DNA of 64,000 bases, from the NCBI GenBank assembly GCA_041649175.1, contig JBAZNR010000001.1, positions 450,332 to 514,331 of the forward strand, read 5' to 3'. Positions 1 to 64,000 of the stretch are shown one piece after another. The position numbers were made by a program, and so were the translations under genes. How positions within the stretch are numbered: position 1 is the first letter of the stretch; each line of letters opens with the position of its first letter. This DNA is from Candidatus Omnitrophota bacterium. Its GTDB lineage: Bacteria > Omnitrophota > Gorgyraeia > Zapsychrales > JBAZNR01. The notes beneath the pieces are model-generated. The model was given only the letters and a program-made list of their open reading frames with translations, had not been told where the DNA came from and ran no database searches.

Positions 1-565
1 AGGTGATCGGCAGGATGCTCGCCTTTTGCTGCGCGTCCATGCCTTGGCCGGCTTGCGTATTATCGGCAATGGCCAAAACCAAAACATTTTGAAATAGTGT
101 TACAGAAATTTTTTCCGTTTCTTTTGATTTCTCAGATTCCTTGGGGTTTGGAGTAGATAAATGAGCGATAATATCCACATAATCTCCCGGAGATACTAAT
201 CCTCCGACGGCAGAAAGCTTATCGATATTGACCGTCACCGCTCTTTTTCCCGGAGGAGTTTTAAGGCTAAGGGGCGTTTGCGTCTTGGTTGCCGCGGCCG
301 CGGCGGCTTGCTGAGCTTTAGCGAAGGATTCCTGCTGTTTGGCGGCAAGCATTCTATTTTGCTGCGACAATTCCTCAATCTTCTTGGCGAGAGCATCGAT
401 GTCTTTTTTGGCTGTTCCGGCGCTAGCGACCAAAGCCGCCCGATCTTTTTCTTTTTCAGCTTCCATGTAACTATTAGCCAATACCAAAGAAACAATGCCC
501 ATCACAATAGCAATGCCGACTAAAATAACTTTTTTCTTATCAATTGCTTTTAAGTCAATGGCCAT
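1..565 (-). CDS. cpaB: Flp pilus assembly protein CpaB/RcpC (5' portion; gene runs off the window start)
   Basis: Reverse-strand frame, missing from the ORF track because no stop lies in the window: MAIDLKAIDKKKVILVGIAIVMGIVSLVLANSYMEAEKEKDRAALVAS…GKRAVTVNIDKLSAVGGLVSPGDYVDIIAHLSTPNPK…ISVTLFQNVLVLAIADNTQAGQG. It has an N-terminal TM anchor followed by a SAF-like 'RAVTV…VGG.V.PGD.VDI' module typical of CpaB. The ATG at 563-565 lies 4 nt after the upstream gene's stop codon. Confidence 0.6.
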   Translation of the reverse strand, partial: MAIDLKAIDKKKVILVGIAIVMGIVSLVLANSYMEAEKEKDRAALVASAGTAKKDIDALAKKIEELSQQNRMLAAKQQESFAKAQQAAAAAATKTQTPLSLKTPPGKRAVTVNIDKLSAVGGLVSPGDYVDIIAHLSTPNPKESEKSKETEKISVTLFQNVLVLAIADNTQAGQGMDAQQKASILPIT

Positions 566-569
566 AAGA

Positions 570-1499
570 TTATTTTAAAAGCTCCTCGTTGGTCACAATG
601 GTCGTCTTAGATTTTAGCTCGTCAATGTATTTTAAAATAGCCTGCTGTTGCTCCATTAAAGTCAGGCCATTTTTAATTTCTTCTTTAACGACTGCGAAGC
701 TTTGCGGATTACCGCCTTTTTTCTCTTCTAATTTGACGATGTAATATCCGTCGGGTCCTTTAAAAACACTGCTGATATCGCCCGTATTTAGGATGCTTAC
801 CGCTGTTTGCATTTGAGGAAATTTAAATTCCTTGATAAATCCCAGATCGCCGCCTTGAGCAGCGCTGGCGGCCTTAGAACGCGCCTGTGCCACCGACCCA
901 AAATCCGCTCCGGCTTGATAAAGTTGCGATAAAATTTCCTTGGCCTCTTCTTGAGTGGGAACCATAATTTCTCTTAAGCGCCATTCGCCGGGCTCAGAGA
1001 AAACATCTTTGTTTTGATTATAATATTCTTCCGCTTGCTGGTCGGTAACGGCAATGCTGGACGTGACCCTGGTGGCTACTTCCTGCATCAATAAACTGCG
1101 GCGAAATTCATCTAAAGCGGTTTTAATATCTTTTTCTTGCGCTATGCCGCGGCTTTCCGCGTCCTGAACTAAAAGCTGTTGGCGAACGAGCTCGTCTAAA
1201 ACCAATTTTTTTGATTCGACGGTGCTGGTATCGTAATCAGGAATGACTTCTTTGATGGCTTTAAGTTTTTCATTAAATTCATCTGCGGTGAGCGTCCAAT
1301 TTCCAACTTTCGCAACAACATCCGCGGCTACGGCTGTTTCGCCCGTCGGAGAAGTTGAGCTAGAAGTCGTTTCAGCCGCCGGTTTAGCTTTAGCTTTTAA
1401 AAACGGGACATAATCAGAAAGAAAGGATAATTTGTCACATCCGGAAACGGAAACCAATAATAGAGCCGACAGTATTGCTGTCATGCTTAGGCGTTTCAT
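570..1499 (-). CDS. Peptidyl-prolyl cis-trans isomerase, SurA/PrsA-like lipoprotein (parvulin type)
   Basis: 309 aa. The signal peptide ends in the lipobox LVSVSGC. A SurA-N-like region is followed by a parvulin/PpiC core (…GGDLGFIKEFKFPQ…). A strong SD (ACGAGGAGG) precedes the ATG. Confidence 0.8.
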   Translation of the reverse strand: MKRLSMTAILSALLLVSVSGCDKLSFLSDYVPFLKAKAKPAAETTSSSTSPTGETAVAADVVAKVGNWTLTADEFNEKLKAIKEVIPDYDTSTVESKKLVLDELVRQQLLVQDAESRGIAQEKDIKTALDEFRRSLLMQEVATRVTSSIAVTDQQAEEYYNQNKDVFSEPGEWRLREIMVPTQEEAKEILSQLYQAGADFGSVAQARSKAASAAQGGDLGFIKEFKFPQMQTAVSILNTGDISSVFKGPDGYYIVKLEEKKGGNPQSFAVVKEEIKNGLTLMEQQQAILKYIDELKSKTTIVTNEELLK

Positions 1500-1551
1500 A
1501 ACAATAAACCTCCTCGTTTTTCTAAAGGGAACAAATAATTTAATTTATTTT

Positions 1552-1580
1552 ATTATAAGGAGTAAGGGAAAGAGAAACAA
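1552..1580 (-). promoter_or_regulatory. Candidate sigma70-type promoter (TTGTTT-17-TATAAT on minus strand) upstream of the PPIase/cpaB pair
   Basis: The minus-strand sequence reads cTTGTTTctctttcccttactccTTATAATaaaat, about 55 nt upstream of the PPIase ATG. Confidence 0.3.
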
Positions 1581-1647
1581 GAGTTTTTATAGAAATATTT
1601 TTCCTAAAAAGTTCTTTCTCAAAGTAACAGCCGTTGAAACCTGCGCA

Positions 1648-2622
1648 TTACGGAGCACAGTTGCAACCGGCCGGAACGGGAGAGCCTTCGTCCGGCGGAG
1701 GACATTGCATTGGGCCGCAATTATCACACCAAGTAGTGCCGGCACCATGACAAAAATTCTGTCGATGACATTCATAACGCGCATTGCAGCATTGGGGAGC
1801 AGGCGCAGACCCTTGCCATTTATGCATAATAGCCCTACAACATTCATTATAGGCGTAGCAACACCCGTTGCCGTCGCTGCAGTCTGTTGATAGGCCGCGA
1901 CAAAATGCTTCCGTTTGAGCGGGGCATCGAACGTCACAATCATTATCTCCGCAATGTCCGGAACAATACTCCACACAACAGTCATTAGGCGTATTAATGA
2001 TCGTTTCATAGCAAGGAGCATCGTTATTACAAACGCCATTATTACGCAATCTCGCACAGCAATCGGGAGGACAAGTATACTCATCTTCATTGGGCCCGCA
2101 GAAATTATTTCCGCAGGTGTCGATCCAGGGACAATCCGCATAACAGCCTACATCTCCGTCAATAGGCGTTCCTCCGGAATTGCTGGGGCCATTTTCCGTG
2201 CAGCAACTTCCATCACCGCATGCGGGACTTCCGTGACAATCTAGACAACAATTCGTGTTAGTTTCTTCTCCATTACACACATTATCTCCACAGTACGAAC
2301 AATCGATCGGAGATATAGCGGCTGTTTCTCCGCCAATGGTGCAACATACTCCGTCACCATCAACCATGGGAAAATCTTGGCAGCAATAGGTTAATGTTTC
2401 GCCGGGATCGACAGCTCCGTTTCCACAATCGGGAGGAACAGGATATTCTGTGGCGGGCAAAAGAGGATCTTTCATAGAATCGCTGGCGGAGTCTTGCCAA
2501 CTTTTAAAATGAGCGTTGATGCCGCGAATCGTGGACGGACCCATGAGGATAATGCCGGCTAGCACCAATACAACAACGACGGAGAATTCAATGATAGATT
2601 GGGATTTTTTGGAAGAAATCAT
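1648..2622 (-). CDS. Cysteine-rich secreted/membrane-anchored protein with type-IV/Flp-pilin-like N-terminus (paralog A)
   Basis: ORF-track frame 1648..2721. The likely start is the internal ATG at 2620-2622 (MISSKKSQSIIEFSVVVVLVLAGIIL…), which matches the start of paralog B and removes a 74-nt overlap with it. About 60 Cys occur in 324 aa. The 'CGNGAVDPGETLTYCCQDFPMVDGDGVCC' motif resembles the CGNGxVExGE…DGDG Cys-rich repeat family. Confidence 0.75.
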   Translation of the reverse strand: MISSKKSQSIIEFSVVVVLVLAGIILMGPSTIRGINAHFKSWQDSASDSMKDPLLPATEYPVPPDCGNGAVDPGETLTYCCQDFPMVDGDGVCCTIGGETAAISPIDCSYCGDNVCNGEETNTNCCLDCHGSPACGDGSCCTENGPSNSGGTPIDGDVGCYADCPWIDTCGNNFCGPNEDEYTCPPDCCARLRNNGVCNNDAPCYETIINTPNDCCVEYCSGHCGDNDCDVRCPAQTEAFCRGLSTDCSDGNGCCYAYNECCRAIMHKWQGSAPAPQCCNARYECHRQNFCHGAGTTWCDNCGPMQCPPPDEGSPVPAGCNCAP

Positions 2623-2647
2623 TGGTTTTATTTCTTTTCCTATTTTA

Positions 2648-3715
2648 TCAACAAGAATTGCAATGATGCGGCGGACTACTTGTATTACATGCATTCGGTA
2701 CTCCGCAGGGGGCATCATCACAGCGACCAGGATTTCTCACTGAGACACAACTGCAGTATGTCCCTCCGGAAGACATTTGTTTCTGGCAACAATGACTCCC
2801 ATTGCGCCAATCAACCAGGGAACAACAAGTGCCTGAAGTAAGATTTTGTAAACAAGTTCCACAAAGCCCAGGCTCACCACATGGATCGCAATCTGCGTAA
2901 CAACGGTACGTATTAGGCACGCGATAATTGTCAGGGGATTCACAATCTTCATTGCAAATATGATCACCGCATTGAACCTCGCCGCCATAATCACAACAAT
3001 CTGTGGGGCAGTTTTGAATAGTTTCACCAATTTCGACATCACAGCGTCCACTACCACAATACATGCAGTCTTCTGGGCAATTCATCCAACTTTCACCGCA
3101 AGCAGGCCTTCCCATATAACCGTCGGCGCAAATACCATCCGGCGGAGAACACATAGGACACGGAGCCGGGCAATCATTAGTTGAATGCAAGTCTCGTCCA
3201 ACACCAACACAAGGATCACCGGCAGGACGAGCCAAACAATCAGCCCGAGATATAACACCATTAGCCGTACAGCAAAAGTTATCGTTGGGAGAAGAACAAT
3301 CGCCACAACAATATCCTGACAAATTGCTCGTCGTCCACGTTTCAGGATTAGAAGGATGGTCGGCATTGCAGGTAAGATCACCACAATAAGCACAATCGTT
3401 GGGCGATGTAACGGCCGTTTCTCCGCCAACCGTACAACATACTCCGTCACCATCAGTCATGGGAAAATCTTGACAACAATAGGTTAAGGTTTCACCGGGA
3501 TCAACGGCTCCGTTACCACAATTAGGAGGCGCGGGGTATTCAACGGCAGGCAAAAGAGGATCTTTCATAGAATCATGCCCGGAGTCTTGCCAACTTTTAA
3601 AATGAGCGTTGATGCCGCGAATGGTGGACGGGCCCATCAGAATAATACCGGCTAGAACCAGCACGATGACGACAGAGAATTCAATAATAGATTGGGATTT
3701 TTGGGAAGAGATCAT
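2648..3715 (-). CDS. Cysteine-rich secreted/membrane-anchored protein with type-IV/Flp-pilin-like N-terminus (paralog B)
   Basis: 355 aa with an ATG start. The N-terminal ~115 aa are almost identical to paralog A (MISSQKSQSIIEFSVVIVLVLAGIILMGPSTIRGINAHFKSWQDS…CGNGAVDPGETLTYCCQDFPM). The C-terminal ~240 aa are divergent but equally Cys-rich, and contain no CXXCH. Confidence 0.8.
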   Translation of the reverse strand: MISSQKSQSIIEFSVVIVLVLAGIILMGPSTIRGINAHFKSWQDSGHDSMKDPLLPAVEYPAPPNCGNGAVDPGETLTYCCQDFPMTDGDGVCCTVGGETAVTSPNDCAYCGDLTCNADHPSNPETWTTSNLSGYCCGDCSSPNDNFCCTANGVISRADCLARPAGDPCVGVGRDLHSTNDCPAPCPMCSPPDGICADGYMGRPACGESWMNCPEDCMYCGSGRCDVEIGETIQNCPTDCCDYGGEVQCGDHICNEDCESPDNYRVPNTYRCYADCDPCGEPGLCGTCLQNLTSGTCCSLVDWRNGSHCCQKQMSSGGTYCSCVSVRNPGRCDDAPCGVPNACNTSSPPHHCNSC

Positions 3716-3814
3716 CGGTTTGTTTTAAGTTTAAACGAAAAAGGCAGGAAGGGCAATAGTTAAGATGTTCTTTTTGACTTTGAAAAGAAAGCCCTTGCCT
3801 GATATGAAAAAACT

Positions 3815-4978
3815 TTAAGGGATCACTAGATTAAACCGTACCGAAAAACGAAATTCGCTTCCCTTACCTTGTTCGGAATGAAGCGAAATAAGCCCGCCCA
3901 TCTTTTCCACCAAAACCTTGCAAAGCCAAAGCCCTAACCCGGAAGATTCTTTGCGGGCCTGCGAGCCGACAACAGAATGAGGCAATGCACCTGCTTCACG
4001 GGGCAAAACATGTTCCATGGAACGCGGTTTAAAAATATCCATCTGTTTTTCTTTTGGAATTCCTTCCCCGGAATCTTGGACTACAAAAAAGATATGACAT
4101 CCGCGTCCTAAAACGGTCATCAAACGTGCTTTAAGACGAATTTCTCCTTCTTGGGTGTAGTGGATCGCGTTCGATAAAAGATTCATCAAGATCTGTTTTA
4201 AGCGATATTGGTCTCCTTTAAGATATCGTGGGATCTCTTTGTCAATTTCGTAGAAAAATTCGACCGGTTTTCCTTTAATGGCCGGATAAACATTCTTAGC
4301 AACTTCCTCCAGAACGTGCGTCAGTTCAAAATCCTCTTCCTTTAATTCCAATTTTCCCGTTTCGATCTTGGCGATATCAACGATATTATTAGCAAGATTG
4401 TGAAGAAAAAGACTTTTTGTTTTTAAGGCAGAGAGCGCTTCAACTTGTTTTTCACTGATGGGCATTTTAATAAGAAAATTAATATCCTTGATCATATCAA
4501 TCATGGCCTCATCAATATCGCGGCTGATCTGCATCAAGAAAATTGCCTTTTCTTGATGGGCATGTTCTAGGGCTTCCTTAATGCGCCGGACACTGTTGAC
4601 TTCCTCCTGTTGGTTTTTTCGCTCCAAGCCGCGGCGTATCGTTTCAATGAGGTCGGTTTTTTTGACCGGCTTGATCAAATAATCGAACGCCCCGACTTTG
4701 AAACTCCTGATGGCCGATTCTGTCGTCGGATAAGCGGTGATCATCACCACTAAAGTTTCCGAGTTTATCTCTTTGATCTTAGAGATCAATTCCAGGCCGG
4801 TCGTTTCTTTAAGGACAATATCGGTTAACACAAGCTGGTATTGTTTTTGTTTGAGAATGGTCAGCGCTTCGCGCTCATTTTCCGCCGTATCGACCGAGAA
4901 ATCTTCTTTGCTTAAGATCTCTTTAAAACCGTCCAGAATAGATGTGTCGTCATCAACAATGAGAACGCTTGATCTCAT
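3815..4978 (-). CDS. Hybrid response-regulator/histidine kinase (REC-HisKA-HATPase_c)
   Basis: N-terminal receiver (LIVDDDTSILDGF…LVLTDIVLKE), an H-box (LFLHNLANNIVDIAKIE), and C-terminal ATPase G-boxes (DSGEGIP…GLGLWLC). SD AAGAGGTGG precedes the ATG. Confidence 0.85.
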   Translation of the reverse strand: MRSSVLIVDDDTSILDGFKEILSKEDFSVDTAENEREALTILKQKQYQLVLTDIVLKETTGLELISKIKEINSETLVVMITAYPTTESAIRSFKVGAFDYLIKPVKKTDLIETIRRGLERKNQQEEVNSVRRIKEALEHAHQEKAIFLMQISRDIDEAMIDMIKDINFLIKMPISEKQVEALSALKTKSLFLHNLANNIVDIAKIETGKLELKEEDFELTHVLEEVAKNVYPAIKGKPVEFFYEIDKEIPRYLKGDQYRLKQILMNLLSNAIHYTQEGEIRLKARLMTVLGRGCHIFFVVQDSGEGIPKEKQMDIFKPRSMEHVLPREAGALPHSVVGSQARKESSGLGLWLCKVLVEKMGGLISLHSEQGKGSEFRFSVRFNLVIP

Positions 4979-5075
4979 GGCCCACCTCTTTCATTTTCTT
5001 TGCATTGAATATATTCCCTTTAGGGCTGGGCGCTCATTTTGTCATTTGACAAAATGAGCGCCACAAAAATAAATT

Positions 5076-8000
5076 TTATGTGATCGGTAATGTTATCGTA
5101 AAAATACTCCCTTTTCCCACTTCGCTTTTCACTTTTATCTCGCCTTTATGTTCTTTAATAATTCCTTGGCAGACAAAAAGCCCTAGCCCTGTCCCTGATT
5201 CCGCCTTGGTTGTAAAAAAAGCATCGAAAATATGAACAAGGTCTTTTTCCTGTATCCCTTCGCCGGTATCTTTGATCTGGACGATCACATGATGTTCATC
5301 ATGCGTTGTTGTAATGGTTACCTCACCTTTTTGTTTTTTGATGCTGTCATGGGCGTTGAGCACCATATTTAAAAACACCTGATGCAGCTGTTGCTGCCAT
5401 CCCATAACTTTAGGAAGATTTGGATCAAGATTAAGCGTTAATTTAATACCCTTACGGGACAGCTGATGTTCCACCAGCATCACCACTTTATCGATCACAT
5501 CATGCAGATCCATTTTTCCTTTGGCTTCTTCTTCTCCGCGATAGATATCGAGAAGCTTTGAAACGATATTGCGGATCTTTTCAATATTATTTTTTACAAA
5601 TTCGTAATTTTTGACCTTTTCAAACCCTTTGGGAAAATTGTCGTGGATGATCTCTAAATGAGTTGTGATCCCCTGTAGGGGATTATTGATCTCATGGGCG
5701 ATGCTGGCGGCGAGCCGCCCTGTGGCGGCGAGCCGCTCGGATTGCCGTAAGCCGCGGGTACGTTCTTCTACTAATTCCTCCAAATGTTTACGGTACTTCT
5801 CAAGCTCTTCCTGAACTTTCTTACGTTCATCAATGTCGCGGACAACAGCTAAGATACGGTCTTCATCACCAATACGGGCGCGTTTTAAATTCACTTCCAC
5901 CCAAAACGATTTTCCTTGCTTATTTTTGCTGAACCATTCAAACAATTGCGGTTGGCCTTGCGCGGCTTTTTGGATCAGCTCTAAAGCACGCTTTTGATTT
6001 TGAGAAGACCTATCGGAGCTGATGTCAATAACCTCTATGGATCTCATCTCTTCTGATGTATACCCATACATCTCGCACGTCTTTTGATTGACATCAAGAA
6101 TTTTCCCTGTCTTTACATCATGAATAAAGATCGCGTCATTGGCAGAATTAAAAATAGACCGGTAATTGATCTCAGATCTGGCAATAGCCTCTTGGATCTT
6201 TTTAAGGACCGTAATATCCGTTGAAACGCCTAAAATAGCCGGCGTATTGGTCCCCGGAATATGAAAAGGGATCTTGGTCGTTTGCAAAATACGCTGTTCA
6301 CCTTGGGCGCTGGTAATGACTTCTTCGGGAATAAATTTTCTTTTTCCACTTTTGATAACATCCAGATCATCTTTTCTAAAATGCTCCACTTCCTCTTTAC
6401 TTTTGGCAAAATCGGCGTCGGTTTTTCCGACGATCTCCTCCACCGTTGTCCCATAAACTTCGGCTACGGCCTGATTAACTAAAATGAACCGCCCATCAAT
6501 ATCTTTGGCAAAAACAAAATTCGGCGTTAGATCGATCACTTGGCGAAGTTTCGCTTCATTTTCTTTGACAATATTCTCGGCTAATTTACGCTCGGTAATA
6601 TCCTGAATCATGGTTTGAAAACCGATCATCTTTCCGGCTTTGATAAGGGGAGTATTGCTGATATTGGCATAGAACTCTTTTTTGGATCCCGTAACACATC
6701 TAACCTCGTGATAACGCGCTTGGACTTTCTCTGACCTTACCGCTTCCTGAAATATTTTTAGGATGCGTTCTTTTTCATCCGGATGAAGAAACATAAGAAA
6801 TGATTGGTTGATAATATCTCTTCTATCTCTTTCGAACATCTCCAAAAAAGATCTATTCGCAAAAAGGACCCGGCCGTCCATCGCCACATGTAAAACACCC
6901 GCCGATATACTTTCAAAAAGCAATTTGTACTGTGCTTCGTTCTCTTTGAGCTTTTCTTCCGCTTCTTTTTTCTCGGTCACATCTCGCCAGCTAGCGACAA
7001 TGCCATGTGTTTTCCCGTCTTTCTGTTTAATGACCCTTCCATTGGCTTCCATCCACAAATAATGCCCTTGGGCATGTCGGCAACGAAAAATGGCCCAACC
7101 GCTTTCCGAGGCCAGCGCTTTCTTAAATTCATTTTTTAATCTCGACAGATCCTCGGGATGAACAAAATCAAAAGCATTCGTTCCTACCATTTCTTTGGAA
7201 CGATAACCTAAGATACTTTCGATGGAGGGGCTGTGATAAAGGATGTTTCCTTCCAGGTCAAGCTCGGTAATAAGCTCCACCATGTTATCCGTGATCCGGC
7301 GCAGTCTCTCCTCGGAATTTCGCAAGTCTTCTTGGGCGCTATGTCGTTTCTCCTCGACGCCGATCGCCGAAGCCAAAATACCGATAGTTTTAATATCAAG
7401 TTCTGTCGGCTCAAGATCTTTTTGATAAACAGCGCACAAAGACCCGACACAGGTATTTGAAAATTTAACTGTTTTCCCTAAATATGTTTTTAATTGGTAC
7501 TTTTGGACATTAGGATCGCTTTGAGCATACCGGCTGTTTAAAAGATCGCGGATGATCATAACCTCGTCTTGTCCGCCTTTAATAACATCACAACAAATAT
7601 GTCCCCGGGAATCATCTTTGATCTTGTAACCATCCGGAACATTCCAACGGCCTAAAGAGTGCAGTTTTCCATCTTCCATGCGATTATAAATAACACAGGT
7701 GGCTCCCAAAAGTTCTCCGCACACAGCCGCGATCTTATTAATATTTTCTACCGGATCATCACTGAAGTTTAAGAAACATTCATTGATCTTTTTTAACCTT
7801 TCCTCGGGATTTTTCCGGTCAGAGATATCGCGGACGATACAAATAAGCCCTCCGTCTTCCAGGGCCGTTAAAGAAATTTCCTGAGGAAAAAGTTCTCCAT
7901 TTTTCCTTTTGCCGACAGATTCACCGCGCCATTTTTTCTCTCTAAAAAGAATGGGCATGATCTCGCTTTCAATATGCTTTAGCTCTTTGGGGCCATAAAG

Positions 8001-8270
8001 AACTCTCCACGATTTTCCGACGAGTTCTTTAGGGTCGTTATAGCCATAAATTTTGGCATGGGCATTGTTCATACAGGAATATTTTTCCTTGTTGTCCAAA
8101 ATAGCAATGCCGTCCATCGAGGCATGCATAGCGCGCATGTGATGACGGACAAGTTCGGGATTTATGTCTTGTTCCAGATCGGTCAAAGAGCGGCTGCAGT
8201 CTTCTTTTAAAACGATCGGAGAAGACCCGCGAGAGTTACTCAAGAAACGTTTTATAAAATCGATCATCAT
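5076..8270 (-). CDS. Multi-PAS/PAC (+GAF-like) sensor histidine kinase
   Basis: About 1064 aa. It has several PAS/PAC repeats, an H-box (AHEINNPLQGI), and an HATPase_c domain (DTGEGI…GTGLGL). The ORF-track start at 8273 is TTG; the first ATG is at 8268-8270, 4 nt after the upstream gene's stop. Confidence 0.85.
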   Translation of the reverse strand: MMIDFIKRFLSNSRGSSPIVLKEDCSRSLTDLEQDINPELVRHHMRAMHASMDGIAILDNKEKYSCMNNAHAKIYGYNDPKELVGKSWRVLYGPKELKHIESEIMPILFREKKWRGESVGKRKNGELFPQEISLTALEDGGLICIVRDISDRKNPEERLKKINECFLNFSDDPVENINKIAAVCGELLGATCVIYNRMEDGKLHSLGRWNVPDGYKIKDDSRGHICCDVIKGGQDEVMIIRDLLNSRYAQSDPNVQKYQLKTYLGKTVKFSNTCVGSLCAVYQKDLEPTELDIKTIGILASAIGVEEKRHSAQEDLRNSEERLRRITDNMVELITELDLEGNILYHSPSIESILGYRSKEMVGTNAFDFVHPEDLSRLKNEFKKALASESGWAIFRCRHAQGHYLWMEANGRVIKQKDGKTHGIVASWRDVTEKKEAEEKLKENEAQYKLLFESISAGVLHVAMDGRVLFANRSFLEMFERDRRDIINQSFLMFLHPDEKERILKIFQEAVRSEKVQARYHEVRCVTGSKKEFYANISNTPLIKAGKMIGFQTMIQDITERKLAENIVKENEAKLRQVIDLTPNFVFAKDIDGRFILVNQAVAEVYGTTVEEIVGKTDADFAKSKEEVEHFRKDDLDVIKSGKRKFIPEEVITSAQGEQRILQTTKIPFHIPGTNTPAILGVSTDITVLKKIQEAIARSEINYRSIFNSANDAIFIHDVKTGKILDVNQKTCEMYGYTSEEMRSIEVIDISSDRSSQNQKRALELIQKAAQGQPQLFEWFSKNKQGKSFWVEVNLKRARIGDEDRILAVVRDIDERKKVQEELEKYRKHLEELVEERTRGLRQSERLAATGRLAASIAHEINNPLQGITTHLEIIHDNFPKGFEKVKNYEFVKNNIEKIRNIVSKLLDIYRGEEEAKGKMDLHDVIDKVVMLVEHQLSRKGIKLTLNLDPNLPKVMGWQQQLHQVFLNMVLNAHDSIKKQKGEVTITTTHDEHHVIVQIKDTGEGIQEKDLVHIFDAFFTTKAESGTGLGLFVCQGIIKEHKGEIKVKSEVGKGSIFTITLPIT

Positions 8271-8274
8271 CAAT

Positions 8275-8853
8275 TTACGCTTTGTTTTTTAATTCCAATA
8301 ATAGGCTTATTTCGTTAAGCAGAATCTTCGTTTGAACCGGTTTTGCCAGACAACGGTCGGCGCCCATTTTCAATATTTTTGCGATATTGGGCTTGGTCGG
8401 ATATCCCGTTAAAATAAGGATCTTTATTTTCTTAAGAAGCGGATTGGATTTGATCAAACGGCAAGCGTTAAACCCGTCTAAGCCGGGCATTTTAATATCC
8501 AAAATGATCAACCCCGGCTCATACTGAATGGCTGAAACGCCGGCTTCAAATCCTTCCGATGCCGCATACGTTTTAAAACCTTCTTTTTGAAGGATCTCTT
8601 TTAAGCCTTCGCGGATGGATTGATCATCGTCCACAATGAGAATAGCCGGTTTCTTTTTTTGCTCAGAGACCATTTTATGGCGCGCCATAAAACGCTCGAG
8701 TTCTTCGCGGGGGATGCGCCGATGTCCGCCTAAAGTCTTAACGGCTTTAAGTTTTCCTGATTCGATCCAATCAATAACGGTGGAGTGGCTGACAAAAAGG
8801 CGGCTTCCGGCTTCATAGGTGGTATAGAATTCCTTTGGCGGGAGATGATTCAT
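8275..8853 (-). CDS. Response regulator with N-terminal excisionase/MerR-type HTH and C-terminal receiver domain
   Basis: The HTH reads 'EFYTTYEAGSRLFVSHSTVIDWIESGKLKAVKTLGGHRRIPREELERF'. The REC domain reads ILIVDDDQSIREGL…ILDIKMPGLDG. The maximal ORF extends to 8934 with a TTG start; the ATG at 8851-8853 (MNHLPPKEFY) was preferred. The start is uncertain. Confidence 0.65.
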   Translation of the reverse strand: MNHLPPKEFYTTYEAGSRLFVSHSTVIDWIESGKLKAVKTLGGHRRIPREELERFMARHKMVSEQKKKPAILIVDDDQSIREGLKEILQKEGFKTYAASEGFEAGVSAIQYEPGLIILDIKMPGLDGFNACRLIKSNPLLKKIKILILTGYPTKPNIAKILKMGADRCLAKPVQTKILLNEISLLLELKNKA

Positions 8854-9001
8854 CAAGAACCTTTTTAAAATAATGGTTTTAAGTTCTTTAGCAATCTTAG
8901 AATTCTTAGAATTTCCAAATAAAGAGTAACACAAGAAAACGCTTTCGTCAAGCCTGGCGAAATGCCTTTAGGAAAGATATAACTAGTTATATTACAATAA
9001 C

Positions 9002-9259
9002 TTACGTTTGCTTACTGCGGAAATTTTTAATTATTTCATCCAGTCTAAGAACGGCTTCGGAGTAAGCAAGAGAAATCTCTTGGGGTTCAGAACCCGTCTT
9101 TTCTTGTTCTGGCAGTTTTTCAGGGGTAGGTAAAACCAACGGAACGGATTTGCTTTCTTGGATGATTTCCGGCAAGAGCAACTTATCGTCTTTCTGCTGC
9201 GCATCCGCCTGAGAAAGGATATTTTTTAGATTCTTCAATTCTTGATCGTCGCCGGCCAT
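9002..9259 (-). CDS. Hypothetical small acidic Pro/Glu-rich protein, translationally coupled to mdh
   Basis: 85 aa. Its ATG at 9257-9259 immediately follows the mdh stop codon (TAAATG). There are no recognisable domains, so it may be a spurious ORF. Confidence 0.35.
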   Translation of the reverse strand: MAGDDQELKNLKNILSQADAQQKDDKLLLPEIIQESKSVPLVLPTPEKLPEQEKTGSEPQEISLAYSEAVLRLDEIIKNFRSKQT

Positions 9260-10237
9260 TTATAACAATTCCTTAACCGCTTCTTTTTCTTCTAAAAGCT
9301 CTTTTAAAGTTAACTGAATTTTTTCTTTGGAAAAATCATTTGAGTCAAGGCCTTGAACAACGGAACAGTCATTCCCGTCCGAGCGCAAGGGAAATCCGAA
9401 CATAATACCATCGGGAATTTCATAACTTCCGTCCGAAGAAATAGCCGCCGAGAAGAATTTCCCTTGCGGTGTCGGTGTGATGATATTTTTTACCGTATCA
9501 ATAACCGCATTAGCGGCCGAGGCGGCTGAAGAAAGCCCTCGCGCCTTGATAACGGCGGCGCCGCGCTGTTGAACAGCTTGAATAAAGGTTGTTTGAAGCC
9601 ATGTTTCGTCAGCGATCACTTGTGGAACTGGTTTTCCAGAAATTGTCGCATGATAAAAATCCGGATATTGAGTGGAAGAATGATTACCCCAAATAGCGAC
9701 ATTGTCCACTTCGCTGACCGCCACATTGGCTTTTTGCGCTAATTGCGTCTTAGCGCGATTTTGATCGAGCATGGTCATGGCAAAAAAGTTTTTCGCCGGA
9801 ATATTTTTGGCGAATGTTTTAGCGATATAGGCATTGGTGTTGCAGGGATTCCCGACGACTAAAACCTTGCAGGTTTTTTTGGCATTCTCGGAAATAGCCT
9901 TGCCTTGTTCAATAAATATCTTTCCGTTGATCTTTAAAAGATCACCACGTTCCATTCCGGCTTTGCGGGGAACACTACCGACTAAAAGCGCCCAATCAAT
10001 GTCTTTAAAAGCAACTTCTAATTTTGAAGTTGTGGTGACCGATCTCAATAAAGGAAAGGCGCAATCATCCAGCTCCATTTTAACGCCTTCTAAAGCGGGA
10101 AGGGCCGCTTCAAGTTCAAGTAAGTTCAAATGGACTTGTGTATCTTTTCCGAACATTTCTCCGGCGGCAATTCTAAACAAAAGGGCGTAGCCGATCTGTC
10201 CGGCCGCACCCGTTATAGCAACTTTTATATTTTTCAT
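9260..10237 (-). CDS. mdh: Malate dehydrogenase (LDH-like, NAD-dependent)
   Basis: The sequence [30 protein letters not shown]…[11 protein letters not shown] is the MDH Rossmann signature. The ORF-track N-extension to 10309 is probably not translated, because the ATG at 10237 has SD AAGGAGAG. Confidence 0.9.
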
Positions 10238-10248
10238 AAAAACTCTCC

Positions 10249-10605
10249 TTATTTCTTTTTTAAAACCGCCATCTTCAATGTGATCTGCTGGCGATTTCCC
10301 CAGGGCCAAAGCATAGCGATGACCTTCGTTCCGTTAAAATCTTTTCTAAAAAGCACCTGATTATCAAAAACACCTCCAAATTCTTCCGTTAGCGAAGAAT
10401 CTTCCCTTGTAGGCGCTTTACCTTCGGGCTTTGCCACCGGGCCAAAGACATCTGTAAGGACTTTATGCCAAGCCTGCTGGTCTTTGACGTCAAAAACGAC
10501 TTCCACATAATCGTCTTCCATGGCGCGTTGTTGATCGCATTTGAGGCTTTGGAATTTCTGGAAAATTTCCTTGAGGGAAGCAACGCTTGTATTATCTTGA
10601 GGCAT
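10249..10605 (-). CDS. Hypothetical protein (118 aa)
   Basis: The ATG is preceded by a strong SD (AAGGAGAT). The gene sits between the CN-hydrolase gene and mdh. No confident family assignment can be made. Confidence 0.55.
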
Positions 10606-10613
10606 AGATCTCC

Positions 10614-11408
10614 TTAAAATTTTACAGGGATTTTATCTCGTGTCTTTATTAGATCGTCTTTGGAAAGATCGGCAACGATAATTCCTTCCTTGTCGTTTGA
10701 GGCGCAGGCTAAAACCTCGCCCCAAGGAGAAATGATCATGCTTTTGCCGAATGTTTCCACACCACCATGGCCAAACCCAAACTGATCGGGCGCTAAAACA
10801 TAACAACTATTCTCGATAGCGCGAGCGCGCAAAAGAATCTCCCAATGCGCTTGTCCGGTTGTTTTCGTAAATGAAGAAGGAACGCATAAAATATCAACAC
10901 CTTTTTTTGCATACGCGCGATACATTTCCGGAAAACGCACATCATAACAAACAGATAATCCGATCTTAAAATCTTTAACATTGGCCGTTACAAGATCTTT
11001 TCCCGGCATAAAAAATCGCGATTCTTTGAGCGTTTTTCCGTCGACAACAGCATCGAAAAGATGATTTTTCCGATATCGGGCGATTGCCTTTCCTTTATCA
11101 TTGATCAGAATGGATGTGTTAAAAACTTTATGAGTTCGGGGAGATTTCTCACAAAGCGAACCTAAAAGAATAAAAACTTTATGCCGGCGGGCTAATGCCA
11201 TAAAAGGCTTTGAAGATTCTCCGGGAATATTTTCCGCGACAGAGAAATAGCCTTTCTTTAAATCCGCTTTCCCGCGATAATTGAAAACTTCCGGCAGGAG
11301 AATGAATGTAGCGCGTTTTTGGATGGCTTTACGGACTAAGAAAAGTGCGCCGGCGATATTCTTTTTCTTATCGGCGCCGGCGCACATTTGAATAACCGCA
11401 GTTCTCAC
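10614..11408 (-). CDS. Carbon-nitrogen hydrolase family amidohydrolase (nitrilase superfamily)
   Basis: 264 aa. It carries the Glu (…FILLPEVFNY…), Lys and Cys (…LSVCYDVRFPE…) catalytic-triad context typical of CN hydrolases. Confidence 0.85.
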   Translation of the reverse strand: MRTAVIQMCAGADKKKNIAGALFLVRKAIQKRATFILLPEVFNYRGKADLKKGYFSVAENIPGESSKPFMALARRHKVFILLGSLCEKSPRTHKVFNTSILINDKGKAIARYRKNHLFDAVVDGKTLKESRFFMPGKDLVTANVKDFKIGLSVCYDVRFPEMYRAYAKKGVDILCVPSSFTKTTGQAHWEILLRARAIENSCYVLAPDQFGFGHGGVETFGKSMIISPWGEVLACASNDKEGIIVADLSKDDLIKTRDKIPVKF

Positions 11409-11758
11409 GATAAAATTTCCTTTAGTCTTTCCGCCGGACGGGCGAGAATGGCTTTTTCGCCTTTTTCTACAATAGGCCGCTGAATAAGATCCGGATAGAT
11501 CATCATCAAATCTAAAATTTCGCTTTCCGAATAATTCTTCTCGTCAAATTTCAGCTCTTTATACTTGGCATCCTTACTTCGTAAAAGTTCTTTGGCGGAA
11601 ATCCCCATTTTGGATAAAAGTTCTTTGAGTTTTGCCTTTGAGATCGGCTCTATATAATAATCCACCGCGTCAAAGTCGACATTGCCGGCCTTTAGAGCCG
11701 CATAAACTTCCCGGCACGTTGTGCAGGTTGGTTTTTGATAAACAGTTATTTTTTCCAT
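11405..11758 (-). CDS. ArsC/Spx/YffB-family thioredoxin-fold protein
   Basis: 117 aa. The N-terminus is 'ITVYQKPTCTTCREV' (CxxC after a beta-strand), as in ArsC-family reductases. SD AAGGAAAC is present. Confidence 0.75.
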   Translation of the reverse strand: MEKITVYQKPTCTTCREVYAALKAGNVDFDAVDYYIEPISKAKLKELLSKMGISAKELLRSKDAKYKELKFDEKNYSESEILDLMMIYPDLIQRPIVEKGEKAILARPAERLKEILS

Positions 11759-11783
11759 GGCTGTTTCCTTAGATAAATATTTC

Positions 11784-12425
11784 TTATTTTAAAGCGTTTA
11801 AGGCATCCGCGTAACTTTTATGGCACTTTGTGTAAAATTCTTGAGCCTGGAGACCAGCTCTCCACTTCATAATATTAGAATATTTGCTAATGTCAATGGA
11901 GGCCACTTCCGACGGATCTAAAATAACCAAAAGCGAAATATCGGCCAATGTTATTTTATTTCCGGCCACATATTTATTCTTGGCTAATTGTTCGTTCACG
12001 ATCGGCAAAAATTTTTCCAAATCTTCTAAGCCTGTTTTTATTTCTTGCTCATCCACCGGGATATTGCGGCGCGGTTTAAAAATACGATTGTAAACAATTT
12101 TCATGGCCGCTGATCCGATATGAGCATTGATAAAATCGATCCATTGATCGACTTGAGCCCTTTGCTTGATATCTTTAGGATAAATATCAGAACCGGCCTT
12201 TTCCGCCAGATATTTGACAATGGCTCCGCTTTCAAAAAGAACAAAACCGTCGTCATCGATCACCGGAACTTTTCCTGCCGGATGCATTTTGAGGAATTCC
12301 GCTTTTTTATGTTCACCTTCGCGTAAATTCACCTTTTTATAATCATATTTCAATCCTAAAAGATTAGCCGCCATCCTTACCTTGTTCGACGGGCTAGACA
12401 GATCGCTTCCATAAATCGTTAGCAT
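11784..12425 (-). CDS. Glutathione S-transferase
   Basis: 213 aa. The N-terminal thioredoxin-like GST fold is present (…HPAGKVPVIDDDGFVLFESGAIVKYLAEK). SD AAGGAG is present. Confidence 0.85.
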   Translation of the reverse strand: MLTIYGSDLSSPSNKVRMAANLLGLKYDYKKVNLREGEHKKAEFLKMHPAGKVPVIDDDGFVLFESGAIVKYLAEKAGSDIYPKDIKQRAQVDQWIDFINAHIGSAAMKIVYNRIFKPRRNIPVDEQEIKTGLEDLEKFLPIVNEQLAKNKYVAGNKITLADISLLVILDPSEVASIDISKYSNIMKWRAGLQAQEFYTKCHKSYADALNALK

Positions 12426-12515
12426 AAAAACTCCTTTTTGCTATCAGCTTTCAGTCATCAGCCACCAGCTGCTGAAAACTGCGAGCTGAAGGCTGATAGC
12501 TTACTGATATATTTT

Positions 12516-13073
12516 TTATTCTTGAATATACGCCTTAATGATCTTTTGCTCTTCCACCGGCTTATCGTTAGCTCCGGTTTTGCAATTTTCTATTTTTTGG
12601 ACGACATCATAGCCTTCAACCACTTCGCCGAAAATAGTGTGGTGCATCAAAAGCCACGGGGTGGGAGCGGTAGTAATAAAAAATTGGCTGCCATTAGTTC
12701 CGGGGCCGGCATTGGCCATGGCTAAAATACCGGGCTTCTCAAAAGAAACACTTTTGCTGAACTCATCTTCAAATGTCCCGCCCCACAAAGATTCTCCGCC
12801 AGCGCCTGTTCCCGTCGGGTCTCCGCCTTGGATCATGAAATTTTTAATGACACGGTGAAAAATAATTCCGTCATAATAACCTTTATTCACAAGCCCGGTG
12901 AAATTCTCAACCGTCTTGGGCGCGATATCCGGATAAAGTTTTAAAACGATATTCCCTTGGTTCGTTTCAAAAACAACTTTTACATCTTTTTTGGCGTCTT
13001 GGGCCATGGCTGCTCCTATTGTCAAAGAGGTTAATAAAAACAGTGTCCCTAAAAACATCTTTACCATTCTCAT
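12516..13073 (-). CDS. ppiA: Peptidyl-prolyl cis-trans isomerase, cyclophilin type, secreted
   Basis: A signal peptide is followed by a cyclophilin core ([28 protein letters not shown]…[11 protein letters not shown]). SD AAGGAGAA is present. Confidence 0.9.
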
Positions 13074-13099
13074 TGCTGTTCTCCTTTTTAACTTTTTAA

Positions 13100-13747
13100 C
13101 TAAATGATCTTTTCTTCAATTTTTCCGATGAGCTGATCAATATCTTTAACCAAATTGGCCGGTAAAAGTCCGGAATCTTCAATTTCGTGTTTTAAACTTT
13201 TTAATGCCCCGATACAACGCCGAAGAGTGGCGTTCTGTCTTTTTTCGCGCGCCTCATCCGGGTCAAGCTCTTGACGCTGTTTCATCAGCATCGTGAGGTC
13301 TTTTTTGACTTCGCGGACATCTTTGCCTTTTTCAAAAATATTTTTCTTCAAATTCGCGTAATCAGCTCCATCGAGCGTTTTTTTATTTTTGGCTAAACGC
13401 AGCACGTCAATGGCTTCGTAGCTGGGGACTTGGCCCGGCTGTGCTGACTCCATATACTCATTTTTCAAATATTGTGGTTCTTCTTTCTCTAAAAAGAAAT
13501 ACGAACGAAGTAATTTCATTGCTGTTTGTTTACGAATCCCAATCTCCTTGGACGTATAGGTGTCAAATTGTTGATAACCCCATTCCTTATACAGTTTATC
13601 TCGGTAGACACTGTACAGCGCGCGGCCTAATTCGATCCAGGAACTCTTAAAGCTTTTGGCATTTTCTAAAATATGCCGGCGCAGACTATCCGGCTCTAAA
13701 CTTTTCATCTTTTCTTCGATATTTTCTAAAGAACGTGGTTTATACAT
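13100..13747 (-). CDS. Hypothetical protein (215 aa, charged/coiled-coil-like C-terminus)
   Basis: Complete ORF with an ATG start and consistent coding periodicity. No recognisable family. Confidence 0.55.
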
Positions 13748-13758
13748 AAAAAGTCCTT

Positions 13759-15138
13759 TTATTTTTTTGCTGGTGGTTTTGGTAAGTCTTTGATGGAATC
13801 GATGGATCTTTTTAATTCATCTTCAGGCAAATGATATACCTCAAGTTTTTCCGACAAATATTTATCGTAGCCGACCAAATCCATCAGCCCATGGCCGCTA
13901 TAATTGAACAGGATCACTTTTTGTTTACCTTCAGCCTTGGCTTTCTTAGCTTCGTCGATAACACAGGCAATGGCGTGGCTTGTTTCCGGCGCGCAAATGA
14001 AACCTTCGGTCTTCGCCCATAAAAGAGCCGCTTCATAACATTTCACTTGATCAAAAGCTTTCGGCGTCATCAACCCGTCGACAATGGCCTGGCTTACTAA
14101 AGGCGCCATGCCGTGATAACGAAGCCCTCCGGCGTGAATAGGAGCCGGAATAAAGGTATGGCCCAGCGTATACATCGCTAAAAGCGGTGTTGTTCCGGCG
14201 ACATCACCAAAATCATAGGTAAAAAGCCCGCGAGTCATTTTGGGGCAAGCGGTTGGTTCTACCGGAATAATTTCGATTTTTTTACCGTTGATCTTATCTT
14301 GTGTAAACGGAAACGCAAGTCCCGCAAAATTACTTCCGCCGCCGGCGCATCCAATAACAACATCCACTTTTTTCTCACCGGCCATCACCATTTGTTTTTT
14401 GGCTTCAAGCCCGATGATGGTTTGGTGCAAAAGAACATGATTTAAAACACTGCCCAAGCAATATCGGGTTTTTCCGGACTTATCACCGACCGCCGCTTCA
14501 ATGGCTTCACTGATGGCAATGCCAAGACTGCCCGGAGTATCAGGCATTTTCTTTAAGATCTCCCGGCCAATGGCCGTTTCCGTACTTGGGCTCGCCACAC
14601 AATTGCCGTTCCAAATTTGCATCATGGTTTTACGCATCGGTTTTTGCTCAAAGCTGACGCGCACCATAAAAATTTTGCATTCCAACCCCAACAAAGAACA
14701 AGAAAACGCCAAAGCGCTGCCCCATTGCCCGGCGCCGGTTTCCGTTGTTAAGCGTTTTATTCCGAATTGTTTGTTATACCAAACTTGCGCAACCGCCGTA
14801 TTGGTTTTGTGGCTTCCCGCCGGTGAAACACTTTCGTCTTTGTAGTAAATGCGCGCGGGAGTTTTTAAATATTCTTCTAAATAGCGGGCCCGGCGCAGTG
14901 GGCTGGGGCGCCAGCGATAAAGAATTTCTAGGATTTCTTGGGGAATATCGATCCAGCGTTTGGTACTTACTTCCTGCTCAATTAAATTCATCGGAAAAAC
15001 CGCCGAAAGCATATCGGGAGTTATCGGATTTCCGTCGGGGCCAAGCGGAGGCAAAGGCTGCGAGGGCAGATCGGCCGCCAGGTTATACCATTTTTTCGGG
15101 ATGTCTTTTTCTTTGAGGTAAATTTTTAGTTCTTTCAC
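13759..15138 (-). CDS. trpB: Tryptophan synthase beta-like PLP enzyme, TrpB2 type
   Basis: 459 aa. It has a long N-terminal extension and 'SHKTNTAVAQ' (the PLP lysine motif). The 459-aa length is typical of TrpB2. It has a GTG start with SD AAAGGAG. Confidence 0.85.
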   Translation of the reverse strand: MKELKIYLKEKDIPKKWYNLAADLPSQPLPPLGPDGNPITPDMLSAVFPMNLIEQEVSTKRWIDIPQEILEILYRWRPSPLRRARYLEEYLKTPARIYYKDESVSPAGSHKTNTAVAQVWYNKQFGIKRLTTETGAGQWGSALAFSCSLLGLECKIFMVRVSFEQKPMRKTMMQIWNGNCVASPSTETAIGREILKKMPDTPGSLGIAISEAIEAAVGDKSGKTRYCLGSVLNHVLLHQTIIGLEAKKQMVMAGEKKVDVVIGCAGGGSNFAGLAFPFTQDKINGKKIEIIPVEPTACPKMTRGLFTYDFGDVAGTTPLLAMYTLGHTFIPAPIHAGGLRYHGMAPLVSQAIVDGLMTPKAFDQVKCYEAALLWAKTEGFICAPETSHAIACVIDEAKKAKAEGKQKVILFNYSGHGLMDLVGYDKYLSEKLEVYHLPEDELKRSIDSIKDLPKPPAKK

Positions 15139-15168
15139 TTTTTTAAACTCCTTTGATCTCGTGTGTAG

Positions 15169-16056
15169 TTATTTAGGAAATATTTCTTTGGGCTCCATAT
15201 GGGCAATGACTTCCGTAACGCCGGGAATAGCTTTCTGAATAGCATCTTCAATATCATGGCTTATTTTATGCGCATCCTCTAAGGTCATTTTAGAATTAAC
15301 GAGGACGTGCAGATCGATATAAATGTCGTCGGAGCGCCCGCGGGAACGGATGCGGTGGCACGACTCAACCCCTTTGACACTTAAAACGATCTTTTCAATA
15401 TCTTTAACATTAACGATCACCACAGTATCGCATAAAACTTCAGAGCTTTGTTTAATGATCTCATAAGCTGAATAAGCGATGAAACATGAGATGAGCAAAG
15501 TGACGATCGGGTCAATAATGGGATATCCCATTTTCATAACAATGATCGCCACAATAACAGAAAAAGACGTAAAGATATCTGCCTTGGTATGAATGGAATC
15601 GGAAACAAGAATGTCGCTTTTGAGGATTTTCCCGTGATTATATTCAAAGTTCATCACCACAAGATTCACAATGATAGTAACGAACATCACGATAAAAGCC
15701 CGGTCATCGAGCTGTGGAATAATAGGATGATAAAACCGTCCCACGGCATCTTTGATAAGGTTAAAGCAGACAAAAAGCAGTAAAACGCCTATCCCTAAAG
15801 AAAAAAGCGTTTCATATTTTTTGTGGCCGTAAGGATGGTCTTTATCCCGGGGCTGAGAAGCCACCGCAATACCGATCAGCCCCATAAGATTCGAAATTCC
15901 GTCGGAGAGAGAATGAAATCCGTCTGCCGTAATACTAGCCGAACGGCTCCAAAGGCCGTAAAAGATCTTGGCCAAGGCAACCGCCCAATTCAGCAGTAAA
16001 ACAACAATTAAAACAAATCGTATTTTAGCGTAGTGTTCGCTTGTTTTTTTACTCAT
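15169..16056 (-). CDS. Cation diffusion facilitator (CDF) family metal-efflux transporter
   Basis: Six-TM CDF core (…SITADGFHSLSDGISN…HPYGHKKYE…) with a C-terminal cytoplasmic domain. The ORF-track start at 16155 is GTG; the internal ATG at 16054-16056 (MSKKTSEHYAK) was chosen. The start is uncertain. Confidence 0.75.
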   Translation of the reverse strand: MSKKTSEHYAKIRFVLIVVLLLNWAVALAKIFYGLWSRSASITADGFHSLSDGISNLMGLIGIAVASQPRDKDHPYGHKKYETLFSLGIGVLLLFVCFNLIKDAVGRFYHPIIPQLDDRAFIVMFVTIIVNLVVMNFEYNHGKILKSDILVSDSIHTKADIFTSFSVIVAIIVMKMGYPIIDPIVTLLISCFIAYSAYEIIKQSSEVLCDTVVIVNVKDIEKIVLSVKGVESCHRIRSRGRSDDIYIDLHVLVNSKMTLEDAHKISHDIEDAIQKAIPGVTEVIAHMEPKEIFPK

Positions 16057-16230
16057 GGAAGATAAAAAGTTTGGCCCAAATTTTGCCTTACACAAAATTT
16101 GGGCTACCTCGGCAACCACAATTAAATCTCTTCGAGATTTAATTGGCCGACCCACGCCTTCGGCATGGGCGGGTTTTTTCTGCTGAAAAACCCGGGTGAG
16201 GGATATTATACTAAAGGGATAAAAAAAGTG

Positions 16231-18111
16231 TTAATGTTCTTTTGTCCGATGTTCATCTTCCTTAGAACCATCACCCGTGACCCATGTCCACTTCATTGGA
16301 TAGACATCGGGGTCAAACATCACAAAATATCCGTGCCAAATAAGGATCGCCAAGCAGGCCAAAACCGCTTCATAGTAATGAATAGCCGCGATCACATCGT
16401 AAAGCCATTTAGGGAAATAATGTAAAAACCAATTTTCCCAAAGCATCAATCCTCCGGTTAAAACCATGATCATCGAGCCCCACACTAAAGCCCAATATTC
16501 AAATTTCTCAACGTATCCGTAAAATCCAAATATAGGTCTTTCTTTGCGCCACCCAAAATAATAAGCGAACATTTGCCCGCATTGGATAAAATCTTTTTTG
16601 CGCAAAATAAGGGCATTAAGATGATGCCGTCCTTTTTGCGTGAATAAAACATACACGACATGATACAGCGATAAAACGCAAAAGATAAGCGCGGCCGCGC
16701 GATGCCCGAGGCTGCGCCAATCAACCCGCCCAACGAAAGGACTGGCCCACCAGGCTTGAGGATATTTTAAAGCAAATCCGGTATACGCTAAAGCGATGAA
16801 AGCCGTCAGCAAAATAAGATGCTGAATGCGCTCATTAGTTGACATGCGTTTGGGTTTTCCCAAAGAAGACATTCTTTGATAATGCGCCCGCAGCTTCTTT
16901 ATAAAATCGAGGCAATTGTGAAGAAATAGAAATCCGATCACGGCAATGATCAAAATAATATAAAACCGGCTGACAAAAAAACCGGCTTTGTTTTCCAAAC
17001 CTGATTTTCGGCTGGTATGGATCTTGCCCTTCGCTACTTGTTCGCTCACCCCCGCGTGGCATTTACCGCAGGTCTGCTCTAGATTCTTAGGATTGACGGA
17101 AGAATTGCTGTCGCTTACGGGCAATATATCGTGAAAACCATGGCACGACGCGCAGTTGGCGGTAATGACCGAACCCAGCTTGATGGCGAGCCCGTGGTAA
17201 CTTTGCATAAATGTATCGACGACATTATTGGGCAAACTATATTTTGTGGTGATGCGCTCAACCGCGTGGCATTGTCCGCAAGTTTCTGTAATATGCGCCG
17301 GAGCAACCTTTGAGGTGATCTTTTTGACTTCTTCAATAGAATGTTCTCCGTGACAATCGGTACACACGGGCGCTTCTCTTTTTCCTTCTCTAACAGCTTG
17401 CCCGTGAATACTGCGCATATACGTCATCTGAACGTTTTCGTGGCATTTTCCACAGGTGGTGGGGATATTTTTCCAAAATAATTTTGAATCTTCATTGGTG
17501 GCTTTACTTAATGCGTGGGAACCGTGGCAATCGGTGCACACGGCCGCCTGGATAAGATGGCTTCCCTCGACGGCCATTCCGTGAACGCTATGTTCATAGG
17601 AAGAAACCGGCTCCGCAATATTGAGGTTAAATTTCTTCATCTCTTCGGTCTTTTCATGGCAATGCGCGCAAGTTTTGGGAATATTTTCCCGGTAAACAGG
17701 AGAGACAAGATTGCGGGAATTAAGAAGTTCGTGCGGATTTCCATGACAGCTTTGACAAGTAGCCGCTTCGGTAACGCCATGGCCTAAAGCCTTGCCGTGA
17801 TCGCTATTTAAATAAAGCTCGGTTTCAATGCGATGGCAGCTTCCGCAACTGACGGGTTTTAGTTTTTCTTCGTGCGGGACTTCCACAATGTCCGAATGGC
17901 AACTGATACATAAATTTCCGCCGTGAATAGACGATTTGAATTTTTCCGGATCGACAAAAGGTGTGGCTTCGGGGTCGCTGTGGCAGGTAAAACAAGTTTC
18001 ATTATCAATAACTTCTTTTTCTTCGCCGAACGATTGCGCGGAAACGCTCAAAAAACAGCAAAGAATAAAGAAACAGATCTTAAAGTTTTTGGTCGTAAGA
18101 AAATTTTTCAT
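16231..18111 (-). CDS. CbcL-like inner-membrane quinol-oxidoreductase-type cytochrome: 11-haem c-type periplasmic domain fused to a dihaem cytochrome-b (HydC/FdnI-like) membrane domain
   Basis: A signal peptide is followed by 11 CXXCH motifs (CFTCH, CISCH, CGSCH, CQSCH, CAHCH, CTDCH, CGKCH, CTDCH, CGQCH, CASCH, CGKCH). A C-terminal ~230-aa segment has 4-5 TM helices with conserved His residues (…HRAAALIFCVLSLYHVVYV…IAAIHYYEAVLACLAILIWHGY…), as in Ni/Fe-hydrogenase/formate-dehydrogenase b-type cytochromes. Confidence 0.8.
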   Translation of the reverse strand: MKNFLTTKNFKICFFILCCFLSVSAQSFGEEKEVIDNETCFTCHSDPEATPFVDPEKFKSSIHGGNLCISCHSDIVEVPHEEKLKPVSCGSCHRIETELYLNSDHGKALGHGVTEAATCQSCHGNPHELLNSRNLVSPVYRENIPKTCAHCHEKTEEMKKFNLNIAEPVSSYEHSVHGMAVEGSHLIQAAVCTDCHGSHALSKATNEDSKLFWKNIPTTCGKCHENVQMTYMRSIHGQAVREGKREAPVCTDCHGEHSIEEVKKITSKVAPAHITETCGQCHAVERITTKYSLPNNVVDTFMQSYHGLAIKLGSVITANCASCHGFHDILPVSDSNSSVNPKNLEQTCGKCHAGVSEQVAKGKIHTSRKSGLENKAGFFVSRFYIILIIAVIGFLFLHNCLDFIKKLRAHYQRMSSLGKPKRMSTNERIQHLILLTAFIALAYTGFALKYPQAWWASPFVGRVDWRSLGHRAAALIFCVLSLYHVVYVLFTQKGRHHLNALILRKKDFIQCGQMFAYYFGWRKERPIFGFYGYVEKFEYWALVWGSMIMVLTGGLMLWENWFLHYFPKWLYDVIAAIHYYEAVLACLAILIWHGYFVMFDPDVYPMKWTWVTGDGSKEDEHRTKEH

Positions 18112-18123
18112 GGATCTAAAGGA

Positions 18124-19623
18124 TCAGTTTCCCGTGTGGCAATCGGTGCAATTCATTTCTTTCCAGCTTTCATCTTCATTGAATGGATGGCGAAACGTTA
18201 AACCATCCGTGCTTTTTTCTATGGATGAAGCCGTGCCCTGCTCAATGATGGAGTGGCAGCTATTGCAGTTTTTGGTAATTGTTTTACCGCTTGCGGCCGC
18301 ATGTTGATCGTCGTGACAGCGAAAACATCCCGGAGAAACCAAATGCCCGATATTATCCGGATAAATATCCCATCGTGCTTTTCGTTCCGGAAAAATATTA
18401 TTTTTAAATAAAATAACGATCTCGTCGGCGGACTTTTTAATATCTTCTTGATGTGATTGATAAAATTCGGGGTGTTTATTTTGATAATATTCCAGAATCG
18501 TTTTAGGAATAGCCTGGAGCGCTTCTTGTTCGGTTTTATACGGCTTAGATAGAACTTCCATGGCTTTACTTTTGATCGATGGGATCTGTGGGTTTATTTT
18601 GCCGTCATTCATCGCCCGATTGATCAAGTCAAATGGAGGTTCAAAGCGATGCGAGGGGCGATTATGACAATCCATGCAATCCATCTTGCGCACAAGGCTT
18701 TGAGGCGGTTCTTTATCTTTATAGGGCGAATCGGGCGTTGTAAAGATCTCTTCTTTGCCGTCTTTGCCAATAGTTTTAACCCAAGAGATCACCTGGCGTT
18801 TTTGATCATCGGCCACGTAATAAACATCCTGATCAACATACATATGCGAATGAATGCCGTAATCTTTCTTTTCGTCCCGGCCGACGTGGATCAGCATACG
18901 CAAAGACCACGGGTCGGGCTGGTCGGCTTCCGTGGAACGGTATGTCCGGCGCAGTTCCACAGAACTATAGAATTTTCCCGGCCAGTGGCATTGTTCGCAT
19001 GTTTCTGCCGATGGACGCAAGTTTTGGACCGGCGTGGGAATAGGTTTGGCATAATCATTTTTTATGGTGTGATAAACTTGGCGCAAGCCGGAAAGTTTTG
19101 ATTTTACGTACCAGTTGGCGCCAGGCCCGATGTGGCATTCCACGCATTTAACGCGAGCATGCGGCGAATTAAGATAGGTAGCATATTCGGGTTTCATCAC
19201 ATCGTGACAGGTCACTCCGCAAAAATGGACCGATTCGGTATAGTGAAACGCCTTATAAGAACCGATAATGGTCATCACCATTAAAATGGATGTTCCGATC
19301 AGAAAAACAAAAATAGCATTGCGGTGAGTGGGAATAGCGGGATCAATGAAAAGCGTTTTGGGCGCGGATTCTGAAATTCCTTTTAAAATTCGCTTGTGTT
19401 TCCAGGCTGCCCCCAAAGGAATTAAGATAAGCCCTAAAATAAGAAAGGGCGGGAGAAAAACATAGGTGAGAATGCCTAAATAAAAATTAGCGCCGTTGGT
19501 AAAGAAATCAATGCCGAACAGAAGGCATTCGATAATAAATACCAGAAGCGCTAAGGCAACACCGCCGTAAGTTATGCGGTTATAAAAATAATCGGAAAAT
19601 TTATGTTTCTTTTCTGTGGGCAT
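18124..19623 (-). CDS. ImcH-like inner-membrane multihaem c-type cytochrome (3 N-terminal TM helices, NapC/NirT-like region, 7 CXXCH)
   Basis: 499 aa. Three predicted TM helices are followed by CGVTCH, CVECH, CEQCH, CMDCH, CFRCH, CNSCH and CTDCH. The architecture matches the Geobacter ImcH description. Confidence 0.75.
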   Translation of the reverse strand: MPTEKKHKFSDYFYNRITYGGVALALLVFIIECLLFGIDFFTNGANFYLGILTYVFLPPFLILGLILIPLGAAWKHKRILKGISESAPKTLFIDPAIPTHRNAIFVFLIGTSILMVMTIIGSYKAFHYTESVHFCGVTCHDVMKPEYATYLNSPHARVKCVECHIGPGANWYVKSKLSGLRQVYHTIKNDYAKPIPTPVQNLRPSAETCEQCHWPGKFYSSVELRRTYRSTEADQPDPWSLRMLIHVGRDEKKDYGIHSHMYVDQDVYYVADDQKRQVISWVKTIGKDGKEEIFTTPDSPYKDKEPPQSLVRKMDCMDCHNRPSHRFEPPFDLINRAMNDGKINPQIPSIKSKAMEVLSKPYKTEQEALQAIPKTILEYYQNKHPEFYQSHQEDIKKSADEIVILFKNNIFPERKARWDIYPDNIGHLVSPGCFRCHDDQHAAASGKTITKNCNSCHSIIEQGTASSIEKSTDGLTFRHPFNEDESWKEMNCTDCHTGN

Positions 19624-19646
19624 ATTTTATTACGTAGAAATTCTTT

Positions 19647-19705
19647 AAAAGGTGCTTTGGCGCGGCCTTATAAAGCCGCGCCAAAGCACCTTCTTTTTCT
19701 ATTTT
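19647..19705. terminator. Bidirectional rho-independent-terminator-like hairpin (19-bp perfect stem) between the beta-barrel gene and the ImcH-like gene
   Basis: The sequence aaaaggtgctttggcgcggc-cttataaa-gccgcgccaaagcacctt is followed by a T-run (ctttttctattttt) on the plus strand and by an A/T-rich tract on the minus strand. Confidence 0.45.
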
Positions 19706-19728
19706 TATTCTAACAACGTTTTTTTATT

Positions 19729-21783
19729 TTACCACGTAAACTTTGTATCCAACCAAACAACATGGGCGCTGTAGTTTCCGTAGCCGTCCGTTGCAAAAAG
19801 ATCACCCGGATTTGCCTTATAGGAATAGTATCCGTAATGAGGTTCCAGCGTAAGATCTTTTTTAGGAGACCACCTTGCTCCTAACGTAATATCGTACGCT
19901 TCGCTATTGACCCCATACGGCATACCAACCCACCCATGAGAATCGAAATCGTTAGTTGTCGAATATTGAGCGCTGCTATAAAAACTCAAATTTTCTTTAG
20001 GCGCGTAACTGGTTGATAAAAGCAACGTATAGACATCGGCAACATAAACAGGAACTCCTCCGCCGCTTACGGCCGTTTGCGATGCCGGCGTTGAGACTTT
20101 GAACTGATTTAACGACGCCCCAACATTAAACATCCACTCATCCAAAGGCTGCACAGAAATATCGTAAGTATACACCCTTGAATTGGCATTGCTTTTGATC
20201 CAATCTCTTTGCGGCGTTACAACAGGAGTCGATTGAACTTGGTAAACCGTATCAGCTAACTGCACGCGGAAAGAATTCTGAAACCATTTGGTCGGCTTCC
20301 AAACAAGCCGATTGTTCCACTCATCTGATTTGGTCCGAATCCTTGAAATACTCACCGCATTGTCATTATTTTGATATATGTCGTAGGTGTTGCGGTCCGA
20401 CTTGAGTCTAACATTCGAAGTCATATTGACCTTATTATTAAAAACATAACGAATGCCCATGACCCCTGTCGATTCAGGATTAGTATCTAAATACTCCGTA
20501 TAGCTCGTTCCCAGAGCAGCTTTTGAATTCCAGCTTCGCGTCTGTTGAAAATCCCAATCCGTATAAAGACTGGTTTTAGACCAACCAGTATAATTCAAAG
20601 AGAGTGATTCGCCGGTGCGGGTTATCTGATTTTCGGTAACATCCGCCTTATTGGAACCACTTAAAAACCCTTGCCTAAAACCAAAACCGGTTGAAGCAAT
20701 AATTTCTTGTTTCAATTTTGTACTGAAGTTTAGATCCGGTGTCAAATTCGTGGCAAAATGCTCAACCCAAGAATGTGAATCGCGGCTAGCCCATCCATCC
20801 ACAACACCATTATGACTGCTTCCCGTAGGAAGGCCTGTTGTTGAATCAAAGGCTAAGATCGTTTCCAGCATGTCGCTCTTTGAATTCTGGAATTGATAGC
20901 CAAAAGAAACATATGTTTTGTCATTCATCATCCAGCGATCTGCCCTCAGCGATGAAACTAATTGCTTGGATCTGGGTTCTTGTGTGGTGCGAACATATTC
21001 CGTGCTGTCATTATCTTCCCTCATCGTGCGTCCTGAATAAAACTCAGCTTTTTGCTTGCCCTTAACGTTAAATCCGGCAACATTCACATTTCCTTTGATC
21101 TCGATAGCATCGATGGCCGTTGAGACGTCTTGCCAGGCAGGGTTTATTTTACGAGTAACTCCTTCAACAACATCGCCCCACGTTAGCCTGCTTTTTGTTC
21201 CTTCTTTGGTATCACGCCGATAGCTTAAGGCTATCCCGGGTTCGCTTTCAACATTGCTTCCTGCTTCAAAAAAGAAATGCCCTATATCCAATGCCGGATC
21301 GAGGGGTAATTTAGAAATAGACTGTCCTCCGAAATTGGTATAAAAACCTCCATAAACATCATACCATTTGCGAAAATTCCCATAATCCAACGTCACGTAG
21401 TTGCCGTTACCCTTAACAAGATTAAGATTAGCGTCAAAATCATTGTCACCAGAAATGACGTGTCCCTGAAAAGACAAGTGGTCACCATTACCCAGATCAC
21501 CCTCAAAGGTCATATCTTTAATTCCGGTGGCTGTCCCGTCATTCATCCAATTTAAAGCACGGAATTTCGCCGCATCTCCTTTGACGCTGACATAACGAAG
21601 AGGCATAAATTCAAAATTGTCCAATTTAAACTTTTGAGTAAAATCGCTGATGTCCTGATTGAACAACTTTTTTAAGGTTTCCGTTAATGTGCCGGCAAAA
21701 ACATTTGTTTGGCCCAAGCCAAAAACCAGCATAAAGATCGTCAGCAGGACCGGGCTGAAATCCTTTAAAATATGTTTTTTCAT
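19729..21783 (-). CDS. Large outer-membrane beta-barrel protein, MtrB/PioB/MtoB-like porin partner of the upstream multihaem cytochrome
   Basis: The ORF track gives 19729..21828 with a TTG start. The likely start is the ATG at 21781-21783 (MKKHILKDFSPVLLTIFMLVFGLGQTNVFAG, a signal peptide) with SD AAGGAGGTG. The mature protein is ~660 aa, Cys-free, and has a pervasive amphipathic beta-strand pattern. It ends in the C-terminal aromatic 'TKFTW'. Its position is immediately downstream of an MtrA-family cytochrome. Confidence 0.7.
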   Translation of the reverse strand: MKKHILKDFSPVLLTIFMLVFGLGQTNVFAGTLTETLKKLFNQDISDFTQKFKLDNFEFMPLRYVSVKGDAAKFRALNWMNDGTATGIKDMTFEGDLGNGDHLSFQGHVISGDNDFDANLNLVKGNGNYVTLDYGNFRKWYDVYGGFYTNFGGQSISKLPLDPALDIGHFFFEAGSNVESEPGIALSYRRDTKEGTKSRLTWGDVVEGVTRKINPAWQDVSTAIDAIEIKGNVNVAGFNVKGKQKAEFYSGRTMREDNDSTEYVRTTQEPRSKQLVSSLRADRWMMNDKTYVSFGYQFQNSKSDMLETILAFDSTTGLPTGSSHNGVVDGWASRDSHSWVEHFATNLTPDLNFSTKLKQEIIASTGFGFRQGFLSGSNKADVTENQITRTGESLSLNYTGWSKTSLYTDWDFQQTRSWNSKAALGTSYTEYLDTNPESTGVMGIRYVFNNKVNMTSNVRLKSDRNTYDIYQNNDNAVSISRIRTKSDEWNNRLVWKPTKWFQNSFRVQLADTVYQVQSTPVVTPQRDWIKSNANSRVYTYDISVQPLDEWMFNVGASLNQFKVSTPASQTAVSGGGVPVYVADVYTLLLSTSYAPKENLSFYSSAQYSTTNDFDSHGWVGMPYGVNSEAYDITLGARWSPKKDLTLEPHYGYYSYKANPGDLFATDGYGNYSAHVVWLDTKFTW

Positions 21784-21805
21784 TGAGTTCACCTCCTTTA
21801 TTTTT

Positions 21806-22567
21806 TTATTCACGTAAATGCCGATCAAAATATGACCCGTGTGGTGCTGTATGACATCCGGCGCTCCAACATGATCCTTGAAGATTGCGTGTATTATGAT
21901 TACTGTTTCCTATTCTAGGAAAGTTTGCTTGGACGTGACAACGCAAACACAAATTGTTATCTCTGGCAACCAACATTTTATCCGTAATAGACCCATGAAC
22001 CTTATGACAGCTCGTGCATCCATCGCGTAAGGCCTGATGCTCCCACGGAAACGGTCCTTGCTGGTCTTTATGGCATTTAAAACAAGTTTCATTGACATCT
22101 TCCATGCTGGTCGCTGTCCATGGCCGGCTGTCACTGCCATGCGCATTATGGCAATCAGAACAGCTCATTTTTCCTTCCAGGACAGGATGACGATAAGGAA
22201 GTTTGAATTCCATCTTTTTTTCCGTATGACAGGTAAAACAGGCTTCCGGATTTTTGTCGGGATTAACCATCGTTCCTCTGCCGCCGCCGTTTTCAACGTG
22301 AATACTGCCCGGGCCATGGCACATTTCGCACCCTTGGGCCTCGATCTCATCTCCTTTTACTTCTATCCTGGAATGAGTTGAAAGTTGATACTCTCGATTT
22401 TCTTTTTCATGGCACGAGGCGCACGTTTCGCTGCCAACGTAGGTAGCGCCTTTCATGCTGGGAAGAATATTGTTCATCTCCTGTGCCGCTTCAACCCTTA
22501 ATCCAAAAAATAATAGCGACAAAACACCAAGAATCTGGCAAATCCTTAAAAGCCATTTTCCGGCCAT
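21806..22567 (-). CDS. Periplasmic multihaem c-type cytochrome of the MtrA/MtoA/PioA/DmsE family (7 CXXCH + 1 CX4CH)
   Basis: The start is the ATG at 22565-22567 (signal peptide MAGKWLLRICQILGVLSLLFFGLRVEAAQE) with SD AAGGAGGG. The ORF-track N-extension overlaps the upstream gene. The motifs SCSDCHNAHGS, ETCFKCHKDQQGPFPWEHQ, GCTSCHKVHGS, LCLRCHVQ and SCWSAGCHTAPHGS align with conserved MtrA blocks (TCSDCHNPHGS, DTCYSCHAEKRGPKLWEHA, NCVTCHNPHGS, LCQQCHAS, SCLNCHSQVHGS). Confidence 0.8.
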   Translation of the reverse strand: MAGKWLLRICQILGVLSLLFFGLRVEAAQEMNNILPSMKGATYVGSETCASCHEKENREYQLSTHSRIEVKGDEIEAQGCEMCHGPGSIHVENGGGRGTMVNPDKNPEACFTCHTEKKMEFKLPYRHPVLEGKMSCSDCHNAHGSDSRPWTATSMEDVNETCFKCHKDQQGPFPWEHQALRDGCTSCHKVHGSITDKMLVARDNNLCLRCHVQANFPRIGNSNHNTRNLQGSCWSAGCHTAPHGSYFDRHLRE

Positions 22568-22624
22568 AAGACAACCCTCCTTTTTTCGTAAATCTGAAAT
22601 TTGATTTATGATAACTGTTGTCAT

Positions 22625-22897
22625 TTATTGGGTCGCCTCCGGGGCCTTGCCAACTTTTTGATATGTTTCAGCCGTCGGTTGCGGATTTTCTTTAATAACC
22701 TTTTGGCCATATTCGCTCAACTCATGCATGCCGTCATCTTTTTTTGGCATTTTATCGGTATGGCAGGCAATGCATTTAGGTGATTCTCCGGGAAAAGCCT
22801 CTTTATATACTTTGATCTCTTTCATATCAGCTTGCGCCGCAACAGCCCATCCTAGAATAATAACAGCGGTTAAAAGAAATAAGTGTTGATGTTTCAT
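22625..22897 (-). CDS. Small periplasmic monohaem cytochrome c (MtoD-like position)
   Basis: 90 aa. A signal peptide (…GWAVAAQA) is followed by a single CIACH. SD GGGAGGAAGG is present. It lies immediately upstream of the MtrA-like gene, with only a 1-nt gap. Confidence 0.75.
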   Translation of the reverse strand: MKHQHLFLLTAVIILGWAVAAQADMKEIKVYKEAFPGESPKCIACHTDKMPKKDDGMHELSEYGQKVIKENPQPTAETYQKVGKAPEATQ

Positions 22898-22929
22898 TGT
22901 GCCTTCCTCCCTTAAAGATTATGAAAAGA

Positions 22930-24522
22930 TTATGATGTTTTTAAACTTTTCCTTATGCCGACAAAGGCAAAAAAAGCCGCCTCAAAAATAAGATAATAAA
23001 CGATCCAAGCGCTTTGACCCGCGCCAAAACCATAGCTATGCAGGCCCTTTCCTAAAATAAAATTCACACCGTACCATGTCATAAGAACTAAAAGAAATCC
23101 CAAAATAGCGCCGACAGCCAAGGCCTTATTGCTTAATTTTCCGGCGTGACGAAAATGAACAATGACCATATATCCTAAAAAGGTAATGAGCGCCCAGGTT
23201 TCTTTAGGATCCCATCCCCAAAACCGCCCCCAGGATTCATTAGCCCAAACGCCGCCTAAGATCGTTCCGATCCCAAGAGCGATCAACCCTGCCTGCAGTA
23301 AACGATTAATCATATGCGCCGAAACGGCTTCGCTATTTTCGGAAAACTTTCCTAAAGCGTTTAAGAAAAGATGCCGGTGGCCTAAGGCCATGGCGAGCCC
23401 AAAAATACCATAACTGGAAACGATCGTTAACACATGAATGGCCAGCCAATAATTGCTTTTGAGAACCGGGACTAAAACATCCAAAGATTTTTCTACCGGG
23501 AGAAGGTCGGCAAAGATCATGACCAAAGCCCCGGTTAAAGCCGCCACCGATAAAACGAAATATTGCTTTTTAGATAAAAAGAAAATAAAGGCACCGGCCA
23601 CTAAGATCCAATTCATAAAAATGATCGACTCATACATGTTGGACACCGGTGGACGCCCTAAAATAATAACCCTCAGCAAAAGCCCCGCTGAATGAAATAA
23701 AAATCCAGCTAAAACCAGCGTAACGCCTGTCATGCGCAATAAAGATTTCGAACTGAAAAAAGATACAAAAATAAAAGCGATCAGATATAAAACCCATGCC
23801 CACAAAAAAGGTTTGAGCTGATAATAAATATTTTCCAGGTAGACATAAGGCGCGAATACTTCCGGCGAATGCCGTTCAATATCTCTGCTCCACTGCCCGG
23901 CGAGCCCAACAAAATCTAAAGATCCCTTGGAATATAAAAGTGTCAGGACCCTGAAATTTTCTGCCAGTAATCCGGACGTCTTATAAGGAGATTCCCATTC
24001 TAAAGTGGCCGTGGGAATGGTTTTAATATATTCTTGCGCAGCCAGATCATCGACGGTTAAAAGGCGCGTATAAAGCAATTCGGCCGCTTGCTCCGTAGAC
24101 GTAAGCGTTAATTCGCGTTGGCGTTTGTCTTTCGCGCTTTGGATCAGCGTCAATAATAGAGGAACACAGCTTTTAAGCTCTCGATAGGAGAAATATTTCT
24201 TATCCGCGGAAAGGTCGACGGCTTTTTTTAATTCCAGATGATCGACGCGGATAAATGGAATTTCCAGAAACTTCTTCGGATCATGAAGATTTTTAAAAAT
24301 AACCGAAACAGCCGGCTCTTGACCCCAGGTTTCTTTCCCGGAAATAAGCCGCAAGGTTTCCCGGGAAAAAACATCGAATGATTTAATGCGCCCGTTATGC
24401 TGAATGGGAATTTTCCCGGCGGCGCGAGGCATTACATCGGTTGCGCCACAAGAACAAAGCGAAAAACATATTGTTCCCAGGGCCATCAAACATAAAGCAC
24501 TTTTTTTGATTCTCGTTACCAT
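22930..24522 (-). CDS. ccsA: Cytochrome c biogenesis protein CcsA/ResC (system II haem-handling, WWD domain) with N-terminal periplasmic extension
   Basis: 530 aa. The tryptophan-rich WWD motif 'WGRFWGWDPKETWALITFLGY' is present, with conserved His residues in flanking TM helices. Confidence 0.85.
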   Translation of the reverse strand: MVTRIKKSALCLMALGTICFSLCSCGATDVMPRAAGKIPIQHNGRIKSFDVFSRETLRLISGKETWGQEPAVSVIFKNLHDPKKFLEIPFIRVDHLELKKAVDLSADKKYFSYRELKSCVPLLLTLIQSAKDKRQRELTLTSTEQAAELLYTRLLTVDDLAAQEYIKTIPTATLEWESPYKTSGLLAENFRVLTLLYSKGSLDFVGLAGQWSRDIERHSPEVFAPYVYLENIYYQLKPFLWAWVLYLIAFIFVSFFSSKSLLRMTGVTLVLAGFLFHSAGLLLRVIILGRPPVSNMYESIIFMNWILVAGAFIFFLSKKQYFVLSVAALTGALVMIFADLLPVEKSLDVLVPVLKSNYWLAIHVLTIVSSYGIFGLAMALGHRHLFLNALGKFSENSEAVSAHMINRLLQAGLIALGIGTILGGVWANESWGRFWGWDPKETWALITFLGYMVIVHFRHAGKLSNKALAVGAILGFLLVLMTWYGVNFILGKGLHSYGFGAGQSAWIVYYLIFEAAFFAFVGIRKSLKTS

Positions 24523-24533
24523 ATTTTTATTCC

Positions 24534-26246
24534 TTACGCGTTTTCCGGCCTTCGTGAAAACGGCTTAACATAAAATTGTAGAAAAGCTCCGGCAAAAATA
24601 ATGATCGAACTAGTATAGATAAGGCTAATGCCGGGATTTTTGGCAATGGTAAAAACAGATCCTTCTTTTTCATTAGGGTTTTGCATGAACGAAGATTGAA
24701 AGATGCGAAATCCCCGGTAATCAAACGGTTGATTCATGGCGATCGTCTTCTCCAGGCGAATATTTTCCTGTTGGTCTTCCACGGTCACATCACTTTCAAA
24801 CGATGCCGGACGGTTCGTTCCGGGATAATCTACTTTTCGAAAATCTTTAAGCGTCAAAGAGAAGGGCACTTGTTTTTGCGCCGGAATAATAGATACGAAA
24901 AGATCGTTCTGTCCGACAGAGATCTTTTTTTCTTCCCCTTCTAATACCCATATTGGAGAATTCCCGTTTTGATGATTGATGACGACCTTGGCGGCCAATG
25001 CGCCCTCACCGGGAACATCCACGGCGGTTATCTCATGGGAAACCAAGGCATGCGTATATAATTTTTCAACCCGCGCTAACATATCTGCCCACCCTAATTC
25101 GATAGTTTCCCCGGAATGAACAGCTCCTTTTTTTATGATCTCCTGCGCGGACATAGATTGGTATTGAAATTTTCCATCGGGATCAATGAAAAAATTTAAA
25201 GAAGGCCCGCCATAGGATTGCTCTTCCTTAGCGCCGGGAACATCAAGATCGATGACAATATCAAATTCATTTTGAGATGTTTGATGATGCATCGATTCAA
25301 AATCAGGAAACAAGGCAAATCGAATGTAATGACGTGCTCGCCCTTGGCCGTCTACCGCGTCAAATTCAACCGCCGGATTAAGAGAACCGCTTTGAGGCGC
25401 ATTGACCAGCTTGTGTTCGGAAACTCTGGCATACGGATAATACTGAAGCCCTTTGATGGTCAATCCTTTTTGCTTCAACGGAATTTCTTTAGGCGCCGGC
25501 TGATTAAGATCAAGGACCGTTAATATTTCCCCGGATTTTTCCGCGATCGTTAATGTCGGGCTTTGCGTGGAAATTTTTTCTTCTTTTTTTCCTAAAGAAA
25601 CCTTTAAAGGCCCAAAAAACTGCACGGCAGAAGACAAATGCCCTTGATCGCCTTCGATAAGCCAAAACGCCTGATCAACTCCCATCGACGGGCTTTTTAA
25701 GGTGACCTGTAAGGCATTTTGAGCCGGATTTTGAACGGTTCCTTCTCGGACGATCAGTTGGGGCGCGGCATGTTCGATAATATCTTTCACGATCATCGTT
25801 TCGTTCTTTTCAGCACCGTTTAAAATATGTTCACCCTTGCGTAGATCAAAAACATGTTCAGCCTTGCCGGGCACAACCACACTAAGACTGTATCCGCCGA
25901 GCCTTATTGTATTGGCTGTTTCTCCTTCTCGTAAAGCCATCTGGCCTTCAACGGCCAACAAACGCGTCAACAAAGACCCTAAAAGCAATCCTAAAATACC
26001 AATATGAGTAATGAGAAATCCTGTGTGATACTTTTTAAAAGGAATTCTCAAGATCGTTGAACAAAAGATATTGATCCAAAGCAAAGATAAAAGTGCGTCA
26101 AACCATTTCGTTTGATAAAAAGTTTTCTGAGCGAACGGTGTTCCGTGCATCGATTCCATAACGGTTGCCACGATCAAAAGCGCCATTAAGCTCGCACAAA
26201 TAAAAGCCGTAAAAGAAAGGGATCCTAATTTTTTAACGAGCCACAT
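24534..26246 (-). CDS. ccsB: Cytochrome c biogenesis protein ResB/CcsB/Ccs1 (system II)
   Basis: The N-terminus has TM helices and a conserved His (…VMESMHGTPFAQKTFY…), followed by a large periplasmic domain and a C-terminal TM. The likely start is the ATG at 26244-26246 (MWLVKKLG…) with a GGAG SD. The ORF-track extension to 26288 overlaps hemA. Confidence 0.85.
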   Translation of the reverse strand: MWLVKKLGSLSFTAFICASLMALLIVATVMESMHGTPFAQKTFYQTKWFDALLSLLWINIFCSTILRIPFKKYHTGFLITHIGILGLLLGSLLTRLLAVEGQMALREGETANTIRLGGYSLSVVVPGKAEHVFDLRKGEHILNGAEKNETMIVKDIIEHAAPQLIVREGTVQNPAQNALQVTLKSPSMGVDQAFWLIEGDQGHLSSAVQFFGPLKVSLGKKEEKISTQSPTLTIAEKSGEILTVLDLNQPAPKEIPLKQKGLTIKGLQYYPYARVSEHKLVNAPQSGSLNPAVEFDAVDGQGRARHYIRFALFPDFESMHHQTSQNEFDIVIDLDVPGAKEEQSYGGPSLNFFIDPDGKFQYQSMSAQEIIKKGAVHSGETIELGWADMLARVEKLYTHALVSHEITAVDVPGEGALAAKVVINHQNGNSPIWVLEGEEKKISVGQNDLFVSIIPAQKQVPFSLTLKDFRKVDYPGTNRPASFESDVTVEDQQENIRLEKTIAMNQPFDYRGFRIFQSSFMQNPNEKEGSVFTIAKNPGISLIYTSSIIIFAGAFLQFYVKPFSRRPENA

Positions 26247-27297
26247 AGGATTTCTCCGATGGATTAAGCTTTGATGCTTCTGCGACACGAATTTTTTCTA
26301 TTTTGGCGTAAAATTCATCAATTTTTTTAGCGATGATCTTTTCAACCTCTTCAACCGCCAAGCGGCGGCGGGCAATATTATGCTCCACGGCTTTATCGAG
26401 ATCGTCGACGGATAACAAAGAAACATTTTCTATAAAAGCAATATCAGGATGAATATTGCGCGGCATAGAGATATCGATCAAAACTAACTTTTGTTTCGCG
26501 CGTGCCGGCATAATTTGATCGATCAGGTCTTTTTCTAAAAGATACTGCGGAGCGCTGGCCGAACAAATGCAGACATCAACTTTGGCCAGGATATTTTTAA
26601 GCTCAAGGAAGGAAACCGCTTCGGCGCCAAATTCATTGGCCACGGCGCAGGAATTTTCATGTGTACGGCTCATGACATAAATCTTACTGGCGCCTTTTTC
26701 TTTTAGATGGCTCACCGCCAAATGCCCCATTTTCCCGGCGCCGATGATCAAAACAGATTTATCCTGAAGGGTCCCCAATAAATGTTGCGCCATCGTGACC
26801 GCCGCCCAGCTGACCGATGACCCACCGCAACCGATGGCCGTTTCACTCTGAGCTTTTTTCCCGGCGCGAATAACGATCTGGGACAGAACATTGAATTCTT
26901 TTTGCAGCATTGCTTTGGCGCGGGACAATTCTACCGCTTCTTTGATTTGCCCTAACACTTGTTTTTCTCCTAAGATCAGAGAATCAGCTCCCGTTGAAAC
27001 GCGTAAAAAATGCTCCAGCGCTTCTTTGCCCTGATAGGAATAAAAATATTTCTGAACATCCGTCCCCATAGAGATCTTTTTGATACGGCAAAGATGGTCG
27101 AGCAAAATACCAACATTCTCGTCGATAAGATGAGCGCAGATTTCCGTGCGGTTGCAGGTCGAAAGAACAATGGCTTCTATAATACGAGGATCGTTTTTAA
27201 ATTCATTAAGCAAAAGCGTGCGTTCATTTAAATTGAGATGGAACTTTTCCCGTATCTCGATAGGTGCTGTCTTATGATTAATTCCGCAAAGGATCAT
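26233..27297 (-). CDS. hemA: Glutamyl-tRNA reductase
   Basis: The likely start is the ATG at 27295-27297 (MILCGINHKTAPIEIREKF…), aligning with the canonical HemA N-terminus. The catalytic 'LSTCNRTE' and the NADP-binding 'LIIGAGKMG' are present. The ORF-track N-extension (to 27462) is non-homologous. Confidence 0.85.
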   Translation of the reverse strand: MILCGINHKTAPIEIREKFHLNLNERTLLLNEFKNDPRIIEAIVLSTCNRTEICAHLIDENVGILLDHLCRIKKISMGTDVQKYFYSYQGKEALEHFLRVSTGADSLILGEKQVLGQIKEAVELSRAKAMLQKEFNVLSQIVIRAGKKAQSETAIGCGGSSVSWAAVTMAQHLLGTLQDKSVLIIGAGKMGHLAVSHLKEKGASKIYVMSRTHENSCAVANEFGAEAVSFLELKNILAKVDVCICSASAPQYLLEKDLIDQIMPARAKQKLVLIDISMPRNIHPDIAFIENVSLLSVDDLDKAVEHNIARRRLAVEEVEKIIAKKIDEFYAKIEKIRVAEASKLNPSEKSYVAR

Positions 27298-27889
27298 GTT
27301 TCTTGCAAACCTTTTTAATTTCCCGAAGGATAAAATTTTTCTCAACCAAATGCAGATCTTCGTCGGCTGCTTTGTGGATTTGTTCGCTTTCCGCGCGCAC
27401 GTGATGGCGCAAAAGGCACATAAGATACGTCCCTTTTTCTTTGAGCTGTTCGATGATCTCAAAACGCCTGTTTTCCGTTTTGGCGTTTTTTAACTGCTCA
27501 AATAGCACAATAAATGATCTTAAATTAGATTTAAACTCTCGGTGGTCGATCTTGAAAATCTTAATGGCCGGGCTAAGCCGCGGAATATGGGTGGCGACGA
27601 ACGGAAAAAGGATGCGCTCATCGAGATCCATGTGCGGCAACAATGTTTTTTGGAAGAATTTTAAAATTTCCGCTATGCTTTTGATGTTGCGCCCTAAAGA
27701 AACTTTGCCTTCATAACGTAAATTGACCAAAAACTGCAGAAGTTGTTGGGATTTTTTTAAGACCTCTTTATGACAATGTTCTAAAGATGTGGTCACGCCT
27801 ACGCGATTTTTATGCACCATAAAAAAGCCGCTCCTATTTTTCGTAACATTATAAGAGACAGTGTGTTTTGTGTCTGTGATATCCATCAC
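27278..27889 (-). CDS. Hemerythrin-like (HHE cation-binding) domain protein (tentative)
   Basis: 203 aa with several His/Glu-containing helical segments (…LEHCHKEV…HMDLDERILFP…HREF…RHHVRAESEQIH…) consistent with a hemerythrin-like fold. The assignment is weak and the start is uncertain. It overlaps the hemA start by 20 nt. Confidence 0.4.
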   Translation of the reverse strand: MMDITDTKHTVSYNVTKNRSGFFMVHKNRVGVTTSLEHCHKEVLKKSQQLLQFLVNLRYEGKVSLGRNIKSIAEILKFFQKTLLPHMDLDERILFPFVATHIPRLSPAIKIFKIDHREFKSNLRSFIVLFEQLKNAKTENRRFEIIEQLKEKGTYLMCLLRHHVRAESEQIHKAADEDLHLVEKNFILREIKKVCKKHDPLRN

Positions 27890-27920
27890 ATAAACCTAAA
27901 ATCTTGTTTTTTCCATAAAC

Positions 27921-28619
27921 TTAAGAAAGGTGTTTTTCCAGGCCGTTTTTGTTAAGAATAACGATCTGCTTTGGTTTGATCTCGATCAATTTCTTGCGTT
28001 TAAATTCATGCAGGTGGCGGGCGACTGTTTCGCGGCTTGAGCCGATACGATGGGCTATTTCTTCCCGGGTAAAGGGAAGAGAGACAAGGTTTTCTTGAGT
28101 ACGTAAAGCGACATTATTACCGTGTAGGTCCAAAAGGAATTTCGCCAGCCTTTTTTTGGTATCGTCCAATGATACTTTTTCGATCAAAGAACTGAATTTC
28201 GATAGGCGTTCGGCAAAGATCCGGTTTAGAGTATGCGTGAGCTGCGAGCTGACCTTAACTAAGCGAACATAATCTTCCCGGGATAAAAACCATACCTGAC
28301 ACGTCGTTAGGGCTTCGGCGGAAGAGGAACAGCACCACTGCGTCGCCCCGGGATTACAAGCACACGTATCTCCGCCTTCCAAAACCTCCAGGATCTGTTC
28401 CCGGCCGGATGATGCCGTACGAAAAACCTTAACCCTGCCGGAGCGAATAACAAAGACACGCTCACAAGGCTTGCTGTCATAAAACAAGAGCTCGCCTTTT
28501 TCATATATCTTTTCTTTGATGCAGGATCGTAAAAGTTTAAGCTCTTTAGAAGAAAGGCCCCGGAAAAGGCCGATATCTTTTAAGGCAGGAGAGAAAGATT
28601 TCTTATCGTGGTTTGACAT
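27921..28619 (-). CDS. Crp/Fnr-family transcriptional regulator (cNMP-binding domain + C-terminal HTH)
   Basis: 232 aa. A beta-roll effector domain is followed by the HTH 'REEIAHRIGSSRETVARHLHEFKRK'. An unusual Cys cluster 'GDTCACNPGATQWCC' lies in the effector domain. Confidence 0.85.
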   Translation of the reverse strand: MSNHDKKSFSPALKDIGLFRGLSSKELKLLRSCIKEKIYEKGELLFYDSKPCERVFVIRSGRVKVFRTASSGREQILEVLEGGDTCACNPGATQWCCSSSAEALTTCQVWFLSREDYVRLVKVSSQLTHTLNRIFAERLSKFSSLIEKVSLDDTKKRLAKFLLDLHGNNVALRTQENLVSLPFTREEIAHRIGSSRETVARHLHEFKRKKLIEIKPKQIVILNKNGLEKHLS

Positions 28620-28873
28620 AATTTTTTAGCGGTCTTTATCCTACTATTGAAATATGTAATTTTCAATTATTTTTCTGTATGTTTTTCTTCTCGATCCGTC
28701 GATAAGTTTTGCGTAAATTCACACACTGCGTTCATAGATTTTCACAAAGATTTAACAATACCGTCACACATATTTCTCACCAACACGGTATTTTAAAGGC
28801 ACTTTATCTTTTTATGGTTTGATAAATTTTCTTGGGCCTGTTTTCGCAGAAAACAGGCCCGATTTAAACCTTG

Positions 28874-28903
28874 TTGACAAAAGGAAGCCCAAAAGCATAC
28901 AAT
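28874..28903 (+). promoter_or_regulatory. Candidate sigma70 promoter (TTGACA-18-TACAAT) for the ppx-ppk1 operon
   Basis: The sequence ttgTTGACAaaaggaagcccaaaagcaTACAATagg lies ~80 nt upstream of the ppx ATG. Confidence 0.4.
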
Positions 28904-28985
28904 AGGGGACATTTTAAATCCTCCGTTTTTTCATCCGAGAAAACCCGGGCAAAAATAATAAAAACCTCAAAAAAGAACTTTTTTC

Positions 28986-30539
28986 ATGAAAGACGATAAG
29001 ATCATCCGTAGCGGCGTTATCGACATCGGAACCCATTCCATCAAGCTTTTGATCGCCGAAGGAAATAACGGCGATATTAAGATCCTGGAATCCTTAAAGA
29101 ACGTGGCCGCCTTAGGCCGGGATACGTTCTTGAAAGAACGATTCTCCCAGGAAAGCATCAACCGCACCATTGCGATCTTGGATAAATACGCCAATACCCT
29201 TAAAGAATACGACATTACCAATCCACGGGTCATTGCCACCACCGCTGTCCGCGAAGCGAGGAATAAAGATGTCTTTATAGACGCCGTTCAGCGTAAAACC
29301 GGATTTAACGTTGAGGTTTTAACCGTCGGAGACGTCGTTTATTATATCGACGCTTATATCTATCATCGGCTCAAAGATAAATACCCTCTTCACGAAAAAA
29401 ATCTCCTGATCGCCGAACCGGGCGCGGGAAGTTTTGACATCTCCCTTATGGCGCAAGGATTTACTTTGATGAACGCGGGGCTTCCCTTAGGGACCATGCG
29501 CTTAAAGCAATTGATCAATAAACTTGACGGCAGTTTCCAGGAAAATTATGAAGCCTTAAAAGAAAGCGTAGAGAACGAACTGGCGTATTTGCGCCGCAGT
29601 ATGCCGCCTTTGGCCATTGACGATATTATTCTCATTGATGAAAATTATTCACCTTACCTAGATAAGATCCTCGCTAACAAAGGCCTCGGTGAAAGCTTCT
29701 TCCAGCTCAGTCAAGATGACACCAAACAACTTTTAAGCCATTTAATGGACAAAAAAGTTGACGAGATCGTCAGCGACTACAAAGTTCCGCTCGAAACGGC
29801 CGAATCGTTTATGGAATACGCCATTATCCTTAACGCCGTTGTCGAATTGGCTCAAAACAAAAATATCTATATTCTTAAAACATCTTTGGCCGAAGCTATC
29901 TTAGCCAATGAAATATTAGGGTATGACATTTCCCAGAAATACAATAAGGGAAATCAGCTTATTTCTATGGCGCACGCCCTTTGCCGTAAATATAACGTCG
30001 ATCTTAATCATGCTCATCAGGTTGCGCGGTTATCCGATAAATTATTTGACGCCTTTAAAGACCTTCTGGGGCTTAAAAAAACAGAATCTTTGTATTTAAC
30101 TTTGGCGTCCTATTTACATGATATCGGCATGTTCATTTATAACCGCGCGCATCATAAACATTCCGAATATATTATTAACTCCTTGAATTTCTTCCGCCTG
30201 ACAGAAGAAGAAATAAAGATCATCGCCTGCGTGGCGCGTTATCACCGTCGGGGAAATCCGTCAGACACACATCTTCTTTACCAATCGCTCCCCAGAAAAG
30301 AACAGATCTTGGTCCAAAAACTAAGCTCTCTTTTAAAAGTCGCCAACTCTTTAGACCGTTCTCATAAACAAAAAGCAAAAGACATTGAGATAAAACTTAA
30401 CCGCCTGCAGGATATCTCTTTGATCGTTACCGTTGACGGCAGTTTTATTTTAGAAAAAGCGGAATTCGCGGAGAAAAAAGAGTTTTTAGAAGAAGCCTGC
30501 GGCAATAAGATCAGTTTAAAGATCAAATCAGCCTCCTAA
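28986..30539 (+). CDS. ppx: Exopolyphosphatase / guanosine pentaphosphate phosphohydrolase (Ppx/GppA) with C-terminal HD domain
   Basis: 517 aa. The N-terminus is an ASKHA fold (GVIDIGTHSIKLLIAE…), and the C-terminus is an HD domain (…YLHDIGMFIYNRAHHKHSEYII…). Confidence 0.9.
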   Translation: MKDDKIIRSGVIDIGTHSIKLLIAEGNNGDIKILESLKNVAALGRDTFLKERFSQESINRTIAILDKYANTLKEYDITNPRVIATTAVREARNKDVFIDAVQRKTGFNVEVLTVGDVVYYIDAYIYHRLKDKYPLHEKNLLIAEPGAGSFDISLMAQGFTLMNAGLPLGTMRLKQLINKLDGSFQENYEALKESVENELAYLRRSMPPLAIDDIILIDENYSPYLDKILANKGLGESFFQLSQDDTKQLLSHLMDKKVDEIVSDYKVPLETAESFMEYAIILNAVVELAQNKNIYILKTSLAEAILANEILGYDISQKYNKGNQLISMAHALCRKYNVDLNHAHQVARLSDKLFDAFKDLLGLKKTESLYLTLASYLHDIGMFIYNRAHHKHSEYIINSLNFFRLTEEEIKIIACVARYHRRGNPSDTHLLYQSLPRKEQILVQKLSSLLKVANSLDRSHKQKAKDIEIKLNRLQDISLIVTVDGSFILEKAEFAEKKEFLEEACGNKISLKIKSAS

Positions 30540-30542
30540 TTT

Positions 30543-32585
30543 ATGGATAATGCTCCCGAAAAAATATCTGATCCAAAAGAAAAATTCATTCACCGCGATA
30601 TCAGCTGGCTTTTGTTCAATGAGCGGGTCTTAGAAGAAGCGGAAGACCGCAATAACCCCTTGCTTGAACGCGTTAAATTTTTGGCTATTTTTGCCAATAA
30701 TCTCGACGAGTTTTTTATGGTCCGGGTGGCGGGCTTACGCCGGCTTTTAGATTCTGGATTTAATCAAAAAGACAATTTTGGTTATTACCCGCAAGAGCTA
30801 CTCGAAGAGGTTAAATCGCGTTCCGACGTCTTGCTTGCCCGATTTTATCAAACCTTTCAAAATGACATCCAAAAAGACTTAGAAAAAAATAAGATCTTTA
30901 TCAAAAAATACGCCCAGCTTAACGCGGAACAAAAAAAGGCCGTCCAACGTTATTTTGACGTCACCTTATATCCTATTGTAACGCCCATGGCGGTCGACCA
31001 AGGGCATCCTTTTCCGGTGCTTCACTCAAAAACAACCGCCTTTGGCGTTTATCTTAACCGGGCTAATGAACATTTTCTCGCTATTATCCCTGTCCCAAAA
31101 TCCATTCCGCGCCTCTTACGCCTTCCATCGGAAAAAGATGAATTTTGCTTTATCCTTATTGACGATATCATCCGGGAAAATCTTGAAATATTTTTCCGGG
31201 GATATACCATTTTGGGCAGTTTCGCGTTTCGCATTATTCGGGATAGTGAATTTTCCGGACAGGAAGAATACACATCTAATTTACTCACCGCCATCGCCGA
31301 TGAGATCAAAAAACGCCCCAAGGCCAGAGTCGTTTCTTTGCAAGTCGAAAAAAACCATCACCCGGAACTTTTAACTCTGCTTTACAAAGGCGTTGATTTC
31401 CCTCAAGAGCCCATCACCTTTATCGACGGTGATCTGGATATGACCTATCTTTTTGAATTGGTCAGCCAGAACATTAAACCGGCATTGCTTTTTAAAAGTT
31501 TTGTTCCTGCAGAAAAAACATACGAAGATATTTTTGAAGCCATCAAGGAAGGTGATTTTATCGTTCATCTCCCCTATCAATCTTTCCAGCCGACCATTGA
31601 CCTTTTGCGCTCAGCCGCAAGAGATAAAAATGTCTTGGCTATCAAAATGACTCTTTATCGCGCGGATGAAGATTCCGCCATTATCAAGGCCTTGATCGAG
31701 GCGGCCAAAAATAAAAAACAAGTGACGGTCTTAGTAGAGATCAAGGCTCGTTTTGACGAAGAAAAGAATATCACCTGGACCAAAGAATTGGAATCTGTCG
31801 GTTGCCATGTTATTTATGGGTTATCGGGAATAAAGATCCACTCTAAAATGACCTTGATCGTCCGCAAAGAAGAAAGCGGCATTCAACGCTATGTTCATTT
31901 ATCGACGGGAAATTACAATGAAAAAACCGCCCGTATCTATACGGATATCGGATATTTTACCGCCAATGAAGATACCGCCAAAGACGTGGCGGATATTTTT
32001 AACGTCATTACCGGTTATTCGCTCCCGTCGCGATGGAGAAGGATCGTTTCCTCCCCGAGAGACTTGCGGGAATATTTCTTTGAACTGATCGATAAAGAAA
32101 TTGCCTTTCAGAAAAAATACAAAACCGGATTTATTTTTGCCAAAATGAACTCTTTAGAAGATGTTAAGCTTATTGAAAAACTCTACGAGGCCTCCCGAGC
32201 GGGAGTTAAAATACAACTGATTGTCCGCGGCATCTGCTGTTTGGTTCCCAACGTGGAAGGGCTAAGCGAAAATATAGAGGTCAGAAGCATCGTCGGAAGA
32301 TTTTTAGAACATTCCCGTTTGTACTATTTCCATAATAACGGGACCTACCGCACCTTCATCTCTTCAGCAGACTGGATGAGGCGGAATTTTGATAATCGCG
32401 TAGAGCTTTTATTCGAAATTTACAATGATAAGATCAAAGAGCATTTTAAGAATATTTTGGAACGATACTGGGCCGGACAAATAAAATCCCGGATCTTAAC
32501 ATCAAAACGAAACTACCTGCACACCCCTGTTTATCAAAACGACGTTAACGCTCAAGAAGATCTGATCAAATCTCATGGCTTATGA
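30543..32585 (+). CDS. ppk: Polyphosphate kinase 1
   Basis: 680 aa. PPK1 N, H (autophosphorylated His region) and C1/C2 PLD-like domains are present (…IHSKMTLIVRKE…). Confidence 0.95.
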   Translation: MDNAPEKISDPKEKFIHRDISWLLFNERVLEEAEDRNNPLLERVKFLAIFANNLDEFFMVRVAGLRRLLDSGFNQKDNFGYYPQELLEEVKSRSDVLLARFYQTFQNDIQKDLEKNKIFIKKYAQLNAEQKKAVQRYFDVTLYPIVTPMAVDQGHPFPVLHSKTTAFGVYLNRANEHFLAIIPVPKSIPRLLRLPSEKDEFCFILIDDIIRENLEIFFRGYTILGSFAFRIIRDSEFSGQEEYTSNLLTAIADEIKKRPKARVVSLQVEKNHHPELLTLLYKGVDFPQEPITFIDGDLDMTYLFELVSQNIKPALLFKSFVPAEKTYEDIFEAIKEGDFIVHLPYQSFQPTIDLLRSAARDKNVLAIKMTLYRADEDSAIIKALIEAAKNKKQVTVLVEIKARFDEEKNITWTKELESVGCHVIYGLSGIKIHSKMTLIVRKEESGIQRYVHLSTGNYNEKTARIYTDIGYFTANEDTAKDVADIFNVITGYSLPSRWRRIVSSPRDLREYFFELIDKEIAFQKKYKTGFIFAKMNSLEDVKLIEKLYEASRAGVKIQLIVRGICCLVPNVEGLSENIEVRSIVGRFLEHSRLYYFHNNGTYRTFISSADWMRRNFDNRVELLFEIYNDKIKEHFKNILERYWAGQIKSRILTSKRNYLHTPVYQNDVNAQEDLIKSHGL

Positions 32586-33454
32586 ACTTCCCCGGACCCA
32601 AAGCCCGTCTAGCGCTTTTTGTTTCTTGCTACGTTGAAAATATCTTAAAAGAGTCTTCGGCTGTCAAAATATCCCAAGGAATAGATTCTCTCCACCGGAT
32701 GCGCATCTCATCGCGCCGTCTTCGTTGCGCTCTGAAAATATTTAAGGCATTGTATCCGCAGAAGAAAATCAAAGAATGGTTAAAGCCTTTACGCCGATTA
32801 GGAAAATCTTTAGGAAAGGCCCGCCAAATAGATGTTCAGCTTCGTTTTCTTTCTCTTTTGAAGAAAAAATCCAAAGATCCTGCTATTTTGATGGAAATAG
32901 AGAATACCGTTCCTCTTTTAAGAAGAAAACGCCAAGCGGCTCAGAAAGGAATACTGTCCACCCTAAAACTCGTCGAGAAAAAAGGCACGTTTTTAGAGAT
33001 ACAAAATTATCTCCGAGGCTTATCGCATCAAAAATACAAAGAAGATGCGGACAATAAGGAAATATTCTTAGAGCGATCAGGAAATATCCTTAAAAAGAAG
33101 GCCCGTAAAATACTTTCTTTTGAACCGCTGATCAATTCTCCCCAAAACACAAAAGAACTTCATCAAATGCGTATTGCGGTAAAAAATCTGCGTTATTCTT
33201 TAGAGCTATTCAATCCGATCTTTAAAAATAAATTCGACGCCTTCATTCCTGTGATGATCGATATTCAGGATATTCTCGGCGATTTTCACGAATATGATGT
33301 TTGGGTGGATTTTTGTCATACAACATCTTCTCGCGCTCATCTTAAAGCGGTATGTGAGGCGCTTCGAGCAGATCGCTACCGTCAATTCCTATTGTTATGG
33401 AAAGATCTAAAGAATAAAAAAATATGGGCTCATTTACAAAAAGCAATTCTTTAA
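32582..33454 (+). CDS. CHAD domain protein (polyphosphate-associated)
   Basis: 290 aa. A basic helical protein with the CHAD signature 'LHRMRISSRRLRCALKIF' and a second 'LHQMRIAVKNLRYSLELF'. It overlaps the ppk stop by 4 nt. Confidence 0.8.
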   Translation: MNFPGPKARLALFVSCYVENILKESSAVKISQGIDSLHRMRISSRRLRCALKIFKALYPQKKIKEWLKPLRRLGKSLGKARQIDVQLRFLSLLKKKSKDPAILMEIENTVPLLRRKRQAAQKGILSTLKLVEKKGTFLEIQNYLRGLSHQKYKEDADNKEIFLERSGNILKKKARKILSFEPLINSPQNTKELHQMRIAVKNLRYSLELFNPIFKNKFDAFIPVMIDIQDILGDFHEYDVWVDFCHTTSSRAHLKAVCEALRADRYRQFLLLWKDLKNKKIWAHLQKAIL

Positions 33455-34053
33455 GAAAAACTCTTTTGTTTGCAAAAGCTTGCCGTTATGAAAAAGGGCA
33501 TTCACAGCAAGTTGCCAGAATTTCCGTAAAGATCTTCGATACTTTAAAGCCTTGGCACAAGCTAGGAAACACCGAGCGAAGCTGGCTTCAAGCGGCCGCG
33601 CTGCTACACGATATCGGATGGAGCCAAGGGCGGCAAGGGCATCACAAAGCCTCGATGGAAATGATTATCAAAACAACACAGTTGTCTTTTGAAGAAAATG
33701 AGCGAATACTCGTCGGGCTTATCGCGCGTTATCATCGTAAAAGCCTTCCTAAAGATTCGCATAAATACTATTCAGATCTTAACGGCGCGACAAAAAGATT
33801 GGTCTGTATTTTGTCATCTTTCTTGCGCATAGCTGACGGGTTAGATAGAAGCCACGGCTGCAGAGTTAAAAATTTACGTTGTGAAATTCTTTCCGATGAG
33901 ATCATTACCCATATCAAGACGCGAGAATTATCTGAAGAAGATTGTCAGGCTGGCGAGAAAAAATCAGACCTTTTAGAGAAAGTCTTGGAGAAAAAAGTTC
34001 GTTTGGTTTGGGAAGTTATGAATGACAGACTAGAGCAACGCTCCCTAAAATAA
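33424..34053 (+). CDS. Stand-alone HD-domain phosphohydrolase, paralogous to the C-terminal HD domain of Ppx/GppA
   Basis: 209 aa. The sequence '…HSQQVARISVKIFDTL…LLHDIGWSQGRQGHHKASMEMII…IARYHRKSLP' parallels the ppx C-terminal HD region. It overlaps the CHAD gene by 31 nt in another frame. Confidence 0.7.
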   Translation: MGSFTKSNSLRKTLLFAKACRYEKGHSQQVARISVKIFDTLKPWHKLGNTERSWLQAAALLHDIGWSQGRQGHHKASMEMIIKTTQLSFEENERILVGLIARYHRKSLPKDSHKYYSDLNGATKRLVCILSSFLRIADGLDRSHGCRVKNLRCEILSDEIITHIKTRELSEEDCQAGEKKSDLLEKVLEKKVRLVWEVMNDRLEQRSLK

Positions 34054-34975
34054 TAGCGTCGTCGCCCAACGTTGAAACCACCACCGGGCATTTGTTCAAT
34101 CCTTTTAAAAGCTTATCGCTGCTAAAGGTTTTTTTAATGATAGGGATCATGAACGAGCCGCAGGCCTCCACAACACCTCCACCTAAGATAATGATTTCCG
34201 GATCAAAAACATGCCGAAGCGAAATACAGGCAAGGCCTAAAACACGGGAAACATCTTTCATGATCCGCACCACAACAGGATCTTGGGCTTTTAAGGCCCG
34301 CGCGATCATTTTACTTTTTATGGATCTATTGTCTTTTTCTAAAAAGCGCTTGATCACTGTCCGGTGCCCATCGGAAATAGCTTTCTTGATCTCTTTTTCA
34401 ATAGCCCAACGGCCGACAAAAGCCTCTAGGCATCCTTTATTGCCGCAGTTGCATAGCGGCCCATCATTCTCGACGATCATATGCCCGATCTCACAAGCCG
34501 CTCCGTGAGCGCCTAAAAACAATTTTCCGTCCACAAGCACTCCGGCTCCTAGCCCTGTTCCGACAAAAAGACTAACGGCATTTTTATACGCACGGGCGGC
34601 TCCCAGCCATTTCTCCCCGAGTAATCCTAAGTTAACATCATTTCCGGCGGCAATTCTTACAGGATATTCTTTCTTTAGATCTTTTACTAAATCAAATCCG
34701 GAAAGCTCCATATTGGGTGTTTTCACGATCTTGCCTGACGGCGCAATAATTCCCGGGATCCCTAAACCTATTCCTGCAATATTCTTGACACTTAGTTTCT
34801 GGCTATAGATAAGGTCATCAATAATGTCTTTCAGGATCTGGGTGACTTTTTTAGGAGAGGAATTTTTAGGAGTGGAAATCTTTTCGCGGTTTAAGATTTT
34901 TCCGTTTTGGGTTACGAGCCCGGCGAATATTTTCGTTCCGCCGATATCAATGCCGATATAGAACTTATTAGGCAT
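34016..34975 (-). CDS. ROK-family sugar kinase (glucokinase; possibly polyphosphate/ATP-glucokinase)
   Basis: 319 aa. The N-terminus is 'YIGIDIGGTKIFAGLV', and the ROK zinc motif is 'CNCGNKGCLEAF'. It is convergent with the polyP cluster. Confidence 0.85.
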   Translation of the reverse strand: MPNKFYIGIDIGGTKIFAGLVTQNGKILNREKISTPKNSSPKKVTQILKDIIDDLIYSQKLSVKNIAGIGLGIPGIIAPSGKIVKTPNMELSGFDLVKDLKKEYPVRIAAGNDVNLGLLGEKWLGAARAYKNAVSLFVGTGLGAGVLVDGKLFLGAHGAACEIGHMIVENDGPLCNCGNKGCLEAFVGRWAIEKEIKKAISDGHRTVIKRFLEKDNRSIKSKMIARALKAQDPVVVRIMKDVSRVLGLACISLRHVFDPEIIILGGGVVEACGSFMIPIIKKTFSSDKLLKGLNKCPVVVSTLGDDAIILGSVALVCHS

Positions 34976-35007
34976 ATTTTAAAAACCTCAAAAAAGAAAA
35001 TAAAAAG

Positions 35008-35081
35008 TGACCCCAGCGGGATTTGAACCCGCGTCGCGAGCTTGAAAAGCTCGTGTCCTAACCAGGCTGGACGATGGGGTC
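35008..35081 (-). tRNA. tRNA-Glu (anticodon TTC)
   Basis: The reverse complement GACCCCATCGTCCAGCCTGGTTAGGACACGAGCTTTTCAAGCTCGCGACGCGGGTTCAAATCCCGCTGGGGTCA folds as a cloverleaf: 7-bp acceptor stem, anticodon stem CGAGC/GCTCG, loop TTTTCAA. No CCA is encoded. Confidence 0.85.
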
Positions 35082-35149
35082 AGCAACTAAAACTCCGATA
35101 TTATACTGACAAATATTTGTTCGTAAAGAGATTTTTCTTAAGCGGAAAT

Positions 35150-37603
35150 TTATTCTTCTTCCGCGGCAATAATATTAGCGACAGAGCTGACAATATCATC
35201 TTTGGCTAAACTCATCAACCGCACGCCTTGGGTATTTCGCCCCGATAGACGAATATCTTTAACCGAACAGCGCACCGTCATTCCTTGCTGGGTGACGGTC
35301 ATGATTTCATCGTCTTCGGTAGCAGTGGCAATACCGACCACATAGCCTGTTTTTGAAGCCACTTTGATATTGATGATCCCTTTGCCGCCGCGTGATTGCA
35401 TACGATAATCTTCGAAATTGCTGCGCTTGGCAAACCCTAAGGAAGTGACCGTTAAAATGGAGTTGCCGGTTTTCGCCACATCCGGCGGAAAAACCTGCAT
35501 CCCGACAACAATATCATCTTTTCCTAAATTGATCCCGCGCACTCCTTTGGCCCCGCGGCCCATATCGCGCACATAACTTTCCGGAAAACGAATGGCCTTG
35601 CCTTGTTTAGTGGCTAAAAGCACCTCGTCTTTTTCATTGCTGATCATTGTCCCGATCAGCTGATCGCCTTTTTCCAAGGTAATACCGACAATCCCGGATT
35701 TTCTGGGATTGCTGAACGCGGAAAGCTTTGTTTTCTTCACTAGCCCCTTGGCCGTGGTCATAATGATACACTGCTTATCACTAAATTCCTTAACCGCGAC
35801 AATAGAGCTAATGGCCTCGTCGCCAGAAAAACTCACCAAGTTAACAATGGCCTTGCCCTTGGCGCTGCGCGAAGCAATGGGAATTTCATAGGCTTTAAGC
35901 CAACGGACAACTCCCTTATTAGAAAAAATCAATAAGTAATCTTTAGAAGAAGCCACGAAGATCTGTTTTACAAAATCTTCTTCTTTGGTTTCCATGGCCG
36001 TAACGCCTTTGCCGCCGCGTTTTTGCTTTCGATAAGCATCAACCGGAAGCCTCTTGATATAGCCGGTATTGCTGATGGTAATAGCCATATCTTCTTCGGC
36101 GATCAAATCTTCCACTTCGATCTCTTCGGCCTTGCCGGCAATTTCGGTGCGGCGGTCGTCGGCAAATCTTTTTCTGACTTCCAGAAGTTCGCTTTTGATA
36201 ATTTCGTCGATTTTCTTAGGTGATGCAAGAATCGCGCGAAACGCATCAATATTCTTTAAAAGTTCTTTGTATTCGGCCTCGAGTTTATCTTGTTCAAGAG
36301 CCGTTAATTTCTGCAATTGCATTTCCAAAATGGATTGCGCTTGGATCTCGGAAAGTTCAAATTCCTTCATCAAGGCCTTTTTAGCCTCCAGAGTACTCTT
36401 AGAAGATTTGATAACTTTAATGATCTGATTAATGAATTTTAAGGCAATGCGCAATCCCTCTAAAATATGGGCGCGTTTCAATGCGCGGTCCAGGTCGAAT
36501 TGTGTCCGTCGACGAACGATCACGCGGCGATGGCCGATATAATAATCCATTAATTGTTTTAAATTAAGGACGCGCGGTGTTCCGTTCACCAAGGCCAGAT
36601 TGATAATGCCAAAGGTAACTTCCAACGGAGTATGTTTGTAGAGATAATTCAAAATAATTTGAGGTTCTACGTCGCGGCGAAGTTCGATCACCACACGAAT
36701 ACCGTCTTTATCCGATTCATCGCGGATATCGGTAATGCCTTCTACGCTTTTATCTTGGACTAAGCCGGCAATGGTTTCCACCAAATTAGCTTTATTGACC
36801 TGATAAGGAATTTCGGTGACGATAATAGAATCTTTATTTCCTTTTTGGCGTTCAATAGAGGCTTTAGCGCGCAAGGTGATCTTGCCGCGGCCATTATTGT
36901 AAGCATCCGCAATGCCTTCTCGCCCACAAATGATCCCACCCGTCGGAAAGTCCGGCCCCTTGACATATTTGGTAAGGTCTTTGATGGCGATTTCCGGGTC
37001 ATCTAAAAGGCAAACGATGCCGTCCACCACTTCTCCCAAATTATGCGGCGCCATATTAGTTGCCATACCGACCGCGATACCGCTGGAACCGTTCACTAAT
37101 AAATTAGGAATAGCGGAAGGCAAGATCTGCGGTTCTAAAAGCGTTGCGTCAAAATTGGGCGAAAAATCAACCGTCTCTTTTTCGATATCGGCCAACATCT
37201 CTCCGGCGATCGCTGACATACGGGCTTCCGTGTAGCGCATCGCCGCGGCCGAATCTCCGTCCACCGAACCAAAGTTTCCTTGTCCGTCCACCAAAGGATA
37301 CCGCAGAGAAAATTCTTGGACCATGCGCACCAACGTATCATAAACCGCCACGTCTCCGTGAGGATGATATTTACCTAAGACTTCCCCGACGATACGAGCG
37401 CTTTTTTTGTACGATTTATTGTGTTCCAAGCTCAGCTCTTTCATCGCGTATAAAACCCGCCGATGAACCGGCTTTAACCCGTCACGCACATCCGGAAGCG
37501 CGCGGCTAACGATAACGCTCATCGAATAGGACAGATACGAATTCTTCATTTCCTCTTCGATAGGAACGGGAACGATCTTCTCTTTTGCGGTAAAATCCTT
37601 CAT
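35150..37603 (-). CDS. gyrA: DNA gyrase subunit A
   Basis: 817 aa. The active-site region is '…[10 protein letters not shown]…', with a QRDR-like segment and a C-terminal beta-pinwheel. Confidence 0.97.
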
Positions 37604-37629
37604 GATGTTTTTTCGTCCTTTTTAAAAAA

Positions 37630-40442
<2,813 letters not shown>

Positions 40443-40445
40443 TAG

Positions 40446-41534
40446 CTAGATCCGCATCGGCAATACTAAATATAAATAATCATTGAGGCGTAAAACACCC
40501 GGCTTGTCCGGGCCCAAAAGTTCCAACTCAACAAACTCATTATCAATATTCTTAAGGACATCGATCAAGTAATGCGGATTGAATCCGACAATTAACTCTG
40601 CCCCTCCATAGGTGATGGCAATTTCTTCCCGGGATTCTCCCACATCCGGTGTTGTTTTTGAAACGATCAATTTATCTGTAAATACTTCAAATTTAACGGC
40701 TTGGAAGTCTGGTGTTGCTAAAAGATTGGCCCGCCTTATCGCTGATAAAAGGTCCAAACGGCTTGTTTTTATTTTAGGGATTGCTGCTTCCGGAATAACT
40801 TGTTTATAATTCGGAAATTCCCCTTCGATAATACGCGTTACAATTAAAGTACCATTGATATCGAACAAAATTTGGTTTGTCCCTACTAATAAAGATAGGT
40901 CGCCTTCATCTTTGAGGTTTCTAACAATTTCTTGAATGGCTTTACTGGGAATAATGGCGGTGATCTCTTTTTTTGTTGGGATAGATAACTTTTTCTCGAT
41001 CTTAGCTAAACGCCGGCCATCCGTTGCCACAACACAGATCTTATTTTCGGATATTTCAAACAAAATTCCATTTAGCACATATCTGGCTTCTTCATGAGAA
41101 ACAGCGAAAGATGTTAAGCGCAACATCTCTTTTAAAACGTTTTGTCCAATCTGGATCGCTTCTCTGTCTTTAAACTCCGGGAATTTTGGAAATTCTTCTT
41201 TAGGAAGACCAGTGAGTTTAAAATGACAATTTTGCCCTTCAATATCGATTTGATTGTTCTTTTTTGTTGTAATAATAATATCCCCTTCGGGTAATTCCTT
41301 AATAATATCACTGATTTTTTTTGCCGGGATCGTGATCGCACCTTCTTCAAGGATACTCACAGGAACTTCACAGGAAATTCCAATGTCCAAATCTGTTGTA
41401 TTGATACGAATGGCTTCGTTTTTTGTTTCAATAAGCATATTGGACAAAATAGGCAGCGAATTTTTTGAAGTTACGATGTTTTGGACAATTTGTATTCCGG
41501 AAAGAAGGTTTTGTTTTGTAGATTTTATTTTCAT
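40446..41534 (-). CDS. dnaN: DNA polymerase III beta sliding clamp
   Basis: 362 aa with three-domain clamp architecture, at the canonical position downstream of dnaA. Confidence 0.95.
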   Translation of the reverse strand: MKIKSTKQNLLSGIQIVQNIVTSKNSLPILSNMLIETKNEAIRINTTDLDIGISCEVPVSILEEGAITIPAKKISDIIKELPEGDIIITTKKNNQIDIEGQNCHFKLTGLPKEEFPKFPEFKDREAIQIGQNVLKEMLRLTSFAVSHEEARYVLNGILFEISENKICVVATDGRRLAKIEKKLSIPTKKEITAIIPSKAIQEIVRNLKDEGDLSLLVGTNQILFDINGTLIVTRIIEGEFPNYKQVIPEAAIPKIKTSRLDLLSAIRRANLLATPDFQAVKFEVFTDKLIVSKTTPDVGESREEIAITYGGAELIVGFNPHYLIDVLKNIDNEFVELELLGPDKPGVLRLNDYLYLVLPMRI

Positions 41535-41608
41535 GAGAACCTTTCTAACTAGTTAACATTTCGGAACGATTAAATATCTATTAAAACAGTATCAGTTGTA
41601 ATAGTGTT

Positions 41609-41617
41609 TGTGGATAA
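41609..41617. promoter_or_regulatory. Perfect DnaA box (TGTGGATAA = TTATCCACA on the opposite strand) in the dnaA-dnaN intergenic region
   Basis: An exact 9-mer consensus lies within the 162-bp A/T-rich dnaA-dnaN spacer. Confidence 0.55.
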
Positions 41618-41696
41618 GTTGAATAAGAATAAAACCATATTAATTACAATAAGTTATGTAAAAAAAGCCTGTTAATATCACTTGAATAAAAAACAA

Positions 41697-43037
41697 TCAT
41701 TGTTTAAGAGTTGTTATTAAGTTTTCAATGGTGTTCTTTAAGCGGTGGTCATTTTTTAAATCTCCATCAATTTTCTTCCAAGAATGTAAAACAGTCGTGT
41801 GATCTTTGCCTCCAAAAGCCGTGCCTATTTCCGGCAGAGAAAAATTGGTCAAATTTCTTGATAGATACATAGCAATTTGTCTGGGAAAAACGACATTTTT
41901 GGTACGTTTTTTTGTTTTAAGCTCTGATAAAGAAATGCTAAAGTGATCCGCCACCGTTTTTTGAATAACATCAATACTAATTAACTTAACTGTTTCTTTG
42001 ACCATGTCCTTTAAGATGAATTTAGCCATGTCTAGCGAAACAGATTTCTCCTCTAATAGAGAATAAGCGACAACACGGATCAAGGCACCTTCCAATTCCC
42101 GAATATTGGTTTTGATCTCTTGGGCGATAAAGTTAATGACTTCATCGGGGACTTTAACGGGTTCCCGTTCAATTTTCTTTCGCAGGATAGCAACGCGTGT
42201 TTCAAAATCCGGAGCCTGAATATCGGTGATCAGCCCCCAAGTAAAGCGTGACCTCAAACGCTCTTCTAAATTAGAGATCTCTTTGGGAGAACGATCGGAA
42301 GTGATGATGATCTGCTTTCGGTCGTTATGCAGAGCGTTAAAGGTGTGAAAGAATTCTTCCTGGGTGGATTCTTTTCCGGCGATAAATTGGATGTCGTCGA
42401 TCAAAAGCACGTCGACGTTTCGGTATTTTTGACGGAATTGAGGTGTTGAGCGATGCCGGATGGCATCAATAAGCTCGTTAGTGAAACGTTCGGAAGTGAT
42501 GTAGCAATGTTTGGTTTCCGGATTGCGGACGTGAATTTGGTGAACGATGGCTTGCAGTAAATGTGTTTTTCCTAAGCCTACGCCGCCGTAAATAAAAAGC
42601 GGATTGTAGGCTTTGGCCGGAGATTCAGCAACAGCAAGCGATGCCGCGTGGGCAAAACGGTTCGAAGAGCCGATCACAAAATTATCGAATGTAAAACGGG
42701 AATTTAAAGCGTTAGGAGGTGTTTGCGCCGCCGGGCCGGAATATTTTTCGGAAGGTTTGGAAGCACGATTGAGAAAATTTTCACCTAAAATATCGGGATT
42801 GACCGAAAACTCAACTTCAACGACCCTTTGAGAAATGTCTTTAAGGGACTCTCGGATGAGGGCCGAATAATGATCGACCACCCAAGTTTTAAAAAACTCA
42901 TCCGGTGTTTCGATCAGAAGCGATTCGGGGTTTTTTTCTTTGATGTTTAGAGAGGAAAACCACGTTTCGTAGGCGCTAGAACCCACTTTTTCTTTAATAG
43001 CGCTCTGGGCTTTTTCCCAGACAGCGGTTAAGCTCAT
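41697..43037 (-). CDS. dnaA: Chromosomal replication initiator protein DnaA
   Basis: 446 aa. It has Walker A 'GGVGLGKTHLLQA', an AAA+ core, and the C-terminal DNA-binding 'DHTTVLHS'. Confidence 0.97.
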   Translation of the reverse strand: MSLTAVWEKAQSAIKEKVGSSAYETWFSSLNIKEKNPESLLIETPDEFFKTWVVDHYSALIRESLKDISQRVVEVEFSVNPDILGENFLNRASKPSEKYSGPAAQTPPNALNSRFTFDNFVIGSSNRFAHAASLAVAESPAKAYNPLFIYGGVGLGKTHLLQAIVHQIHVRNPETKHCYITSERFTNELIDAIRHRSTPQFRQKYRNVDVLLIDDIQFIAGKESTQEEFFHTFNALHNDRKQIIITSDRSPKEISNLEERLRSRFTWGLITDIQAPDFETRVAILRKKIEREPVKVPDEVINFIAQEIKTNIRELEGALIRVVAYSLLEEKSVSLDMAKFILKDMVKETVKLISIDVIQKTVADHFSISLSELKTKKRTKNVVFPRQIAMYLSRNLTNFSLPEIGTAFGGKDHTTVLHSWKKIDGDLKNDHRLKNTIENLITTLKQ

Positions 43038-43495
43038 AAGAAAGACGACCTTTGCTTTTTAAAATACTTCCTTCGGGCAAAAAAACGGCTCCGACGGAAT
43101 TAACAGTTTTTCCACAGCGGTGAATTGCCACCGCTTAACCTCTTTGTCGTCGGAGGAGAAGAAAGACATGTAAAAAGTATTTTTTTTAAAAACGATTGAT
43201 CTTTTTTAAATTTTCAAACGTCCCTATTATAACAAACAATTGTTTTATTTCAATTCAAATTTTTTTGCCTCAAAAAATACCGAAAAATAAGGTACTCTTA
43301 TTTGATGGGCCAAAGCCCGTAAAAATTTTTAATAGGGCTTTGGCCTGCCGCAATTCTTTCTTAAAAGATCCCAATAATTAAGATGTTAACACTTGGTCAA
43401 AGAGCCTGTTTTATTCCATAGTGATCTTGTTTGAAAAATTCCCAACATGTTTAAAGCCAAGATGTTTTGTTCCTCGCTAATGAGTTTTAAAAAAC
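43038..43495. other. Putative replication origin (oriC) region upstream of dnaA
   Basis: A 458-bp non-coding A/T-rich tract (e.g. 43170-43300) lies between divergent dnaA and rpmH. It contains a 1-mismatch DnaA box TTTTCCACA (43108-43116) and several GATC sites. Together with the dnaA-dnaN box it may form a bipartite origin. Confidence 0.45.
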
Positions 43496-43523
43496 TTGAC
43501 TAAGCAAAGCGCTATGTTATAAT
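43496..43523 (+). promoter_or_regulatory. Candidate sigma70 promoter for rpmH (TTGACT-16-TGtTATAAT)
   Basis: The sequence TTGACTaagcaaagcgctaTGTTATAATtgacaaactATG implies a very short (near-leaderless) 5' UTR. Confidence 0.45.
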
Positions 43524-43532
43524 TGACAAACT

Positions 43533-43670
43533 ATGAAAAAACATTTACGCATTCCAACGCTGATAAAAGGCAAAAGAAAGCACGGTTTCCGTCGGAGAAT
43601 GAGCACACAAAACGGACGTGCGATTCTACGCAGGCGGCGCGCCCAAGGCCGCAAGCGGCTTGCAGTTTAA
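43533..43670 (+). CDS. rpmH: 50S ribosomal protein L34
   Basis: 45 aa: [45 protein letters not shown]. Absent from the ORF track (<60 aa), and overlapped by a spurious 99-aa ORF in another frame. Confidence 0.9.
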
Positions 43671-43706
43671 CTCATCTGTCTACCGATTGCTCCATAAAAA
43701 AATTCC

Positions 43707-43916
43707 ATGAAACGATTTTTTTATCTATTGGTATGTGTTTATCAAAAAATCGGCGCATTGTTTTTTGTGTCTCCTTGCCGGTTTTATCCCACATGTTCTT
43801 CCTATGCTTTGGAAGCGGTTGATAAGTACGGTTTAATTAAAGGAATCCCTCGCGTACTTTGGCGTATTTTAAAATGTTCGCCTTTTTCTAAAGGCGGCTA
43901 CGATCCGGTGAAATAA
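43707..43916 (+). CDS. yidD: Membrane protein insertion efficiency factor YidD
   Basis: 69 aa. The motif 'YQKIGALFFVSPCRFYPTCSSYALEA' is the YidD signature. Confidence 0.85.
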   Translation: MKRFFYLLVCVYQKIGALFFVSPCRFYPTCSSYALEAVDKYGLIKGIPRVLWRILKCSPFSKGGYDPVK

Positions 43917-43920
43917 TCCT

Positions 43921-45540
43921 ATGGAAAAAAGAACTATTTTAGCAATAGCCTTATCTTTTCTCGTCATGTATGTTTACAACATGATGGTCACTTCTCAAGT
44001 TGCAAAAACTAAGGAAACTCAAGAGCAAAATATATCACAAGTAATTGAAAATAAACAAGTTATACATAGTGAAGAATCTAAGTTATCCGCAATAGAACCT
44101 GCGAAAATCCTGCCAAGCTCAGGCCAAAAAATATCGGAAGAAATCGTTTTGGTAGAGAACTCAAAAATAAAGTCAGAAATGTCCAATCTTGGCGGCGTTA
44201 TTAAGAGCGTCGAAATCAAAAAATACGGTTATCGTATGCCGGTCGTTGATGTTTTTGGATTGTCTGAATATTCCAGCCTTCCATTTTCTGTAACGAAAAA
44301 AAATGGAAACTCGATTTCTTATCTATGCAGAGACTCCAATTTAGAAATTGAGAAGCGATACGATTTTTCAGATGACACTGATGTTTTGACAGCCGCGATC
44401 AGCATAAAGAACGTATCCGGAGCGCCGATCATTAAAAACCTTTCCATCAATAGCTTTTCTATAGATACATCCAGATTGGACAATATCGTTGATCCCGAAA
44501 GAGACATAAGTCTTTTTGAATATTCGGTTTATTCCGGAAATATGGCTTTTCGCAGAGGGAATGCGTATAAATTTACCATTAAAGATACGAAAAAAACATC
44601 CGGCATGGTGAAATGGATCGGATTTCGCAATCGTTACTATGCAATATTCGTAAAGCCTGAATCCCAGGCCAAAGGATATCAAACCGATTTTGTAAATGAA
44701 AAGCGATTGAAACTTTCCATTGACCATGATGACGTTGCGATCAATCCCGGTGAAGTTTTCACATATTCCGCTAAAATCTACGTCGGGCCGCAAGATTTGA
44801 AATTACTTAAGAGCTACAAGCAGGGTTTTGAAGATATTATGGTATTTAGTAATTTTTCGCCCATTGATTGGGTTTCTAAACTTATTTTGAACGTTATGCA
44901 TATCATTTATAAAGTTATCCCGAATTGGGGCATTGCAATCATTCTTGTAAGTACTCTTGTCTTTTTAGCGATGTATCCTTTGACTTTTCATGGGATGAAG
45001 TCAATGAAGAAAATGCAAGCCATACAGCCTAAAATGGCCCAATTACGTGAACAGCACAAGAATAATCCTCAAAAAATGAACAAAGAAGTTATGGAATTAT
45101 ATAAGCAATACAATGTCAATCCTTTTAGCGGATGCTTGCCATTTTTGCTTCAAATGCCGGTATTTATAGCGCTTTATCAGGCTTTATGGCGCTCTGTAGA
45201 GTTTAAAGGAGCTCCATTTTTATGGATCAAAGATTTATCTGAACCGGACCGCCTTTTTGTTTTCGCTCAAAACCTGCCTATTATAGGGAATGAATTCAAT
45301 TTACTTCCGCTTCTTATGGCCGTTGTCATGTATTTTCAGCAGAAAATATCCATGAAATCAATGTCTTCAGCGGATCCAAATCAAGTTCTACAGCAAAAGA
45401 TCATGCTCGTATTCTTTCCAATTTTCTTAGGGTTTATATTTTATAAATTCTCAAGCGGACTATCTTTGTATTTTACCGTATTTTATCTTCTTTCGACAGT
45501 TTCTCAGTGGAAAATGTCCAAAATGAACTTCGAGAAATAA
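43921..45540 (+). CDS. yidC: Membrane protein insertase YidC
   Basis: 539 aa. It has an N-terminal TM, a periplasmic domain, and the 60-kDa IMP core (…PLTFHGMKSMKKMQAIQPKMAQLREQHK…). Confidence 0.92.
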   Translation: MEKRTILAIALSFLVMYVYNMMVTSQVAKTKETQEQNISQVIENKQVIHSEESKLSAIEPAKILPSSGQKISEEIVLVENSKIKSEMSNLGGVIKSVEIKKYGYRMPVVDVFGLSEYSSLPFSVTKKNGNSISYLCRDSNLEIEKRYDFSDDTDVLTAAISIKNVSGAPIIKNLSINSFSIDTSRLDNIVDPERDISLFEYSVYSGNMAFRRGNAYKFTIKDTKKTSGMVKWIGFRNRYYAIFVKPESQAKGYQTDFVNEKRLKLSIDHDDVAINPGEVFTYSAKIYVGPQDLKLLKSYKQGFEDIMVFSNFSPIDWVSKLILNVMHIIYKVIPNWGIAIILVSTLVFLAMYPLTFHGMKSMKKMQAIQPKMAQLREQHKNNPQKMNKEVMELYKQYNVNPFSGCLPFLLQMPVFIALYQALWRSVEFKGAPFLWIKDLSEPDRLFVFAQNLPIIGNEFNLLPLLMAVVMYFQQKISMKSMSSADPNQVLQQKIMLVFFPIFLGFIFYKFSSGLSLYFTVFYLLSTVSQWKMSKMNFEK

Positions 45541-45741
45541 ATGGAAAAAACCCAAAATAGCATTGAAGTAGAAGGGAAGACAGTCAAAGATGCTATAAAA
45601 AAGGCATTAGAATTGCTCAAGGTTCCTCGAAACGCGATATCAGTAAAGATCGTCTGCGAAGAGAAAAAAGGCCTTTTTGGATTGGATAGCGCAAAACCGG
45701 CAAAAATCATTGTCAGCGTAAATAAAGAAAAAAGACCTTGA
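45541..45741 (+). CDS. Jag/KhpB N-terminal domain protein (66 aa; KH/R3H parts absent)
   Basis: The sequence 'IEVEGKTVKDAIKKALELLKVPRNAISVKIVCEEKKGLFGL' is the Jag_N fold. The gene starts directly after the yidC stop. Confidence 0.6.
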   Translation: MEKTQNSIEVEGKTVKDAIKKALELLKVPRNAISVKIVCEEKKGLFGLDSAKPAKIIVSVNKEKRP

Positions 45742-45790
45742 TTTTCATAGACTCCATTATTAGAATAACGAAGGAATAAGCTTTTAGAAA

Positions 45791-45806
45791 TGTTTCACGT
45801 GAAACA
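45791..45806. promoter_or_regulatory. parS centromere-like site (TGTTTCACGTGAAACA, perfect palindrome) upstream of parA
   Basis: It matches the Firmicute/Proteobacterial parS consensus TGTTNCACGTGAAACA, and lies ~15 bp upstream of the parA ATG. Confidence 0.6.
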
Positions 45807-45820
45807 TTGGATATTGCCCC

Positions 45821-46663
45821 ATGGGAAAAGTCATTTCGGTATGTAATCAAAAAGGCGGCACAGGAAAAACCACTACCACTATCAATTTGTCCGCAGCATT
45901 AGCCTTATCCGGGAAAAAGATCCTTTTAGTTGATGCCGATCCTCAGGGAAATTCTACCAGCGGTTTAGGAATCAACAAAAATACCATCACCAAATCCATT
46001 TATAATGTTTTGCTGAATCAGCTCACCGTCGATGAAATAGCTTTGCCGACGGAAGTTCCTAATTTGAAAGTAGCTCCGTGTAATATTAATTTAACCGGAG
46101 CGGAAATTGAATTAGTTGGCGTTATTTCCAGAGAAACACGCCTAAAGAAAGCCTTAGAAAAAGCAAAGAACGACTATGATTATATTTTTATTGATTGTCC
46201 ACCGTCTCTAGGCTTGCTTACGCTGAATGCTTTGGTGGCGAGTGATTCGATCATTATTCCGATCCAGTGCGAGTTTTATGCCTTGGAAGGCGTATCACAA
46301 CTTCTTAAAACGATCAATTTAATCAAAGACGGATTGAATTCCAGTTTGGACATTGAAGGCGTTGTTTTGACTATGGCTGACTTCCGTACTAATTTAACAA
46401 ACGAAGTCATTAGTGAAATTAAAAGCTATTTTAAAGAACGAGTTTACAAAACGATCATTCCGCGCAACATTAAGCTGAGCGAAGCACCAAGCTTTGGAAA
46501 ACCAATTTCTCTTTATGAAAAAAGTTCCATTGGCGCCAAGCGTTATGAAGAATTAGCCAGAGAATTTTTAGGGGAAGCCTCCGGCGACAATGGCGGAAAT
46601 TATTCGCCGGAATTAGTCGCGTCACAGGAAAACATTTCGGATAAAGAAAAGGCGGGAGAATAA
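45821..46663 (+). CDS. parA: Chromosome partitioning ATPase ParA/Soj
   Basis: 280 aa. The deviant Walker A is 'KGGTGKTTT'. Confidence 0.92.
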   Translation: MGKVISVCNQKGGTGKTTTTINLSAALALSGKKILLVDADPQGNSTSGLGINKNTITKSIYNVLLNQLTVDEIALPTEVPNLKVAPCNINLTGAEIELVGVISRETRLKKALEKAKNDYDYIFIDCPPSLGLLTLNALVASDSIIIPIQCEFYALEGVSQLLKTINLIKDGLNSSLDIEGVVLTMADFRTNLTNEVISEIKSYFKERVYKTIIPRNIKLSEAPSFGKPISLYEKSSIGAKRYEELAREFLGEASGDNGGNYSPELVASQENISDKEKAGE

Positions 46664-46664
46664 A

Positions 46665-47507
46665 ATGGAAAATCGTGCTTTAGGAAAAGGCTTATCGGCG
46701 CTTATTCCCGAAAAAAATATTTCCGTAAAATCTGAATCAGTCACCTATCTTCGCACGACGGAGATCAAAGAAAATTCTCTACAGCCTCGTTTGGATTTTG
46801 ATGATGCCAAATTAGGTGATCTTATTTCGTCCATTAAAGAAAAAGGAGTTTTACAGCCGATCCTTGTTCGAAGAAAAGGCGATGGATACGAAGTGATCGC
46901 CGGCGAACGCCGTTTACGCGCGGCCAAGTCTTTGGATATGGAAGAAGTTCCGGTCGTTATCAAAAATGTTAACGACCAAGAAGCTTTAGTGATCGCCTTA
47001 GTTGAAAATATTCAGCGTGAAGAACTTAATGCCATTGAAGAAGCGCAGGCTTTCAAGAAGCTCATAGAAGATTTCAAATTTACGCAAGATGATGTGGCGC
47101 AATCAGTTGGGAAAGATAGAACAACCATCACCAATACACTGCGCCTTCTAAAGCTTCCTTTAGAGATACAAAAAGCTATTTCCGGTAATTCGATCTCTGT
47201 CGGCCATGGACGCGCGCTTTTAAGCATTGAAAATGAAAGTTTACAAAAGAAACTTTTTCTAAAAATTGTTAAAAATGGTTTGTCGGTCCGAGCCATTGAA
47301 CAACTGGTAAAGCCTGACGCGGACGATCAGGAAAAAAGAAAATCAAGCGCCCATAAAGATCATTACACCATCGATCTCGAAGAAGACCTGCAAAGAATTT
47401 TAGGAACAAAGGTAAGGATCAAAGCACAAAAAAAACAAGGGAAAATTATCATCGAATATTATTCATTAAACGATTTAGAACGAATCATGGGGATCATAAA
47501 AAAATGA
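46665..47507 (+). CDS. parB: Chromosome partitioning protein ParB/Spo0J
   Basis: 280 aa. It has the ParB N-terminal box 'GERRLRAAK' and an HTH. Confidence 0.92.
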   Translation: MENRALGKGLSALIPEKNISVKSESVTYLRTTEIKENSLQPRLDFDDAKLGDLISSIKEKGVLQPILVRRKGDGYEVIAGERRLRAAKSLDMEEVPVVIKNVNDQEALVIALVENIQREELNAIEEAQAFKKLIEDFKFTQDDVAQSVGKDRTTITNTLRLLKLPLEIQKAISGNSISVGHGRALLSIENESLQKKLFLKIVKNGLSVRAIEQLVKPDADDQEKRKSSAHKDHYTIDLEEDLQRILGTKVRIKAQKKQGKIIIEYYSLNDLERIMGIIKK

Positions 47508-48007
47508 AAGAACAAGTTCTTATTGTGGTAAAGCCCGACGGGCTGGCCAAATCTTTGACCGGGAATATCCTCACGCGCCTTTCCGAAACAAAACTAGAGA
47601 TCGTCGCGGCGCGCATGGTGCGCGTTGAGCGTGAACTCGCTGAGGAACATTATCAACACCTGAAAGACAAGCCGTTTTTCGGAGAAGTCATTCAATATCT
47701 GATGGGCGAATATCATAATCGCAAGAAAGTGATGGCCATGGTCTATTGGGGTGAAGATGCCATTGCCAAATGCCGCGGCCTCGCCGGCGCCACTAATCCG
47801 GAAGAAGCGGATGTGACCAGCATTCGTGGTTCTTACGGGCGCATCACCACTAAGGGTGTTTATGAAAATGTTATTCACGTTTCGGCTAATAAAGAAGATG
47901 CCGAACGCGAGATCAAATTATGGTTTTCTCCCGACGAGATCATCGTTGACCTTTACCCGGTCAAAGAAACAACAATCAATTCTTATAAAAAGAAGGTGTG
48001 GGCATGA
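47504..48007 (+). CDS. ndk: Nucleoside diphosphate kinase
   Basis: 167 aa. The sequence '…IVVKPDGLAKSL…NVIHVSANKEDAEREIKLWF' includes the active-site His. Confidence 0.95.
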   Translation: MKEQVLIVVKPDGLAKSLTGNILTRLSETKLEIVAARMVRVERELAEEHYQHLKDKPFFGEVIQYLMGEYHNRKKVMAMVYWGEDAIAKCRGLAGATNPEEADVTSIRGSYGRITTKGVYENVIHVSANKEDAEREIKLWFSPDEIIVDLYPVKETTINSYKKKVWA

Positions 48008-48825
48008 TCACAGGAATGACGGGTTTTGGTTCAACTGAATTTACCGCCAGTGGCGTGCGCGGCACCGTTGAGGTCAAAAGCGTTAATCATCGGTATTTAG
48101 ATATCGGATATTATTTACCGACGGGATTCGCGGCTGTTGAAAACCGTATTCGTCAACTCATTGAAGAAAAAATCGAACGCGGCCGAGTGATCATTGCTAT
48201 TAAAATCACTAACAAGCCGCAGCTCAGCGTTCATTTTAATAAAGAAGTCGCAAAAACATATTTGAAATACGCACATATCCTAAAGAAAGAACTTAACCTT
48301 AAAGGCGACCTGTCTTTAAGCGATATTATCCAGCTTCCGGGAATTGTGGAAACGAAAGAAACAACCATTGACCCTGAGGTTTTATGGCCGGCATTTGAGC
48401 GTGCGATTACTGGCGCTTTAAAAAGCTTGGTGACCATGCGAAAAAGAGAGGGGTCAAGCCTCGCCAAAGATATTAGTGAACAATTGAAACGTATGTCCTT
48501 ACAGGTCAATATGATACAGACGAGAGCAAAATTTATTCTCAAAGAAAAAAAGAAAACCCTTAATGGCGAAGAATTTTCTTCTTTAGAAAAAAGCTCTGAT
48601 GTGAATGAAGAACTTAAACGCCTGGCGCACCATGTGGATGAATTAAAACTTCTATTAAAAACAGATACGGCAGCAGGAAAAAAGATCGATTTTATTGCCC
48701 AAGAAATGCAGCGTGAAACCAATACCATCGGATCAAAACTGCAGGACAAACACATCTCCAATGCCGTTATTGCTTTAAAAAGTAAGATCGAAAAAATTCG
48801 CGAGCAATCTCAGAATGTCGAATAA
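48004..48825 (+). CDS. yicC: YicC-family stress-induced protein
   Basis: The sequence 'MITGMTGFGSTEF…VEVKSVNHRYLDI' is present. The ATG at 48004 has a GAAGGTG SD and overlaps the ndk stop. The ORF track starts 6 nt earlier at a GTG. Confidence 0.85.
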   Translation: MITGMTGFGSTEFTASGVRGTVEVKSVNHRYLDIGYYLPTGFAAVENRIRQLIEEKIERGRVIIAIKITNKPQLSVHFNKEVAKTYLKYAHILKKELNLKGDLSLSDIIQLPGIVETKETTIDPEVLWPAFERAITGALKSLVTMRKREGSSLAKDISEQLKRMSLQVNMIQTRAKFILKEKKKTLNGEEFSSLEKSSDVNEELKRLAHHVDELKLLLKTDTAAGKKIDFIAQEMQRETNTIGSKLQDKHISNAVIALKSKIEKIREQSQNVE

Positions 48826-48837
48826 CGCTTTGTGCTT

Positions 48838-49428
48838 ATGAAAAAAAGATCTGCCAAGCGCAAGGGACGGATTGTCATTATTTCCGGGCCTTCCGGGTCG
48901 GGGAAGACGACGCTCTACAAGAAGATACTTTTAAGTAGACGGCTCAAAGGAAAACTGCTAAAATCCGTTTCCGCGACAACAAGGTTACGGCGTCCGGGCG
49001 AGCGAAACGGCCGTGATTATTTCTTTTTAACGAAAGAAAAATTTTTACGCCTTAAAAAAAGCGGGCAATTTTTAGAATGGGAAAAAGTCTTTAGCGAATA
49101 TTATGGAACGCTAAAATCTCAAGTTTTAAAATTGTTACGCGCGGGAAAAAATGTTCTTTTATGTATTGATGTCAAAGGTGCCGAAACGGCCCTGCGGCAA
49201 TATTCCGACGCGTTAACGGTTTTTATCAAACCTCCGTCGGTAAAAATACTAAAAGACCGTTTAAGCCGGCGCGGTTCTGAGTCGAAAACAAGCCTTTCGG
49301 TGCGTTTAAAAAGAGTTCAGTTTGAAATGAGCAAAGCCGGAATGTATCAATATATTATTGTTAACGATCATCTTGCCAAAGCAACGAAAGAATTACAGCA
49401 CATTATCGAAAAAGAATTAGAAAAATAG
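48838..49428 (+). CDS. gmk: Guanylate kinase
   Basis: P-loop 'IVIISGPSGSGKTT'. The ORF-track start is a GTG at 48832; the first ATG is at 48838. Confidence 0.9.
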   Translation: MKKRSAKRKGRIVIISGPSGSGKTTLYKKILLSRRLKGKLLKSVSATTRLRRPGERNGRDYFFLTKEKFLRLKKSGQFLEWEKVFSEYYGTLKSQVLKLLRAGKNVLLCIDVKGAETALRQYSDALTVFIKPPSVKILKDRLSRRGSESKTSLSVRLKRVQFEMSKAGMYQYIIVNDHLAKATKELQHIIEKELEK

Positions 49429-49455
49429 TTTTTATTCAACCCTTAAGGAGGACAA

Positions 49456-49695
49456 ATGGCGTATCAACCACTGGAACAATTATTGCCCCGTGCAGCGGGA
49501 AGTATTTATAAGTTGATTTTATTAGCTTCCAAAAGAGCTTTGGAATTAGCTGATGGGCTGCCGCCCTTGATCGATTTTCCGTCACAAAAAACGGCGACCA
49601 TCGCCTTAGATGAGATCTTGGCGGGGAAAGTAGAGACCAAAGAAAGCGCTGAAATAGACGAGAAAGCAAGAAAAGCAAAAAAGGAAGATAAGTGA
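49456..49695 (+). CDS. rpoZ: DNA-directed RNA polymerase subunit omega
   Basis: 79 aa. The motif 'SIYKLILLASKRALEL' is present, and the gene follows gmk as in many bacteria. Confidence 0.85.
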   Translation: MAYQPLEQLLPRAAGSIYKLILLASKRALELADGLPPLIDFPSQKTATIALDEILAGKVETKESAEIDEKARKAKKEDK

Positions 49696-50231
49696 AAAAA
49701 CCTAAAGAGATCATTTTAGGGGTTTGCGGAAGCATTGCCGCGTATAAAGCCGGCGATATCATTCGCCGCTTACAAGACCAGAATTGCCAGGTTACGGTGG
49801 TTATGACCAAAGAAGCTCAAAGATTTATTCCGGCTTTAACTTTGTCGGCACTCTCGGGGCGAAAAGTCTTGACGGATATGTTCGATGAAGACAGTTGGAA
49901 AATGAGCCACATTGCTTCAGGGCAAAAGGCTGATCTTTTTCTTATTGCCCCGGCAACGGCCAATGTGATCGGAAAATTATCCGCCGGAATCGCCGATGAT
50001 TTTTTAACCTGTTTGGCTTTAGCAACGCAAGCGAAGATCCTGATCGCTCCGGCGATGAATGATGTGATGTATAAAAATAAGATCGTTCAAGAGAATATTT
50101 CGAAATTAAAAAAAATGGGTGTTAGTTTTATTGAGCCCGTTAAAGGTAAATTAGCCTGCGGCACGACGGGCGAAGGGCATTTGGCGGAAGTGGACGATAT
50201 TGTTCGCTCGGTCGTTCGTTCTTTAAAATAG
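49692..50231 (+). CDS. coaC: Phosphopantothenoylcysteine decarboxylase (stand-alone CoaC flavoprotein domain)
   Basis: 179 aa. The motif 'ILGVCGSIAAYKAGDIIRRL…LSAL…' and a C-terminal 'GKLACG' are present. No CoaB (PPC synthetase) domain is fused. Confidence 0.8.
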   Translation: MKKPKEIILGVCGSIAAYKAGDIIRRLQDQNCQVTVVMTKEAQRFIPALTLSALSGRKVLTDMFDEDSWKMSHIASGQKADLFLIAPATANVIGKLSAGIADDFLTCLALATQAKILIAPAMNDVMYKNKIVQENISKLKKMGVSFIEPVKGKLACGTTGEGHLAEVDDIVRSVVRSLK

Positions 50232-50248
50232 AAGAGATATGAATATTT

Positions 50249-50320
50249 GGCGTGGTAGCCAAGTGGTAAGGCAGCAGTCTGCAAAACTGCTATGCACCGG
50301 TTCAAATCCGGTCCACGCCT
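50249..50320 (+). tRNA. tRNA-Cys (anticodon GCA)
   Basis: The sequence is GGCGTGGTAGCCAAGTGGTAAGGCAGCAGTCTGCAAAACTGCTATGCACCGGTTCAAATCCGGTCCACGCCT. It has a 3-bp D-stem and the U73 discriminator characteristic of tRNA-Cys, and the loop CTGCAAA. Confidence 0.85.
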
Positions 50321-50377
50321 CGAAATGAGCATATAATTTACGAAGCCTTGGCTTTGTAAATTATAAATGCGAATTTC

Positions 50378-50426
50378 GCCCCGCACCTTTGTATCGCTCA
50401 TTCTGAATAATTCAAAGGTGCGGGGC
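50378..50426. repeat. Long perfect inverted repeat / stem-loop (14-bp stem gccccgcacctttg…caaaggtgcggggc, 21-nt loop) in the tRNA-Cys/tRNA-Leu spacer
   Basis: Seen directly in the sequence. A second 15-bp stem (ataatttacgaagcc/ggctttgtaaattat, with a G·U pair) lies at 50332-50366. Confidence 0.6.
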
Positions 50427-50480
50427 CCAATTCATACGTAAATTTATGTTCGCTGTTGCTCCATAAATTTAGTACTCATT

Positions 50481-50563
50481 GGGCAAGTGGTGGAATGGCA
50501 TACACGAAGGACTTAAAATCCTTTGGCCGTAAGGCTGTGAGGGTTCGACTCCCTCCTTGCCCA
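50481..50563 (+). tRNA. tRNA-Leu (anticodon TAA)
   Basis: The sequence is GGGCAAGTGGTGGAATGGCATACACGAAGGACTTAAAATCCTTTGGCCGTAAGGCTGTGAGGGTTCGACTCCCTCCTTGCCCA. It has a long variable arm, the loop CTTAAAA, and discriminator A73. Confidence 0.85.
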
Positions 50564-50612
50564 TTTGTGTTATTTCATTAATATCTAATATCAGAGAAAT
50601 AACACAAATGGG
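50560..50612. repeat. 17-bp perfect inverted repeat (cccatttgtgttatttc…gaaataacacaaatggg) whose left arm begins inside the 3' end of tRNA-Leu
   Basis: Seen directly in the sequence. The loop is 19 nt (attaatatctaatatcaga), and no T-run follows it. Confidence 0.6.
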
Positions 50613-50743
50613 TCCTAAGCCATAAGCGCAAGCGAATGGCGCAGGACGAAAAATATGGTGGGCCTAACGAGGCTCCGTCCGAGCTAGGGCAGATTTAAAA
50701 CCAAATAGCCGATAAGGCTATTTCAAAATAAAAGGAGAAGTAA

Positions 50744-51358
50744 ATGTCTCAAGGTATTCGTTATGCGGTCATAACACTATTTTTTTGTGGGATTATTTTT
50801 GTTGGACAGGGATATGCCCAAGACCAGGCGGCACCGGCTAAAACAGAACAAGAATTAATGATGGAAAAATGGCAGCAATTTTCAACGCCAAATGAAAACC
50901 ATAAAAATTTAGATTTTCTTGCCGGAGAATGGACCTATACGATGAAATGGTGGCAAAGCGCGGATACTACACCGGAAGAATCAACCGGGACGACCAGCAG
51001 CCGTTGGATTTTAGGCGGACGTTTTGTCCAATCGGATGTTAAAGGGGAGTCGATGGGCCAGCCTTTTGAGGGAATTAATATTATAGGTTATAATAATTTA
51101 AGTAAAGAATACAACTCGATCTGGATCGATAATATGTCAACGGCTGTGATGGCGACCACCAGCCAATATGACCCGGCAACAAAAACATTTACCGAACAAG
51201 GAAGTGTTTCTTGCCCAATGACCGGCGAAACAAATCGCGCGGTGCGCGGAATTTCAAAGATCATGGATGCCGATCATTATAGTTATGAAATGTTCATGAA
51301 CGGCCTCGACGGAAAAGAATATAAAACGATGGAGCTCATTTATTCACGAGTTAAGTAA
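50744..51358 (+). CDS. Secreted hypothetical protein (DUF1579-like, tentative)
   Basis: 204 aa. It has a signal peptide and SD AAAGGAGAAG. The Trp/Gly-rich pattern (…LAGEWTYTMKWW…WILGGRFVQSDVKG…) is reminiscent of DUF1579, but this is not certain. Confidence 0.55.
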   Translation: MSQGIRYAVITLFFCGIIFVGQGYAQDQAAPAKTEQELMMEKWQQFSTPNENHKNLDFLAGEWTYTMKWWQSADTTPEESTGTTSSRWILGGRFVQSDVKGESMGQPFEGINIIGYNNLSKEYNSIWIDNMSTAVMATTSQYDPATKTFTEQGSVSCPMTGETNRAVRGISKIMDADHYSYEMFMNGLDGKEYKTMELIYSRVK

Positions 51359-51392
51359 ATACATTGGTTATTTGATTTAATTTGGTTTATGT

Positions 51393-51469
51393 GGACTCAT
51401 AGCTCAGTTGGTTAGAGCGCTTCCTTGACATGGAAGAGGTCGGAGGTTCGAGCCCCCCTGAGTCCACCA
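51393..51469 (+). tRNA. tRNA-Val (anticodon GAC), CCA encoded
   Basis: The sequence is GGACTCATAGCTCAGTTGGTTAGAGCGCTTCCTTGACATGGAAGAGGTCGGAGGTTCGAGCCCCCCTGAGTCCACCA. It has the anticodon loop TTGACAT. One A·C mismatch in the T-stem lowers confidence slightly. Confidence 0.8.
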
Positions 51470-51497
51470 TATTTTATTTTAGGGTCCTTAAAGAAAC

Positions 51498-53228
51498 ATG
51501 GAATACAAAACAGACATTGATAAACTTCGTCACAGTTGTTCGCATGTGATGGCGCAGGCGGTTCAGGAACTTTGGCCGGAAACCAAAGTGACCATTGGCC
51601 CGGCTATCGACAATGGGTTTTATTATGATTTTGACCGCAAAGAGCCCTTTACGCCGGAAGATTTGAAAACAATAGAATCCAGAATGCGCAGAATTATCCA
51701 AGGCAAACCGGTTTTTGTCCAAAGTTTCATGCCGAAAAAAGATGCCATTGATTTGTTCTCCAAGATGAAAGAAACCTATAAAGTAGAACTTATCCAGGGA
51801 ATCCCTGACGAGAAAGTCTCCATCTTTAAAACAGGTGACGCGTGGATGGATCTATGCAAGGGTCCGCATGTTGATAATGCCGGCGAGATCAAAGCCTTCA
51901 AGTTACTATCGGTGGCTGGAGCCTATTGGCATGGCGATGAAAAAAATCCTATGCTGCAGCGCATTTACGGAACTTGTTTTCCGACGGAAAAAGAACTTAA
52001 AGAATATCTTCAATTATTGGAAGAAGCTAAAAACCGCGATCATAGAAAATTAGGGATTCAGCTTGATCTTTTCAATGTGTATCATGAAACCGCCGGAGCG
52101 GGGCTAATTTTTTATCATCCCAATGGCGCGATGTTACGCAAAATTATCGAAGATTATGTCCGCGCGCAGCATATGAAACACGGATATGATTTTGTTTCAA
52201 CGCCTCATATTTTAAAAGGAAAGCTTTGGGAACAAAGCGGCCACGCCGAGTATTATCGCGAGAACATGTATTATTTTAAGACGGAAAATGAAGAATATGC
52301 CGTCAAGCCGATGAACTGCCCGGGGCATATGTTGATCTACAAATCTAAGATCCGTTCTTATCGCGATCTTCCGGTACGTTTTTTTGAATTAGGAACTGTT
52401 TATCGTCAAGAAAAAGCCGGTGTTTTGCACGGGCTGCTTCGCGTGCGCGGATTTACCCAAGATGATGCGCATATTTTTTGCCGTCCGGATCAAGTTAAAG
52501 CGGAAGTCATCAATGTCGTTGATTTTGTTTTTGAAACAATGAATGATTTTGGATTTAAAGATATGGATATTGAAGTGAGCACTCGTCCGGCGAAATTTAT
52601 TGGAACCGAAGAAAACTGGAATACAGCCACCCAAGCTTTGGAAGAATCTTTAAAGGAAAGAAAATTATCTTATAAAATTAATGAAGGCGATGGGGCATTT
52701 TACGGTCCAAAGATCGACATAAAGCTTAAAGACGCCCTCGGGCGTCAATGGCAATGCGCGACCATTCAGTGTGATTTCGCTTTACCCGAGCGTTTTGAAT
52801 TGGAATACGTTGATGAAACCGGAAAAGCCGTACGCCCCATTATGCTTCACCGTGCTATTTTAGGAAGTTTGGAGAGATTTATCGGAACCTTAATAGAACA
52901 TTATGCCGGAGCATTTCCTTTATGGCTTGCTCCGGTTCAAATAGCGATCATTCCTATTAGCGAGAGCCATCACGATTACGGCGTAAAAGTAAAAGAGGAT
53001 TTACAGAAAGAAGGATTTAGGGTTATAATTGACCAAAGCCACGAGACGCTCAACAAGCGTATTCGCGAAGCGACGACTAAAAAAGTTCCGTATGTTCTGA
53101 TCGTCGGCGACAAAGAAGCCTCTTCCGGAAAAGTGGCGGTTAGAAAACGCGTTGTTGGCGACGAGGGAAGCGTTGACCTAAAAGAGTTTATTGTTAGATT
53201 AAAAAAGGAAGAGGAAGAAAAAATATAA
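51498..53228 (+). CDS. thrS: Threonine--tRNA ligase (lacking the N-terminal TGS domain)
   Basis: 576 aa. It begins in the editing/second additional domain (…HSCSHVMAQAVQELWPETKVTIGPAIDNGFYYDFD…), then has class II motifs and a C-terminal anticodon-binding domain. Confidence 0.95.
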   Translation: MEYKTDIDKLRHSCSHVMAQAVQELWPETKVTIGPAIDNGFYYDFDRKEPFTPEDLKTIESRMRRIIQGKPVFVQSFMPKKDAIDLFSKMKETYKVELIQGIPDEKVSIFKTGDAWMDLCKGPHVDNAGEIKAFKLLSVAGAYWHGDEKNPMLQRIYGTCFPTEKELKEYLQLLEEAKNRDHRKLGIQLDLFNVYHETAGAGLIFYHPNGAMLRKIIEDYVRAQHMKHGYDFVSTPHILKGKLWEQSGHAEYYRENMYYFKTENEEYAVKPMNCPGHMLIYKSKIRSYRDLPVRFFELGTVYRQEKAGVLHGLLRVRGFTQDDAHIFCRPDQVKAEVINVVDFVFETMNDFGFKDMDIEVSTRPAKFIGTEENWNTATQALEESLKERKLSYKINEGDGAFYGPKIDIKLKDALGRQWQCATIQCDFALPERFELEYVDETGKAVRPIMLHRAILGSLERFIGTLIEHYAGAFPLWLAPVQIAIIPISESHHDYGVKVKEDLQKEGFRVIIDQSHETLNKRIREATTKKVPYVLIVGDKEASSGKVAVRKRVVGDEGSVDLKEFIVRLKKEEEEKI

Positions 53229-53313
53229 ACCAAGTTGTTGCCCAGCACTAATTTAGCAAAGTTAAATTAGTGCTGGGTTAACTCGTCCCGATTATTCGGG
53301 ACTCGTTAAGGAG

Positions 53314-53838
53314 GTGGTTCGTATACAAAAGTATATTCGCGTCAACGAAAGAATCAGAGTTCCCGAAGTTCGCGTTATCGGTCCTAATGCCGAACAATTA
53401 GGCGTTGTGATGATCCAGCGCGCGCTGGAGTTGGCCAGCCAGCACAGCCTTGATTTAGTTGAGGTTGCTCCGACGGCAAAACCGCCGGTGTGTCGTATCA
53501 TGGATTTCAGTAAATACAAATATGACCAAGAGAAAAAAGAGCGGCGTGTTAAAAGAAGTCAAAAGATTTCTCATCTAAAAGAAATTCGCGTTAAGCCTCA
53601 TATTGAGGAAAACGATTATCAGGTGAAATTAAAACAGGCCATCGCGTTTTTAAATAAGAAAGATAAAGTCAAAGTGAATTTATTTTTCCGCGGACGCGAA
53701 ATGGCTTTTCAAGATCTGGGTAGGCGGATCGTCGACCGATTCACCAATGACTTGATGCCCCACGGCCAGATCGAAAAGGGTGCGATGATGGAAGGGCGTA
53801 TTATGAGTGTTGTGATCGCGCCTAAGGCGGATAAATAA
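53314..53838 (+). CDS. infC: Translation initiation factor IF-3 (non-AUG start)
   Basis: The sequence '…IRVPEVRVIGPNAEQLGVV…PPVCRIMDFSKYKYDQEKK' is present. The frame opens at GTG 53314, which overlaps the SD AAGGAGG. An ATA codon at 53323 sits 8 nt after the SD and is a plausible atypical start, as in the autoregulated infC genes of other bacteria. Confidence 0.9.
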   Translation: MVRIQKYIRVNERIRVPEVRVIGPNAEQLGVVMIQRALELASQHSLDLVEVAPTAKPPVCRIMDFSKYKYDQEKKERRVKRSQKISHLKEIRVKPHIEENDYQVKLKQAIAFLNKKDKVKVNLFFRGREMAFQDLGRRIVDRFTNDLMPHGQIEKGAMMEGRIMSVVIAPKADK

Positions 53839-53905
53839 CAAAATGTTTTAGCAGTATTGTTTTTAGGTCGCAGTTTGTAGTTTTTAAATAAAAGAAAGGG
53901 GCAAC

Positions 53906-54103
53906 ATGCCGAAATTAAAGACAAATCGTTCGGCCGCTAAACGGTTTCGATTTACCAAAAAAGGGAAGATCAAGCACCGCAAAGCCGGCCGCGGCCACAT
54001 CTTAGGTGGCAAAACCAGAAAGCGCAAACGCAATTTACGCCAAACAGGCTATATTGCCGGCGTCGATCATCAAAATATTAGGAGGTTACTTCCTTATGGT
54101 TAG
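53906..54103 (+). CDS. rpmI: 50S ribosomal protein L35
   Basis: 65 aa: [28 protein letters not shown]…. Confidence 0.9.
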
Positions 54104-54446
54104 AATTAAACACGCTGTCTCGGCGCGCAGAAAAAAGAAGCGTCTTTTAAAGAAGGCGGCCGGTCAGTTTGGGCATCGTAGCCGTCGTTATTCCCAAGCC
54201 AAAAGATCACTGCTTAAAAGCATGTCTTATGCTTATCGCGATCGCAAAAATAGAAAACGAGCATTCAAAAGCCTTTGGGTTGTCCGCCTTAACGCGGCTT
54301 GCCGTGCGGCCGGAACAAATTATAGCCGGTTCATCAAAGGTCTTAAGACTGCCAAGATCACCATTGATCGAAAAATATTAGCTGACTTAGCGGTTAATTC
54401 TCCGGAAATACTTACAAAACTCATTGATATTTCAAAAGCAAAATAG
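54096..54446 (+). CDS. rplT: 50S ribosomal protein L20
   Basis: The sequence [32 protein letters not shown]… is present. The ATG at 54096 has SD GGAGG and overlaps the rpmI end by 8 nt. The ORF-track N-extension is spurious. Confidence 0.9.
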
Positions 54447-54489
54447 TTTTCGTTTGTTTGGGGAAAGCAATATCAGCAAATATGGAGAG

Positions 54490-54538
54490 CCGGGAAAATA
54501 TTTTCGTTAAATTAGTAAGATATTTTCCCGGCTTTTTA
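54490..54538 (+). terminator. Rho-independent terminator after rplT
   Basis: The 13-bp stem gccgggaaaatat…atattttcccggc is followed by ttttt. Confidence 0.6.
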
Positions 54539-54560
54539 AAAGCCTTAAACGAATTTAAAT

Positions 54561-55604
54561 ATGAATTTGGATTTCAATACTATTGAATTAACAGCCGCCA
54601 ATGAAATAAAGGCGGCTTTACATCAAAAAGACTTAGAAGCACTGCGCATAAAATATTTGGGCCGCAAGGGTTTGATTGCCGAGATCTATGCCAGTCTTCC
54701 CGATCTTTCTGCCGAACAGAAGCCTTCCGTCGGAAAAAATGCCAATGAACTCAAGAATAAGATTGCGCAACTTTTGGAAGAACAAAATGAAGTTTTGAAA
54801 AAATTACCGGGTGCTTTCGGTTCTTCAAAAGAAACCGTAGATATGACAATTCCCGGAGTGGCTATTGCTCCCGGAAAGGCGCATATCTTAACGCAAACCA
54901 TGAATGATATTTGCTCTACTTTCGAAAAGCTTGGGTTTGCGGTCATGGAAGGGCCGGAAATTGAAACCGAATTTAATAATTTTACCGCGTTAAATATTCC
55001 CGTTGATCATCCTTCCCGCGATGCTTTTGACACGTTTTATTTAGACCTCAAAGATGATATAAAGAAAGACCGATTCAAATTGTTGCGCAGTCATACCTCT
55101 CCGGCGCAAATCCGGGTGATGGAACAATTTTCTCCGCCGCTAGCGGTTGTGGTTCCGGGGAAAGTTTATCGTCCCGACGCGGTCGATGCCAGTCATTCGT
55201 TCATGTTCCACCAGGTCGAAGGGCTTTTGGTCGATAGGGATGTTAAATTTTCCGATCTTAAAGGGCTTTTAGAAGCCTTTGCGAAAAAATTCTTCGGGGA
55301 AAAAATCAAGATGCGTTTTCGTCCGCATTTTTTTCCTTTCACCGAGCCTTCCGCCGAAGTGGATATCTCTTGTTATCTCTGCGATGGAAAAGGGTGCTCT
55401 GTTTGCGGTAAAAAAGGGTGGCTGGAGATCTTAGGATGCGGCATGGTCAATCCAAAAGTGTTTGAAGCCGTTGGGTATCCTAAAGATAAGTATACCGGCC
55501 TGGCCTTTGGGATGGGCGTTGAGCGCATTGCTATGCTTAAATACGGCATTGACGATATTCGGTTGTTTTTTGAGAATGATGTGAGATTTTTAAAACAGTT
55601 TTGA
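54561..55604 (+). CDS. pheS: Phenylalanine--tRNA ligase alpha subunit
   Basis: 347 aa with class II motifs (…FRPHFFPFTEPSAEVD…GWLEILGCGMV…). Confidence 0.95.
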   Translation: MNLDFNTIELTAANEIKAALHQKDLEALRIKYLGRKGLIAEIYASLPDLSAEQKPSVGKNANELKNKIAQLLEEQNEVLKKLPGAFGSSKETVDMTIPGVAIAPGKAHILTQTMNDICSTFEKLGFAVMEGPEIETEFNNFTALNIPVDHPSRDAFDTFYLDLKDDIKKDRFKLLRSHTSPAQIRVMEQFSPPLAVVVPGKVYRPDAVDASHSFMFHQVEGLLVDRDVKFSDLKGLLEAFAKKFFGEKIKMRFRPHFFPFTEPSAEVDISCYLCDGKGCSVCGKKGWLEILGCGMVNPKVFEAVGYPKDKYTGLAFGMGVERIAMLKYGIDDIRLFFENDVRFLKQF

Positions 55605-55780
55605 TGATGGCGCTTCAAAAAACCGCTTTCCTAGAAAAGCTATCCTTACGTTGAGTCCTCCCTCTTTTTATAATATACTTATACTATAGTCGCGCCTGTT
55701 CTTTTGAAGAAAGCGCTGGCGCGTATCATAAAGCTAAAAAGCTACCGAAATATTAATGTATTTCTGGGAGGGGTTTGTTC

Positions 55781-57421
55781 ATGCGTAGACTTCATTTATT
55801 GGTGCTTATATTTCTCGTCTCGATTTTGCCTGCGATCGTTTCCGCTCAAAATTCTGAAACAATTTCTCTAACGACCTATTACCCCGCGCCGTTTGGGGTT
55901 TATGACCGTATGCAAATAACACCGCATAATCCGGCGGTAGCTTTGCCGGCGTGTACCAATGCTATTCGTGGAATGATGTTTTATGATGATGCCAATAATG
56001 TGGTGGTTGTCTGCCAGGGGACAGGCCCCAGCTGGTCGAGTTTAGGGTCGCAGTGGACACAAGTCGGAAATAATTTATATCCGACGAATATTAATTCTTT
56101 AGTCGGGATTGGGACAGCAACGCCAACCGCCAGGCTGCACGTTCACGGATCGGTGACTGCGGGTAATGATGCTGTGTATTTGTACAACGCATTTGGCGGC
56201 GGTGGAGGAAGGACATTGAGAGTAGCAAACAACACCGGTAATGTTAGCCCCTTAGCTTCTTTTGAAAATTCCGGCGTTGGCCCGACGGCAACTTTTACCG
56301 GAGGGCGCGTTGGTATTGGAACTAATGCTCCCGACAGCGATACTTTATTGCATGTTGAAAATGGTTCAATTTTATTTAACGGCACAACAGGAAATACTCC
56401 TGTTTCCGGCGCTGGAACAAGGTTTATGTGGATCCCTTCTAAGGGGGCGCTTCGCGCGGGAAGTGTTGGTGGCGCTCAATGGGATGATGCTAATGTTGGA
56501 CTTTATTCTGTTGCTCTTGGTTCCGGCACCATAACGGCCAGCAATACCAATAGCATTGCCTTAAGTCATAATTCGTCCGCAACTGGTTTGCGGGCCATTG
56601 CTATGGGTGAAAGCAGTCAAGCGACAGGGACAAACGCTGTTGCCATAGGTCCCGGAGCGATCGCGACCGGAACCACATCTTTGGCTTTAGGGACGCATAT
56701 CAACTCTGTCGGATCAAATTCCGTAACGATCGGCAAAGGCCTTAGCGCCGCTAATCGCATTACCAATGCAACCAATAATTCTTTAGCTATAGGATTTGAT
56801 TCTAATATTCCGACGATGTTTGTCGGCCCGGCATCGGGAGCCGGAACAACCGGTGATGTTGGTGTAGGTACGGCAAGTCCTCAGGAGAAACTGCATGTTT
56901 CCGGCGGCAATCTTAAAGTCTCCGGTGGAGGGAATTTTGGGGATGATGTTATTGTTGATGGCGGGTTAGTGTGGACATCTCAAAATGACGGCAGCGGTTC
57001 CGGATTAGATGCCGACAGGATCGAAGGCAGAGATTTCTACATCAGAAATACAAATCCACCCGCTGGACCGGCACAGCTTTGTTTTAATGTTGCCGCAACG
57101 GAAAATTGCTCTACACAAACAAGATATTGTAATGGATTTGATGACTTGGGGCCGTTTAACGTCGGTTGTAAACCGGATAATTGGTGTGATGCGCAGTGCC
57201 GCGCGATTTATCCAACACCGCAATCTTTAGCTTCATGTAACGGCAATACAACCTCTTGTGTCGGTGGGACGACAAATACGGGAGTTGGAACTGTAGAAGG
57301 AAGCAGTGAATGTCTAGGGGCTGTTACATCGTGCACATGTTCTTTATCTAATTCAACGTATCAACAAGAATTAGCTAGTTTTGATTCGGGTGTTTGGTGT
57401 GCGAATATTGTTAAGCAGTAA
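55781..57421 (+). CDS. Secreted Gly/Thr/Asn-rich fibre-like (beta-helix/tail-fibre-like) protein, paralog 1, with Cys-rich C-terminus
   Basis: The ATG at 55781 has SD GGGAGGGG (the ORF track starts at a TTG 6 nt earlier). The signal peptide is …AIVSA|QNS. The conserved mature N-terminal module 'ETISLTTYYPAPFGVYDRMQITPHNPA' is followed by recurring 'VGIGTATPTARLHVHG'-type motifs, and then a C-terminal region with ~16 Cys. Confidence 0.75.
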   Translation: MRRLHLLVLIFLVSILPAIVSAQNSETISLTTYYPAPFGVYDRMQITPHNPAVALPACTNAIRGMMFYDDANNVVVVCQGTGPSWSSLGSQWTQVGNNLYPTNINSLVGIGTATPTARLHVHGSVTAGNDAVYLYNAFGGGGGRTLRVANNTGNVSPLASFENSGVGPTATFTGGRVGIGTNAPDSDTLLHVENGSILFNGTTGNTPVSGAGTRFMWIPSKGALRAGSVGGAQWDDANVGLYSVALGSGTITASNTNSIALSHNSSATGLRAIAMGESSQATGTNAVAIGPGAIATGTTSLALGTHINSVGSNSVTIGKGLSAANRITNATNNSLAIGFDSNIPTMFVGPASGAGTTGDVGVGTASPQEKLHVSGGNLKVSGGGNFGDDVIVDGGLVWTSQNDGSGSGLDADRIEGRDFYIRNTNPPAGPAQLCFNVAATENCSTQTRYCNGFDDLGPFNVGCKPDNWCDAQCRAIYPTPQSLASCNGNTTSCVGGTTNTGVGTVEGSSECLGAVTSCTCSLSNSTYQQELASFDSGVWCANIVKQ

Positions 57422-57472
57422 AGAGCAAAATAAATTTTTTAAAAAAGGAATTTCCCATAGGAGGATAAGACA

Positions 57473-58981
57473 ATGCGAAAAAAAATATTATTCATAAGCG
57501 TTCTTGCGATTCTCTTTTCTCCGCCGATTATTCCAAATTCTGTGTTTGCCCAGGCGACGGAAACGATTACGCTTACTACTTATTATCCCGCGCCGTTTGG
57601 AGCGTATGACCGCTTGCAAATCATGCCGCATAATCCAGCGGCTCCTTTACCGACATGCGATGGTTCGACGCTAGGTTTAATGTTTTTCAATGACGCCACT
57701 GACATGATTGTTTCTTGCCAGGGTACAACGCCGGCATGGGTAAATCTAGGTAGTGGATTTTGGACGACCGGCGCTATTCCGGGCAATATTTATACGACGG
57801 ATATCAACTACAATGTCGGCATCGGAACAACAAATCCAACTTCAAGATTGAGTGTCTTAGGCGGTAGTGTCCAATGGGGCGCCGCGACGACATCTAATTC
57901 GCTTAATGCAGATGGAGGTGGATCGATAGAGTTAGGAGCGAGCAGTAATACAACATTAAACCCCGTTATCAATGGTGCGCCTTATATTGATTTTCACTCT
58001 GGATGGCTTGCAGCGCCGCAGGATTTTAATATGCGGATCATTAATTCCACCAATAATCGCCTTGAATTCCAAAAGATGACCAGTGGAGTTACGACAAGTG
58101 TTATGACAATTAATGGAGTTAATGTTGGTATTAAAAATTCATCTCCGGCATATGATTTGTCTATCGTAGATTCCGGTGTTGGATTAGGCAGGCCTGTGCT
58201 TAATCAGCTCGCGTTTTATACAAATTCAGCTGAGAGAATGAGAGTAGATGCTTCAGGAAATGTCGGTATTGGTATAGCAAATCCAGCTGGTTATAAATTA
58301 AATATTGGCGGAGGTGCAAACGGAGCGGCGCCGGTACCACGATTAAAGCTCAGTGATTATTATGATAATGCGGGAAATCCTTCTCTTTCCCATATTGACC
58401 TTTACGGCGGGGCGTATGGTTTTGGCATTAGTTCGAATTCATTAAATTATATTAGCAATCAATATCATCGTTTTTATGATGCCGGGGATTTAGTGACTCC
58501 TGTATTGATGATGAACGGGGATACGAAAAGAGTTGGGATAAACGTAGCGGTTCCGGCAGGAACTATTGATTTTCAAGGAGGAACAGCAGCCGCAAATCAA
58601 AATGGAGTTAGTATGATCCTTCGTGCGCAAGATGGAGGAACTGGAAACACTGATGGAGGGCATATTATTCTGAATCCAGGATCGGGAAGCGGTACGGGAC
58701 AACCAGGAACTATTTGGATTCAAGGTGGGAGCATTGCAGTTGATTTTCAAAAATTGTGCAGAACAACAGATGGAGGTAATTTTACAGAAACTGTTTCGGT
58801 TCCAGCTGGTTGGCCGAAAGGTGCTTGTGAAGAGTATTCAGATGAAATGAATGCCGGAGCAACGCTATTTTCACTTGGCTGTTTATTTAGCGCTAGCGGT
58901 CCAAGCGGATATATAAGTTGGGGGCCCAATTGCAACAATGCTGGTTCTTGCGCTGCTCCTAGCCCCAACTGCGGCTGGTAA
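57473..58981 (+). CDS. Secreted Gly/Thr/Asn-rich fibre-like protein, paralog 2
   Basis: SD TAGGAGGA is present. It has a signal peptide, and the mature N-terminus 'TETITLTTYYPAPFGAYDRLQIMPHNPA' is ~70% identical to paralog 1 over ~95 aa. The motif 'VGIGTTNPTSRLSVLGG' is present. Confidence 0.75.
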   Translation: MRKKILFISVLAILFSPPIIPNSVFAQATETITLTTYYPAPFGAYDRLQIMPHNPAAPLPTCDGSTLGLMFFNDATDMIVSCQGTTPAWVNLGSGFWTTGAIPGNIYTTDINYNVGIGTTNPTSRLSVLGGSVQWGAATTSNSLNADGGGSIELGASSNTTLNPVINGAPYIDFHSGWLAAPQDFNMRIINSTNNRLEFQKMTSGVTTSVMTINGVNVGIKNSSPAYDLSIVDSGVGLGRPVLNQLAFYTNSAERMRVDASGNVGIGIANPAGYKLNIGGGANGAAPVPRLKLSDYYDNAGNPSLSHIDLYGGAYGFGISSNSLNYISNQYHRFYDAGDLVTPVLMMNGDTKRVGINVAVPAGTIDFQGGTAAANQNGVSMILRAQDGGTGNTDGGHIILNPGSGSGTGQPGTIWIQGGSIAVDFQKLCRTTDGGNFTETVSVPAGWPKGACEEYSDEMNAGATLFSLGCLFSASGPSGYISWGPNCNNAGSCAAPSPNCGW

Positions 58982-59048
58982 TTTTTTACATTTGCTTTAT
59001 ATTCCTTTCATTGACAATCGCACGCCGCCGCCTTAAAATGTCTGCATT

Positions 59049-61079
59049 ATGAAAATCTCTCTGAATTGGCTCAATGACTATGTCCCCGTCCGCTTAAAAT
59101 CCGAAGAATTAGCTCATCGGCTCACCATGGCCGGTTTAGAAGTTAAAAAGATCGAAATCATCGGTGGAGATACTGTTTTTGAGATCGAAGTAACGCCTAA
59201 TCGCCCTGATTGTTTGAGCCTCATTGGCATTGCTCGTGAAACATCCGCGATCTTAAATATTCCTTTAAAAATTCCCGGTGTTGGTGGATTTAAAATTTCA
59301 AAAGAAAAAGTCGACATTACTATTTCCGATAAAAAAGACTGCGCGCGCTATATTGGTGCTATCGTCAAGAATATTTCCGTCAAATCCTCCGGTGATTGGC
59401 TCAAAAACCGCCTTATCCCCGTCGGTGTTCGCTGTATTAACAATATTGTGGATATTACTAATTTCTGCCTTTTAGAAACAGGCCAGCCCTTACATGCTTT
59501 TGATTTGGATAAATTATCCGGTGGCAAGATCATTGTTCGGCGCGCCAAAGATAATGAAACGATCACCACCATTGACGGTGTTGAGCGAAAACTCGATCCG
59601 TCCATTTTAGTTATTGCCGATGCTAAACGCGCTGTTGCCATTGCCGGAATTATGGGCGGCAAAGATGCGGAAGTGACCGAACAAACAAAAAATATCCTTT
59701 TAGAAAGCGCCTATTTTGATCCCGTTCTTATCCGTCGGGGTGCTAGAAAATTGGGGCTTTCCAGCGATTCGTCTTATCGCTTTGAACGCGGCGTTGATAT
59801 AAACGGCGTTGCCGCAACCGCCAAACACGCGCTGTTACTTATTAATGATGAAGCTAAAGGAACATTAAGCGCGTATACAGATCTTTATCTTCAAAAAATA
59901 AAAATATCTAAAACAACTATTACGTTGAACTTAAAAAAAGTGGACCGTCTTTTAGGGCAGAAAATCTCTTCGGAAAAATGCAAAAACATCCTGAAAAAAC
60001 TGGGATTTAAAATAAATTTAGCCTCCAAAAACGCGTTAAAAATTGTTCCTCCGGATTTTCGTTTAGATGTTCGTCAGGATGTTGACGTTATCGAAGAGAT
60101 CGCCCGCATGATCGGCTATGACCGTATTCCGGTCAGCCTTCCGCAAATTAAAGTCTCTTCGATCATTTCTCCCATTAGTCAGATGATCAAAAAAACATTA
60201 TCTTCTGTGTTGTGCGGCTATGGATTAAATGAGGCTATCAGCTATACGATGATCAGCCGGAAGTTCTTGGAAAAAACCAATTTAAATGAAACAGATCTTT
60301 TGAAGGTCAAAAATCCTTTAACCCAAGAACAAGAGATCATGCGCCCCTCGGTTTTGCCCGGCTTGTTGGCGGTCGTGTCAACAAACCTTAATCGCGGACA
60401 GAAAGATATTCATCTTTTTGAATGCGGAAAGATCTATTCTTCGTCGGGAGAAAAAGAGACATTAACGATCGTGATGACAGGTCAGTATCGCTATGATTGG
60501 CGAAATCCTAAAACAGGAGAAGCGGATCTCTTTGACCTAAAGGGAATTATCGAAAATCTTTTAAAGACGATCGGCATTAAGAAAATGGATTTTGCGCCTT
60601 TATCCATCGTGTTTCTAGACGAGGGACAGGCGGCGAACATTTTAGCGGCAGATAAAAAAATAGGTTTTTTGGGAAAAGTTTCCGGACAGGTCTTAGATCA
60701 GTGGGATATCAAAAAAAAGAAAGTGTTTTTCGCGCAGTTGGATCTAGAAAAGATCTTTCTAGCGGCACAACCGATAAAAAATTATCAGCCCATTACACTG
60801 TTTCCCGGTATTGTGCGCGATATTAGTTTGGCCGTTAAAGATAACGTAAGTTTTGAGCAGATCCGCGCGCTGGTACGCAGCCATGACGACGGTTTGGTCA
60901 AACAGGTCAATTTTATGGAGCAGTATTTGGGCGAAAAAATCCCTGCCGGCCATCGCGGCCTTATCTTTTCTTTGATCTATCAAGACCAAAAGCGCACGTT
61001 GCGCGAAGAAGAAGTTGCTCAGGTTCACGAGAAGATCTGTCAATCCCTGACGAACCAATTGGGCGCCATCAGACGGTAA
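59049..61079 (+). CDS. pheT: Phenylalanine--tRNA ligase beta subunit (short form, 676 aa)
   Basis: B1, B3/B4, B5, catalytic-like and C-terminal anticodon-binding domains are present (…FRFERGVDINGV…). It lacks the tRNA-binding (EMAP-like) insertion of the ~800-aa forms. Confidence 0.95.
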   Translation: MKISLNWLNDYVPVRLKSEELAHRLTMAGLEVKKIEIIGGDTVFEIEVTPNRPDCLSLIGIARETSAILNIPLKIPGVGGFKISKEKVDITISDKKDCARYIGAIVKNISVKSSGDWLKNRLIPVGVRCINNIVDITNFCLLETGQPLHAFDLDKLSGGKIIVRRAKDNETITTIDGVERKLDPSILVIADAKRAVAIAGIMGGKDAEVTEQTKNILLESAYFDPVLIRRGARKLGLSSDSSYRFERGVDINGVAATAKHALLLINDEAKGTLSAYTDLYLQKIKISKTTITLNLKKVDRLLGQKISSEKCKNILKKLGFKINLASKNALKIVPPDFRLDVRQDVDVIEEIARMIGYDRIPVSLPQIKVSSIISPISQMIKKTLSSVLCGYGLNEAISYTMISRKFLEKTNLNETDLLKVKNPLTQEQEIMRPSVLPGLLAVVSTNLNRGQKDIHLFECGKIYSSSGEKETLTIVMTGQYRYDWRNPKTGEADLFDLKGIIENLLKTIGIKKMDFAPLSIVFLDEGQAANILAADKKIGFLGKVSGQVLDQWDIKKKKVFFAQLDLEKIFLAAQPIKNYQPITLFPGIVRDISLAVKDNVSFEQIRALVRSHDDGLVKQVNFMEQYLGEKIPAGHRGLIFSLIYQDQKRTLREEEVAQVHEKICQSLTNQLGAIRR

Positions 61080-61259
61080 TTAAAAGAATATTACAAAATC
61101 CCTGCTGTGCGCGTTTTGGGTTAAGGTAGTAATGAACCAATACATTAACTACGGGAGCCAAATTTCTAATTGTCCGAAGGACATTTTAGTGAGGCACCCA
61201 CGTAAATTGCAGGTTCAATTTACATCTAACCCGACGGCACCGCGGGGATAAATTTTTCC

Positions 61260-62600
61260 ATGAAAAAACACACATCCTCACCCGACCAAGCAGAGAACCT
61301 CTTCGAAGAAGAAAAGCAGCCCCAAGATCAGCTTAAAAAACTCCCTCTTAGTGTGCGTATGCGTCCGACAACCCTAAACGAAATTGCCGGGCAAAAACAT
61401 ATCTTAGGCGAAGGAAAACTTCTCATCCGTTCCATTGAAGCCGACCGGCTCAGCTCGCTTATTCTCTATGGCCCTCCGGGAACGGGAAAAACGAGTTTAG
61501 CTCACTGCATTAGCTTTGTCACTCAAGGCCATTTTGAAAGCCTTAATGCTGTCTCGTCCAACGTGGAAGAATTACGAAAAGTTATCGCTTCCGCCAAATA
61601 CCGATTTAAAACCACTTCCAAAAAAACGGTCCTTTTTATCGATGAGATCCATCGGTTCAATAAAGCCCAGCAAGATGTTTTAATGCCCGATTTAGAACAG
61701 GGTTATGTGATCTTGATCGGTGCCACTGTTTTTAATCCGTTTTTCGCGCTCATTGGTCCTTTACTATCACGGTCTATCATCTTTGAATTAAAACCTTTGT
61801 CGGCTGAAGATATTATGTCAGTTTTAAAACGCGCTTTATCCGACCAAGAAAAAGGACTTGGCCATCTCAAGATCGAAGCCGAGGAAAATGCGTTAAAGTT
61901 TTTAGCGCAAGTTTGTGAAGGAGACGCCCGCCGAGCGCTTAATGCTTTAGAGATCGGGTGTATGACCACGCAACCCGATAAGGATGATCGCATTCACCTG
62001 ACGTTAGATGTTGTGCAAGAATCCGTCCAAAAAAAACAGGTCAATTATGATAACGATGGCGACGCGCATTATGATACGATCTCAGCGTTTATAAAATCCA
62101 TGCGCGGCTCAGATGCCGATGCTACGCTTTATTGGATGGCGAAAATGCTTTACGCGGGAGAAGATCCGCGTTTTATTGCCCGCCGGATCTGCATTTGCGC
62201 GGCAGAAGACGTAGGCAATGCCGATCCGCAGGCGCTTGTTTTAGCGAGCGCGGCTTTGCAGGTTTCGGAGTTTATCGGCTTGCCGGAGGCCAGAATTCCG
62301 CTCGCTCAAGCGGCTGTTTATGTCGCGTGCGCGCCAAAATCCAATGCCGTATATTTAGGAATAGAAAAAGCCCTTAAAGATGTTAAGGAAAAAAGAGTTC
62401 AAGAAGTCCCCAAGCATCTTAAAGATAGTTCGTATAAAGGCGCCAAGAGTTTAGAGCATGGACAAGGCTATAAATACGCCCATGATTTTGAAAACCATTA
62501 TGTTGCGCAAGAATATATGCCGGAACATACCATTTATTATGAGCCGACAGACCTAGGCTTTGAGAAAGAGATCAAAAAAAGGATGCCCAAAAATCCCTAA
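61260..62600 (+). CDS. rarA: Replication-associated recombination protein A (RarA/MgsA AAA+ ATPase)
   Basis: 446 aa. It has Walker A 'LILYGPPGTGKTSLAH' and Walker B 'VLFIDEIHRFNK', with a C-terminal MgsA helical domain. Confidence 0.9.
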   Translation: MKKHTSSPDQAENLFEEEKQPQDQLKKLPLSVRMRPTTLNEIAGQKHILGEGKLLIRSIEADRLSSLILYGPPGTGKTSLAHCISFVTQGHFESLNAVSSNVEELRKVIASAKYRFKTTSKKTVLFIDEIHRFNKAQQDVLMPDLEQGYVILIGATVFNPFFALIGPLLSRSIIFELKPLSAEDIMSVLKRALSDQEKGLGHLKIEAEENALKFLAQVCEGDARRALNALEIGCMTTQPDKDDRIHLTLDVVQESVQKKQVNYDNDGDAHYDTISAFIKSMRGSDADATLYWMAKMLYAGEDPRFIARRICICAAEDVGNADPQALVLASAALQVSEFIGLPEARIPLAQAAVYVACAPKSNAVYLGIEKALKDVKEKRVQEVPKHLKDSSYKGAKSLEHGQGYKYAHDFENHYVAQEYMPEHTIYYEPTDLGFEKEIKKRMPKNP

Positions 62601-62653
62601 AAGATCTTTTAAGACGGCACCAAAATATTTGCGGTTGTATATTTTAGGAAAAA

Positions 62654-63286
62654 ATGATAAAATGCCCGATGTTAAAAAGTTACGTCACCAAAAAGAATAA
62701 AAAAGAGAAAACCGAAGAAACAGAAACCCGCCTTTTAAAATCAGTTTTGCGGGTTAAATTGTTGTCTTTGTTAAGAAACCAAAAGGAGGAAACAAGACTT
62801 AAGAAAAGCAAAGCCATTCAGAAAAAGCTTTTTTCAACACCTGAGTTTAGGCGCGCTAAGATAGTTTTGTTTTACGCATCGTTTGACGGAGAAGTTGAGA
62901 CATTCATGATGATGAGTCATGCGCAACGATTAGGAAAGAAAGTCGCATTACCTAAGATTATCAGAAATCAAAGAAAGATGATTCCCATATTGATCCAAGA
63001 TCTTAACACTCAGCTAGCCCAAGGCGCTTACGGTATCAAAGAGCCTTTGGTGCGAACGAGCTTAAAAGTTTCGCTCAAAGAACTCGGCTTAGTTTTAGTG
63101 CCGGGGGTTTCCTTTGACCGGAATAATAACCGCCTAGGGCGGGGTCTTGGATACTATGACCGTTTTTTAAGGAAATTGCCGCGTACCGTTCCTTGTGTCG
63201 GCCTTGCCTTTGATTTCCAGATCGTTGATCGCCTGCCTCATCACAAAAATCGGGATATCCCGGTTTCTCGTGTTGTAACAAACTAA
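62654..63286 (+). CDS. 5-formyltetrahydrofolate cyclo-ligase
   Basis: 210 aa. The motif '…VPGVSFDRNNNRLGRGLGYYDRFL…' is present. Confidence 0.85.
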   Translation: MIKCPMLKSYVTKKNKKEKTEETETRLLKSVLRVKLLSLLRNQKEETRLKKSKAIQKKLFSTPEFRRAKIVLFYASFDGEVETFMMMSHAQRLGKKVALPKIIRNQRKMIPILIQDLNTQLAQGAYGIKEPLVRTSLKVSLKELGLVLVPGVSFDRNNNRLGRGLGYYDRFLRKLPRTVPCVGLAFDFQIVDRLPHHKNRDIPVSRVVTN

Positions 63287-63359
63287 GTTATTAAAATCTA
63301 AGAGTCGGTTTTTAAAGAACACCGAAAGTTATCTTTTGATAAAGGGAGGTATTATTGCC

Positions 63360-64000
63360 ATGTTTACCGAAACAAGCATGATGATGAAAAGTATCGGCAT
63401 GTCTGTTGCGGCTATTACTCTGATCTTGGCGGGGTATTTTTTAAGCCGTTTTTTTGCCGATAAAAGGTTAAAAGTTTCAGAATCAAAAGCCAAAGAATTA
63501 TTAGAAGCTGCTAAAGTCGATATCGAGCAACGTAAACGTGAAGCAGAAATTACTGCTAAAGATACATTGCTTAGGCTTCGCCAGGACTTTGAGCGGGAAA
63601 CCAAGGAGCGACGGGAAGAAGCCGCCGCTACCGAAAAAAGGCTTTTACAAAAAGAAGAGAATATTGACCGCCGCGTCGATCTTTTAGAGAAGAAAGAAAA
63701 AGACATTAATGCCCGGGTTGCCACATTGCATCAAGATGAAATTAACGCTAAACAAAAAAGTGAGCAATTAGATAAATTGATCAGCGAAGAAAAAGAAAGG
63801 CTTCAAACCATTTCTTCTCTAACACAAGAGGAAGCTAAGAAGATCCTTTTAAGTCGTTTGGAAAGCGAATTAACGCAAGAAAAAGCTACTGCGCTTCGAA
63901 AGATGGAAGAAGAAGTCAAGGAGTCAGCGGAAAAAAGAGCGCGGGAAATTATTGCCACCTCTATTCAGCGTTGCGCCAGTGACCATACGGCGGAGACGAC
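63360..64000 (+). CDS. rny: Ribonuclease Y (5' portion; gene runs off the window end)
   Basis: The ATG at 63360 has SD AAAGGGAGG. An N-terminal TM (MSVAAITLILAGYFLSRFF) is followed by a long coiled coil (…AKELLEAAKVDIEQRKREAEITAK…), typical of RNase Y. It is not in the ORF track because no stop occurs before the window end. Confidence 0.85.
   Translation, partial: MFTETSMMMKSIGMSVAAITLILAGYFLSRFFADKRLKVSESKAKELLEAAKVDIEQRKREAEITAKDTLLRLRQDFERETKERREEAAATEKRLLQKEENIDRRVDLLEKKEKDINARVATLHQDEINAKQKSEQLDKLISEEKERLQTISSLTQEEAKKILLSRLESELTQEKATALRKMEEEVKESAEKRAREIIATSIQRCASDHTAET

Follow-up and report, generated by a model that had tools for sequence, protein, structure and literature searches.

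In the Tad loci of Ralstonia and Pseudosulfitobacter, the flp gene is recorded just upstream of cpaB. Pilins can also be modular, and the survey of modular pilins by Raynaud et al. (2021; PMC8179133) defines them by the IPR012902 N-methylation motif, so that its members are T4a-type. Among Tad minor pilins, the Myxococcus proteins KilN, KilL and KilM have been proposed to lie at the end of the pilus and to set prey or target recognition (Herrou et al. 2025, PMC12075869).

We considered two tandem genes, here called A and B, from a Candidatus Omnitrophota MAG. The Omnitrophota are widespread, ultra-small, uncultured bacteria, and anaerobes are numerous among them. A predatory or parasitic lifestyle has been argued from their genomes, leaning on Tad and type IV pilus genes, in a study whose passages on pilins go no further into the subunits than predicted conductive pilins (PMC10066038). 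The original prediction for this locus held that A and B are pilin-like proteins with large cysteine-rich domains at the flp position, and that such proteins had not been described before; our literature search found no published description.

The tandem genes and their neighborhood

The window, meaning the whole 64-kb stretch of DNA analyzed, contains A and B as adjacent paralogous open reading frames on the minus strand, with N-termini as originally described (MISSQKSQSIIEFSVVIVLVLAGIIL and MISSKKSQSIIEFSVVVVLVLAGIIL). Downstream of the pair are the peptidyl-prolyl isomerase (PPIase) lipoprotein and cpaB genes that had likewise been read from the sequence. The features are as follows, with coordinates in the window.

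1..565, minus strand: cpaB/rcpC, N-terminal part, running off the window (RcpC, 1.2e-17; TIGR03177, 3.9e-20)
570..1499, minus strand: PpiC/PrsA-type PPIase lipoprotein (Rotamase_2, 8.5e-18; lipobox LVSVSGC)
1648..2622, minus strand: gene B, encoding a 324-residue paralog of the gene A product (open reading frame; family HMM, 1.1e-25)
1651-2427, minus strand: gene B, cysteine-rich module
2467-2601, minus strand: gene B, predicted pilin module
2602-2622, minus strand: gene B, predicted leader
2648..3715, minus strand: gene A, encoding a 355-residue, apparently modular, Flp-type pilin-like protein (open reading frame; family N-terminal HMM, 2.3e-25; no Pfam or NCBIfam match)
2651..3520, minus strand: gene A, cysteine-rich acidic module, residues 66-355, with 46 Cys and a pI of about 4.1
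3560..3694, minus strand: gene A, predicted pilin module, residues 8-52 (AF2 helix, hhalign to Flp pilins, column conservation)
3695..3715, minus strand: gene A, predicted leader peptide MISSQKS, 7 residues with one Lys, ending at a putative prepilin-peptidase cut between Ser7 and Gln8 (family logo)
3815-4978, minus strand: hybrid receiver-histidine kinase (Pfam)
5076-8273, minus strand: PAS histidine kinase (Pfam)
8275-8934, minus strand: HTH_17-receiver regulator (Pfam)

Gene A starts at an ATG that only three in-frame codons separate from the upstream stop; its product is identical to P0001, and NCBI lists it as WC676_01540, a "hypothetical protein". For gene B the best start is the ATG at 2622, giving 324 residues; the NCBI form is longer, at 348 residues. 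The predicted pilin module of gene A consists of QSIIEF, a hydrophobic alpha1N segment with Gly at +21 and Pro at +22, and then a conserved amphipathic RGINAHFKSWQDS helix.

The paralogy of A and B is a mosaic. Alignment columns 1-117 are free of gaps and identical at 102 of 117 positions (87%), whereas after column 117 the identity falls to 62 of 190 (33%) and there are 65 gap columns. Over the first 351 nt the identity is 83%, and the codon differences in this part comprise 31 synonymous and 15 non-synonymous changes, which argues for purifying selection on the N-terminal part rather than very recent gene conversion; in view of the 31 synonymous differences we rejected a recent conversion as the cause of the near-identical N-termini. 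A promoter and terminator scan of positions 1300-4100 returned sites no more numerous than in shuffled controls and is thus uninformative on operon structure.

The truncated cpaB clears the TIGR03177 cut-off of 71 bits with a score of 72.2. A second sequence from the same organism (L001), which starts inside gene B and ends at 8.1 kb, contains cpaB complete (269 aa), after which come genes for an RcpA-type secretin and a fused TadZ::TadA ATPase, and then a DUF192 gene. This succession, from the Cys-rich pilin through PPIase, CpaB, secretin and TadZ::TadA to DUF192, is seen in the window joined with L001, and in L002, L007 and L026-28, while L003 covers only the upstream end of the Tad-like locus. 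The PPIase gene, a conserved component of the Tad-like operon, precedes cpaB in L001, L002, L007 and L026-28, and also in L029. Upstream of gene A, the order of the two-component genes (3815..8934) is kept in L002, L003 and L026-28, and it is possible that their products regulate the locus.

The original prediction had also called for a look for further tad genes: the secretin and the fused ATPase follow, while tadV and tadB/C turned up in no syntenic locus. Searches by BLAST, phmmer and custom HMMs, which are of limited sensitivity, uncovered no prepilin peptidase, TadB/TadC platform or TadV in the 64-kb window or the syntenic loci; for TadV and TadB/C they used a Ralstonia TadV, a PilC and HMMs made from L097-L107.

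The N-terminal module and its family

A word-indexed homolog search recovered only A and B themselves with full-length gene A as query, and gave zero matches with the 65-residue N-terminus. First scans of genomes and metagenomes with the A1 alignment yielded unconfirmed pattern matches only, with 60 seen in genomes and about 57 expected by chance. A profile search with the N-terminal module, covering 1.84 billion representatives, found 201 proteins at E<=1e-3, most of which align to residues ~3-60 only. The existence of a 201-member family places the observation far beyond chance. The family has no name and its members are annotated as "hypothetical", apart from a short one that JGI lists as "Flp pilus assembly pilin Flp"; gene callers often chose the wrong frame for them. 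Short members do occur, as in L014 (85 aa), and short Flp genes are present in L026.

We inspected the family logo in the best 150 of the 201 relatives, counting the 139 proteins that passed a motif filter. Since this filter demanded Glu at +5, the presence of that residue (E12 in both A and B) is not independent evidence. Among these 139, residue -1 is Gly, Ala or Ser in 137 (G74/A55/S8), residue +1 is Gln in 138, and residue +6 is Tyr or Phe in 130 (Y108/F22). Gly is found at +16 in 110 and at +21 in 125, and Pro at +22 in 129, followed by the pattern YV[IL]RS.NAH.K.W.DS. The median leader is 7 residues long, as in A and B, where it reads MISS[QK]KS with Ser at -1. This Ser is a rare variant, present in 8 of the 139 and chiefly in the closest relatives of A and B. 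The family consensus [KR]G/QSIIEY agrees with the Flp processing motif G/XXXXEY; A and B read S/QSIIEF, altered conservatively at either end. Some prepilin peptidases refuse a residue other than Gly at -1.

Several comparisons relate this module to the Flp pilins. Aligned by hhalign to five proteins annotated as "Flp family type IVb pilin", it gives a probability of 89% (E 2.2e-6, 42 columns) and is in register at G-1, E+5 and Y+6. AF2 predicts a single helix over residues 7-51 with a pLDDT of ~88-90. The Pfam model Flp_Fap (PF04964) matches 11 of 136 relatives at E<=0.01 (best 5.6e-5), while Class_IIIsignal (PF04021) matches two of the 136 and TIGR04205 matches one. When a proteobacterial Flp HMM was run against all open reading frames of the Omnitrophota loci, the family N-termini scored highest. 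A and B themselves fall short of the PF04964 gathering threshold, giving no match at E<=1, and no meaningful match to the pilin-module profile was found among PDB sequences. The TadE-like models PF07811 and PF13400 match neither A and B nor any of the 136 relatives. N_methyl (PF07963) is also without a match in A, B or the relatives in Pfam. On this evidence the N-terminus of A and B is a class III (prepilin) signal rather than a generic anchor, as originally suggested, and the profile comparisons indicate that the pilin module is homologous to Flp.

The family is coupled genomically to type IV filament machinery across the Omnitrophota. PilM/N/O and a secretin lie near family members in L017 according to Pfam, and in L008, L012 and L018 as judged from the pattern of open reading frames and a PilQ/secretin BLAST match. 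PilB/PilC adjoin family members in L012 and L019, a PilT-like ATPase is beside one in L009, and N_methyl pseudopilins are found in L006. In L017, a Peptidase_A24 gene (PF01478, 7.7e-7) is 5 kb from a family member.

The cysteine-rich module

After a short Pro-rich linker, the ~260-290-residue C-terminal module is composed of degenerate CG[DN]GxC...E...C.DC units, the 4-Cys repeat being CG[DN]GxC(x3-14)E(x2-6)C(x1-2)DC. The module is acidic (pI ~4) and rich in Gly, Pro and Asn, and the CC, CxC and CxxC motifs noted at the outset are present. The figure of ~17% cysteine originally given fits the part beyond residue 65 (15.9% in A, 17.0% in B) and not the whole proteins, in which cysteine makes up 46 of 355 residues in A (13.0%) and 44 of 324 in B (13.6%). 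We do not use these even counts as evidence, because only 45 of the 97 family members with 200 or more residues, many of them fragments, have an even number of cysteines. For gene A, the AF2 pLDDT is 76-89 over residues 58-182 and drops to low values from ~250 onward.

No Pfam or NCBIfam model matches the C-terminal module, and the PDB contains no sequence or fold match to the cysteine-rich domain. The 4-Cys repeat is also found in tandem arrays of unrelated proteins (P0183, P0205, P0223, P0259 and P0266), where the arrays sometimes accompany Ig-like (Big_13), bacterial TSP3 or RCC1 repeats. Architectures with Ig-like, TSP3 or RCC1 repeats are usually extracellular. The module diverges rapidly compared with the conserved N-terminus, and does so sharply both between the paralogs A and B and between orthologous loci; the orthologous slot in L007 contains a different Cys-rich module.

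The absence of CXXCH heme sites, also claimed initially, is true of gene A but not of gene B, which has one (CLDCH, aa 126-130). Of 23 subfamily members, 7 have the motif again in the form CC.DCH, but its position is not kept in the paralog. The several conserved CXXCH motifs usual in a c-type cytochrome are found in neither A nor B, and with one non-conserved motif in B and zero in A we rejected heme binding as the main role.

Possible roles of A and B

The explanation that we favor, and think probable, is that A and B are modular Flp-type pilins, most likely minor subunits, and that each displays a variable module for adhesion, probably knotted by disulfides. The proteins would be inserted into the inner membrane, and an A24 prepilin peptidase would cut them after Ser7. 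The adjacent Tad-like machine, with its CpaB, RcpA-type secretin and fused TadZ::TadA, would then build the pilin module into a filament, in which A and B would most likely be low-abundance or tip subunits beside short Flp pilins encoded elsewhere. The Cys-rich module, with its probable disulfide knots, would be exposed as a variable surface for adhesion or recognition. All of these steps, and what the cysteines do, are inferred. Some points weigh against this explanation: A and B reach no Pfam or NCBIfam pilin model, their residue at -1 is Ser, the searches for peptidase and platform genes in the window and the syntenic loci were negative, many Omnitrophota are anaerobes, and it may be difficult to pack a filament from a ~45-residue Flp core that bears a module of ~290 residues.

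An unlikely alternative, and the one that fares best against this, is that A and B make no filament at all. They could be bitopic inner-membrane or periplasmic Cys-rich proteins with a pilin-like anchor, cleaved or not, which serve the Tad-like machine, in a secretion resembling that of the T2SS, as a periplasmic component or a substrate, or which act as a metal or redox buffer. The Ser at -1 may block cleavage, the peptidase and platform genes were not found nearby, and a very high Cys content with CC and CxxC is also typical of metal-binding proteins; in addition, multiheme cytochrome and cytochrome c maturation genes are present in the same 64-kb window. On the other hand, the full prepilin-site signature is kept in the family (G/A/S at -1, Q+1, P+22), and filament machinery repeatedly neighbors its members. 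The sharing of the CGxGxC...C.DC repeat with architectures of the Big_13, TSP3 and RCC1 type is easier to reconcile with structural disulfides than with metal sites, and the acidic, Gly-, Pro- and Asn-rich character of the module also speaks against this alternative.

We also considered the possibility that A and B are the major structural pilins, forming a thick filament with a Cys-rich module on every subunit from tandem copies like flp-1/flp-2. This is rather unlikely in our estimation, even though the genes occupy the canonical position of the major flp gene, directly upstream of cpaB, strong purifying selection acts on the pilin module, and a search with an Flp HMM found no other Flp-like open reading frame in the window or the syntenic stretches of L002 and L007. 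In the syntenic relatives L026-28 and in L029, ordinary Flp-like genes of 52-117 aa that share the signature RGQxxxEY with the family are encoded a few kb downstream in the same locus; thus A and B, although they sit where the original prediction placed "the" flp pilin, are probably not that pilin. The bulk of the Cys-rich module is a further difficulty, and a hypervariable C-terminal region together with Ser at -1 is more typical of accessory than of core subunits.

A more elaborate version, which we judge improbable, would have A and B as abundant subunits polymerized by Tad-like machines (elsewhere in the Omnitrophota by T4aP-like ones), with a Cys-rich sheath that binds metals, Fe-S clusters or, at CC.DCH, heme, making a redox-active or conductive appendage on a new principle in an organism whose window also encodes multiheme cytochromes and cytochrome c maturation.

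Could the N-terminus instead be an ordinary Sec signal peptide or anchor, its likeness to pilins being coincidental, on generic secreted Cys-rich proteins that merely chance to be encoded beside a Tad locus? A and B lack a match to any Pfam or NCBIfam pilin model, and N-termini that are basic and then hydrophobic are common. Sec n-regions, however, are not conserved in sequence, whereas here positions -1, +1 and +6 are near-invariant in 139 proteins with unrelated C-terminal parts. A prepilin-peptidase site, unlike a Sec signal, predicts conserved residues N-terminal to the hydrophobic helix, as found here, and with the in-register Flp profile match and the recurrent adjacency to type IV filament genes we regard a Sec signal as very improbable.

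Equally hard to credit are A and B as precursors of cross-linked (radical-SAM/RiPP-like) Cys-rich products with the N-terminus as leader, for while family members are followed by Pfam-assigned radical SAM genes in L004 (with SPASM) and L017, by genes with radical-SAM-like CxxxCxxC N-termini (recognized by eye) in L009 and L018, and by an APH-like kinase in L009 (Pfam) with look-alikes in L004 and L018, neither the surroundings of A and B nor the syntenic Tad-like loci contain a radical SAM gene, and the proteins are of 300 or more residues with a membrane helix at the N-terminus, unlike a RiPP leader.

If A and B are modular Flp-type pilins, as we favor, they belong to an unnamed, phylum-associated pilin family of 201 representatives that combines a conserved Flp-like carrier with rapidly diverging Cys-rich modules, and such pilins may be how the tiny, possibly predatory Omnitrophota attach to their partners. 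Should the modules be the contact surface of the pilus, they would be candidates for what determines specificity for host or prey, and would provide handles (antibodies, pull-downs, heterologous display) for finding the partners of uncultured nanobacteria. The analysis also brings to notice a common extracellular 4-Cys repeat, here without a Pfam or NCBIfam match.

Comparison with known systems

The Flp/Fap pilins of Tad systems (type IVc, PF04964; Ralstonia, Sinorhizobium, Pseudosulfitobacter) resemble A and B in having a basic leader with a small last residue, the motif xxxxE[YF] and one long hydrophobic or amphipathic helix, and in being encoded immediately upstream of cpaB, the secretin and tadZ/tadA. 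They are about 50-80 aa long, whereas A and B, at 355 and 324 aa, have an extra ~290-residue module. The leader of A and B is 7 residues, compared with ~14 in the five aligned Flp sequences, and A and B differ from Flp/Fap pilins in their Gln at +1 and Ser at -1. The Pro at +22 is a feature of type IVa pilins. Archaeal class III signal proteins (PF04021, QXSXEXXXL) share Gln at +1 and Glu at +5 with A and B (QSIIEFSVV), but A and B miss the model and come from a bacterial host with bacterial Tad- or T4aP-like machinery.

For the passenger module, the original prediction pointed to the Myxococcus cysteine-rich repeat (TIGR02232/DUF4215). The likeness is a superficial one, confined to the CGNGxV[DE]xGE opening, and the unit in A and B is shorter, with 4 Cys. 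Membership in that family is not supported, as A and B match neither TIGR02232 in NCBIfam nor DUF4215 (PF13948) in Pfam at E<=1, and 10 related or repeat-bearing proteins gave no Pfam match to the DUF4215 repeat at E<=0.1.

The Tad minor pilins that form "Tips" (TadG, and Myxococcus KilN/KilL/KilM) are, like A and B, Tad-associated and pilin-like, with variable C-terminal domains. A and B differ from TadE/F/G in leaving PF07811 and PF13400 unmatched, in having an unrelated passenger domain and in showing no sign of a heterotrimeric tip set; in the pilin cluster of L029, PF13400 matches a separate 720-aa TadG-like gene. The parallel with the Myxococcus tip is an attractive one, given that Omnitrophota have been proposed to live as predators or parasites (PMC10066038).

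In overall design, A and B agree with modular type IV pilins such as Streptococcus sanguinis PilB and PilC (PMC8179133), in which a small pilin module and a short linker are followed by a bulky functional module for the filament to present. In A and B the carrier is Flp-like, with no N_methyl match, and the passenger is a Cys-rich repeat rather than a vWA or lectin domain. On our preferred explanation, the idea of the modular pilin would thus extend from T4a-type to Flp-type carriers.

Two tandem genes with a common head and divergent cysteine-rich modules

Genes A and B are paralogues lying side by side at one end of the window, next to the first genes of a Tad-like locus:

2648-3715, minus strand: A, a 355-aa ORF
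1648-2622, minus strand: B, a 324-aa ORF, counted from the ATG matching A
570-1499: PpiC-type PPIase with a lipobox, downstream of A and B
1-559: N-terminal part of CpaB (RcpC 1.2e-17; TIGR03177 3.9e-20), downstream of the PPIase

The proteins start MISSQKSQSIIEFSVV (A) and MISSKKSQSIIEFSVV (B). Both are called 'hypothetical protein' in the annotation of the Candidatus Omnitrophota MAG, and neither matched a Pfam or NCBIfam model at E<=1. They are mosaic paralogues: alignment columns 1-117 are identical at 102 of 117 without gaps, whereas past column 117 identity is 62/190, with 65 gap columns, or 37/165 when aligned Cys-Cys pairs are excluded. The 31 synonymous and 15 non-synonymous codon differences in the conserved 5' part indicate that it has been kept by purifying selection. 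Very recent gene conversion was considered as the source of the N-terminal identity, but the 31 synonymous differences speak against it. There are 46 cysteines in A (13.0%) and 44 in B (13.6%), so that the ~17% of the original prediction describes the sequence beyond residue 65 (15.9% and 17.0%) and not the whole proteins.

The Tad-like locus

The lipobox and the CpaB matches bear out the placement of A and B beside a PPIase lipoprotein and cpaB. The locus continues in a Logan contig from the same organism (L001; PPIase 100% identical), which starts inside gene B and carries in order the PPIase, CpaB (269 aa), a secretin (T2SS-T3SS_pil_N, Secretin and TonB_C domains), a 721-aa ATPase in which a ParA/CbiA-type domain (TadZ/CpaE-like) is joined to T2SSE (TadA/CpaF-like), and a DUF192 gene. 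A check for further tad genes thus found the secretin and TadZ::TadA. The same order occurs in L002, L007 and L026-28 (L003 shows its upstream end only); a pilin-like gene comes before it, and so, as a rule, do the same receiver/histidine-kinase genes.

We think it fairly probable that A and B are modular Flp-type pilins in a Tad-built filament. A prepilin peptidase would cleave the pilin module, the adjacent Tad-like machine would insert it into the filament, most likely as a minor or tip subunit, and the filament would display the variable, probably disulfide-knotted Cys-rich module for adhesion or partner recognition. The alternative that A and B are membrane-anchored or periplasmic Cys-rich proteins, without polymerisation, we regard as rather unlikely: the linkage to secretin and ATPase genes recurs across loci. 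A search for TadB/TadC (T2SSF) and prepilin peptidase in the window and syntenic loci (BLAST, phmmer and custom HMMs, of limited sensitivity) found none, which counts for this alternative and against the pilin reading. The signal signature, the kinship with Flp, the linkage to the machinery and the divergence of the modules are observed; cleavage, entry into a filament, the place held there and the cysteine chemistry are inferred.

Several features of the Tad-like cluster itself deserve mention. Its RcpA-type secretin carries TonB_C (PF03544) in L001 (2797-4416), L002 (11800-13413) and L026 (11829-13490). The TadZ-like and TadA-like ATPases form one fused protein of ~720 aa, of which at least 599 relatives were confirmed in a scan of metagenomes; among the 80 loci kept, many match over nearly the full query length. 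A DUF192 (PF02643) gene lies directly 3' of tadZ::tadA, or further downstream in L043, and may encode an uncharacterised component of the machine:

L001, 6601-6945: DUF192 gene
L002, 15584-15925: DUF192 gene
L007, 17337-17687: DUF192 gene
L026, 15661-16005: DUF192 gene
L029, 8451-8813: DUF192 gene
L043, 8071-8469: DUF192 gene

It is followed by a small Zn-ribbon-like gene in L001, L007 and L026, and past it a soluble 520-980-aa protein without known function is encoded in L001, L007, L026 and L029.

Short Flp-like genes

About 4 kb past DUF192, L026-28 carry short Flp-like genes (52-58 aa, with Flp_Fap; 64 aa; and 117 aa, with Class_IIIsignal), all with RGQ[NS]xxEY. In L029, whose TadZ::TadA is 58% identical, eight consecutive pilin-like genes (11695-17485; 78, 125, 105, 150, 129, 440, 113 and 720 aa in order) lie past the machinery, with N-termini of the form [KR]GQxxxE[YL] and a TadE/G-like domain in the last (TadG-like); this relative has no Cys-rich gene upstream of its PPIase. 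A search of the window, L002 and L007 with a proteobacterial Flp HMM turned up no further Flp-like ORF; these stretches end before the corresponding region. A and B are probably accessory and not the only pilin; that they are the major pilin seems to us improbable.

The prepilin signal and its family

A word-indexed homologue search recovered A and B alone; a profile search run exhaustively over 1.84 billion representatives (E<=1e-3) yielded a family of 201 proteins, most of them aligning at query positions ~3-60 only. Of the best 150 of these 201 relatives, 139 have a basic leader, with a median length of 7 aa, and after it a fixed pattern, numbered here from the putative cut (Ser7/Gln8 in A): Gly (74), Ala (55) or Ser (8) at -1, Gln at +1 (138), Tyr (108) or Phe (22) at +6, Gly at +16 (110) and +21 (125), Pro at +22 (129), and past the helix YV[IL]RS.NAH.K.W[ED]DS..DS. 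Glu+5 was imposed by the motif filter, and its invariance in the 139 is no independent evidence. Ser at -1, rare in the family, is found in A, B and their nearest relatives. Conservation N-terminal of the hydrophobic helix, with none but small residues at -1, is characteristic of a prepilin-peptidase site and is not explained by a Sec signal; a plain Sec signal is very improbable.

The class-III or Flp-like N-terminus originally predicted is further upheld by hhalign, which matched the module to five annotated Flp pilins from plasmid records (89% probability, E 2.2e-6, 42 columns) and kept -1, +5 and +6 in register, by Pfam matches in 136 relatives (Flp_Fap in 11, Class_IIIsignal in 2), and by an AF2 model in which residues 7-51 form a single helix (pLDDT ~88-90). 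One short family member was named 'Flp pilus assembly pilin Flp' by JGI. Judged by its sequence, the N-terminus of A and B is a prepilin signal common to a large family, at which cleavage would be expected. We take the module to mix features of pilin classes: its leader of 7 residues and Pro+22 are like those of T4a pilins, whereas E[YF] and a core that consists of the helix alone are Flp-like, and Gln+1 is like the archaeal class III motif. A genome-collection scan with YV[IL]RS[IVW]NAH gave 18 matches, 17 of them confirmed: 11 labelled Omnitrophota MAGs and 6 TPA MAGs labelled 'uncultured Planctomycetales'.

Other type IV filament contexts

Type IV filament genes lie within 10 kb in roughly half of the loci. 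Family members stand divergent beside PilM/PilN/PilO and a secretin in L017 (Pfam), and likewise L008, L012 and L018 (same ORF pattern with a PilQ/secretin BLAST match); PilB- and PilC-type genes adjoin them in L012 and L019, and a PilT-like ATPase (L009), N_methyl pseudopilins (L006) and Peptidase_A24 (L017) lie near others. Genes that follow the pilin-like gene in this T4aP-associated branch include an APH-like kinase in L009 (Pfam), with look-alikes by eye in L004 and L018, and radical SAM genes in L004, there with SPASM, and in L017, identified by Pfam at both loci:

L004, 4193-6470: genes beside the pilin-like gene
L009, 11048-12091: gene beside the pilin-like gene
L018, 11098-12162: gene beside the pilin-like gene
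L017, 11261-12265 and 16400-17284: genes in the neighbourhood of the pilin-like gene

These neighbours may modify T4aP-branch pilins post-translationally; that A and B are themselves radical-SAM-modified precursors is hardly credible.

The cysteine-rich module

The Cys-rich module, which would be the displayed part if A and B are indeed modular pilins, is acidic (pI ~4.1), abundant in Gly, Asp, Pro, Asn and Ser, scarce in Lys and aromatics, and built from degenerate units CG[DN]GxC(C)...E[TN]...C[CP].DC. Tandem arrays of a clean 4-Cys unit occur in unrelated proteins (P0183, P0205, P0223, P0259, P0266), in which no Pfam model for the repeat matched and some of which also carry repeats of the Ig-like (Big_13), bacterial TSP3 or RCC1 kind; proteins built in this way are usually extracellular. 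The suggested likeness to the 'Myxococcus cysteine-rich repeat' fell away, as its models do not match the A/B module. The module differs between A and B, and the orthologous slot in L007 holds another Cys-rich type, a pattern typical of exposed recognition surfaces and suggestive of exposure here.

The predicted absence of CXXCH haem sites is correct for A (none); B has one (CLDCH, aa 126-130). CXXCH occurs only as CC.DCH[GV], in 7 of 23 subfamily members (B, P0126, P0127, P0129, P0130, P0147, P0202), and His follows CxxC at 7.1% against a 1.6% background (4.4x). Haem attachment at CC.DCH is unlikely. One family member, P0138 (469 aa), has a Hint/PT-HINT (intein-like) domain within its Cys-rich module (residues ~299-424; PT-HINT 2.2e-20).

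Public gene calls over the Cys-rich gene often use an alternative same-strand frame, giving nonsense Val/Ala/Arg/Ile-rich 'proteins', and the true ORF is absent from protein databases for these assemblies, which partly explains the sparse database representation of Cys-rich genes:

L001, 427-930: misframed call
L026, 8886-9638: misframed call
L028, 802-9638: misframed call

Elsewhere in the window

35150-37603, minus strand: gyrA (by eye, N-terminal sequence)
37630-40161, minus strand: gyrB (by eye, N-terminal sequence)
40446-41534, minus strand: dnaN (by eye, N-terminal sequence)
41697-43037, minus strand: dnaA (by eye, N-terminal sequence)
43921-45540, plus strand: yidC (confirmed by Pfam)
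45821-47507, plus strand: parA/parB-like genes

This gene set (35150-47507), together with a cumulative GC skew that is lowest near 40-42 kb, makes it probable that the chromosomal replication origin falls within the window. About 40 kb separate it from the Tad-like locus, which has the same neighbourhood in L007. A multihaem cytochrome cluster (16231-27462, minus strand) points to a capacity for respiratory or extracellular electron transfer:

16231-18111, minus strand: Cytochrome_C7/Paired_CXXCH fused to a cytochrome b561 domain
18124-19623, minus strand: NapC/NirT-like
22930-24522, minus strand: CcsA-like, System II cytochrome c maturation
24534-26288, minus strand: ResB, System II cytochrome c maturation

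Tandem paralogues with the common N-terminal motif ...ETI[ST]LTTYYPAPFG[VA]YDR[ML]QI... seem to be another pair of surface proteins resembling adhesins:

55775-57421, plus strand: 548 aa, YadA_head repeats (2.2e-12)
57473-58981, plus strand: 502 aa, no Pfam match

Relation to known systems

Tad and T4aP systems have been reported in Omnitrophota, where the available text of that report takes the pilins no further than predicted conductive pilins (PMC10066038). We found no description in the literature of a Flp-type carrier fused to a Cys-rich module, in keeping with the original prediction that such a pilin-type module was undescribed, and therefore class the A/B family as unnamed. Large variable minor pilins of Tad systems are known, namely TadG and KilN (PMC12075869). 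Modular pilins are known as well (PMC8179133), but their carrier is T4a-type, whereas that of A and B is Flp-type.

Follow-up and report, generated by a model that had tools for sequence, protein, structure and literature searches.

Does a compact block of cytochrome genes in a Candidatus Omnitrophota MAG encode a route for electrons between the inner membrane and the cell surface and, if so, in which direction would the electrons flow? The block lies in a 64-kb stretch of DNA that was analyzed as a whole (the window), and an earlier note had read seven co-oriented minus-strand genes in it as an inner-to-outer-membrane conduit in a genome looking like neither Geobacter nor Shewanella. An ORF check of the window recovered all seven on the minus strand with their coordinates confirmed, and the host contig belongs to an Omnitrophota MAG. 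Start sites were refined using Shine-Dalgarno context and the gene calls of an identical public contig, giving starts of 27297 for hemA, 26246 for resB, 22567 for the MtrA-like gene (253 aa), and 21783 for the barrel gene (684 aa). On the minus strand, the proposed unit opens with the Crp-type regulator gene at 28619 and closes with the CbcL-type gene at 16231; it comprises the following features:

27921..28619, minus strand, Crp/Fnr-family regulator with a Cys-rich insert (CACNPGATQWCC...C); Pfam cNMP_binding and HTH_Crp_2
27278..27889, minus strand, hemerythrin-domain protein (PF01814)
26233..27297, minus strand, hemA, glutamyl-tRNA reductase (TIGR01035, 331.9 bits, exceeding the cutoff)
24534..26246, minus strand, ResB/CcsB, system II cytochrome c maturation (PF05140, E 2.6e-23)
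22930..24522, minus strand, CcsA (ResC), system II haem-handling subunit (PF01578, E 3.3e-33)
22625..22897, minus strand, periplasmic monohaem cytochrome c, 90 aa; signal peptide, one CIACH
21806..22567, minus strand, octahaem MtrA-family periplasmic cytochrome; 7 CXXCH and a C-terminal CWSAGCH (CX4CH)
19729..21783, minus strand, Cys-free outer-membrane beta-barrel, 684 aa; 26 strands in the model, 0 Cys
19649..19692, unstranded, palindromic hairpin of 18 bp (12 GC) inside the 105-nt barrel–imcH spacer
18124..19623, minus strand, ImcH-type heptahaem quinol dehydrogenase, 499 aa; 3 TM, CX3CH and 6 CXXCH
16231..18111, minus strand, CbcL/MtoC/MtrH-type fusion; signal peptide, 11 CXXCH, FdnI/HydC-type dihaem cytochrome b

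The genes are co-oriented and closely packed throughout, with intergenic distances of -20 to +57 nt and a sole exception of 105 nt between the barrel gene and imcH. The regulator gene, 31 nt from the next gene, is probably the first of the unit; the divergent intergenic region beside it (28638-28694) contains promoter-like sites, and homologues of the regulator lie upstream of the module at related loci L010 (63% identity), L014 (52%), and L008. Across the four cytochrome ORFs, 25 CXXCH and 2 atypical haem motifs fall within ~6.7 kb; the rest of the window holds a single CXXCH in just one other ORF and no further multihaem ORF. Moreover, another 13 species-level Omnitrophota genomes show this gene order. 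Given this motif density and this recurrence, the cluster is no chance pattern. They share a core of the monohaem, octahaem, barrel, and imcH genes in that order, in most cases with hemA in front. At L003, L004, L006, L010, L013, and L014, hemA either precedes the monohaem or octahaem gene by 10 to 57 nt or overlaps it by a few bases. Of the inner-membrane partners, imcH is the best conserved among the Omnitrophota loci. Across related loci, ccsBA and the CbcL-type gene vary as additions to this core.

The octahaem protein matched MtrA of the Shewanella baltica Mtr complex (6R2Q_A) with a phmmer E value of 2.5e-29 and aligned with both halves of MtrA, indicating a true MtrA homologue, with eight haems rather than ten. 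All eight motifs are kept in 12 relatives, the last one being CX5CH in L002. The monohaem gene has a strong Shine-Dalgarno sequence, and its product, in which the one CXXCH was confirmed, had no sequence match in Pfam, NCBIfam, or PDB; MtoD was not among its matches to PDB sequences at E<=10. At L008 and L011, a domain homologous to the monohaem protein (33-35% identity; pairwise E 2e-8 and 2e-9) is fused to the octahaem N terminus. We propose that the monohaem protein serves as the shuttle or entry haem of the conduit.

MtrB was the best structural match of the barrel model, with superposition over 541 residues and an equal strand count of 26, at 13-14% identity. The barrel had been described as a Cys-free, MtrB/PioB-like protein of ~660 aa; its refined length is 684 aa, and it did not match the MtrB_PioB HMMs (PF11854), which leaves no sequence-level membership in that family. 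As modeled, the barrel is a structural counterpart of MtrB. Its family comprises at least 785 clusters at 50% identity and is without a name in any database. In the window, the barrel gene comes immediately after an MtrA-like gene, as it does in 12 of the 12 Omnitrophota loci with an upstream flank (a count leaving out L005, whose sequence starts at the barrel gene) and in a trio of distant relatives that includes a Verrucomicrobia MAG; a small MtrA-like gene precedes in every inspected context with readable flanks. Furthermore, PSCyt1, a different monohaem domain, is fused to distant barrels.

Both inner-membrane assignments of the earlier note were borne out. The 499-aa protein has a NapC/NirT/NrfH-like N-terminal region (Pfam), and its haem motifs (positions 135/160/209/316/433/453/492) parallel those of Geobacter GSU3259 (132/156/205/311/428/448/486). 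Compared by published architecture, both proteins (499 and 507 aa) have three N-terminal TM segments (13-35, 45-67, and 100-122 in GSU3259; PMC6295460 Table S3), CX3CH beside TM3, and six CXXCH, with inter-motif spacings within 1-2 residues. This combination points specifically to ImcH and not to NrfH, NapC, or TorC, whose matches span ~100 N-terminal residues and score far under cutoffs. The family exceeds 7,500 proteins; the best matches are 52-72% identical, and those with names are labelled Omnitrophota. In the CbcL-type protein, the membrane domain matched PF01292 (Ni_hydr_CYTB, E 1.6e-10), and alignment to FdnI (1KQF_C) showed that all four haem-b ligand histidines are kept (H431, H470, H578, and H593, identified from the FdnI ligand positions). 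By architecture, it resembles GSU0274 in its signal peptide, periplasmic multihaem region, and C-terminal HydC/FdnI-type dihaem b, and the spacings of the last three haems agree (42/28 versus 43/28), with 11 haems compared to 9. Its orthologue in L008 is 63% identical, and the gene is also present in L005. The imcH- and cbcL-type genes, at separate loci in G. sulfurreducens, are adjacent here beside an Mtr-type conduit; Desulfuromonas acetexigens may also have them adjacent, judging from the consecutive accessions TRO80643.1 and TRO80642.1 (PMC12133095).

The system II maturation genes were likewise as first read. ResB/CcsB has four TM-like segments, and its gene overlaps the hemA stop. CcsA has an N-terminal extension of ~230 aa and a WWD-type motif in its translation (WGRFWGWDPKETW), and it scored 167.7 bits against TIGR03144, under the equivalog cutoff of 187.6. 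Glutamyl-tRNA reductase catalyzes step one of haem synthesis, and the block is predicted to provide, through hemA and ccsBA, for both the supply of haem and its attachment. The hemerythrin-domain gene, which overlaps the hemA start and has homologues in L014 and L007, possibly encodes a sensor or buffer of O2, NO, or iron.

The closest known clusters are mtoD-mtoA-mtoB-mtoC of Gallionella capsiferriformans ES-2 and Dechloromonas aromatica RCB and mtrABC-mtrH-cymA of Rhodoferax ferrireducens (PMC6295460). These and the Omnitrophota locus each combine a monohaem cytochrome, an MtrA-family multihaem cytochrome, a barrel, and a CbcL-family protein at one locus, and the Mto clusters likewise have no MtrC-type surface cytochrome (PMC6295460). 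In contrast to them, the Omnitrophota locus has an MtrA homologue with 8 haems instead of 10, a barrel that fails the MtrB_PioB HMMs, a monohaem protein in which no resemblance to solved cytochromes, MtoD included, was detected, imcH added as a conserved partner, embedded hemA, ccsBA, and Crp regulator genes, and an Omnitrophota rather than a proteobacterial host. The earlier note had ImcH and CbcL replacing the CymA partner of MtoAB, in a single-locus combination that could stand for an undescribed pathway. The replacement claim overstated the novelty, because Gallionella, Dechloromonas, and Rhodoferax were already known to encode CbcL-family MtoC/MtrH within their mtoDAB and mtrABC clusters (PMC6295460). 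Omnitrophica homologues of ImcH and CbcL were also catalogued in 2018, when imcH beside an Mtr-type conduit was reported absent. What remains new here is imcH adjoining such a conduit, together with the unannotated barrel family; apart from that unnamed family, the parts are by homology recognizable relatives of Shewanella, Geobacter, and Gallionella parts.

The module resembles Shewanella MtrCAB (6R2Q) in its MtrA homologue, 26-strand barrel, and cytochrome-then-barrel order but has no MtrC or OmcA, two haems fewer, and CX4CH as the last motif. The barrel also lacks the N-terminal CXXC that, according to Wee et al. 2014 as reported, marks the MtrB of metal-reducing gammaproteobacteria. The Geobacter Pcc porin is predicted to be smaller, with about 20 strands. 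Reportedly (Liu et al. 2014; Shi et al. 2014), the Pcc OmaB-OmbB-OmcB pairs an octahaem periplasmic cytochrome with a porin-like protein; compared by description, this is a likeness to the present pair, whereas Pcc has the outer lipoprotein cytochrome OmcB and the Omnitrophota octahaem protein is an MtrA homologue. Porin-multihaem clusters of uncultured peat Acidobacteriota and Verrucomicrobiota show Mtr-like synteny and structures at 8-31% identity (bioRxiv 10.64898/2026.05.27.727921). Likened by description, the present barrel family counts a Verrucomicrobia MAG among its members; ImcH, CbcL, and Omnitrophota have 0 occurrences in that preprint.

Altogether, the block probably encodes a complete, self-contained respiratory conduit that carries electrons outward, from inner membrane to surface. 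From the gene content, the homology and architecture of the parts, the barrel fold, synteny, and the monohaem-octahaem fusion, we infer the following assembly and path. Quinol would be oxidized by the ImcH-type heptahaem cytochrome and the CbcL-type 11-haem/dihaem-b fusion, both of which would hand electrons to the 90-aa monohaem protein in the periplasm, and this in turn to the octahaem MtrA homologue threaded through the 26-strand MtrB-like barrel. With no part for an MtrC-type surface cytochrome, a surface-exposed terminal haem would directly reduce an extracellular or chelated acceptor, candidates being Fe(III), Mn(IV), and humic-type quinones. By analogy with Geobacter, two quinol dehydrogenases would suit acceptors of differing redox potential; since the second is replaceable or missing in relatives, this two-window idea is not general. 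The conduit reading draws on the MtrA homology, the MtrA-like gene ahead of the barrel wherever flanks were readable, both kinds of fusion, the ImcH architecture, the intact dihaem-b site, the tight packing, and the lack of another multihaem ORF in the window. In addition, no gene for a terminal reductase, nrfA and nap included, turned up within 15 kb; the earlier note had named nrfA or nap neighbors among the grounds for rejecting its reading. Omnitrophia have been independently flagged, in 2023, for 'metal-reducing cytochromes' (PMC10066038). Outward flow is favored by the 2018 survey, which found ImcH homologues in Fe(III) reducers only (PMC6295460).

The same hardware could run inward, drawing electrons from Fe(II) outside the cell, from a mineral, or from a cathode-like surface and passing them through the monohaem protein and the CbcL/ImcH-type proteins to quinone, thereby supporting lithotrophic growth or redox balancing; we regard this as unlikely, though likelier than the other rivals. 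MtoDAB-MtoC and PioAB carry electrons inward, and the absence of an MtrC-type cytochrome, which weakens the outward reading, is typical of Fe(II)-oxidizing MtoAB/PioAB and not of metal reducers. The composition matches that of mtoDAB-mtoC, the CbcL/MtoC/MtrH family occurs in reducers and oxidizers alike (PMC6295460), and a subsurface survey placed Omnitrophica among taxa with both iron-oxidation and iron-reduction markers (PMC8478452). However, the most conserved partner is imcH, with its restriction to Fe(III) reducers in that 2018 survey, the barrel (by PF11854) and the monohaem protein (by PDB matches at E<=10) could not be tied in sequence to MtoB, PioB, or MtoD, and the window yielded no genes for a terminal oxidase, a nitrate reductase, or reverse electron flow.

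Respiration of an extracellular acceptor is also preferred to exchange with an attached partner, in which the surface haem would give or take electrons by direct interspecies transfer or 'electrical' epibiosis/parasitism. In most Omnitrophota the cells are ultra-small and bear traits of host dependence, and several classes have predicted candidates for conductive pilins (PMC10066038); a compact module with its own regulator and no long-reach outer cytochrome would require intimate contact or a soluble mediator. Nonetheless, the case is circumstantial and the reading improbable: Omnitrophia are described as a respiratory class with relatively complete respiratory metabolism (PMC10066038), and no adhesion or pilus functions are encoded in the window.

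The octahaem protein scored 164.2 bits against the DmsE-family decahaem model, among its best NCBIfam matches (cutoff, 192.2), and in Shewanella DmsEF serves DmsAB. The 499-aa protein is publicly annotated as 'NapC/NirT family cytochrome c', at L004 and L011 the module is followed within a few kb by molybdopterin oxidoreductase genes, and a CDF metal-efflux gene directly adjoins the module in the window, as first noted. An MtrAB-like pair serving a surface or periplasmic reductase encoded elsewhere, or metal detoxification or iron acquisition, with a generic quinol dehydrogenase, is nevertheless quite doubtful, as reductase genes were not found in or near the window module, the molybdoenzyme genes are lineage-specific unlike the conserved core, the CDF gene has its own promoter-like site and is absent from all related loci examined, and the 499-aa architecture is that of ImcH.

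The hairpin between the barrel gene and imcH is terminator-like in both directions and could divide the block into two transcription units, which we counted against a single-unit conduit. Only ~25 nt separate it from the imcH ATG, leaving no room for a promoter. Strong, non-homologous hairpins occupy the same spacer at L002, L006, L009, and L013, and the element is probably an attenuator or mRNA stabilizer that tunes the ratio of outer-membrane to inner-membrane expression.

A trans-envelope electron path is the best-supported reading of the ten genes at 16231-28619, all of which are co-oriented on the minus strand. The earlier note had described seven co-oriented minus-strand genes; these stand, and the block extends in front of them through hemA and a hemerythrin-domain gene to a Crp/Fnr-type regulator. 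In transcription order, the genes are as follows.

27921-28619, minus, Crp/Fnr-type regulator (first)
27278-27889, minus, hemerythrin-domain protein (second)
26233-27297, minus, hemA (GlutR/hemA by Pfam and NCBIfam)
24534-26246, minus, resB/ccsB (ResB family match)
22930-24522, minus, ccsA (CcsA family match)
22625-22897, minus, 90-aa monohaem cytochrome c (one haem motif)
21806-22567, minus, MtrA-like cytochrome (seven CXXCH and one CX4CH)
19729-21783, minus, cysteine-free barrel (no haem motifs)
18124-19623, minus, ImcH-like cytochrome (six CXXCH and one CX3CH)
16231-18111, minus, CbcL-like cytochrome (11 CXXCH; last of the ten)

Based on Shine-Dalgarno context and the gene calls on an identical Logan contig, we shifted the starts of hemA (27297), resB (26246), the MtrA-like gene (22567), and the barrel gene (21783) inward. 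The intergenic spacers range from -20 to +57 nt, with the exception of the 105 nt between the barrel gene and imcH. Pfam and NCBIfam matches support GlutR/hemA, ResB, CcsA, the NapC/NirT N-terminal region, Ni_hydr_CYTB, and a CDF transporter downstream of the block. Outside the module, a scan of the 64-kb window found a single CXXCH motif in just one further ORF. The Crp/Fnr regulator (27921-28619) has an unusual internal Cys-rich stretch, CACNPGATQWCCSSSAEALTTC, which might be a redox- or metal-sensing site.

The MtrA-like gene lies directly 5' of the barrel gene, with a 22-nt gap, and its product matched MtrA of the Shewanella baltica Mtr complex (6R2Q_A) in a phmmer comparison (E 2.5e-29, 106 bits). 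Its earlier placement in the MtrA/MtoA/PioA family holds at the level of similarity and not at that of the curated decahaem HMMs, the cutoffs of which it does not reach (TIGR03508, 164.2 versus 192.2 bits; NF041028, 174.1 versus 325). Rather than the ten CXXCH motifs of the MtrA/MtoA/PioA/DmsE decahaems, this octahaem protein has eight haem motifs, seven CXXCH and one CX4CH; the eighth, C[WFY]S[AGS]GCH, is kept among relatives. A Paired_CXXCH_1 match was also found (E 7.9e-25). Octahaem residues 122-265 aligned to MtrA 176-324, and residues 63-163 aligned to MtrA 62-168. The alignment is good over the C-terminal five-haem half and is weaker, and overlapping in the query, over the N-terminal half, as would be expected if a two-haem unit had been lost.

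The proposed MtrB/PioB-like character of the barrel was upheld by predicted fold and failed by sequence. Neither PF11854 (MtrB_PioB), the family suggested for checking it, nor TIGR03509 matched the protein, which had no Pfam or NCBIfam match at E ≤ 0.01; none of 10 distant relatives matched PF11854 either, and a 16-sequence barrel profile searched against all PDB sequences found no MtrB match even at E ≤ 10. An AlphaFold2 model built from the 16-sequence alignment is a 26-strand barrel (pLDDT 80.5, pTM 0.70), and Foldseek on this model agreed with a likeness to MtrB (E 1.2e-13; TM 0.58/0.61 versus ~0.4 for the rest). With 26 predicted strands, the modeled barrel is wide enough to sheathe a multihaem cytochrome. 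We treat the protein as a putative MtrB-like barrel on the basis of a medium-confidence model. An N-terminal CXXC is the signature of MtrB in metal-reducing Gammaproteobacteria, whereas the window barrel is devoid of cysteine.

An exhaustive profile search placed 785 clusters at 50% identity in the barrel family, 306 of them at E ≤ 1e-30, and homologue searches, one of them with a diverse barrel alignment, returned the same 39 Omnitrophota proteins. Three distant barrels had readable genomic context, and each follows a gene for a 190- to 275-aa Paired_CXXCH cytochrome; one of the three contexts belongs to a Verrucomicrobia MAG, where two cytochrome-barrel pairs lie in tandem. All six of the ~800-aa members scanned, metagenomic relatives P0116, P0120, P0127, P0135, P0146, and P0188, have a monohaem domain of the PSCyt1 type (Planctomycete cytochrome c) at the N terminus. 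These proteins recall cytochrome-porin fusions of the Cyc2 style, except that the barrel is of the 26-strand class. The neighbours of the P0127 gene are an MtrA-like gene and a gene for a cupredoxin/Ig-repeat protein.

ImcH homologues have been defined as proteins of 495-519 aa with three N-terminal TM helices, a CX3CH motif beside the membrane domain, and six CXXCH motifs (PMC6295460). The window protein, previously described as an ImcH-like seven-haem cytochrome with three TM helices, indeed has 499 aa, TM-like hydropathy peaks at 22-40, 55-73, and 103-121, and motifs at 135/160/209/316/433/453/492, the first being CGVTCH and the other six CXXCH. The motif spacings are 25/49/107/117/20/39, compared to 24/49/106/117/20/38 in GSU3259, the ImcH of Geobacter sulfurreducens, with motifs at 132/156/205/311/428/448/486 (PMC6295460). 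Omnitrophica proteins of 505 aa with the same motif positions have been accepted as ImcH homologues by BLAST (PMC6295460); the published accessions (OGX39360.1 and others) were not among the nine ImcH-type clusters that we checked. The family comprises >7,500 proteins at E ≤ 1e-10, the closest of which are 52-72% identical. Among the best 120 of these matches, the named members are labelled Omnitrophota and "NapC/NirT family cytochrome c," and none is from Geobacter. In a plasmid collection, the search for ImcH and CbcL relatives yielded only short NapC/TorC/c3 matches. A further hallmark of GSU3259-type cytochromes is that they are needed to respire extracellular acceptors of high potential.

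A NapC/NirT region follows the TM helices of the ImcH-like protein (PF03264, E 2.2e-12, residues 101-191), and NrfH (2J7A_C) was matched with an E value of 0.0048. A NrfH/TorC identity was rejected, as the HMM matches span only ~100 residues and fall far below cutoffs. The possibility that it partners a periplasmic nitrite or nitrate reductase, as NrfH and NapC do, which the earlier note had named among the findings that would overturn its proposal, was rejected as well, since no nrfA, nap, or other reductase gene lies within 15 kb on either side.

The CbcL-like protein carries 11 CXXCH motifs within residues 40-352 and a PF01292 match at residues 423-600 (E 1.6e-10). Its C-terminal domain aligned to Escherichia coli FdnI with all four haem-b ligand histidines kept (H431, H470, H578, and H593), as anticipated for 11 CXXCH motifs fused to a dihaem cytochrome b domain. 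The predicted architecture is that of the CbcL/MtoC/MtrH family, i.e., a periplasmic multihaem c domain followed by a HydC/FdnI-type dihaem cytochrome b. Its 11 haems differ from the 9 of GSU0274, the G. sulfurreducens CbcL (at 34 to 257); the family ranges from 3 to 23 haems and includes an 11-haem Omnitrophica homologue, OGX07562.1, of 649 aa (PMC6295460). Altogether, architecture and the published catalogue suggest that the two window proteins belong to the ImcH and CbcL families.

The proposed system II maturation pair, ResB/CcsB plus CcsA, was borne out: the two adjacent genes are 11 nt apart, their products matched PF05140 (ResB) and PF01578 (CcsA) above cutoffs, and the CcsA translation contains the Trp-rich WWD haem-handling motif WGRFWGWDPKETW. 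The TIGR03144 score of CcsA falls below the equivalog cutoff (167.7 versus 187.6). The ccsA product (22930-24522) has a ~230-aa N-terminal extension with one TM segment and no family match, and the canonical CcsA domain occupies residues 270-498.

Scanning a single genome for each GTDB species, we obtained 13 related loci, L002 to L014. The MtrA-like gene is followed by the barrel gene in all 12 loci with the upstream flank present (L005 starts at the barrel). In 10 loci (L002 to L009, L013, and L014), imcH lies directly 3' of the barrel gene or within a few kilobases. It is found ~9.5 kb downstream, at the locus end, in L011, and there is no imcH within 10 kb in L012; the L010 sequence ends within the barrel gene. 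The monohaem gene is immediately 5' of the octahaem gene in most loci, hemA is immediately 5' of the cytochrome genes in six, and ccsBA is adjacent in five, in one of them divergently. Homologues of the Crp/Fnr regulator lie upstream of the module in L008, L010, and L014. Six of the 13 locus titles name Omnitrophota; the other seven (L002, L003, L007, L009, L010, L013, and L014) are ENA third-party MAG records titled "uncultured Planctomycetales/Planctomycetia," and these records with the same module are probably mislabelled Omnitrophota.

Across these loci, the pathway has a modular inner-membrane end. The CbcL-type fusion is restricted to the window, L005, and L008 (63% identity). A 9-haem cytochrome with a cytochrome b/b6-type protein (PF00033; bc-complex type) stands in for it or is added to it in four loci (L002, 4359-7193; L008, 12438-14809; L011, 19124-21492; L014, 11975-15381), and imcH is the lone inner-membrane partner in L003, L004, L007, and L013. 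Two loci have lineage-specific respiratory genes next to the module: in L011 these form an alternative-complex-III/Psr-like set at 13139-18132 (5-haem cytochrome, molybdopterin-like subunit, and NrfD), and in L004 a molybdopterin oxidoreductase gene follows imcH (7577-10825).

The 105-nt barrel-imcH spacer contains a palindromic hairpin of 18 bp, 12 of them GC, that ends ~25 nt ahead of the imcH ATG. Wherever this spacer exceeds 70 nt, a strong terminator-like hairpin is present, at the following positions.

Window, 19649-19692, barrel-imcH hairpin
L002, 2803-2883, barrel-imcH hairpin
L006, 8681-8785, barrel-imcH hairpin
L009, 2886-2959, barrel-imcH hairpin
L013, 11957-12030, barrel-imcH hairpin

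The hairpin sequences are unrelated, so the conserved feature is the structure at this position, which probably makes the outer-membrane half and the inner-membrane half differ in expression. No hairpin was found where the spacer is 3-15 nt (L003, L004, L005, and L014), and in L007 a 34-nt spacer with no predicted structure follows the barrel gene, ahead of a relocated monohaem gene.

The monohaem cytochrome has a signal peptide and one CIACH motif. It showed no similarity to Pfam, NCBIfam, or PDB entries, and no MtoD-type cytochrome appeared among PDB sequence matches at E ≤ 10. In L008 (8695-9870) and L011 (8689-9882), it is fused to the octahaem N terminus through a ~100-aa linker rich in Pro, Ala, Glu, and Asp. 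By Rosetta-stone reasoning, this fusion argues for the monohaem as a direct redox partner of the conduit, and we propose that the fused form serves as a tethered periplasmic shuttle. Operon position and these fusions suggest that the monohaem may be a functional analogue of MtoD-type shuttles. Of the two kinds of fusion, only that to the octahaem has a monohaem of the window's family; homology of the window monohaem to the PSCyt1 domain of the distant barrels was unsupported (pairwise E 0.017 over 27 aa).

In the proposed path, quinol would be oxidised in the inner membrane by ImcH-type and/or CbcL-type cytochromes, and the electrons would pass to the periplasmic monohaem, which in some lineages would be tethered to the conduit. 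From there they would enter the octahaem wire inside the 26-strand sheath and reach the final acceptor at the cell surface. The block also carries genes for making and attaching haem, along with a Crp/hemerythrin sensing pair. We infer the direction of flow, and outward extracellular electron transfer (EET), in which Fe(III), Mn(IV), or humics would be reduced, is reasonably probable: imcH is conserved and was found only in Fe(III) reducers in a 2018 survey (PMC6295460), and FeGenie independently flagged metal-reducing cytochromes in Omnitrophia (PMC10066038). Inward flow, as in Mto/Pio-like Fe(II) oxidation, would fit the Mto-like gene composition and the lack of an MtrC-type protein, and we consider it unlikely. 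Electron exchange with partner cells and a non-EET role, even taken together, are improbable.

The logic of the system is a known one. Among described loci, the nearest in type is mtoD-mtoA-mtoB-mtoC of Gallionella and Dechloromonas, where MtoC belongs to the CbcL family (PMC6295460); thus, it is not new for an Mtr-type conduit to be paired with a quinol/quinone oxidoreductase of the CbcL type. Consecutive accessions suggest that imcH and cbcL may also be adjacent in Desulfuromonas acetexigens (PMC12133095). The 2018 survey catalogued ImcH and CbcL homologues in Omnitrophica, three of each, and found no mtrAB or mtoAB beside imcH (PMC6295460). The Omnitrophota loci contradict the latter point, probably because the barrel is invisible to MtrB-seeded sequence searches. 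In a 2026 preprint that makes no mention of ImcH, CbcL, or Omnitrophota, Acidobacteriota and Verrucomicrobiota are described as carrying analogous porin-cytochrome clusters of divergent sequence (bioRxiv 10.64898/2026.05.27.727921), and our search of a literature library found no paper linking Omnitrophota with ImcH. What is new here is the octahaem with its CX4CH terminus, the unannotated family of predicted MtrB-like barrels, the conserved linkage of imcH to an Mtr-type conduit, the haem-biogenesis genes embedded in the block, and the natural monohaem fusions.

Omnitrophota occur widely in groundwater and sediments; we know of no isolate so far. If the module works as proposed, some of the phylum would respire extracellular acceptors by a defined route, which marker genes could trace. 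The module also reveals a gap in annotation: in public records the barrel is a "hypothetical protein" and the ImcH-type gene a "NapC/NirT family cytochrome c," so that HMM-based surveys that look for PF11854 or for METABOLIC-style mtrB markers will miss such conduits. With its compact core of monohaem, octahaem, barrel, and ImcH and its natural monohaem-octahaem fusions, the system is small and testable; it could show how Mtr-type outer conduits receive electrons from inner-membrane quinol dehydrogenases and is a candidate to transplant into engineered hosts. A broader joint reading is a long shot: the barrel would found a large family of MtrB-like sheaths, so far without a name, that extends through the PVC superphylum (Omnitrophota, Verrucomicrobiota, and probably Planctomycetota; at least 785 clusters at 50% identity), either diverged beyond recognition from MtrB or convergent, hard-wired in Omnitrophota to ImcH as a minimal four-protein path (ImcH, monohaem, octahaem, and barrel) and used by ultra-small, possibly host-attached cells for direct electron exchange with minerals, humics, or partner cells. 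Were it true, EET would be central to how a major uncultured phylum gains energy.

The CDF transporter gene (15169-16155) does lie directly downstream of the module, 75 nt away, as had been noted; its membership in the module was ruled out, since it is missing from all 13 related loci and is preceded by its own strong promoter-like site at 16234-16205 (11/12 sigma-70-like). The protein matched TIGR01297 (231 bits) and stayed below all equivalog cutoffs, including those for FieF and MamM/MamB. A magnetosome link through its weak likeness to MamM/MamB was also rejected (117-138 bits versus cutoffs of 350, and no mam genes). A polyphosphate cluster at 28986-34053, comprising ppx/gppA, ppk1, and genes for a CHAD-domain protein and an HD/Ppx-domain-III protein, is divergent from the cytochrome block; ppx-ppk also adjoins the module in L013, which indicates that local synteny is conserved.

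The cumulative GC skew reaches its minimum near 42 kb of the window, where gene orientation flips, and GC is low (0.36-0.37) at 40-46 kb. Together with dnaA, dnaN, gyrB, and gyrA, the skew minimum indicates that the module is on the leading strand, at a distance of 15-27 kb from the probable replication origin. DnaA-box enrichment for the origin was not significant (19 matches versus 13.9 expected), and the one perfect box is at 41609-41617. The features of this neighbourhood and the RNA genes of the window are as follows.

35150-45540 region, minus, gyrA, gyrB, dnaN, and dnaA, then yidC on plus (replication-origin neighbourhood)
35007-35081, tRNA-Glu
50249-50321, tRNA-Cys
50480-50564, tRNA-Leu
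51393-51469, tRNA-Val
61096-61252, plus, 6S RNA (RF00013, 57.8 bits)

Follow-up and report, generated by a model that had tools for sequence, protein, structure and literature searches.

An imcH-like and a cbcL-like gene in tandem within a putative extracellular electron transfer cluster of an Omnitrophota bacterium

Two multihaem cytochrome genes lie back to back in the 64-kb stretch of Omnitrophota DNA analysed here (the window), which raises the question whether they encode relatives of the Geobacter inner-membrane cytochromes ImcH and CbcL and what their tandem arrangement means. A sequence-only reading had proposed these identities and a spacing of 12 nt; both open reading frames, of 499 and 626 codons, and the gap between them are present as described (Table 1). 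The pair ends a same-strand gene string that runs Crp/Fnr, hemerythrin, hemA, resB, ccsB, monohaem c, MtrA-like octahaem, MtrB-like porin, imcH and cbcL, and the palindrome in its upstream part is one of two perfect FNR/CRP-type sites in the 64 kb. As set out below, the two proteins are recognisable relatives of Geobacter ImcH and CbcL, and the pair is a further case of a known, widespread arrangement, hence not a new kind of system.

Table 1. Features of the cytochrome cluster, with positions in the window.
Feature	Position	Strand	Description
Terminator-like hairpin with T-run	16074..16104	-	Downstream of cbcL; probable operon end
cbcL/mtoC-like gene	16231..18111	-	626-aa bc-cytochrome: signal peptide, 11 c-haems, linker TM helix, FdnI-type 4-helix di-haem b domain
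imcH-cbcL gap	18112..18123	-	12 nt intergenic, without Shine-Dalgarno sequence
imcH-like gene	18124..19623	-	499-aa inner-membrane heptahaem cytochrome, 3 TM helices, NrfH-like quinol site
Intercistronic stem-loop, porin/imcH	19647..19694	-	22 bp; end 23 nt 5' of imcH ATG
MtrB-like outer-membrane porin	19729..21783	-	684 aa, predicted 26-strand barrel
MtrA/DmsE-like periplasmic octahaem cytochrome	21806..22567	-	7 CXXCH + CX4CH
Monohaem c-type cytochrome	22625..22897	-	90 aa, signal peptide; candidate periplasmic shuttle
CcsB/ResC cytochrome c synthase (System II)	22930..24522	-	PF01578, TIGR03144
ResB/CcsA-partner (System II)	24534..26288	-	PF05140
hemA, glutamyl-tRNA reductase (haem synthesis)	26233..27297	-	PF05201, PF01488
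Hemerythrin-domain protein	27278..27886	-	PF01814 (gene call in locus L001)
Crp/Fnr-family regulator	27921..28619	-	PF00027, PF13545, PF00325
Perfect FNR/CRP-type palindrome TTGATCTCGATCAA	27976..27989	.	~96 nt 5' of hemerythrin ATG

The 499-aa protein has hydrophobic helices at residues 22-40, 50-68 and 103-121 (hydropathy), against TM helices at 13-35, 45-67 and 100-122 in GSU3259, the Geobacter ImcH. Its N-terminus and the 70-100 loop are rich in Lys and Arg, which places both in the cytoplasm and the haem domain in the periplasm. The sequence-only reading counted three TM helices and seven CXXCH motifs; the helices stand, but the motifs are six CXXCH (at 160, 209, 316, 433, 453 and 492) preceded by one CXXXCH (C135GVTCH), which sits directly after TM3, and this CX3CH motif is itself a hallmark of ImcH. 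The seven motifs are collinear with those of GSU3259 (132/156/205/311/428/448/486, tabulated in Table S3 of Zhong & Shi), the spacing being 25/49/107/117/20/39 as against 24/49/106/117/20/38. The same table (Zhong & Shi 2018) holds three Omnitrophica ImcH homologues of 505 aa with the same motif map.

Homology to NapC/NirT proteins is confined to TM3 and the first haems: PF03264 matches residues 101-191, the NrfH model TIGR03153 covers only residues 109-213 with 54.6 bits (cut-off 134.2), and the PDB NrfH chain 2j7a_C matches the same region (E 0.0048). The protein is a full-length, seven-haem ImcH type and not an NrfH/CymA tetrahaem protein extended by unrelated domains. Residues E130, H140, K176, Q182 and Y191 correspond to E127, H137, K173, Q179 and Y188 of GSU3259 at a constant offset of +3, a mapping made by residue numbering and family conservation and not by alignment of the two sequences themselves. 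Among 81 homologues from 80 genomes all have seven haem motifs, and the quinol-site Lys is conserved in 81/81, the Gln in 80/81 and the acidic residue (E/D) in 81/81; in about a quarter of the closest relatives of the 499-aa protein the haem-1 Gln is swapped for Met. Full-length relatives with 38-55% identity occur in phyla known for ImcH homologues (Ignavibacteriota/Melioribacter, Acidobacteriota), and no Geobacter-type representative was found among the best 150 of 3175 matches. Every family feature examined fits, and on these sequence grounds the protein can be assigned to the ImcH family.

The 626-aa protein starts with a signal peptide (residues 10-28, ending SVSA/QS) and contains eleven CXXCH motifs, which do not vary across 23 homologues; another eleven His residues are conserved there as well (ten invariant, H365 nearly so) and are available as distal c-haem ligands. 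An internal duplication of a 4-haem module scores 199, as against 33 +/- 6 for shuffled sequences. The C-terminal part is a Ni_hydr_CYTB/formate-dehydrogenase-gamma-type domain (PF01292, E 1.6e-10, 41.5 bits with a cut-off of 30.1; TIGR01583, E 1.4e-12); eleven CXXCH motifs and a HydC/FdnI-type b-cytochrome domain had been proposed earlier. His431, His470, His578 and His593 align with the FdnI ligands His18, His57, His155 and His169 and are invariant in the 23 homologues (alignment A3); the TM helices therefore do carry His pairs positioned for b-haem ligation. The residues opposite Asn110, Gly112 and Gln113 of FdnI, which we take to be quinone-site residues, are Gly, Val and Glu. A Foldseek search with the AF2 model gave FdnI (1kqf_C) as the only high-probability match (probability 0.99, with a weak E of 0.17).

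The AF2 helices (372-414, 425-449, 465-490, 533-557 and 568-598) and hydropathy agree on five TM helices after the haem domain, the chain ending 27 residues after the last one, whereas GSU0274, the Geobacter CbcL, has six, the sixth at 589-611. Close homologues stop at the same point, and with five helices the C-terminus is predicted to be cytoplasmic. The topology foreseen for both proteins is borne out. BLASTP of the 626-aa protein against garbled, machine-read fragments of GSU0274 from a supplementary figure gave E values of 0.57-3.9. The emphasis laid earlier on eleven instead of nine haems holds for the count but not for its distinctiveness, eleven being the modal number (16/41) among imcH-linked CbcL homologues. 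The published range for the CbcL/MtoC/MtrH family is 3-23; 11-haem homologues from Omnitrophica, Opitutae and Lentisphaerae have already been tabulated (Zhong & Shi 2018), and published 11-haem entries from Opitutae (such as PAW67162.1) and Omnitrophica are collinear with the present protein. By its sequence features, the 626-aa protein is a bc-cytochrome of the CbcL/MtoC family.

Upstream of the pair lies an apparent outer-membrane conduit. The porin has no Pfam or NCBIfam match and, even when E values as high as 10 are allowed, matches no sequence family; its 41 detectable homologues are, where named, all from Omnitrophota. Its AF2 model (pLDDT 81), however, has 26 strands and gives MtrB (6r2q_B) as the top Foldseek match (E 5.9e-14, TM about 0.6), five orders of magnitude in E ahead of TonB-dependent receptors. 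The octahaem protein, whose 253-aa start is preceded by a strong Shine-Dalgarno sequence, matches TIGR03508 below its cut-off (164 versus 192 bits), NF041028 and MtrA itself (6r2q_A, phmmer E 1.7e-29), with eight haem motifs versus the ten of the decahaem MtrA/DmsE family. The 90-aa monohaem protein matched no family or PDB entry, MtoD included. An extracellular cytochrome of the MtrC/OmcA/OmcB type was not found, nor was any further multihaem ORF in the cluster or the rest of the 64-kb window.

A hairpin with a 19-bp stem had been noted between the porin gene and imcH. It is real and stronger than that, with 22 bp and a 4-nt loop; the 141-nt fold around it reaches -47 kcal/mol (z = -8.2), and 0/200 shuffles are as good. 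It is unique within the window and matches no Rfam family; in the closest relative (L085), a stem-loop with another sequence occupies this junction. Of the two roles suggested for it, attenuation, or differential mRNA stability, is plausible, but an independent transcription start is unlikely, since the imcH ATG follows the hairpin after only 23 nt, no promoter-like site was found between them, and the porin and imcH genes overlap in relatives. From the 12-nt gap we take imcH and cbcL to be co-transcribed. This much of the proposed single regulated high/low-potential interface appears likely, while the single regulation itself would be an inference: Geobacter expresses imcH and cbcL constitutively and switches between them after translation, so tandem placement would add little regulatory novelty.

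The sampled loci of the 80 genomes put the tandem in context. A fused CbcL-like gene lies on the same strand and within 400 nt of imcH in 24/80 genomes from many phyla, and within 10 kb in 36/80, which argues that the tandem is not a chance juxtaposition; both gene orders are seen among lineages. At 23/80 loci imcH has no fused cbcL-like gene in the fetched flanks (at least 2.5 kb on each side). Other Omnitrophota (L082, L087, L002-L004) hold the same parts in permuted order, with tatA and tatC lying between imcH and cbcL in L082, and in Acidobacteria (L023, L061) the genes run in the order Crp, a decahaem MtrA-like protein, a putative outer-membrane protein of ~800 aa, an 11-haem cbcL and imcH. 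The closest relatives (L085, L087, L002-L004) have imcH and the conduit and lack cbcL, which makes cbcL here an accessory and not a fixed partner. In Geobacter the two genes are unlinked and imcH is monocistronic.

We propose that the pair supplies the part of a self-contained extracellular electron transfer cluster that meets the quinone pool at the inner membrane. An FNR-type site lies at the head of the gene string, which would also make haem (hemA), attach it (resB/ccsB) and build a monohaem shuttle and an MtrA-like/MtrB-like conduit. The ImcH-like protein would bind menaquinol on the periplasmic side, in an NrfH-type site beside haem 1 (CX3CH, His140/Gln182, with Lys176, Glu130 and Tyr191), pass electrons along its seven c-haems and release protons to the periplasm, so that the reaction would be electroneutral. 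Geobacter ImcH, which on its own purifies as a dimer and is needed only when the acceptor lies above about -0.1 V, is likewise an electroneutral menaquinol oxidase releasing protons to the periplasm. In the CbcL-like protein, eleven periplasmic bis-His c-haems (three plus two copies of the 4-haem module) would be joined by the linker helix to the FdnI-type four-helix domain, whose two b-haems would span the bilayer towards a quinone site on its cytoplasmic side and so make this route electrogenic; Geobacter CbcL is thought to release protons into the cytoplasm, with a lower yield. As in Geobacter, the pair would connect menaquinone with the conduit by two parallel routes that differ in bioenergetic cost, and potential, acting at the protein level and not through transcription, would decide which of them is used. 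The hairpin and the missing Shine-Dalgarno sequences may keep the membrane components at a lower dose than the conduit. That the pair are co-expressed alternative couplers of the menaquinone pool to the MtrAB-like conduit, one electroneutral and one electrogenic, is the reading we favour, and we hold it to be probable, with some reserve.

Electrons could also flow the other way: Fe(II), a mineral or a partner cell would feed them into the MtrAB-like conduit and the monohaem shuttle, and the CbcL/MtoC-like and possibly the ImcH-like protein would then reduce the quinone pool, as proposed for Mto clusters. The content of the cluster parallels mtoD-mtoA-mtoB with imoA/mtoC (monohaem, MtrA-like, porin, NapC/NirT-type and CbcL-type proteins). 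This set of genes, which includes one for a monohaem protein and none for an MtrC/OmcB-like extracellular cytochrome, is also compatible with an Fe(II)-oxidation cluster of the Mto type. FdnI-type b domains natively carry electrons from the periplasm to quinone, and the CbcL/MtoC family is found in iron oxidisers as well as in iron reducers. However, the only role ascribed to ImcH so far is quinol oxidation, the putative shuttle does not resemble MtoD or other PDB entries in sequence, and the 64-kb window, a small sample, contains no carbon-fixation or oxidase genes; we therefore regard reversed flow as possible yet rather unlikely. The opposite membrane faces of the two predicted quinone sites would allow both directions in series, CbcL reducing menaquinone at the cytoplasmic face, with protons from inside and low-potential electrons from the periplasm or from outside the cell, and ImcH re-oxidising menaquinol periplasmically, with protons released outside and electrons handed to a higher-potential acceptor in the periplasm or beyond the cell. 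The FdnI-type domain normally runs in the direction this needs, and the adjacency of the two genes is kept across many phyla in both orders. Were it true, a wholly extracytoplasmic couple, for example two minerals, or a mineral paired with a host or partner cell, could serve a very small Omnitrophota cell for energy conservation by means of an FNR-controlled cassette with its own haem-synthesis and cytochrome-maturation genes. Such a redox loop is nevertheless improbable, as Geobacter ImcH and CbcL each work alone, both as quinol oxidases with a cytoplasmic donor, the fused cbcL-like gene is missing near imcH both at the 23/80 loci (flanks of at least 2.5 kb) and in the closest relatives, and the cluster has no distinct donor and acceptor branches.

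The 12-nt spacing, and the fact that in other genomes the two genes often abut closely or overlap, might instead point to an obligate ImcH-CbcL hetero-complex working as a single enzyme. We consider this highly improbable in view of a gene order that flips among lineages, the intervening tatA/tatC in L082, the many genomes that have one gene without the other nearby, and the unlinked Geobacter genes with a monocistronic imcH. Weak matches to NrfH, TorC and formate-dehydrogenase-gamma models, and NCBI names that go no further than 'NapC/NirT family cytochrome c' and 'cytochrome b/b6 domain-containing protein', could suggest ordinary anchors of a periplasmic enzyme (NrfH/NapC for a reductase, FdnI/HydC for a formate dehydrogenase or hydrogenase), a notion that deserves hardly any credence. 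It is effectively refuted by models far under their cut-offs (54.6 versus 134 and 48 versus 116), by the lack of a catalytic subunit gene adjoining the pair, and by the full-length homologues with extra haem domains that both proteins have.

Compared with known systems, the 499-aa protein shares with ImcH (GSU3259) the three N-terminal TM helices, CX3CH followed by six CXXCH, limited NapC/NirT homology and the Glu/Lys/Gln/Tyr quinol site; it is slightly shorter (499 versus 507 aa), with a shorter C-terminal tail. While GSU3259 is monocistronic, the Omnitrophota imcH stands in a putative operon between an MtrB-like porin gene, which it follows directly, and cbcL; the 2018 survey of Zhong & Shi reported no mtrAB next to imcH. 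Like CbcL (GSU0274), the 626-aa protein joins a multihaem domain, periplasmic and with bis-His haems, to a di-haem b domain of the HydC/FdnI type in which the His ligands are conserved, and its last four haems show the same 28-43-28 spacing; it differs in having 11 haems instead of 9 (3 + 4 + 4, by internal duplication) and in adjoining imcH. Escherichia coli FdnI (1KQF chain C) has the same four-helix di-haem b fold, and its four His ligands all align, whereas here the b domain is fused through an extra helix to a multihaem c domain and has no FdnG/H partners. The cluster recalls the MtrAB/MtoAB(-MtoD-ImoA/MtoC) clusters in bringing together a putative MtrA-family protein, a predicted 26-strand MtrB-like barrel, a small monohaem cytochrome, and NapC/NirT-type and CbcL-type couplers. 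In the Omnitrophota cluster, by contrast, the porin lacks a sequence-level MtrB_PioB match, MtrC is absent, the MtrA-like protein has eight haems and not ten, a seven-haem ImcH takes the place of the tetrahaem CymA/ImoA as inner-membrane partner, and hemA and the System II maturation genes are embedded among the electron transfer genes.

The two cytochrome genes lie back-to-back on the minus strand, the 499-aa ORF being followed after 12 nt by the 626-aa ORF, and the tandem of ImcH-like and CbcL-like genes noticed in the sequence-only reading is confirmed. The window derives from a metagenome-assembled genome of Candidatus Omnitrophota. The G+C content of the pair is that of its flanks, and the NCBI entries 100% identical to both proteins, located on a 1,225,647-bp contig, carry only generic names ("NapC/NirT family cytochrome c" and "cytochrome b/b6 domain-containing protein"). 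The ImcH-like protein has three predicted TM helices by hydropathy (residues 22-40, 50-68 and 103-121), and its Lys/Arg-rich N-terminus and 70-100 segment place the residues past 121, with the whole c-haem domain, in the periplasm. Its seven haem motifs start at residues 135, 160, 209, 316, 433, 453 and 492; all seven had been read as CXXCH, however, one of them (C135GVTCH) is a CX3CH, a published hallmark of ImcH, and only six are CXXCH. GSU3259, the ImcH of Geobacter sulfurreducens, is a 507-aa protein with motifs at 132, 156, 205, 311, 428, 448 and 486 and TM helices at 13-35, 45-67 and 100-122 (Zhong & Shi 2018, Table S3). Given the motif positions and the matching helices, the ImcH-like protein is collinear with GSU3259 at an offset of 3-6 residues.

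The residues assigned to the quinol site of ImcH in a biochemical study (H137, Q179 as distal ligand of haem 1, E127, K173 and Y188) have equivalents at a constant offset of +3 (H140, Q182, E130, K176 and Y191). Among 81 homologues from 80 genomes, the Lys is present in 81, Glu or Asp in 81, and Tyr or Phe in 78, and all 81 have the seven haem motifs. At the distal position of haem 1, Gln is found in Geobacter, in 80 of these 81 cross-phylum homologues and here (Gln182, window ~19078-19080), whereas Met occupies it in 30 of the 120 closest homologues (protein matches P0001-P0120, mostly Omnitrophota), a dimorphism that should alter the redox potential of the haem at the quinol site. The NapC/NirT-type similarity of the protein is confined to residues ~101-213, it falls below the cut-off of the NrfH, TorC and DmsE models, and its family is coherent over the full length (7,540 matches of ~500 aa, coverage 99-100%), which argues against an NrfH/CymA-type tetrahaem protein with unrelated extensions, the alternative raised in the sequence-only reading.

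The CbcL-like protein has a signal peptide and 11 CXXCH motifs (the number claimed originally), followed by a linker helix at 379-397 and then a domain of four helices, which matches PF01292 at 41.5 bits (cut-off 30.1) and also formate-dehydrogenase gamma models. His431, His470, His578 and His593 align (phmmer) with His18, His57, His155 and His169 of E. coli FdnI (1KQF_C), the residues that bind haems bC and bP in the Fdn-N structure. These four His, as well as all 11 CXXCH, are invariant in 23 homologues, thus His pairs placed for b-haem ligation are present in the domain. Eleven more conserved His (10 invariant and H365 nearly so in the same homologues) are enough to bis-His ligate every c-haem. 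The AF2 model is modest in quality (pLDDT 66), and from it the helix map and the fold match alone were used; it has exactly five long helices past the haem domain, and FdnI is its sole confident Foldseek match. A match made by eye to garbled, machine-read fragments of the alignment in the supplement to the CbcL paper was dropped, being unconfirmed by BLASTP (E 0.57-3.9). A published Omnitrophica CbcL entry (RIFCSPLOWO2_12_FULL_44_17, A3G33_10475) is not our protein match P0218, which is another gene, A3G33_10525.

A PDB search yielded no structure of ImcH or CbcL, no Geobacter locus is among the 80 best ImcH-like loci of the genome-collection scan, and the best 150 of 3175 representative-library matches include no 507-aa protein with the motif map of GSU3259. 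As far as can be tested without the Geobacter sequences, the ImcH and CbcL identities of the pair are supported by the features of the two predicted proteins.

The pair forms the end of a same-strand gene string that starts with a Crp/Fnr regulator.

Features of the cytochrome gene string, in the order of the minus strand
Feature	Position	Strand	Remark
Crp/Fnr regulator	27921-28619	-	
Hemerythrin	27278-27886	-	
hemA	26233-27297	-	
resB	24534-26288	-	
ccsB	22930-24522	-	
90-aa monohaem c	22625-22897	-	
Octahaem cytochrome	21806-22567	-	MtrA match, E 1.7e-29
684-aa porin	19729-21783	-	no family match; MtrB-like model
Hairpin	19647-19694	-	between porin and imcH-like
imcH-like gene	18124-19623	-	499-aa ORF
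cbcL-like gene	16231-18111	-	626-aa ORF

The octahaem cytochrome matches the MtrA of the solved Mtr complex. Neither Pfam nor NCBIfam has a model that matches the porin, for which just 41 homologues were detectable, every named one being an Omnitrophota "hypothetical protein". For at least nine of the 41 the longest contig equals in length that of an ImcH match, which suggests that porin and ImcH lie on one contig there. The porin is modelled as a 26-strand barrel (pLDDT 81), for which MtrB ranks first among PDB structures (E 5.9e-14; TonB-dependent receptors, 1e-8). The cluster thus seems to encode an MtrAB-like conduit, a haem supply and maturation system of its own and two quinone-pool couplers. 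Family-library and PDB searches linked the monohaem protein neither to MtoD nor to a family. The 3' end of the regulator gene contains a perfect FNR/CRP-type palindrome, TTGATCTCGATCAA (27976-27989), one of only two perfect sites of this type in the 64 kb; from it to the ATG of hemerythrin, the first gene past the regulator, the distance is ~96 nt. A Crp-family gene also stands ahead of cbcL-imcH in seven acidobacterial loci (L023, L045, L061, L064, L069, L070 and L076).

Of the sigma-70-like matches in the region the best, TTAACA-18-TATAAT (16234-16205, minus strand), lies just past the cbcL stop, and a terminator-like hairpin (16104-16074, minus strand) separates it from a cation-diffusion-facilitator gene (called start 16056), which is probably a separate transcription unit. 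The cytochrome cluster is only ~14-26 kb from the chromosomal origin region (41697-43037 and surroundings 35150-47507; GC-skew minimum near 42 kb), where the genes, named by eye from their translations, are presumably dnaA, dnaN, gyrB and gyrA on one side and yidC and parA/parB on the other. A 6S RNA gene (61096-61252, plus strand) and four tRNA genes (35008-35081, minus; 50249-50320, 50481-50563 and 51393-51466, plus) score above the Rfam gathering thresholds.

The hairpin between the porin and imcH-like genes had been taken as a possible sign of independent or attenuated transcription of the pair. It has a 22-bp stem (z = -8.2), ends 23 nt from the imcH ATG, is not a repeated element (a second copy is absent from the 64-kb window) and belongs to no known RNA family in Rfam, all matches being far under the gathering scores. 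A minus-strand scan from the porin stop to the imcH ATG found no promoter-like site, and the sequence downstream of the hairpin, UUUUAAAG, makes a poor terminator tail on the minus strand, the scan having scored the site solely on the opposite strand. The porin and imcH genes overlap in relatives (loci L003, L004 and L087), and the closest relative, L085 (ImcH 72% identical), has a different stem-loop at the same junction. Strong AAGGAGG-type Shine-Dalgarno sequences lie 6-8 nt upstream of the monohaem, octahaem and porin genes, while the upstream regions of the imcH-like and cbcL-like genes have none, which suggests deliberately lower translation or else SD-independent or leaderless initiation. 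On these grounds we read the hairpin as an intercistronic element and not as an operon boundary. Such an element could unequally reduce or stabilise segments of the transcript, and the conduit would then be made in excess over the membrane cytochromes. Another perfect hairpin (5029-5062; 16 bp, 2-nt loop) is intergenic between the minus-strand genes 3815-4978 and 5076-8273, and the source genome may be prone to strong stem-loops between cistrons.

A scan with one genome per species gave 576 confirmed ImcH-like loci, the best 80 of which (38-55% identity) were examined; they come from Omnitrophota, Ignavibacteriota, Bacteroidota, Acidobacteriota, Calditrichota, KSB1, Verrucomicrobiota, Kiritimatiellales and others. 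A fused CbcL-like gene occurs within 400 nt of imcH and on its strand in 24 of the 80; one lies within 10 kb in 36, and 23 loci with adequate flanks have none near imcH. The order is cbcL then imcH in 21 of the 24, and imcH then cbcL in three (L019 of Kiritimatiellales, L047 of Verrucomicrobiota, and L079). The linkage is real and widespread, with cbcL as an accessory partner; loci with the exact imcH-then-cbcL order are in the minority. Many Ignavibacteriota and Bacteroidota loci have, upstream of imcH, a fused cbcL and a split c-only/b-only pair; two CbcL-like paralogues, an 11-haem and a 9-haem one, are found downstream of imcH, back-to-back in L079 (9956-15588) and ~2.8 kb apart in L047 (9932-18194). 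Acidobacterial L023 and L061 encode Crp, a decahaem MtrA-like protein, a putative outer-membrane protein of ~800 aa, a CbcL with 11 haems, and ImcH. Within Omnitrophota, L082 has the order cbcL-tatA-tatC-imcH-hemA-resB-ccsB-...-MtrA-like-porin, L087 and L002-L004 have the conduit and imcH without cbcL, L085 has small unrelated ORFs past imcH, and in L086 (1153-5620) the genes past imcH encode a multihaem cytochrome of 427 aa, a Rieske protein and a cytochrome b, a different second quinone-interacting module where the window has cbcL. A limited literature search found no explicit description of imcH-cbcL linkage.

According to the literature on Geobacter, menaquinol oxidation by ImcH takes place at the periplasmic face and is electroneutral, CbcL is thought to couple periplasmic cytochrome reduction to cytoplasmic proton release, which lowers the yield, and deletion of cbcL raises the yield to 170%. 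Both Geobacter genes are constitutively expressed, the switch between them being fast and post-translational. Co-transcription of the imcH-like and cbcL-like genes, as the arrangement suggests, would fit such a regime: the cell would make both couplers, and the redox potential would set which one carries current. Serial use of the two in a redox loop seems to us very improbable. That conduit and couplers run inward, as in Mto-type uptake clusters, has in its favour the presence of the monohaem protein and the lack of an MtrC-like surface cytochrome in the cluster; we hold this direction to be rather unlikely.

In either direction, export or import, this member of the Omnitrophota would have a complete, compact electron pathway: two quinone couplers, a candidate periplasmic shuttle and an outer-membrane conduit, served by a regulator and by genes for haem synthesis and cytochrome maturation. 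In the paper library searched, only the 2018 homologue survey linked the mostly uncultured Omnitrophota to ImcH. Of moderate interest are the poorly characterised MtrB-like porin family and two comparative by-products useful to the field, physical linkage of imcH- and cbcL-type genes in about one third of the 80 sampled genomes, across many phyla, and imcH beside MtrAB-like conduits. The survey reported no mtrAB/mtoAB genes adjacent to imcH, a statement that no longer holds given the loci with such a conduit beside it. What interacts with ImcH is a gap named by the original ImcH paper, and both linkages are sequence-based predictors of its partners, although neither changes the known mechanism.

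Several points held to be unusual in the sequence-only reading are ordinary. Of the 41 fused CbcL-like genes near imcH, 16 encode eleven haems, more than share any other count (the others have 9, 13, 18 or 19), and 11-haem members have already been tabulated from Omnitrophica, Opitutae, Lentisphaerae and Deltaproteobacteria (Zhong & Shi 2018). Residues ~105-228 (haems 4-7) and 236-356 (haems 8-11) repeat each other within the protein (score 199, shuffled sequences 33 +/- 6), hence the protein is built as 3 + 4 + 4, which simply explains the two extra haems: GSU0274, the CbcL of G. sulfurreducens, has one terminal copy of the 28-43-28-spaced haem module, whereas the CbcL-like protein has the module repeated. 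GSU0274 is a nine-haem protein with six helices predicted; the sixth helix is absent from the 11-haem CbcL-like protein, as it is from close relatives. The Opitutae protein PAW67162.1 resembles the CbcL-like protein in having haem motifs 3-8, as well as the tabulated TM helices 2 and 3 (430-452 and 472-494), at nearly the same coordinates.
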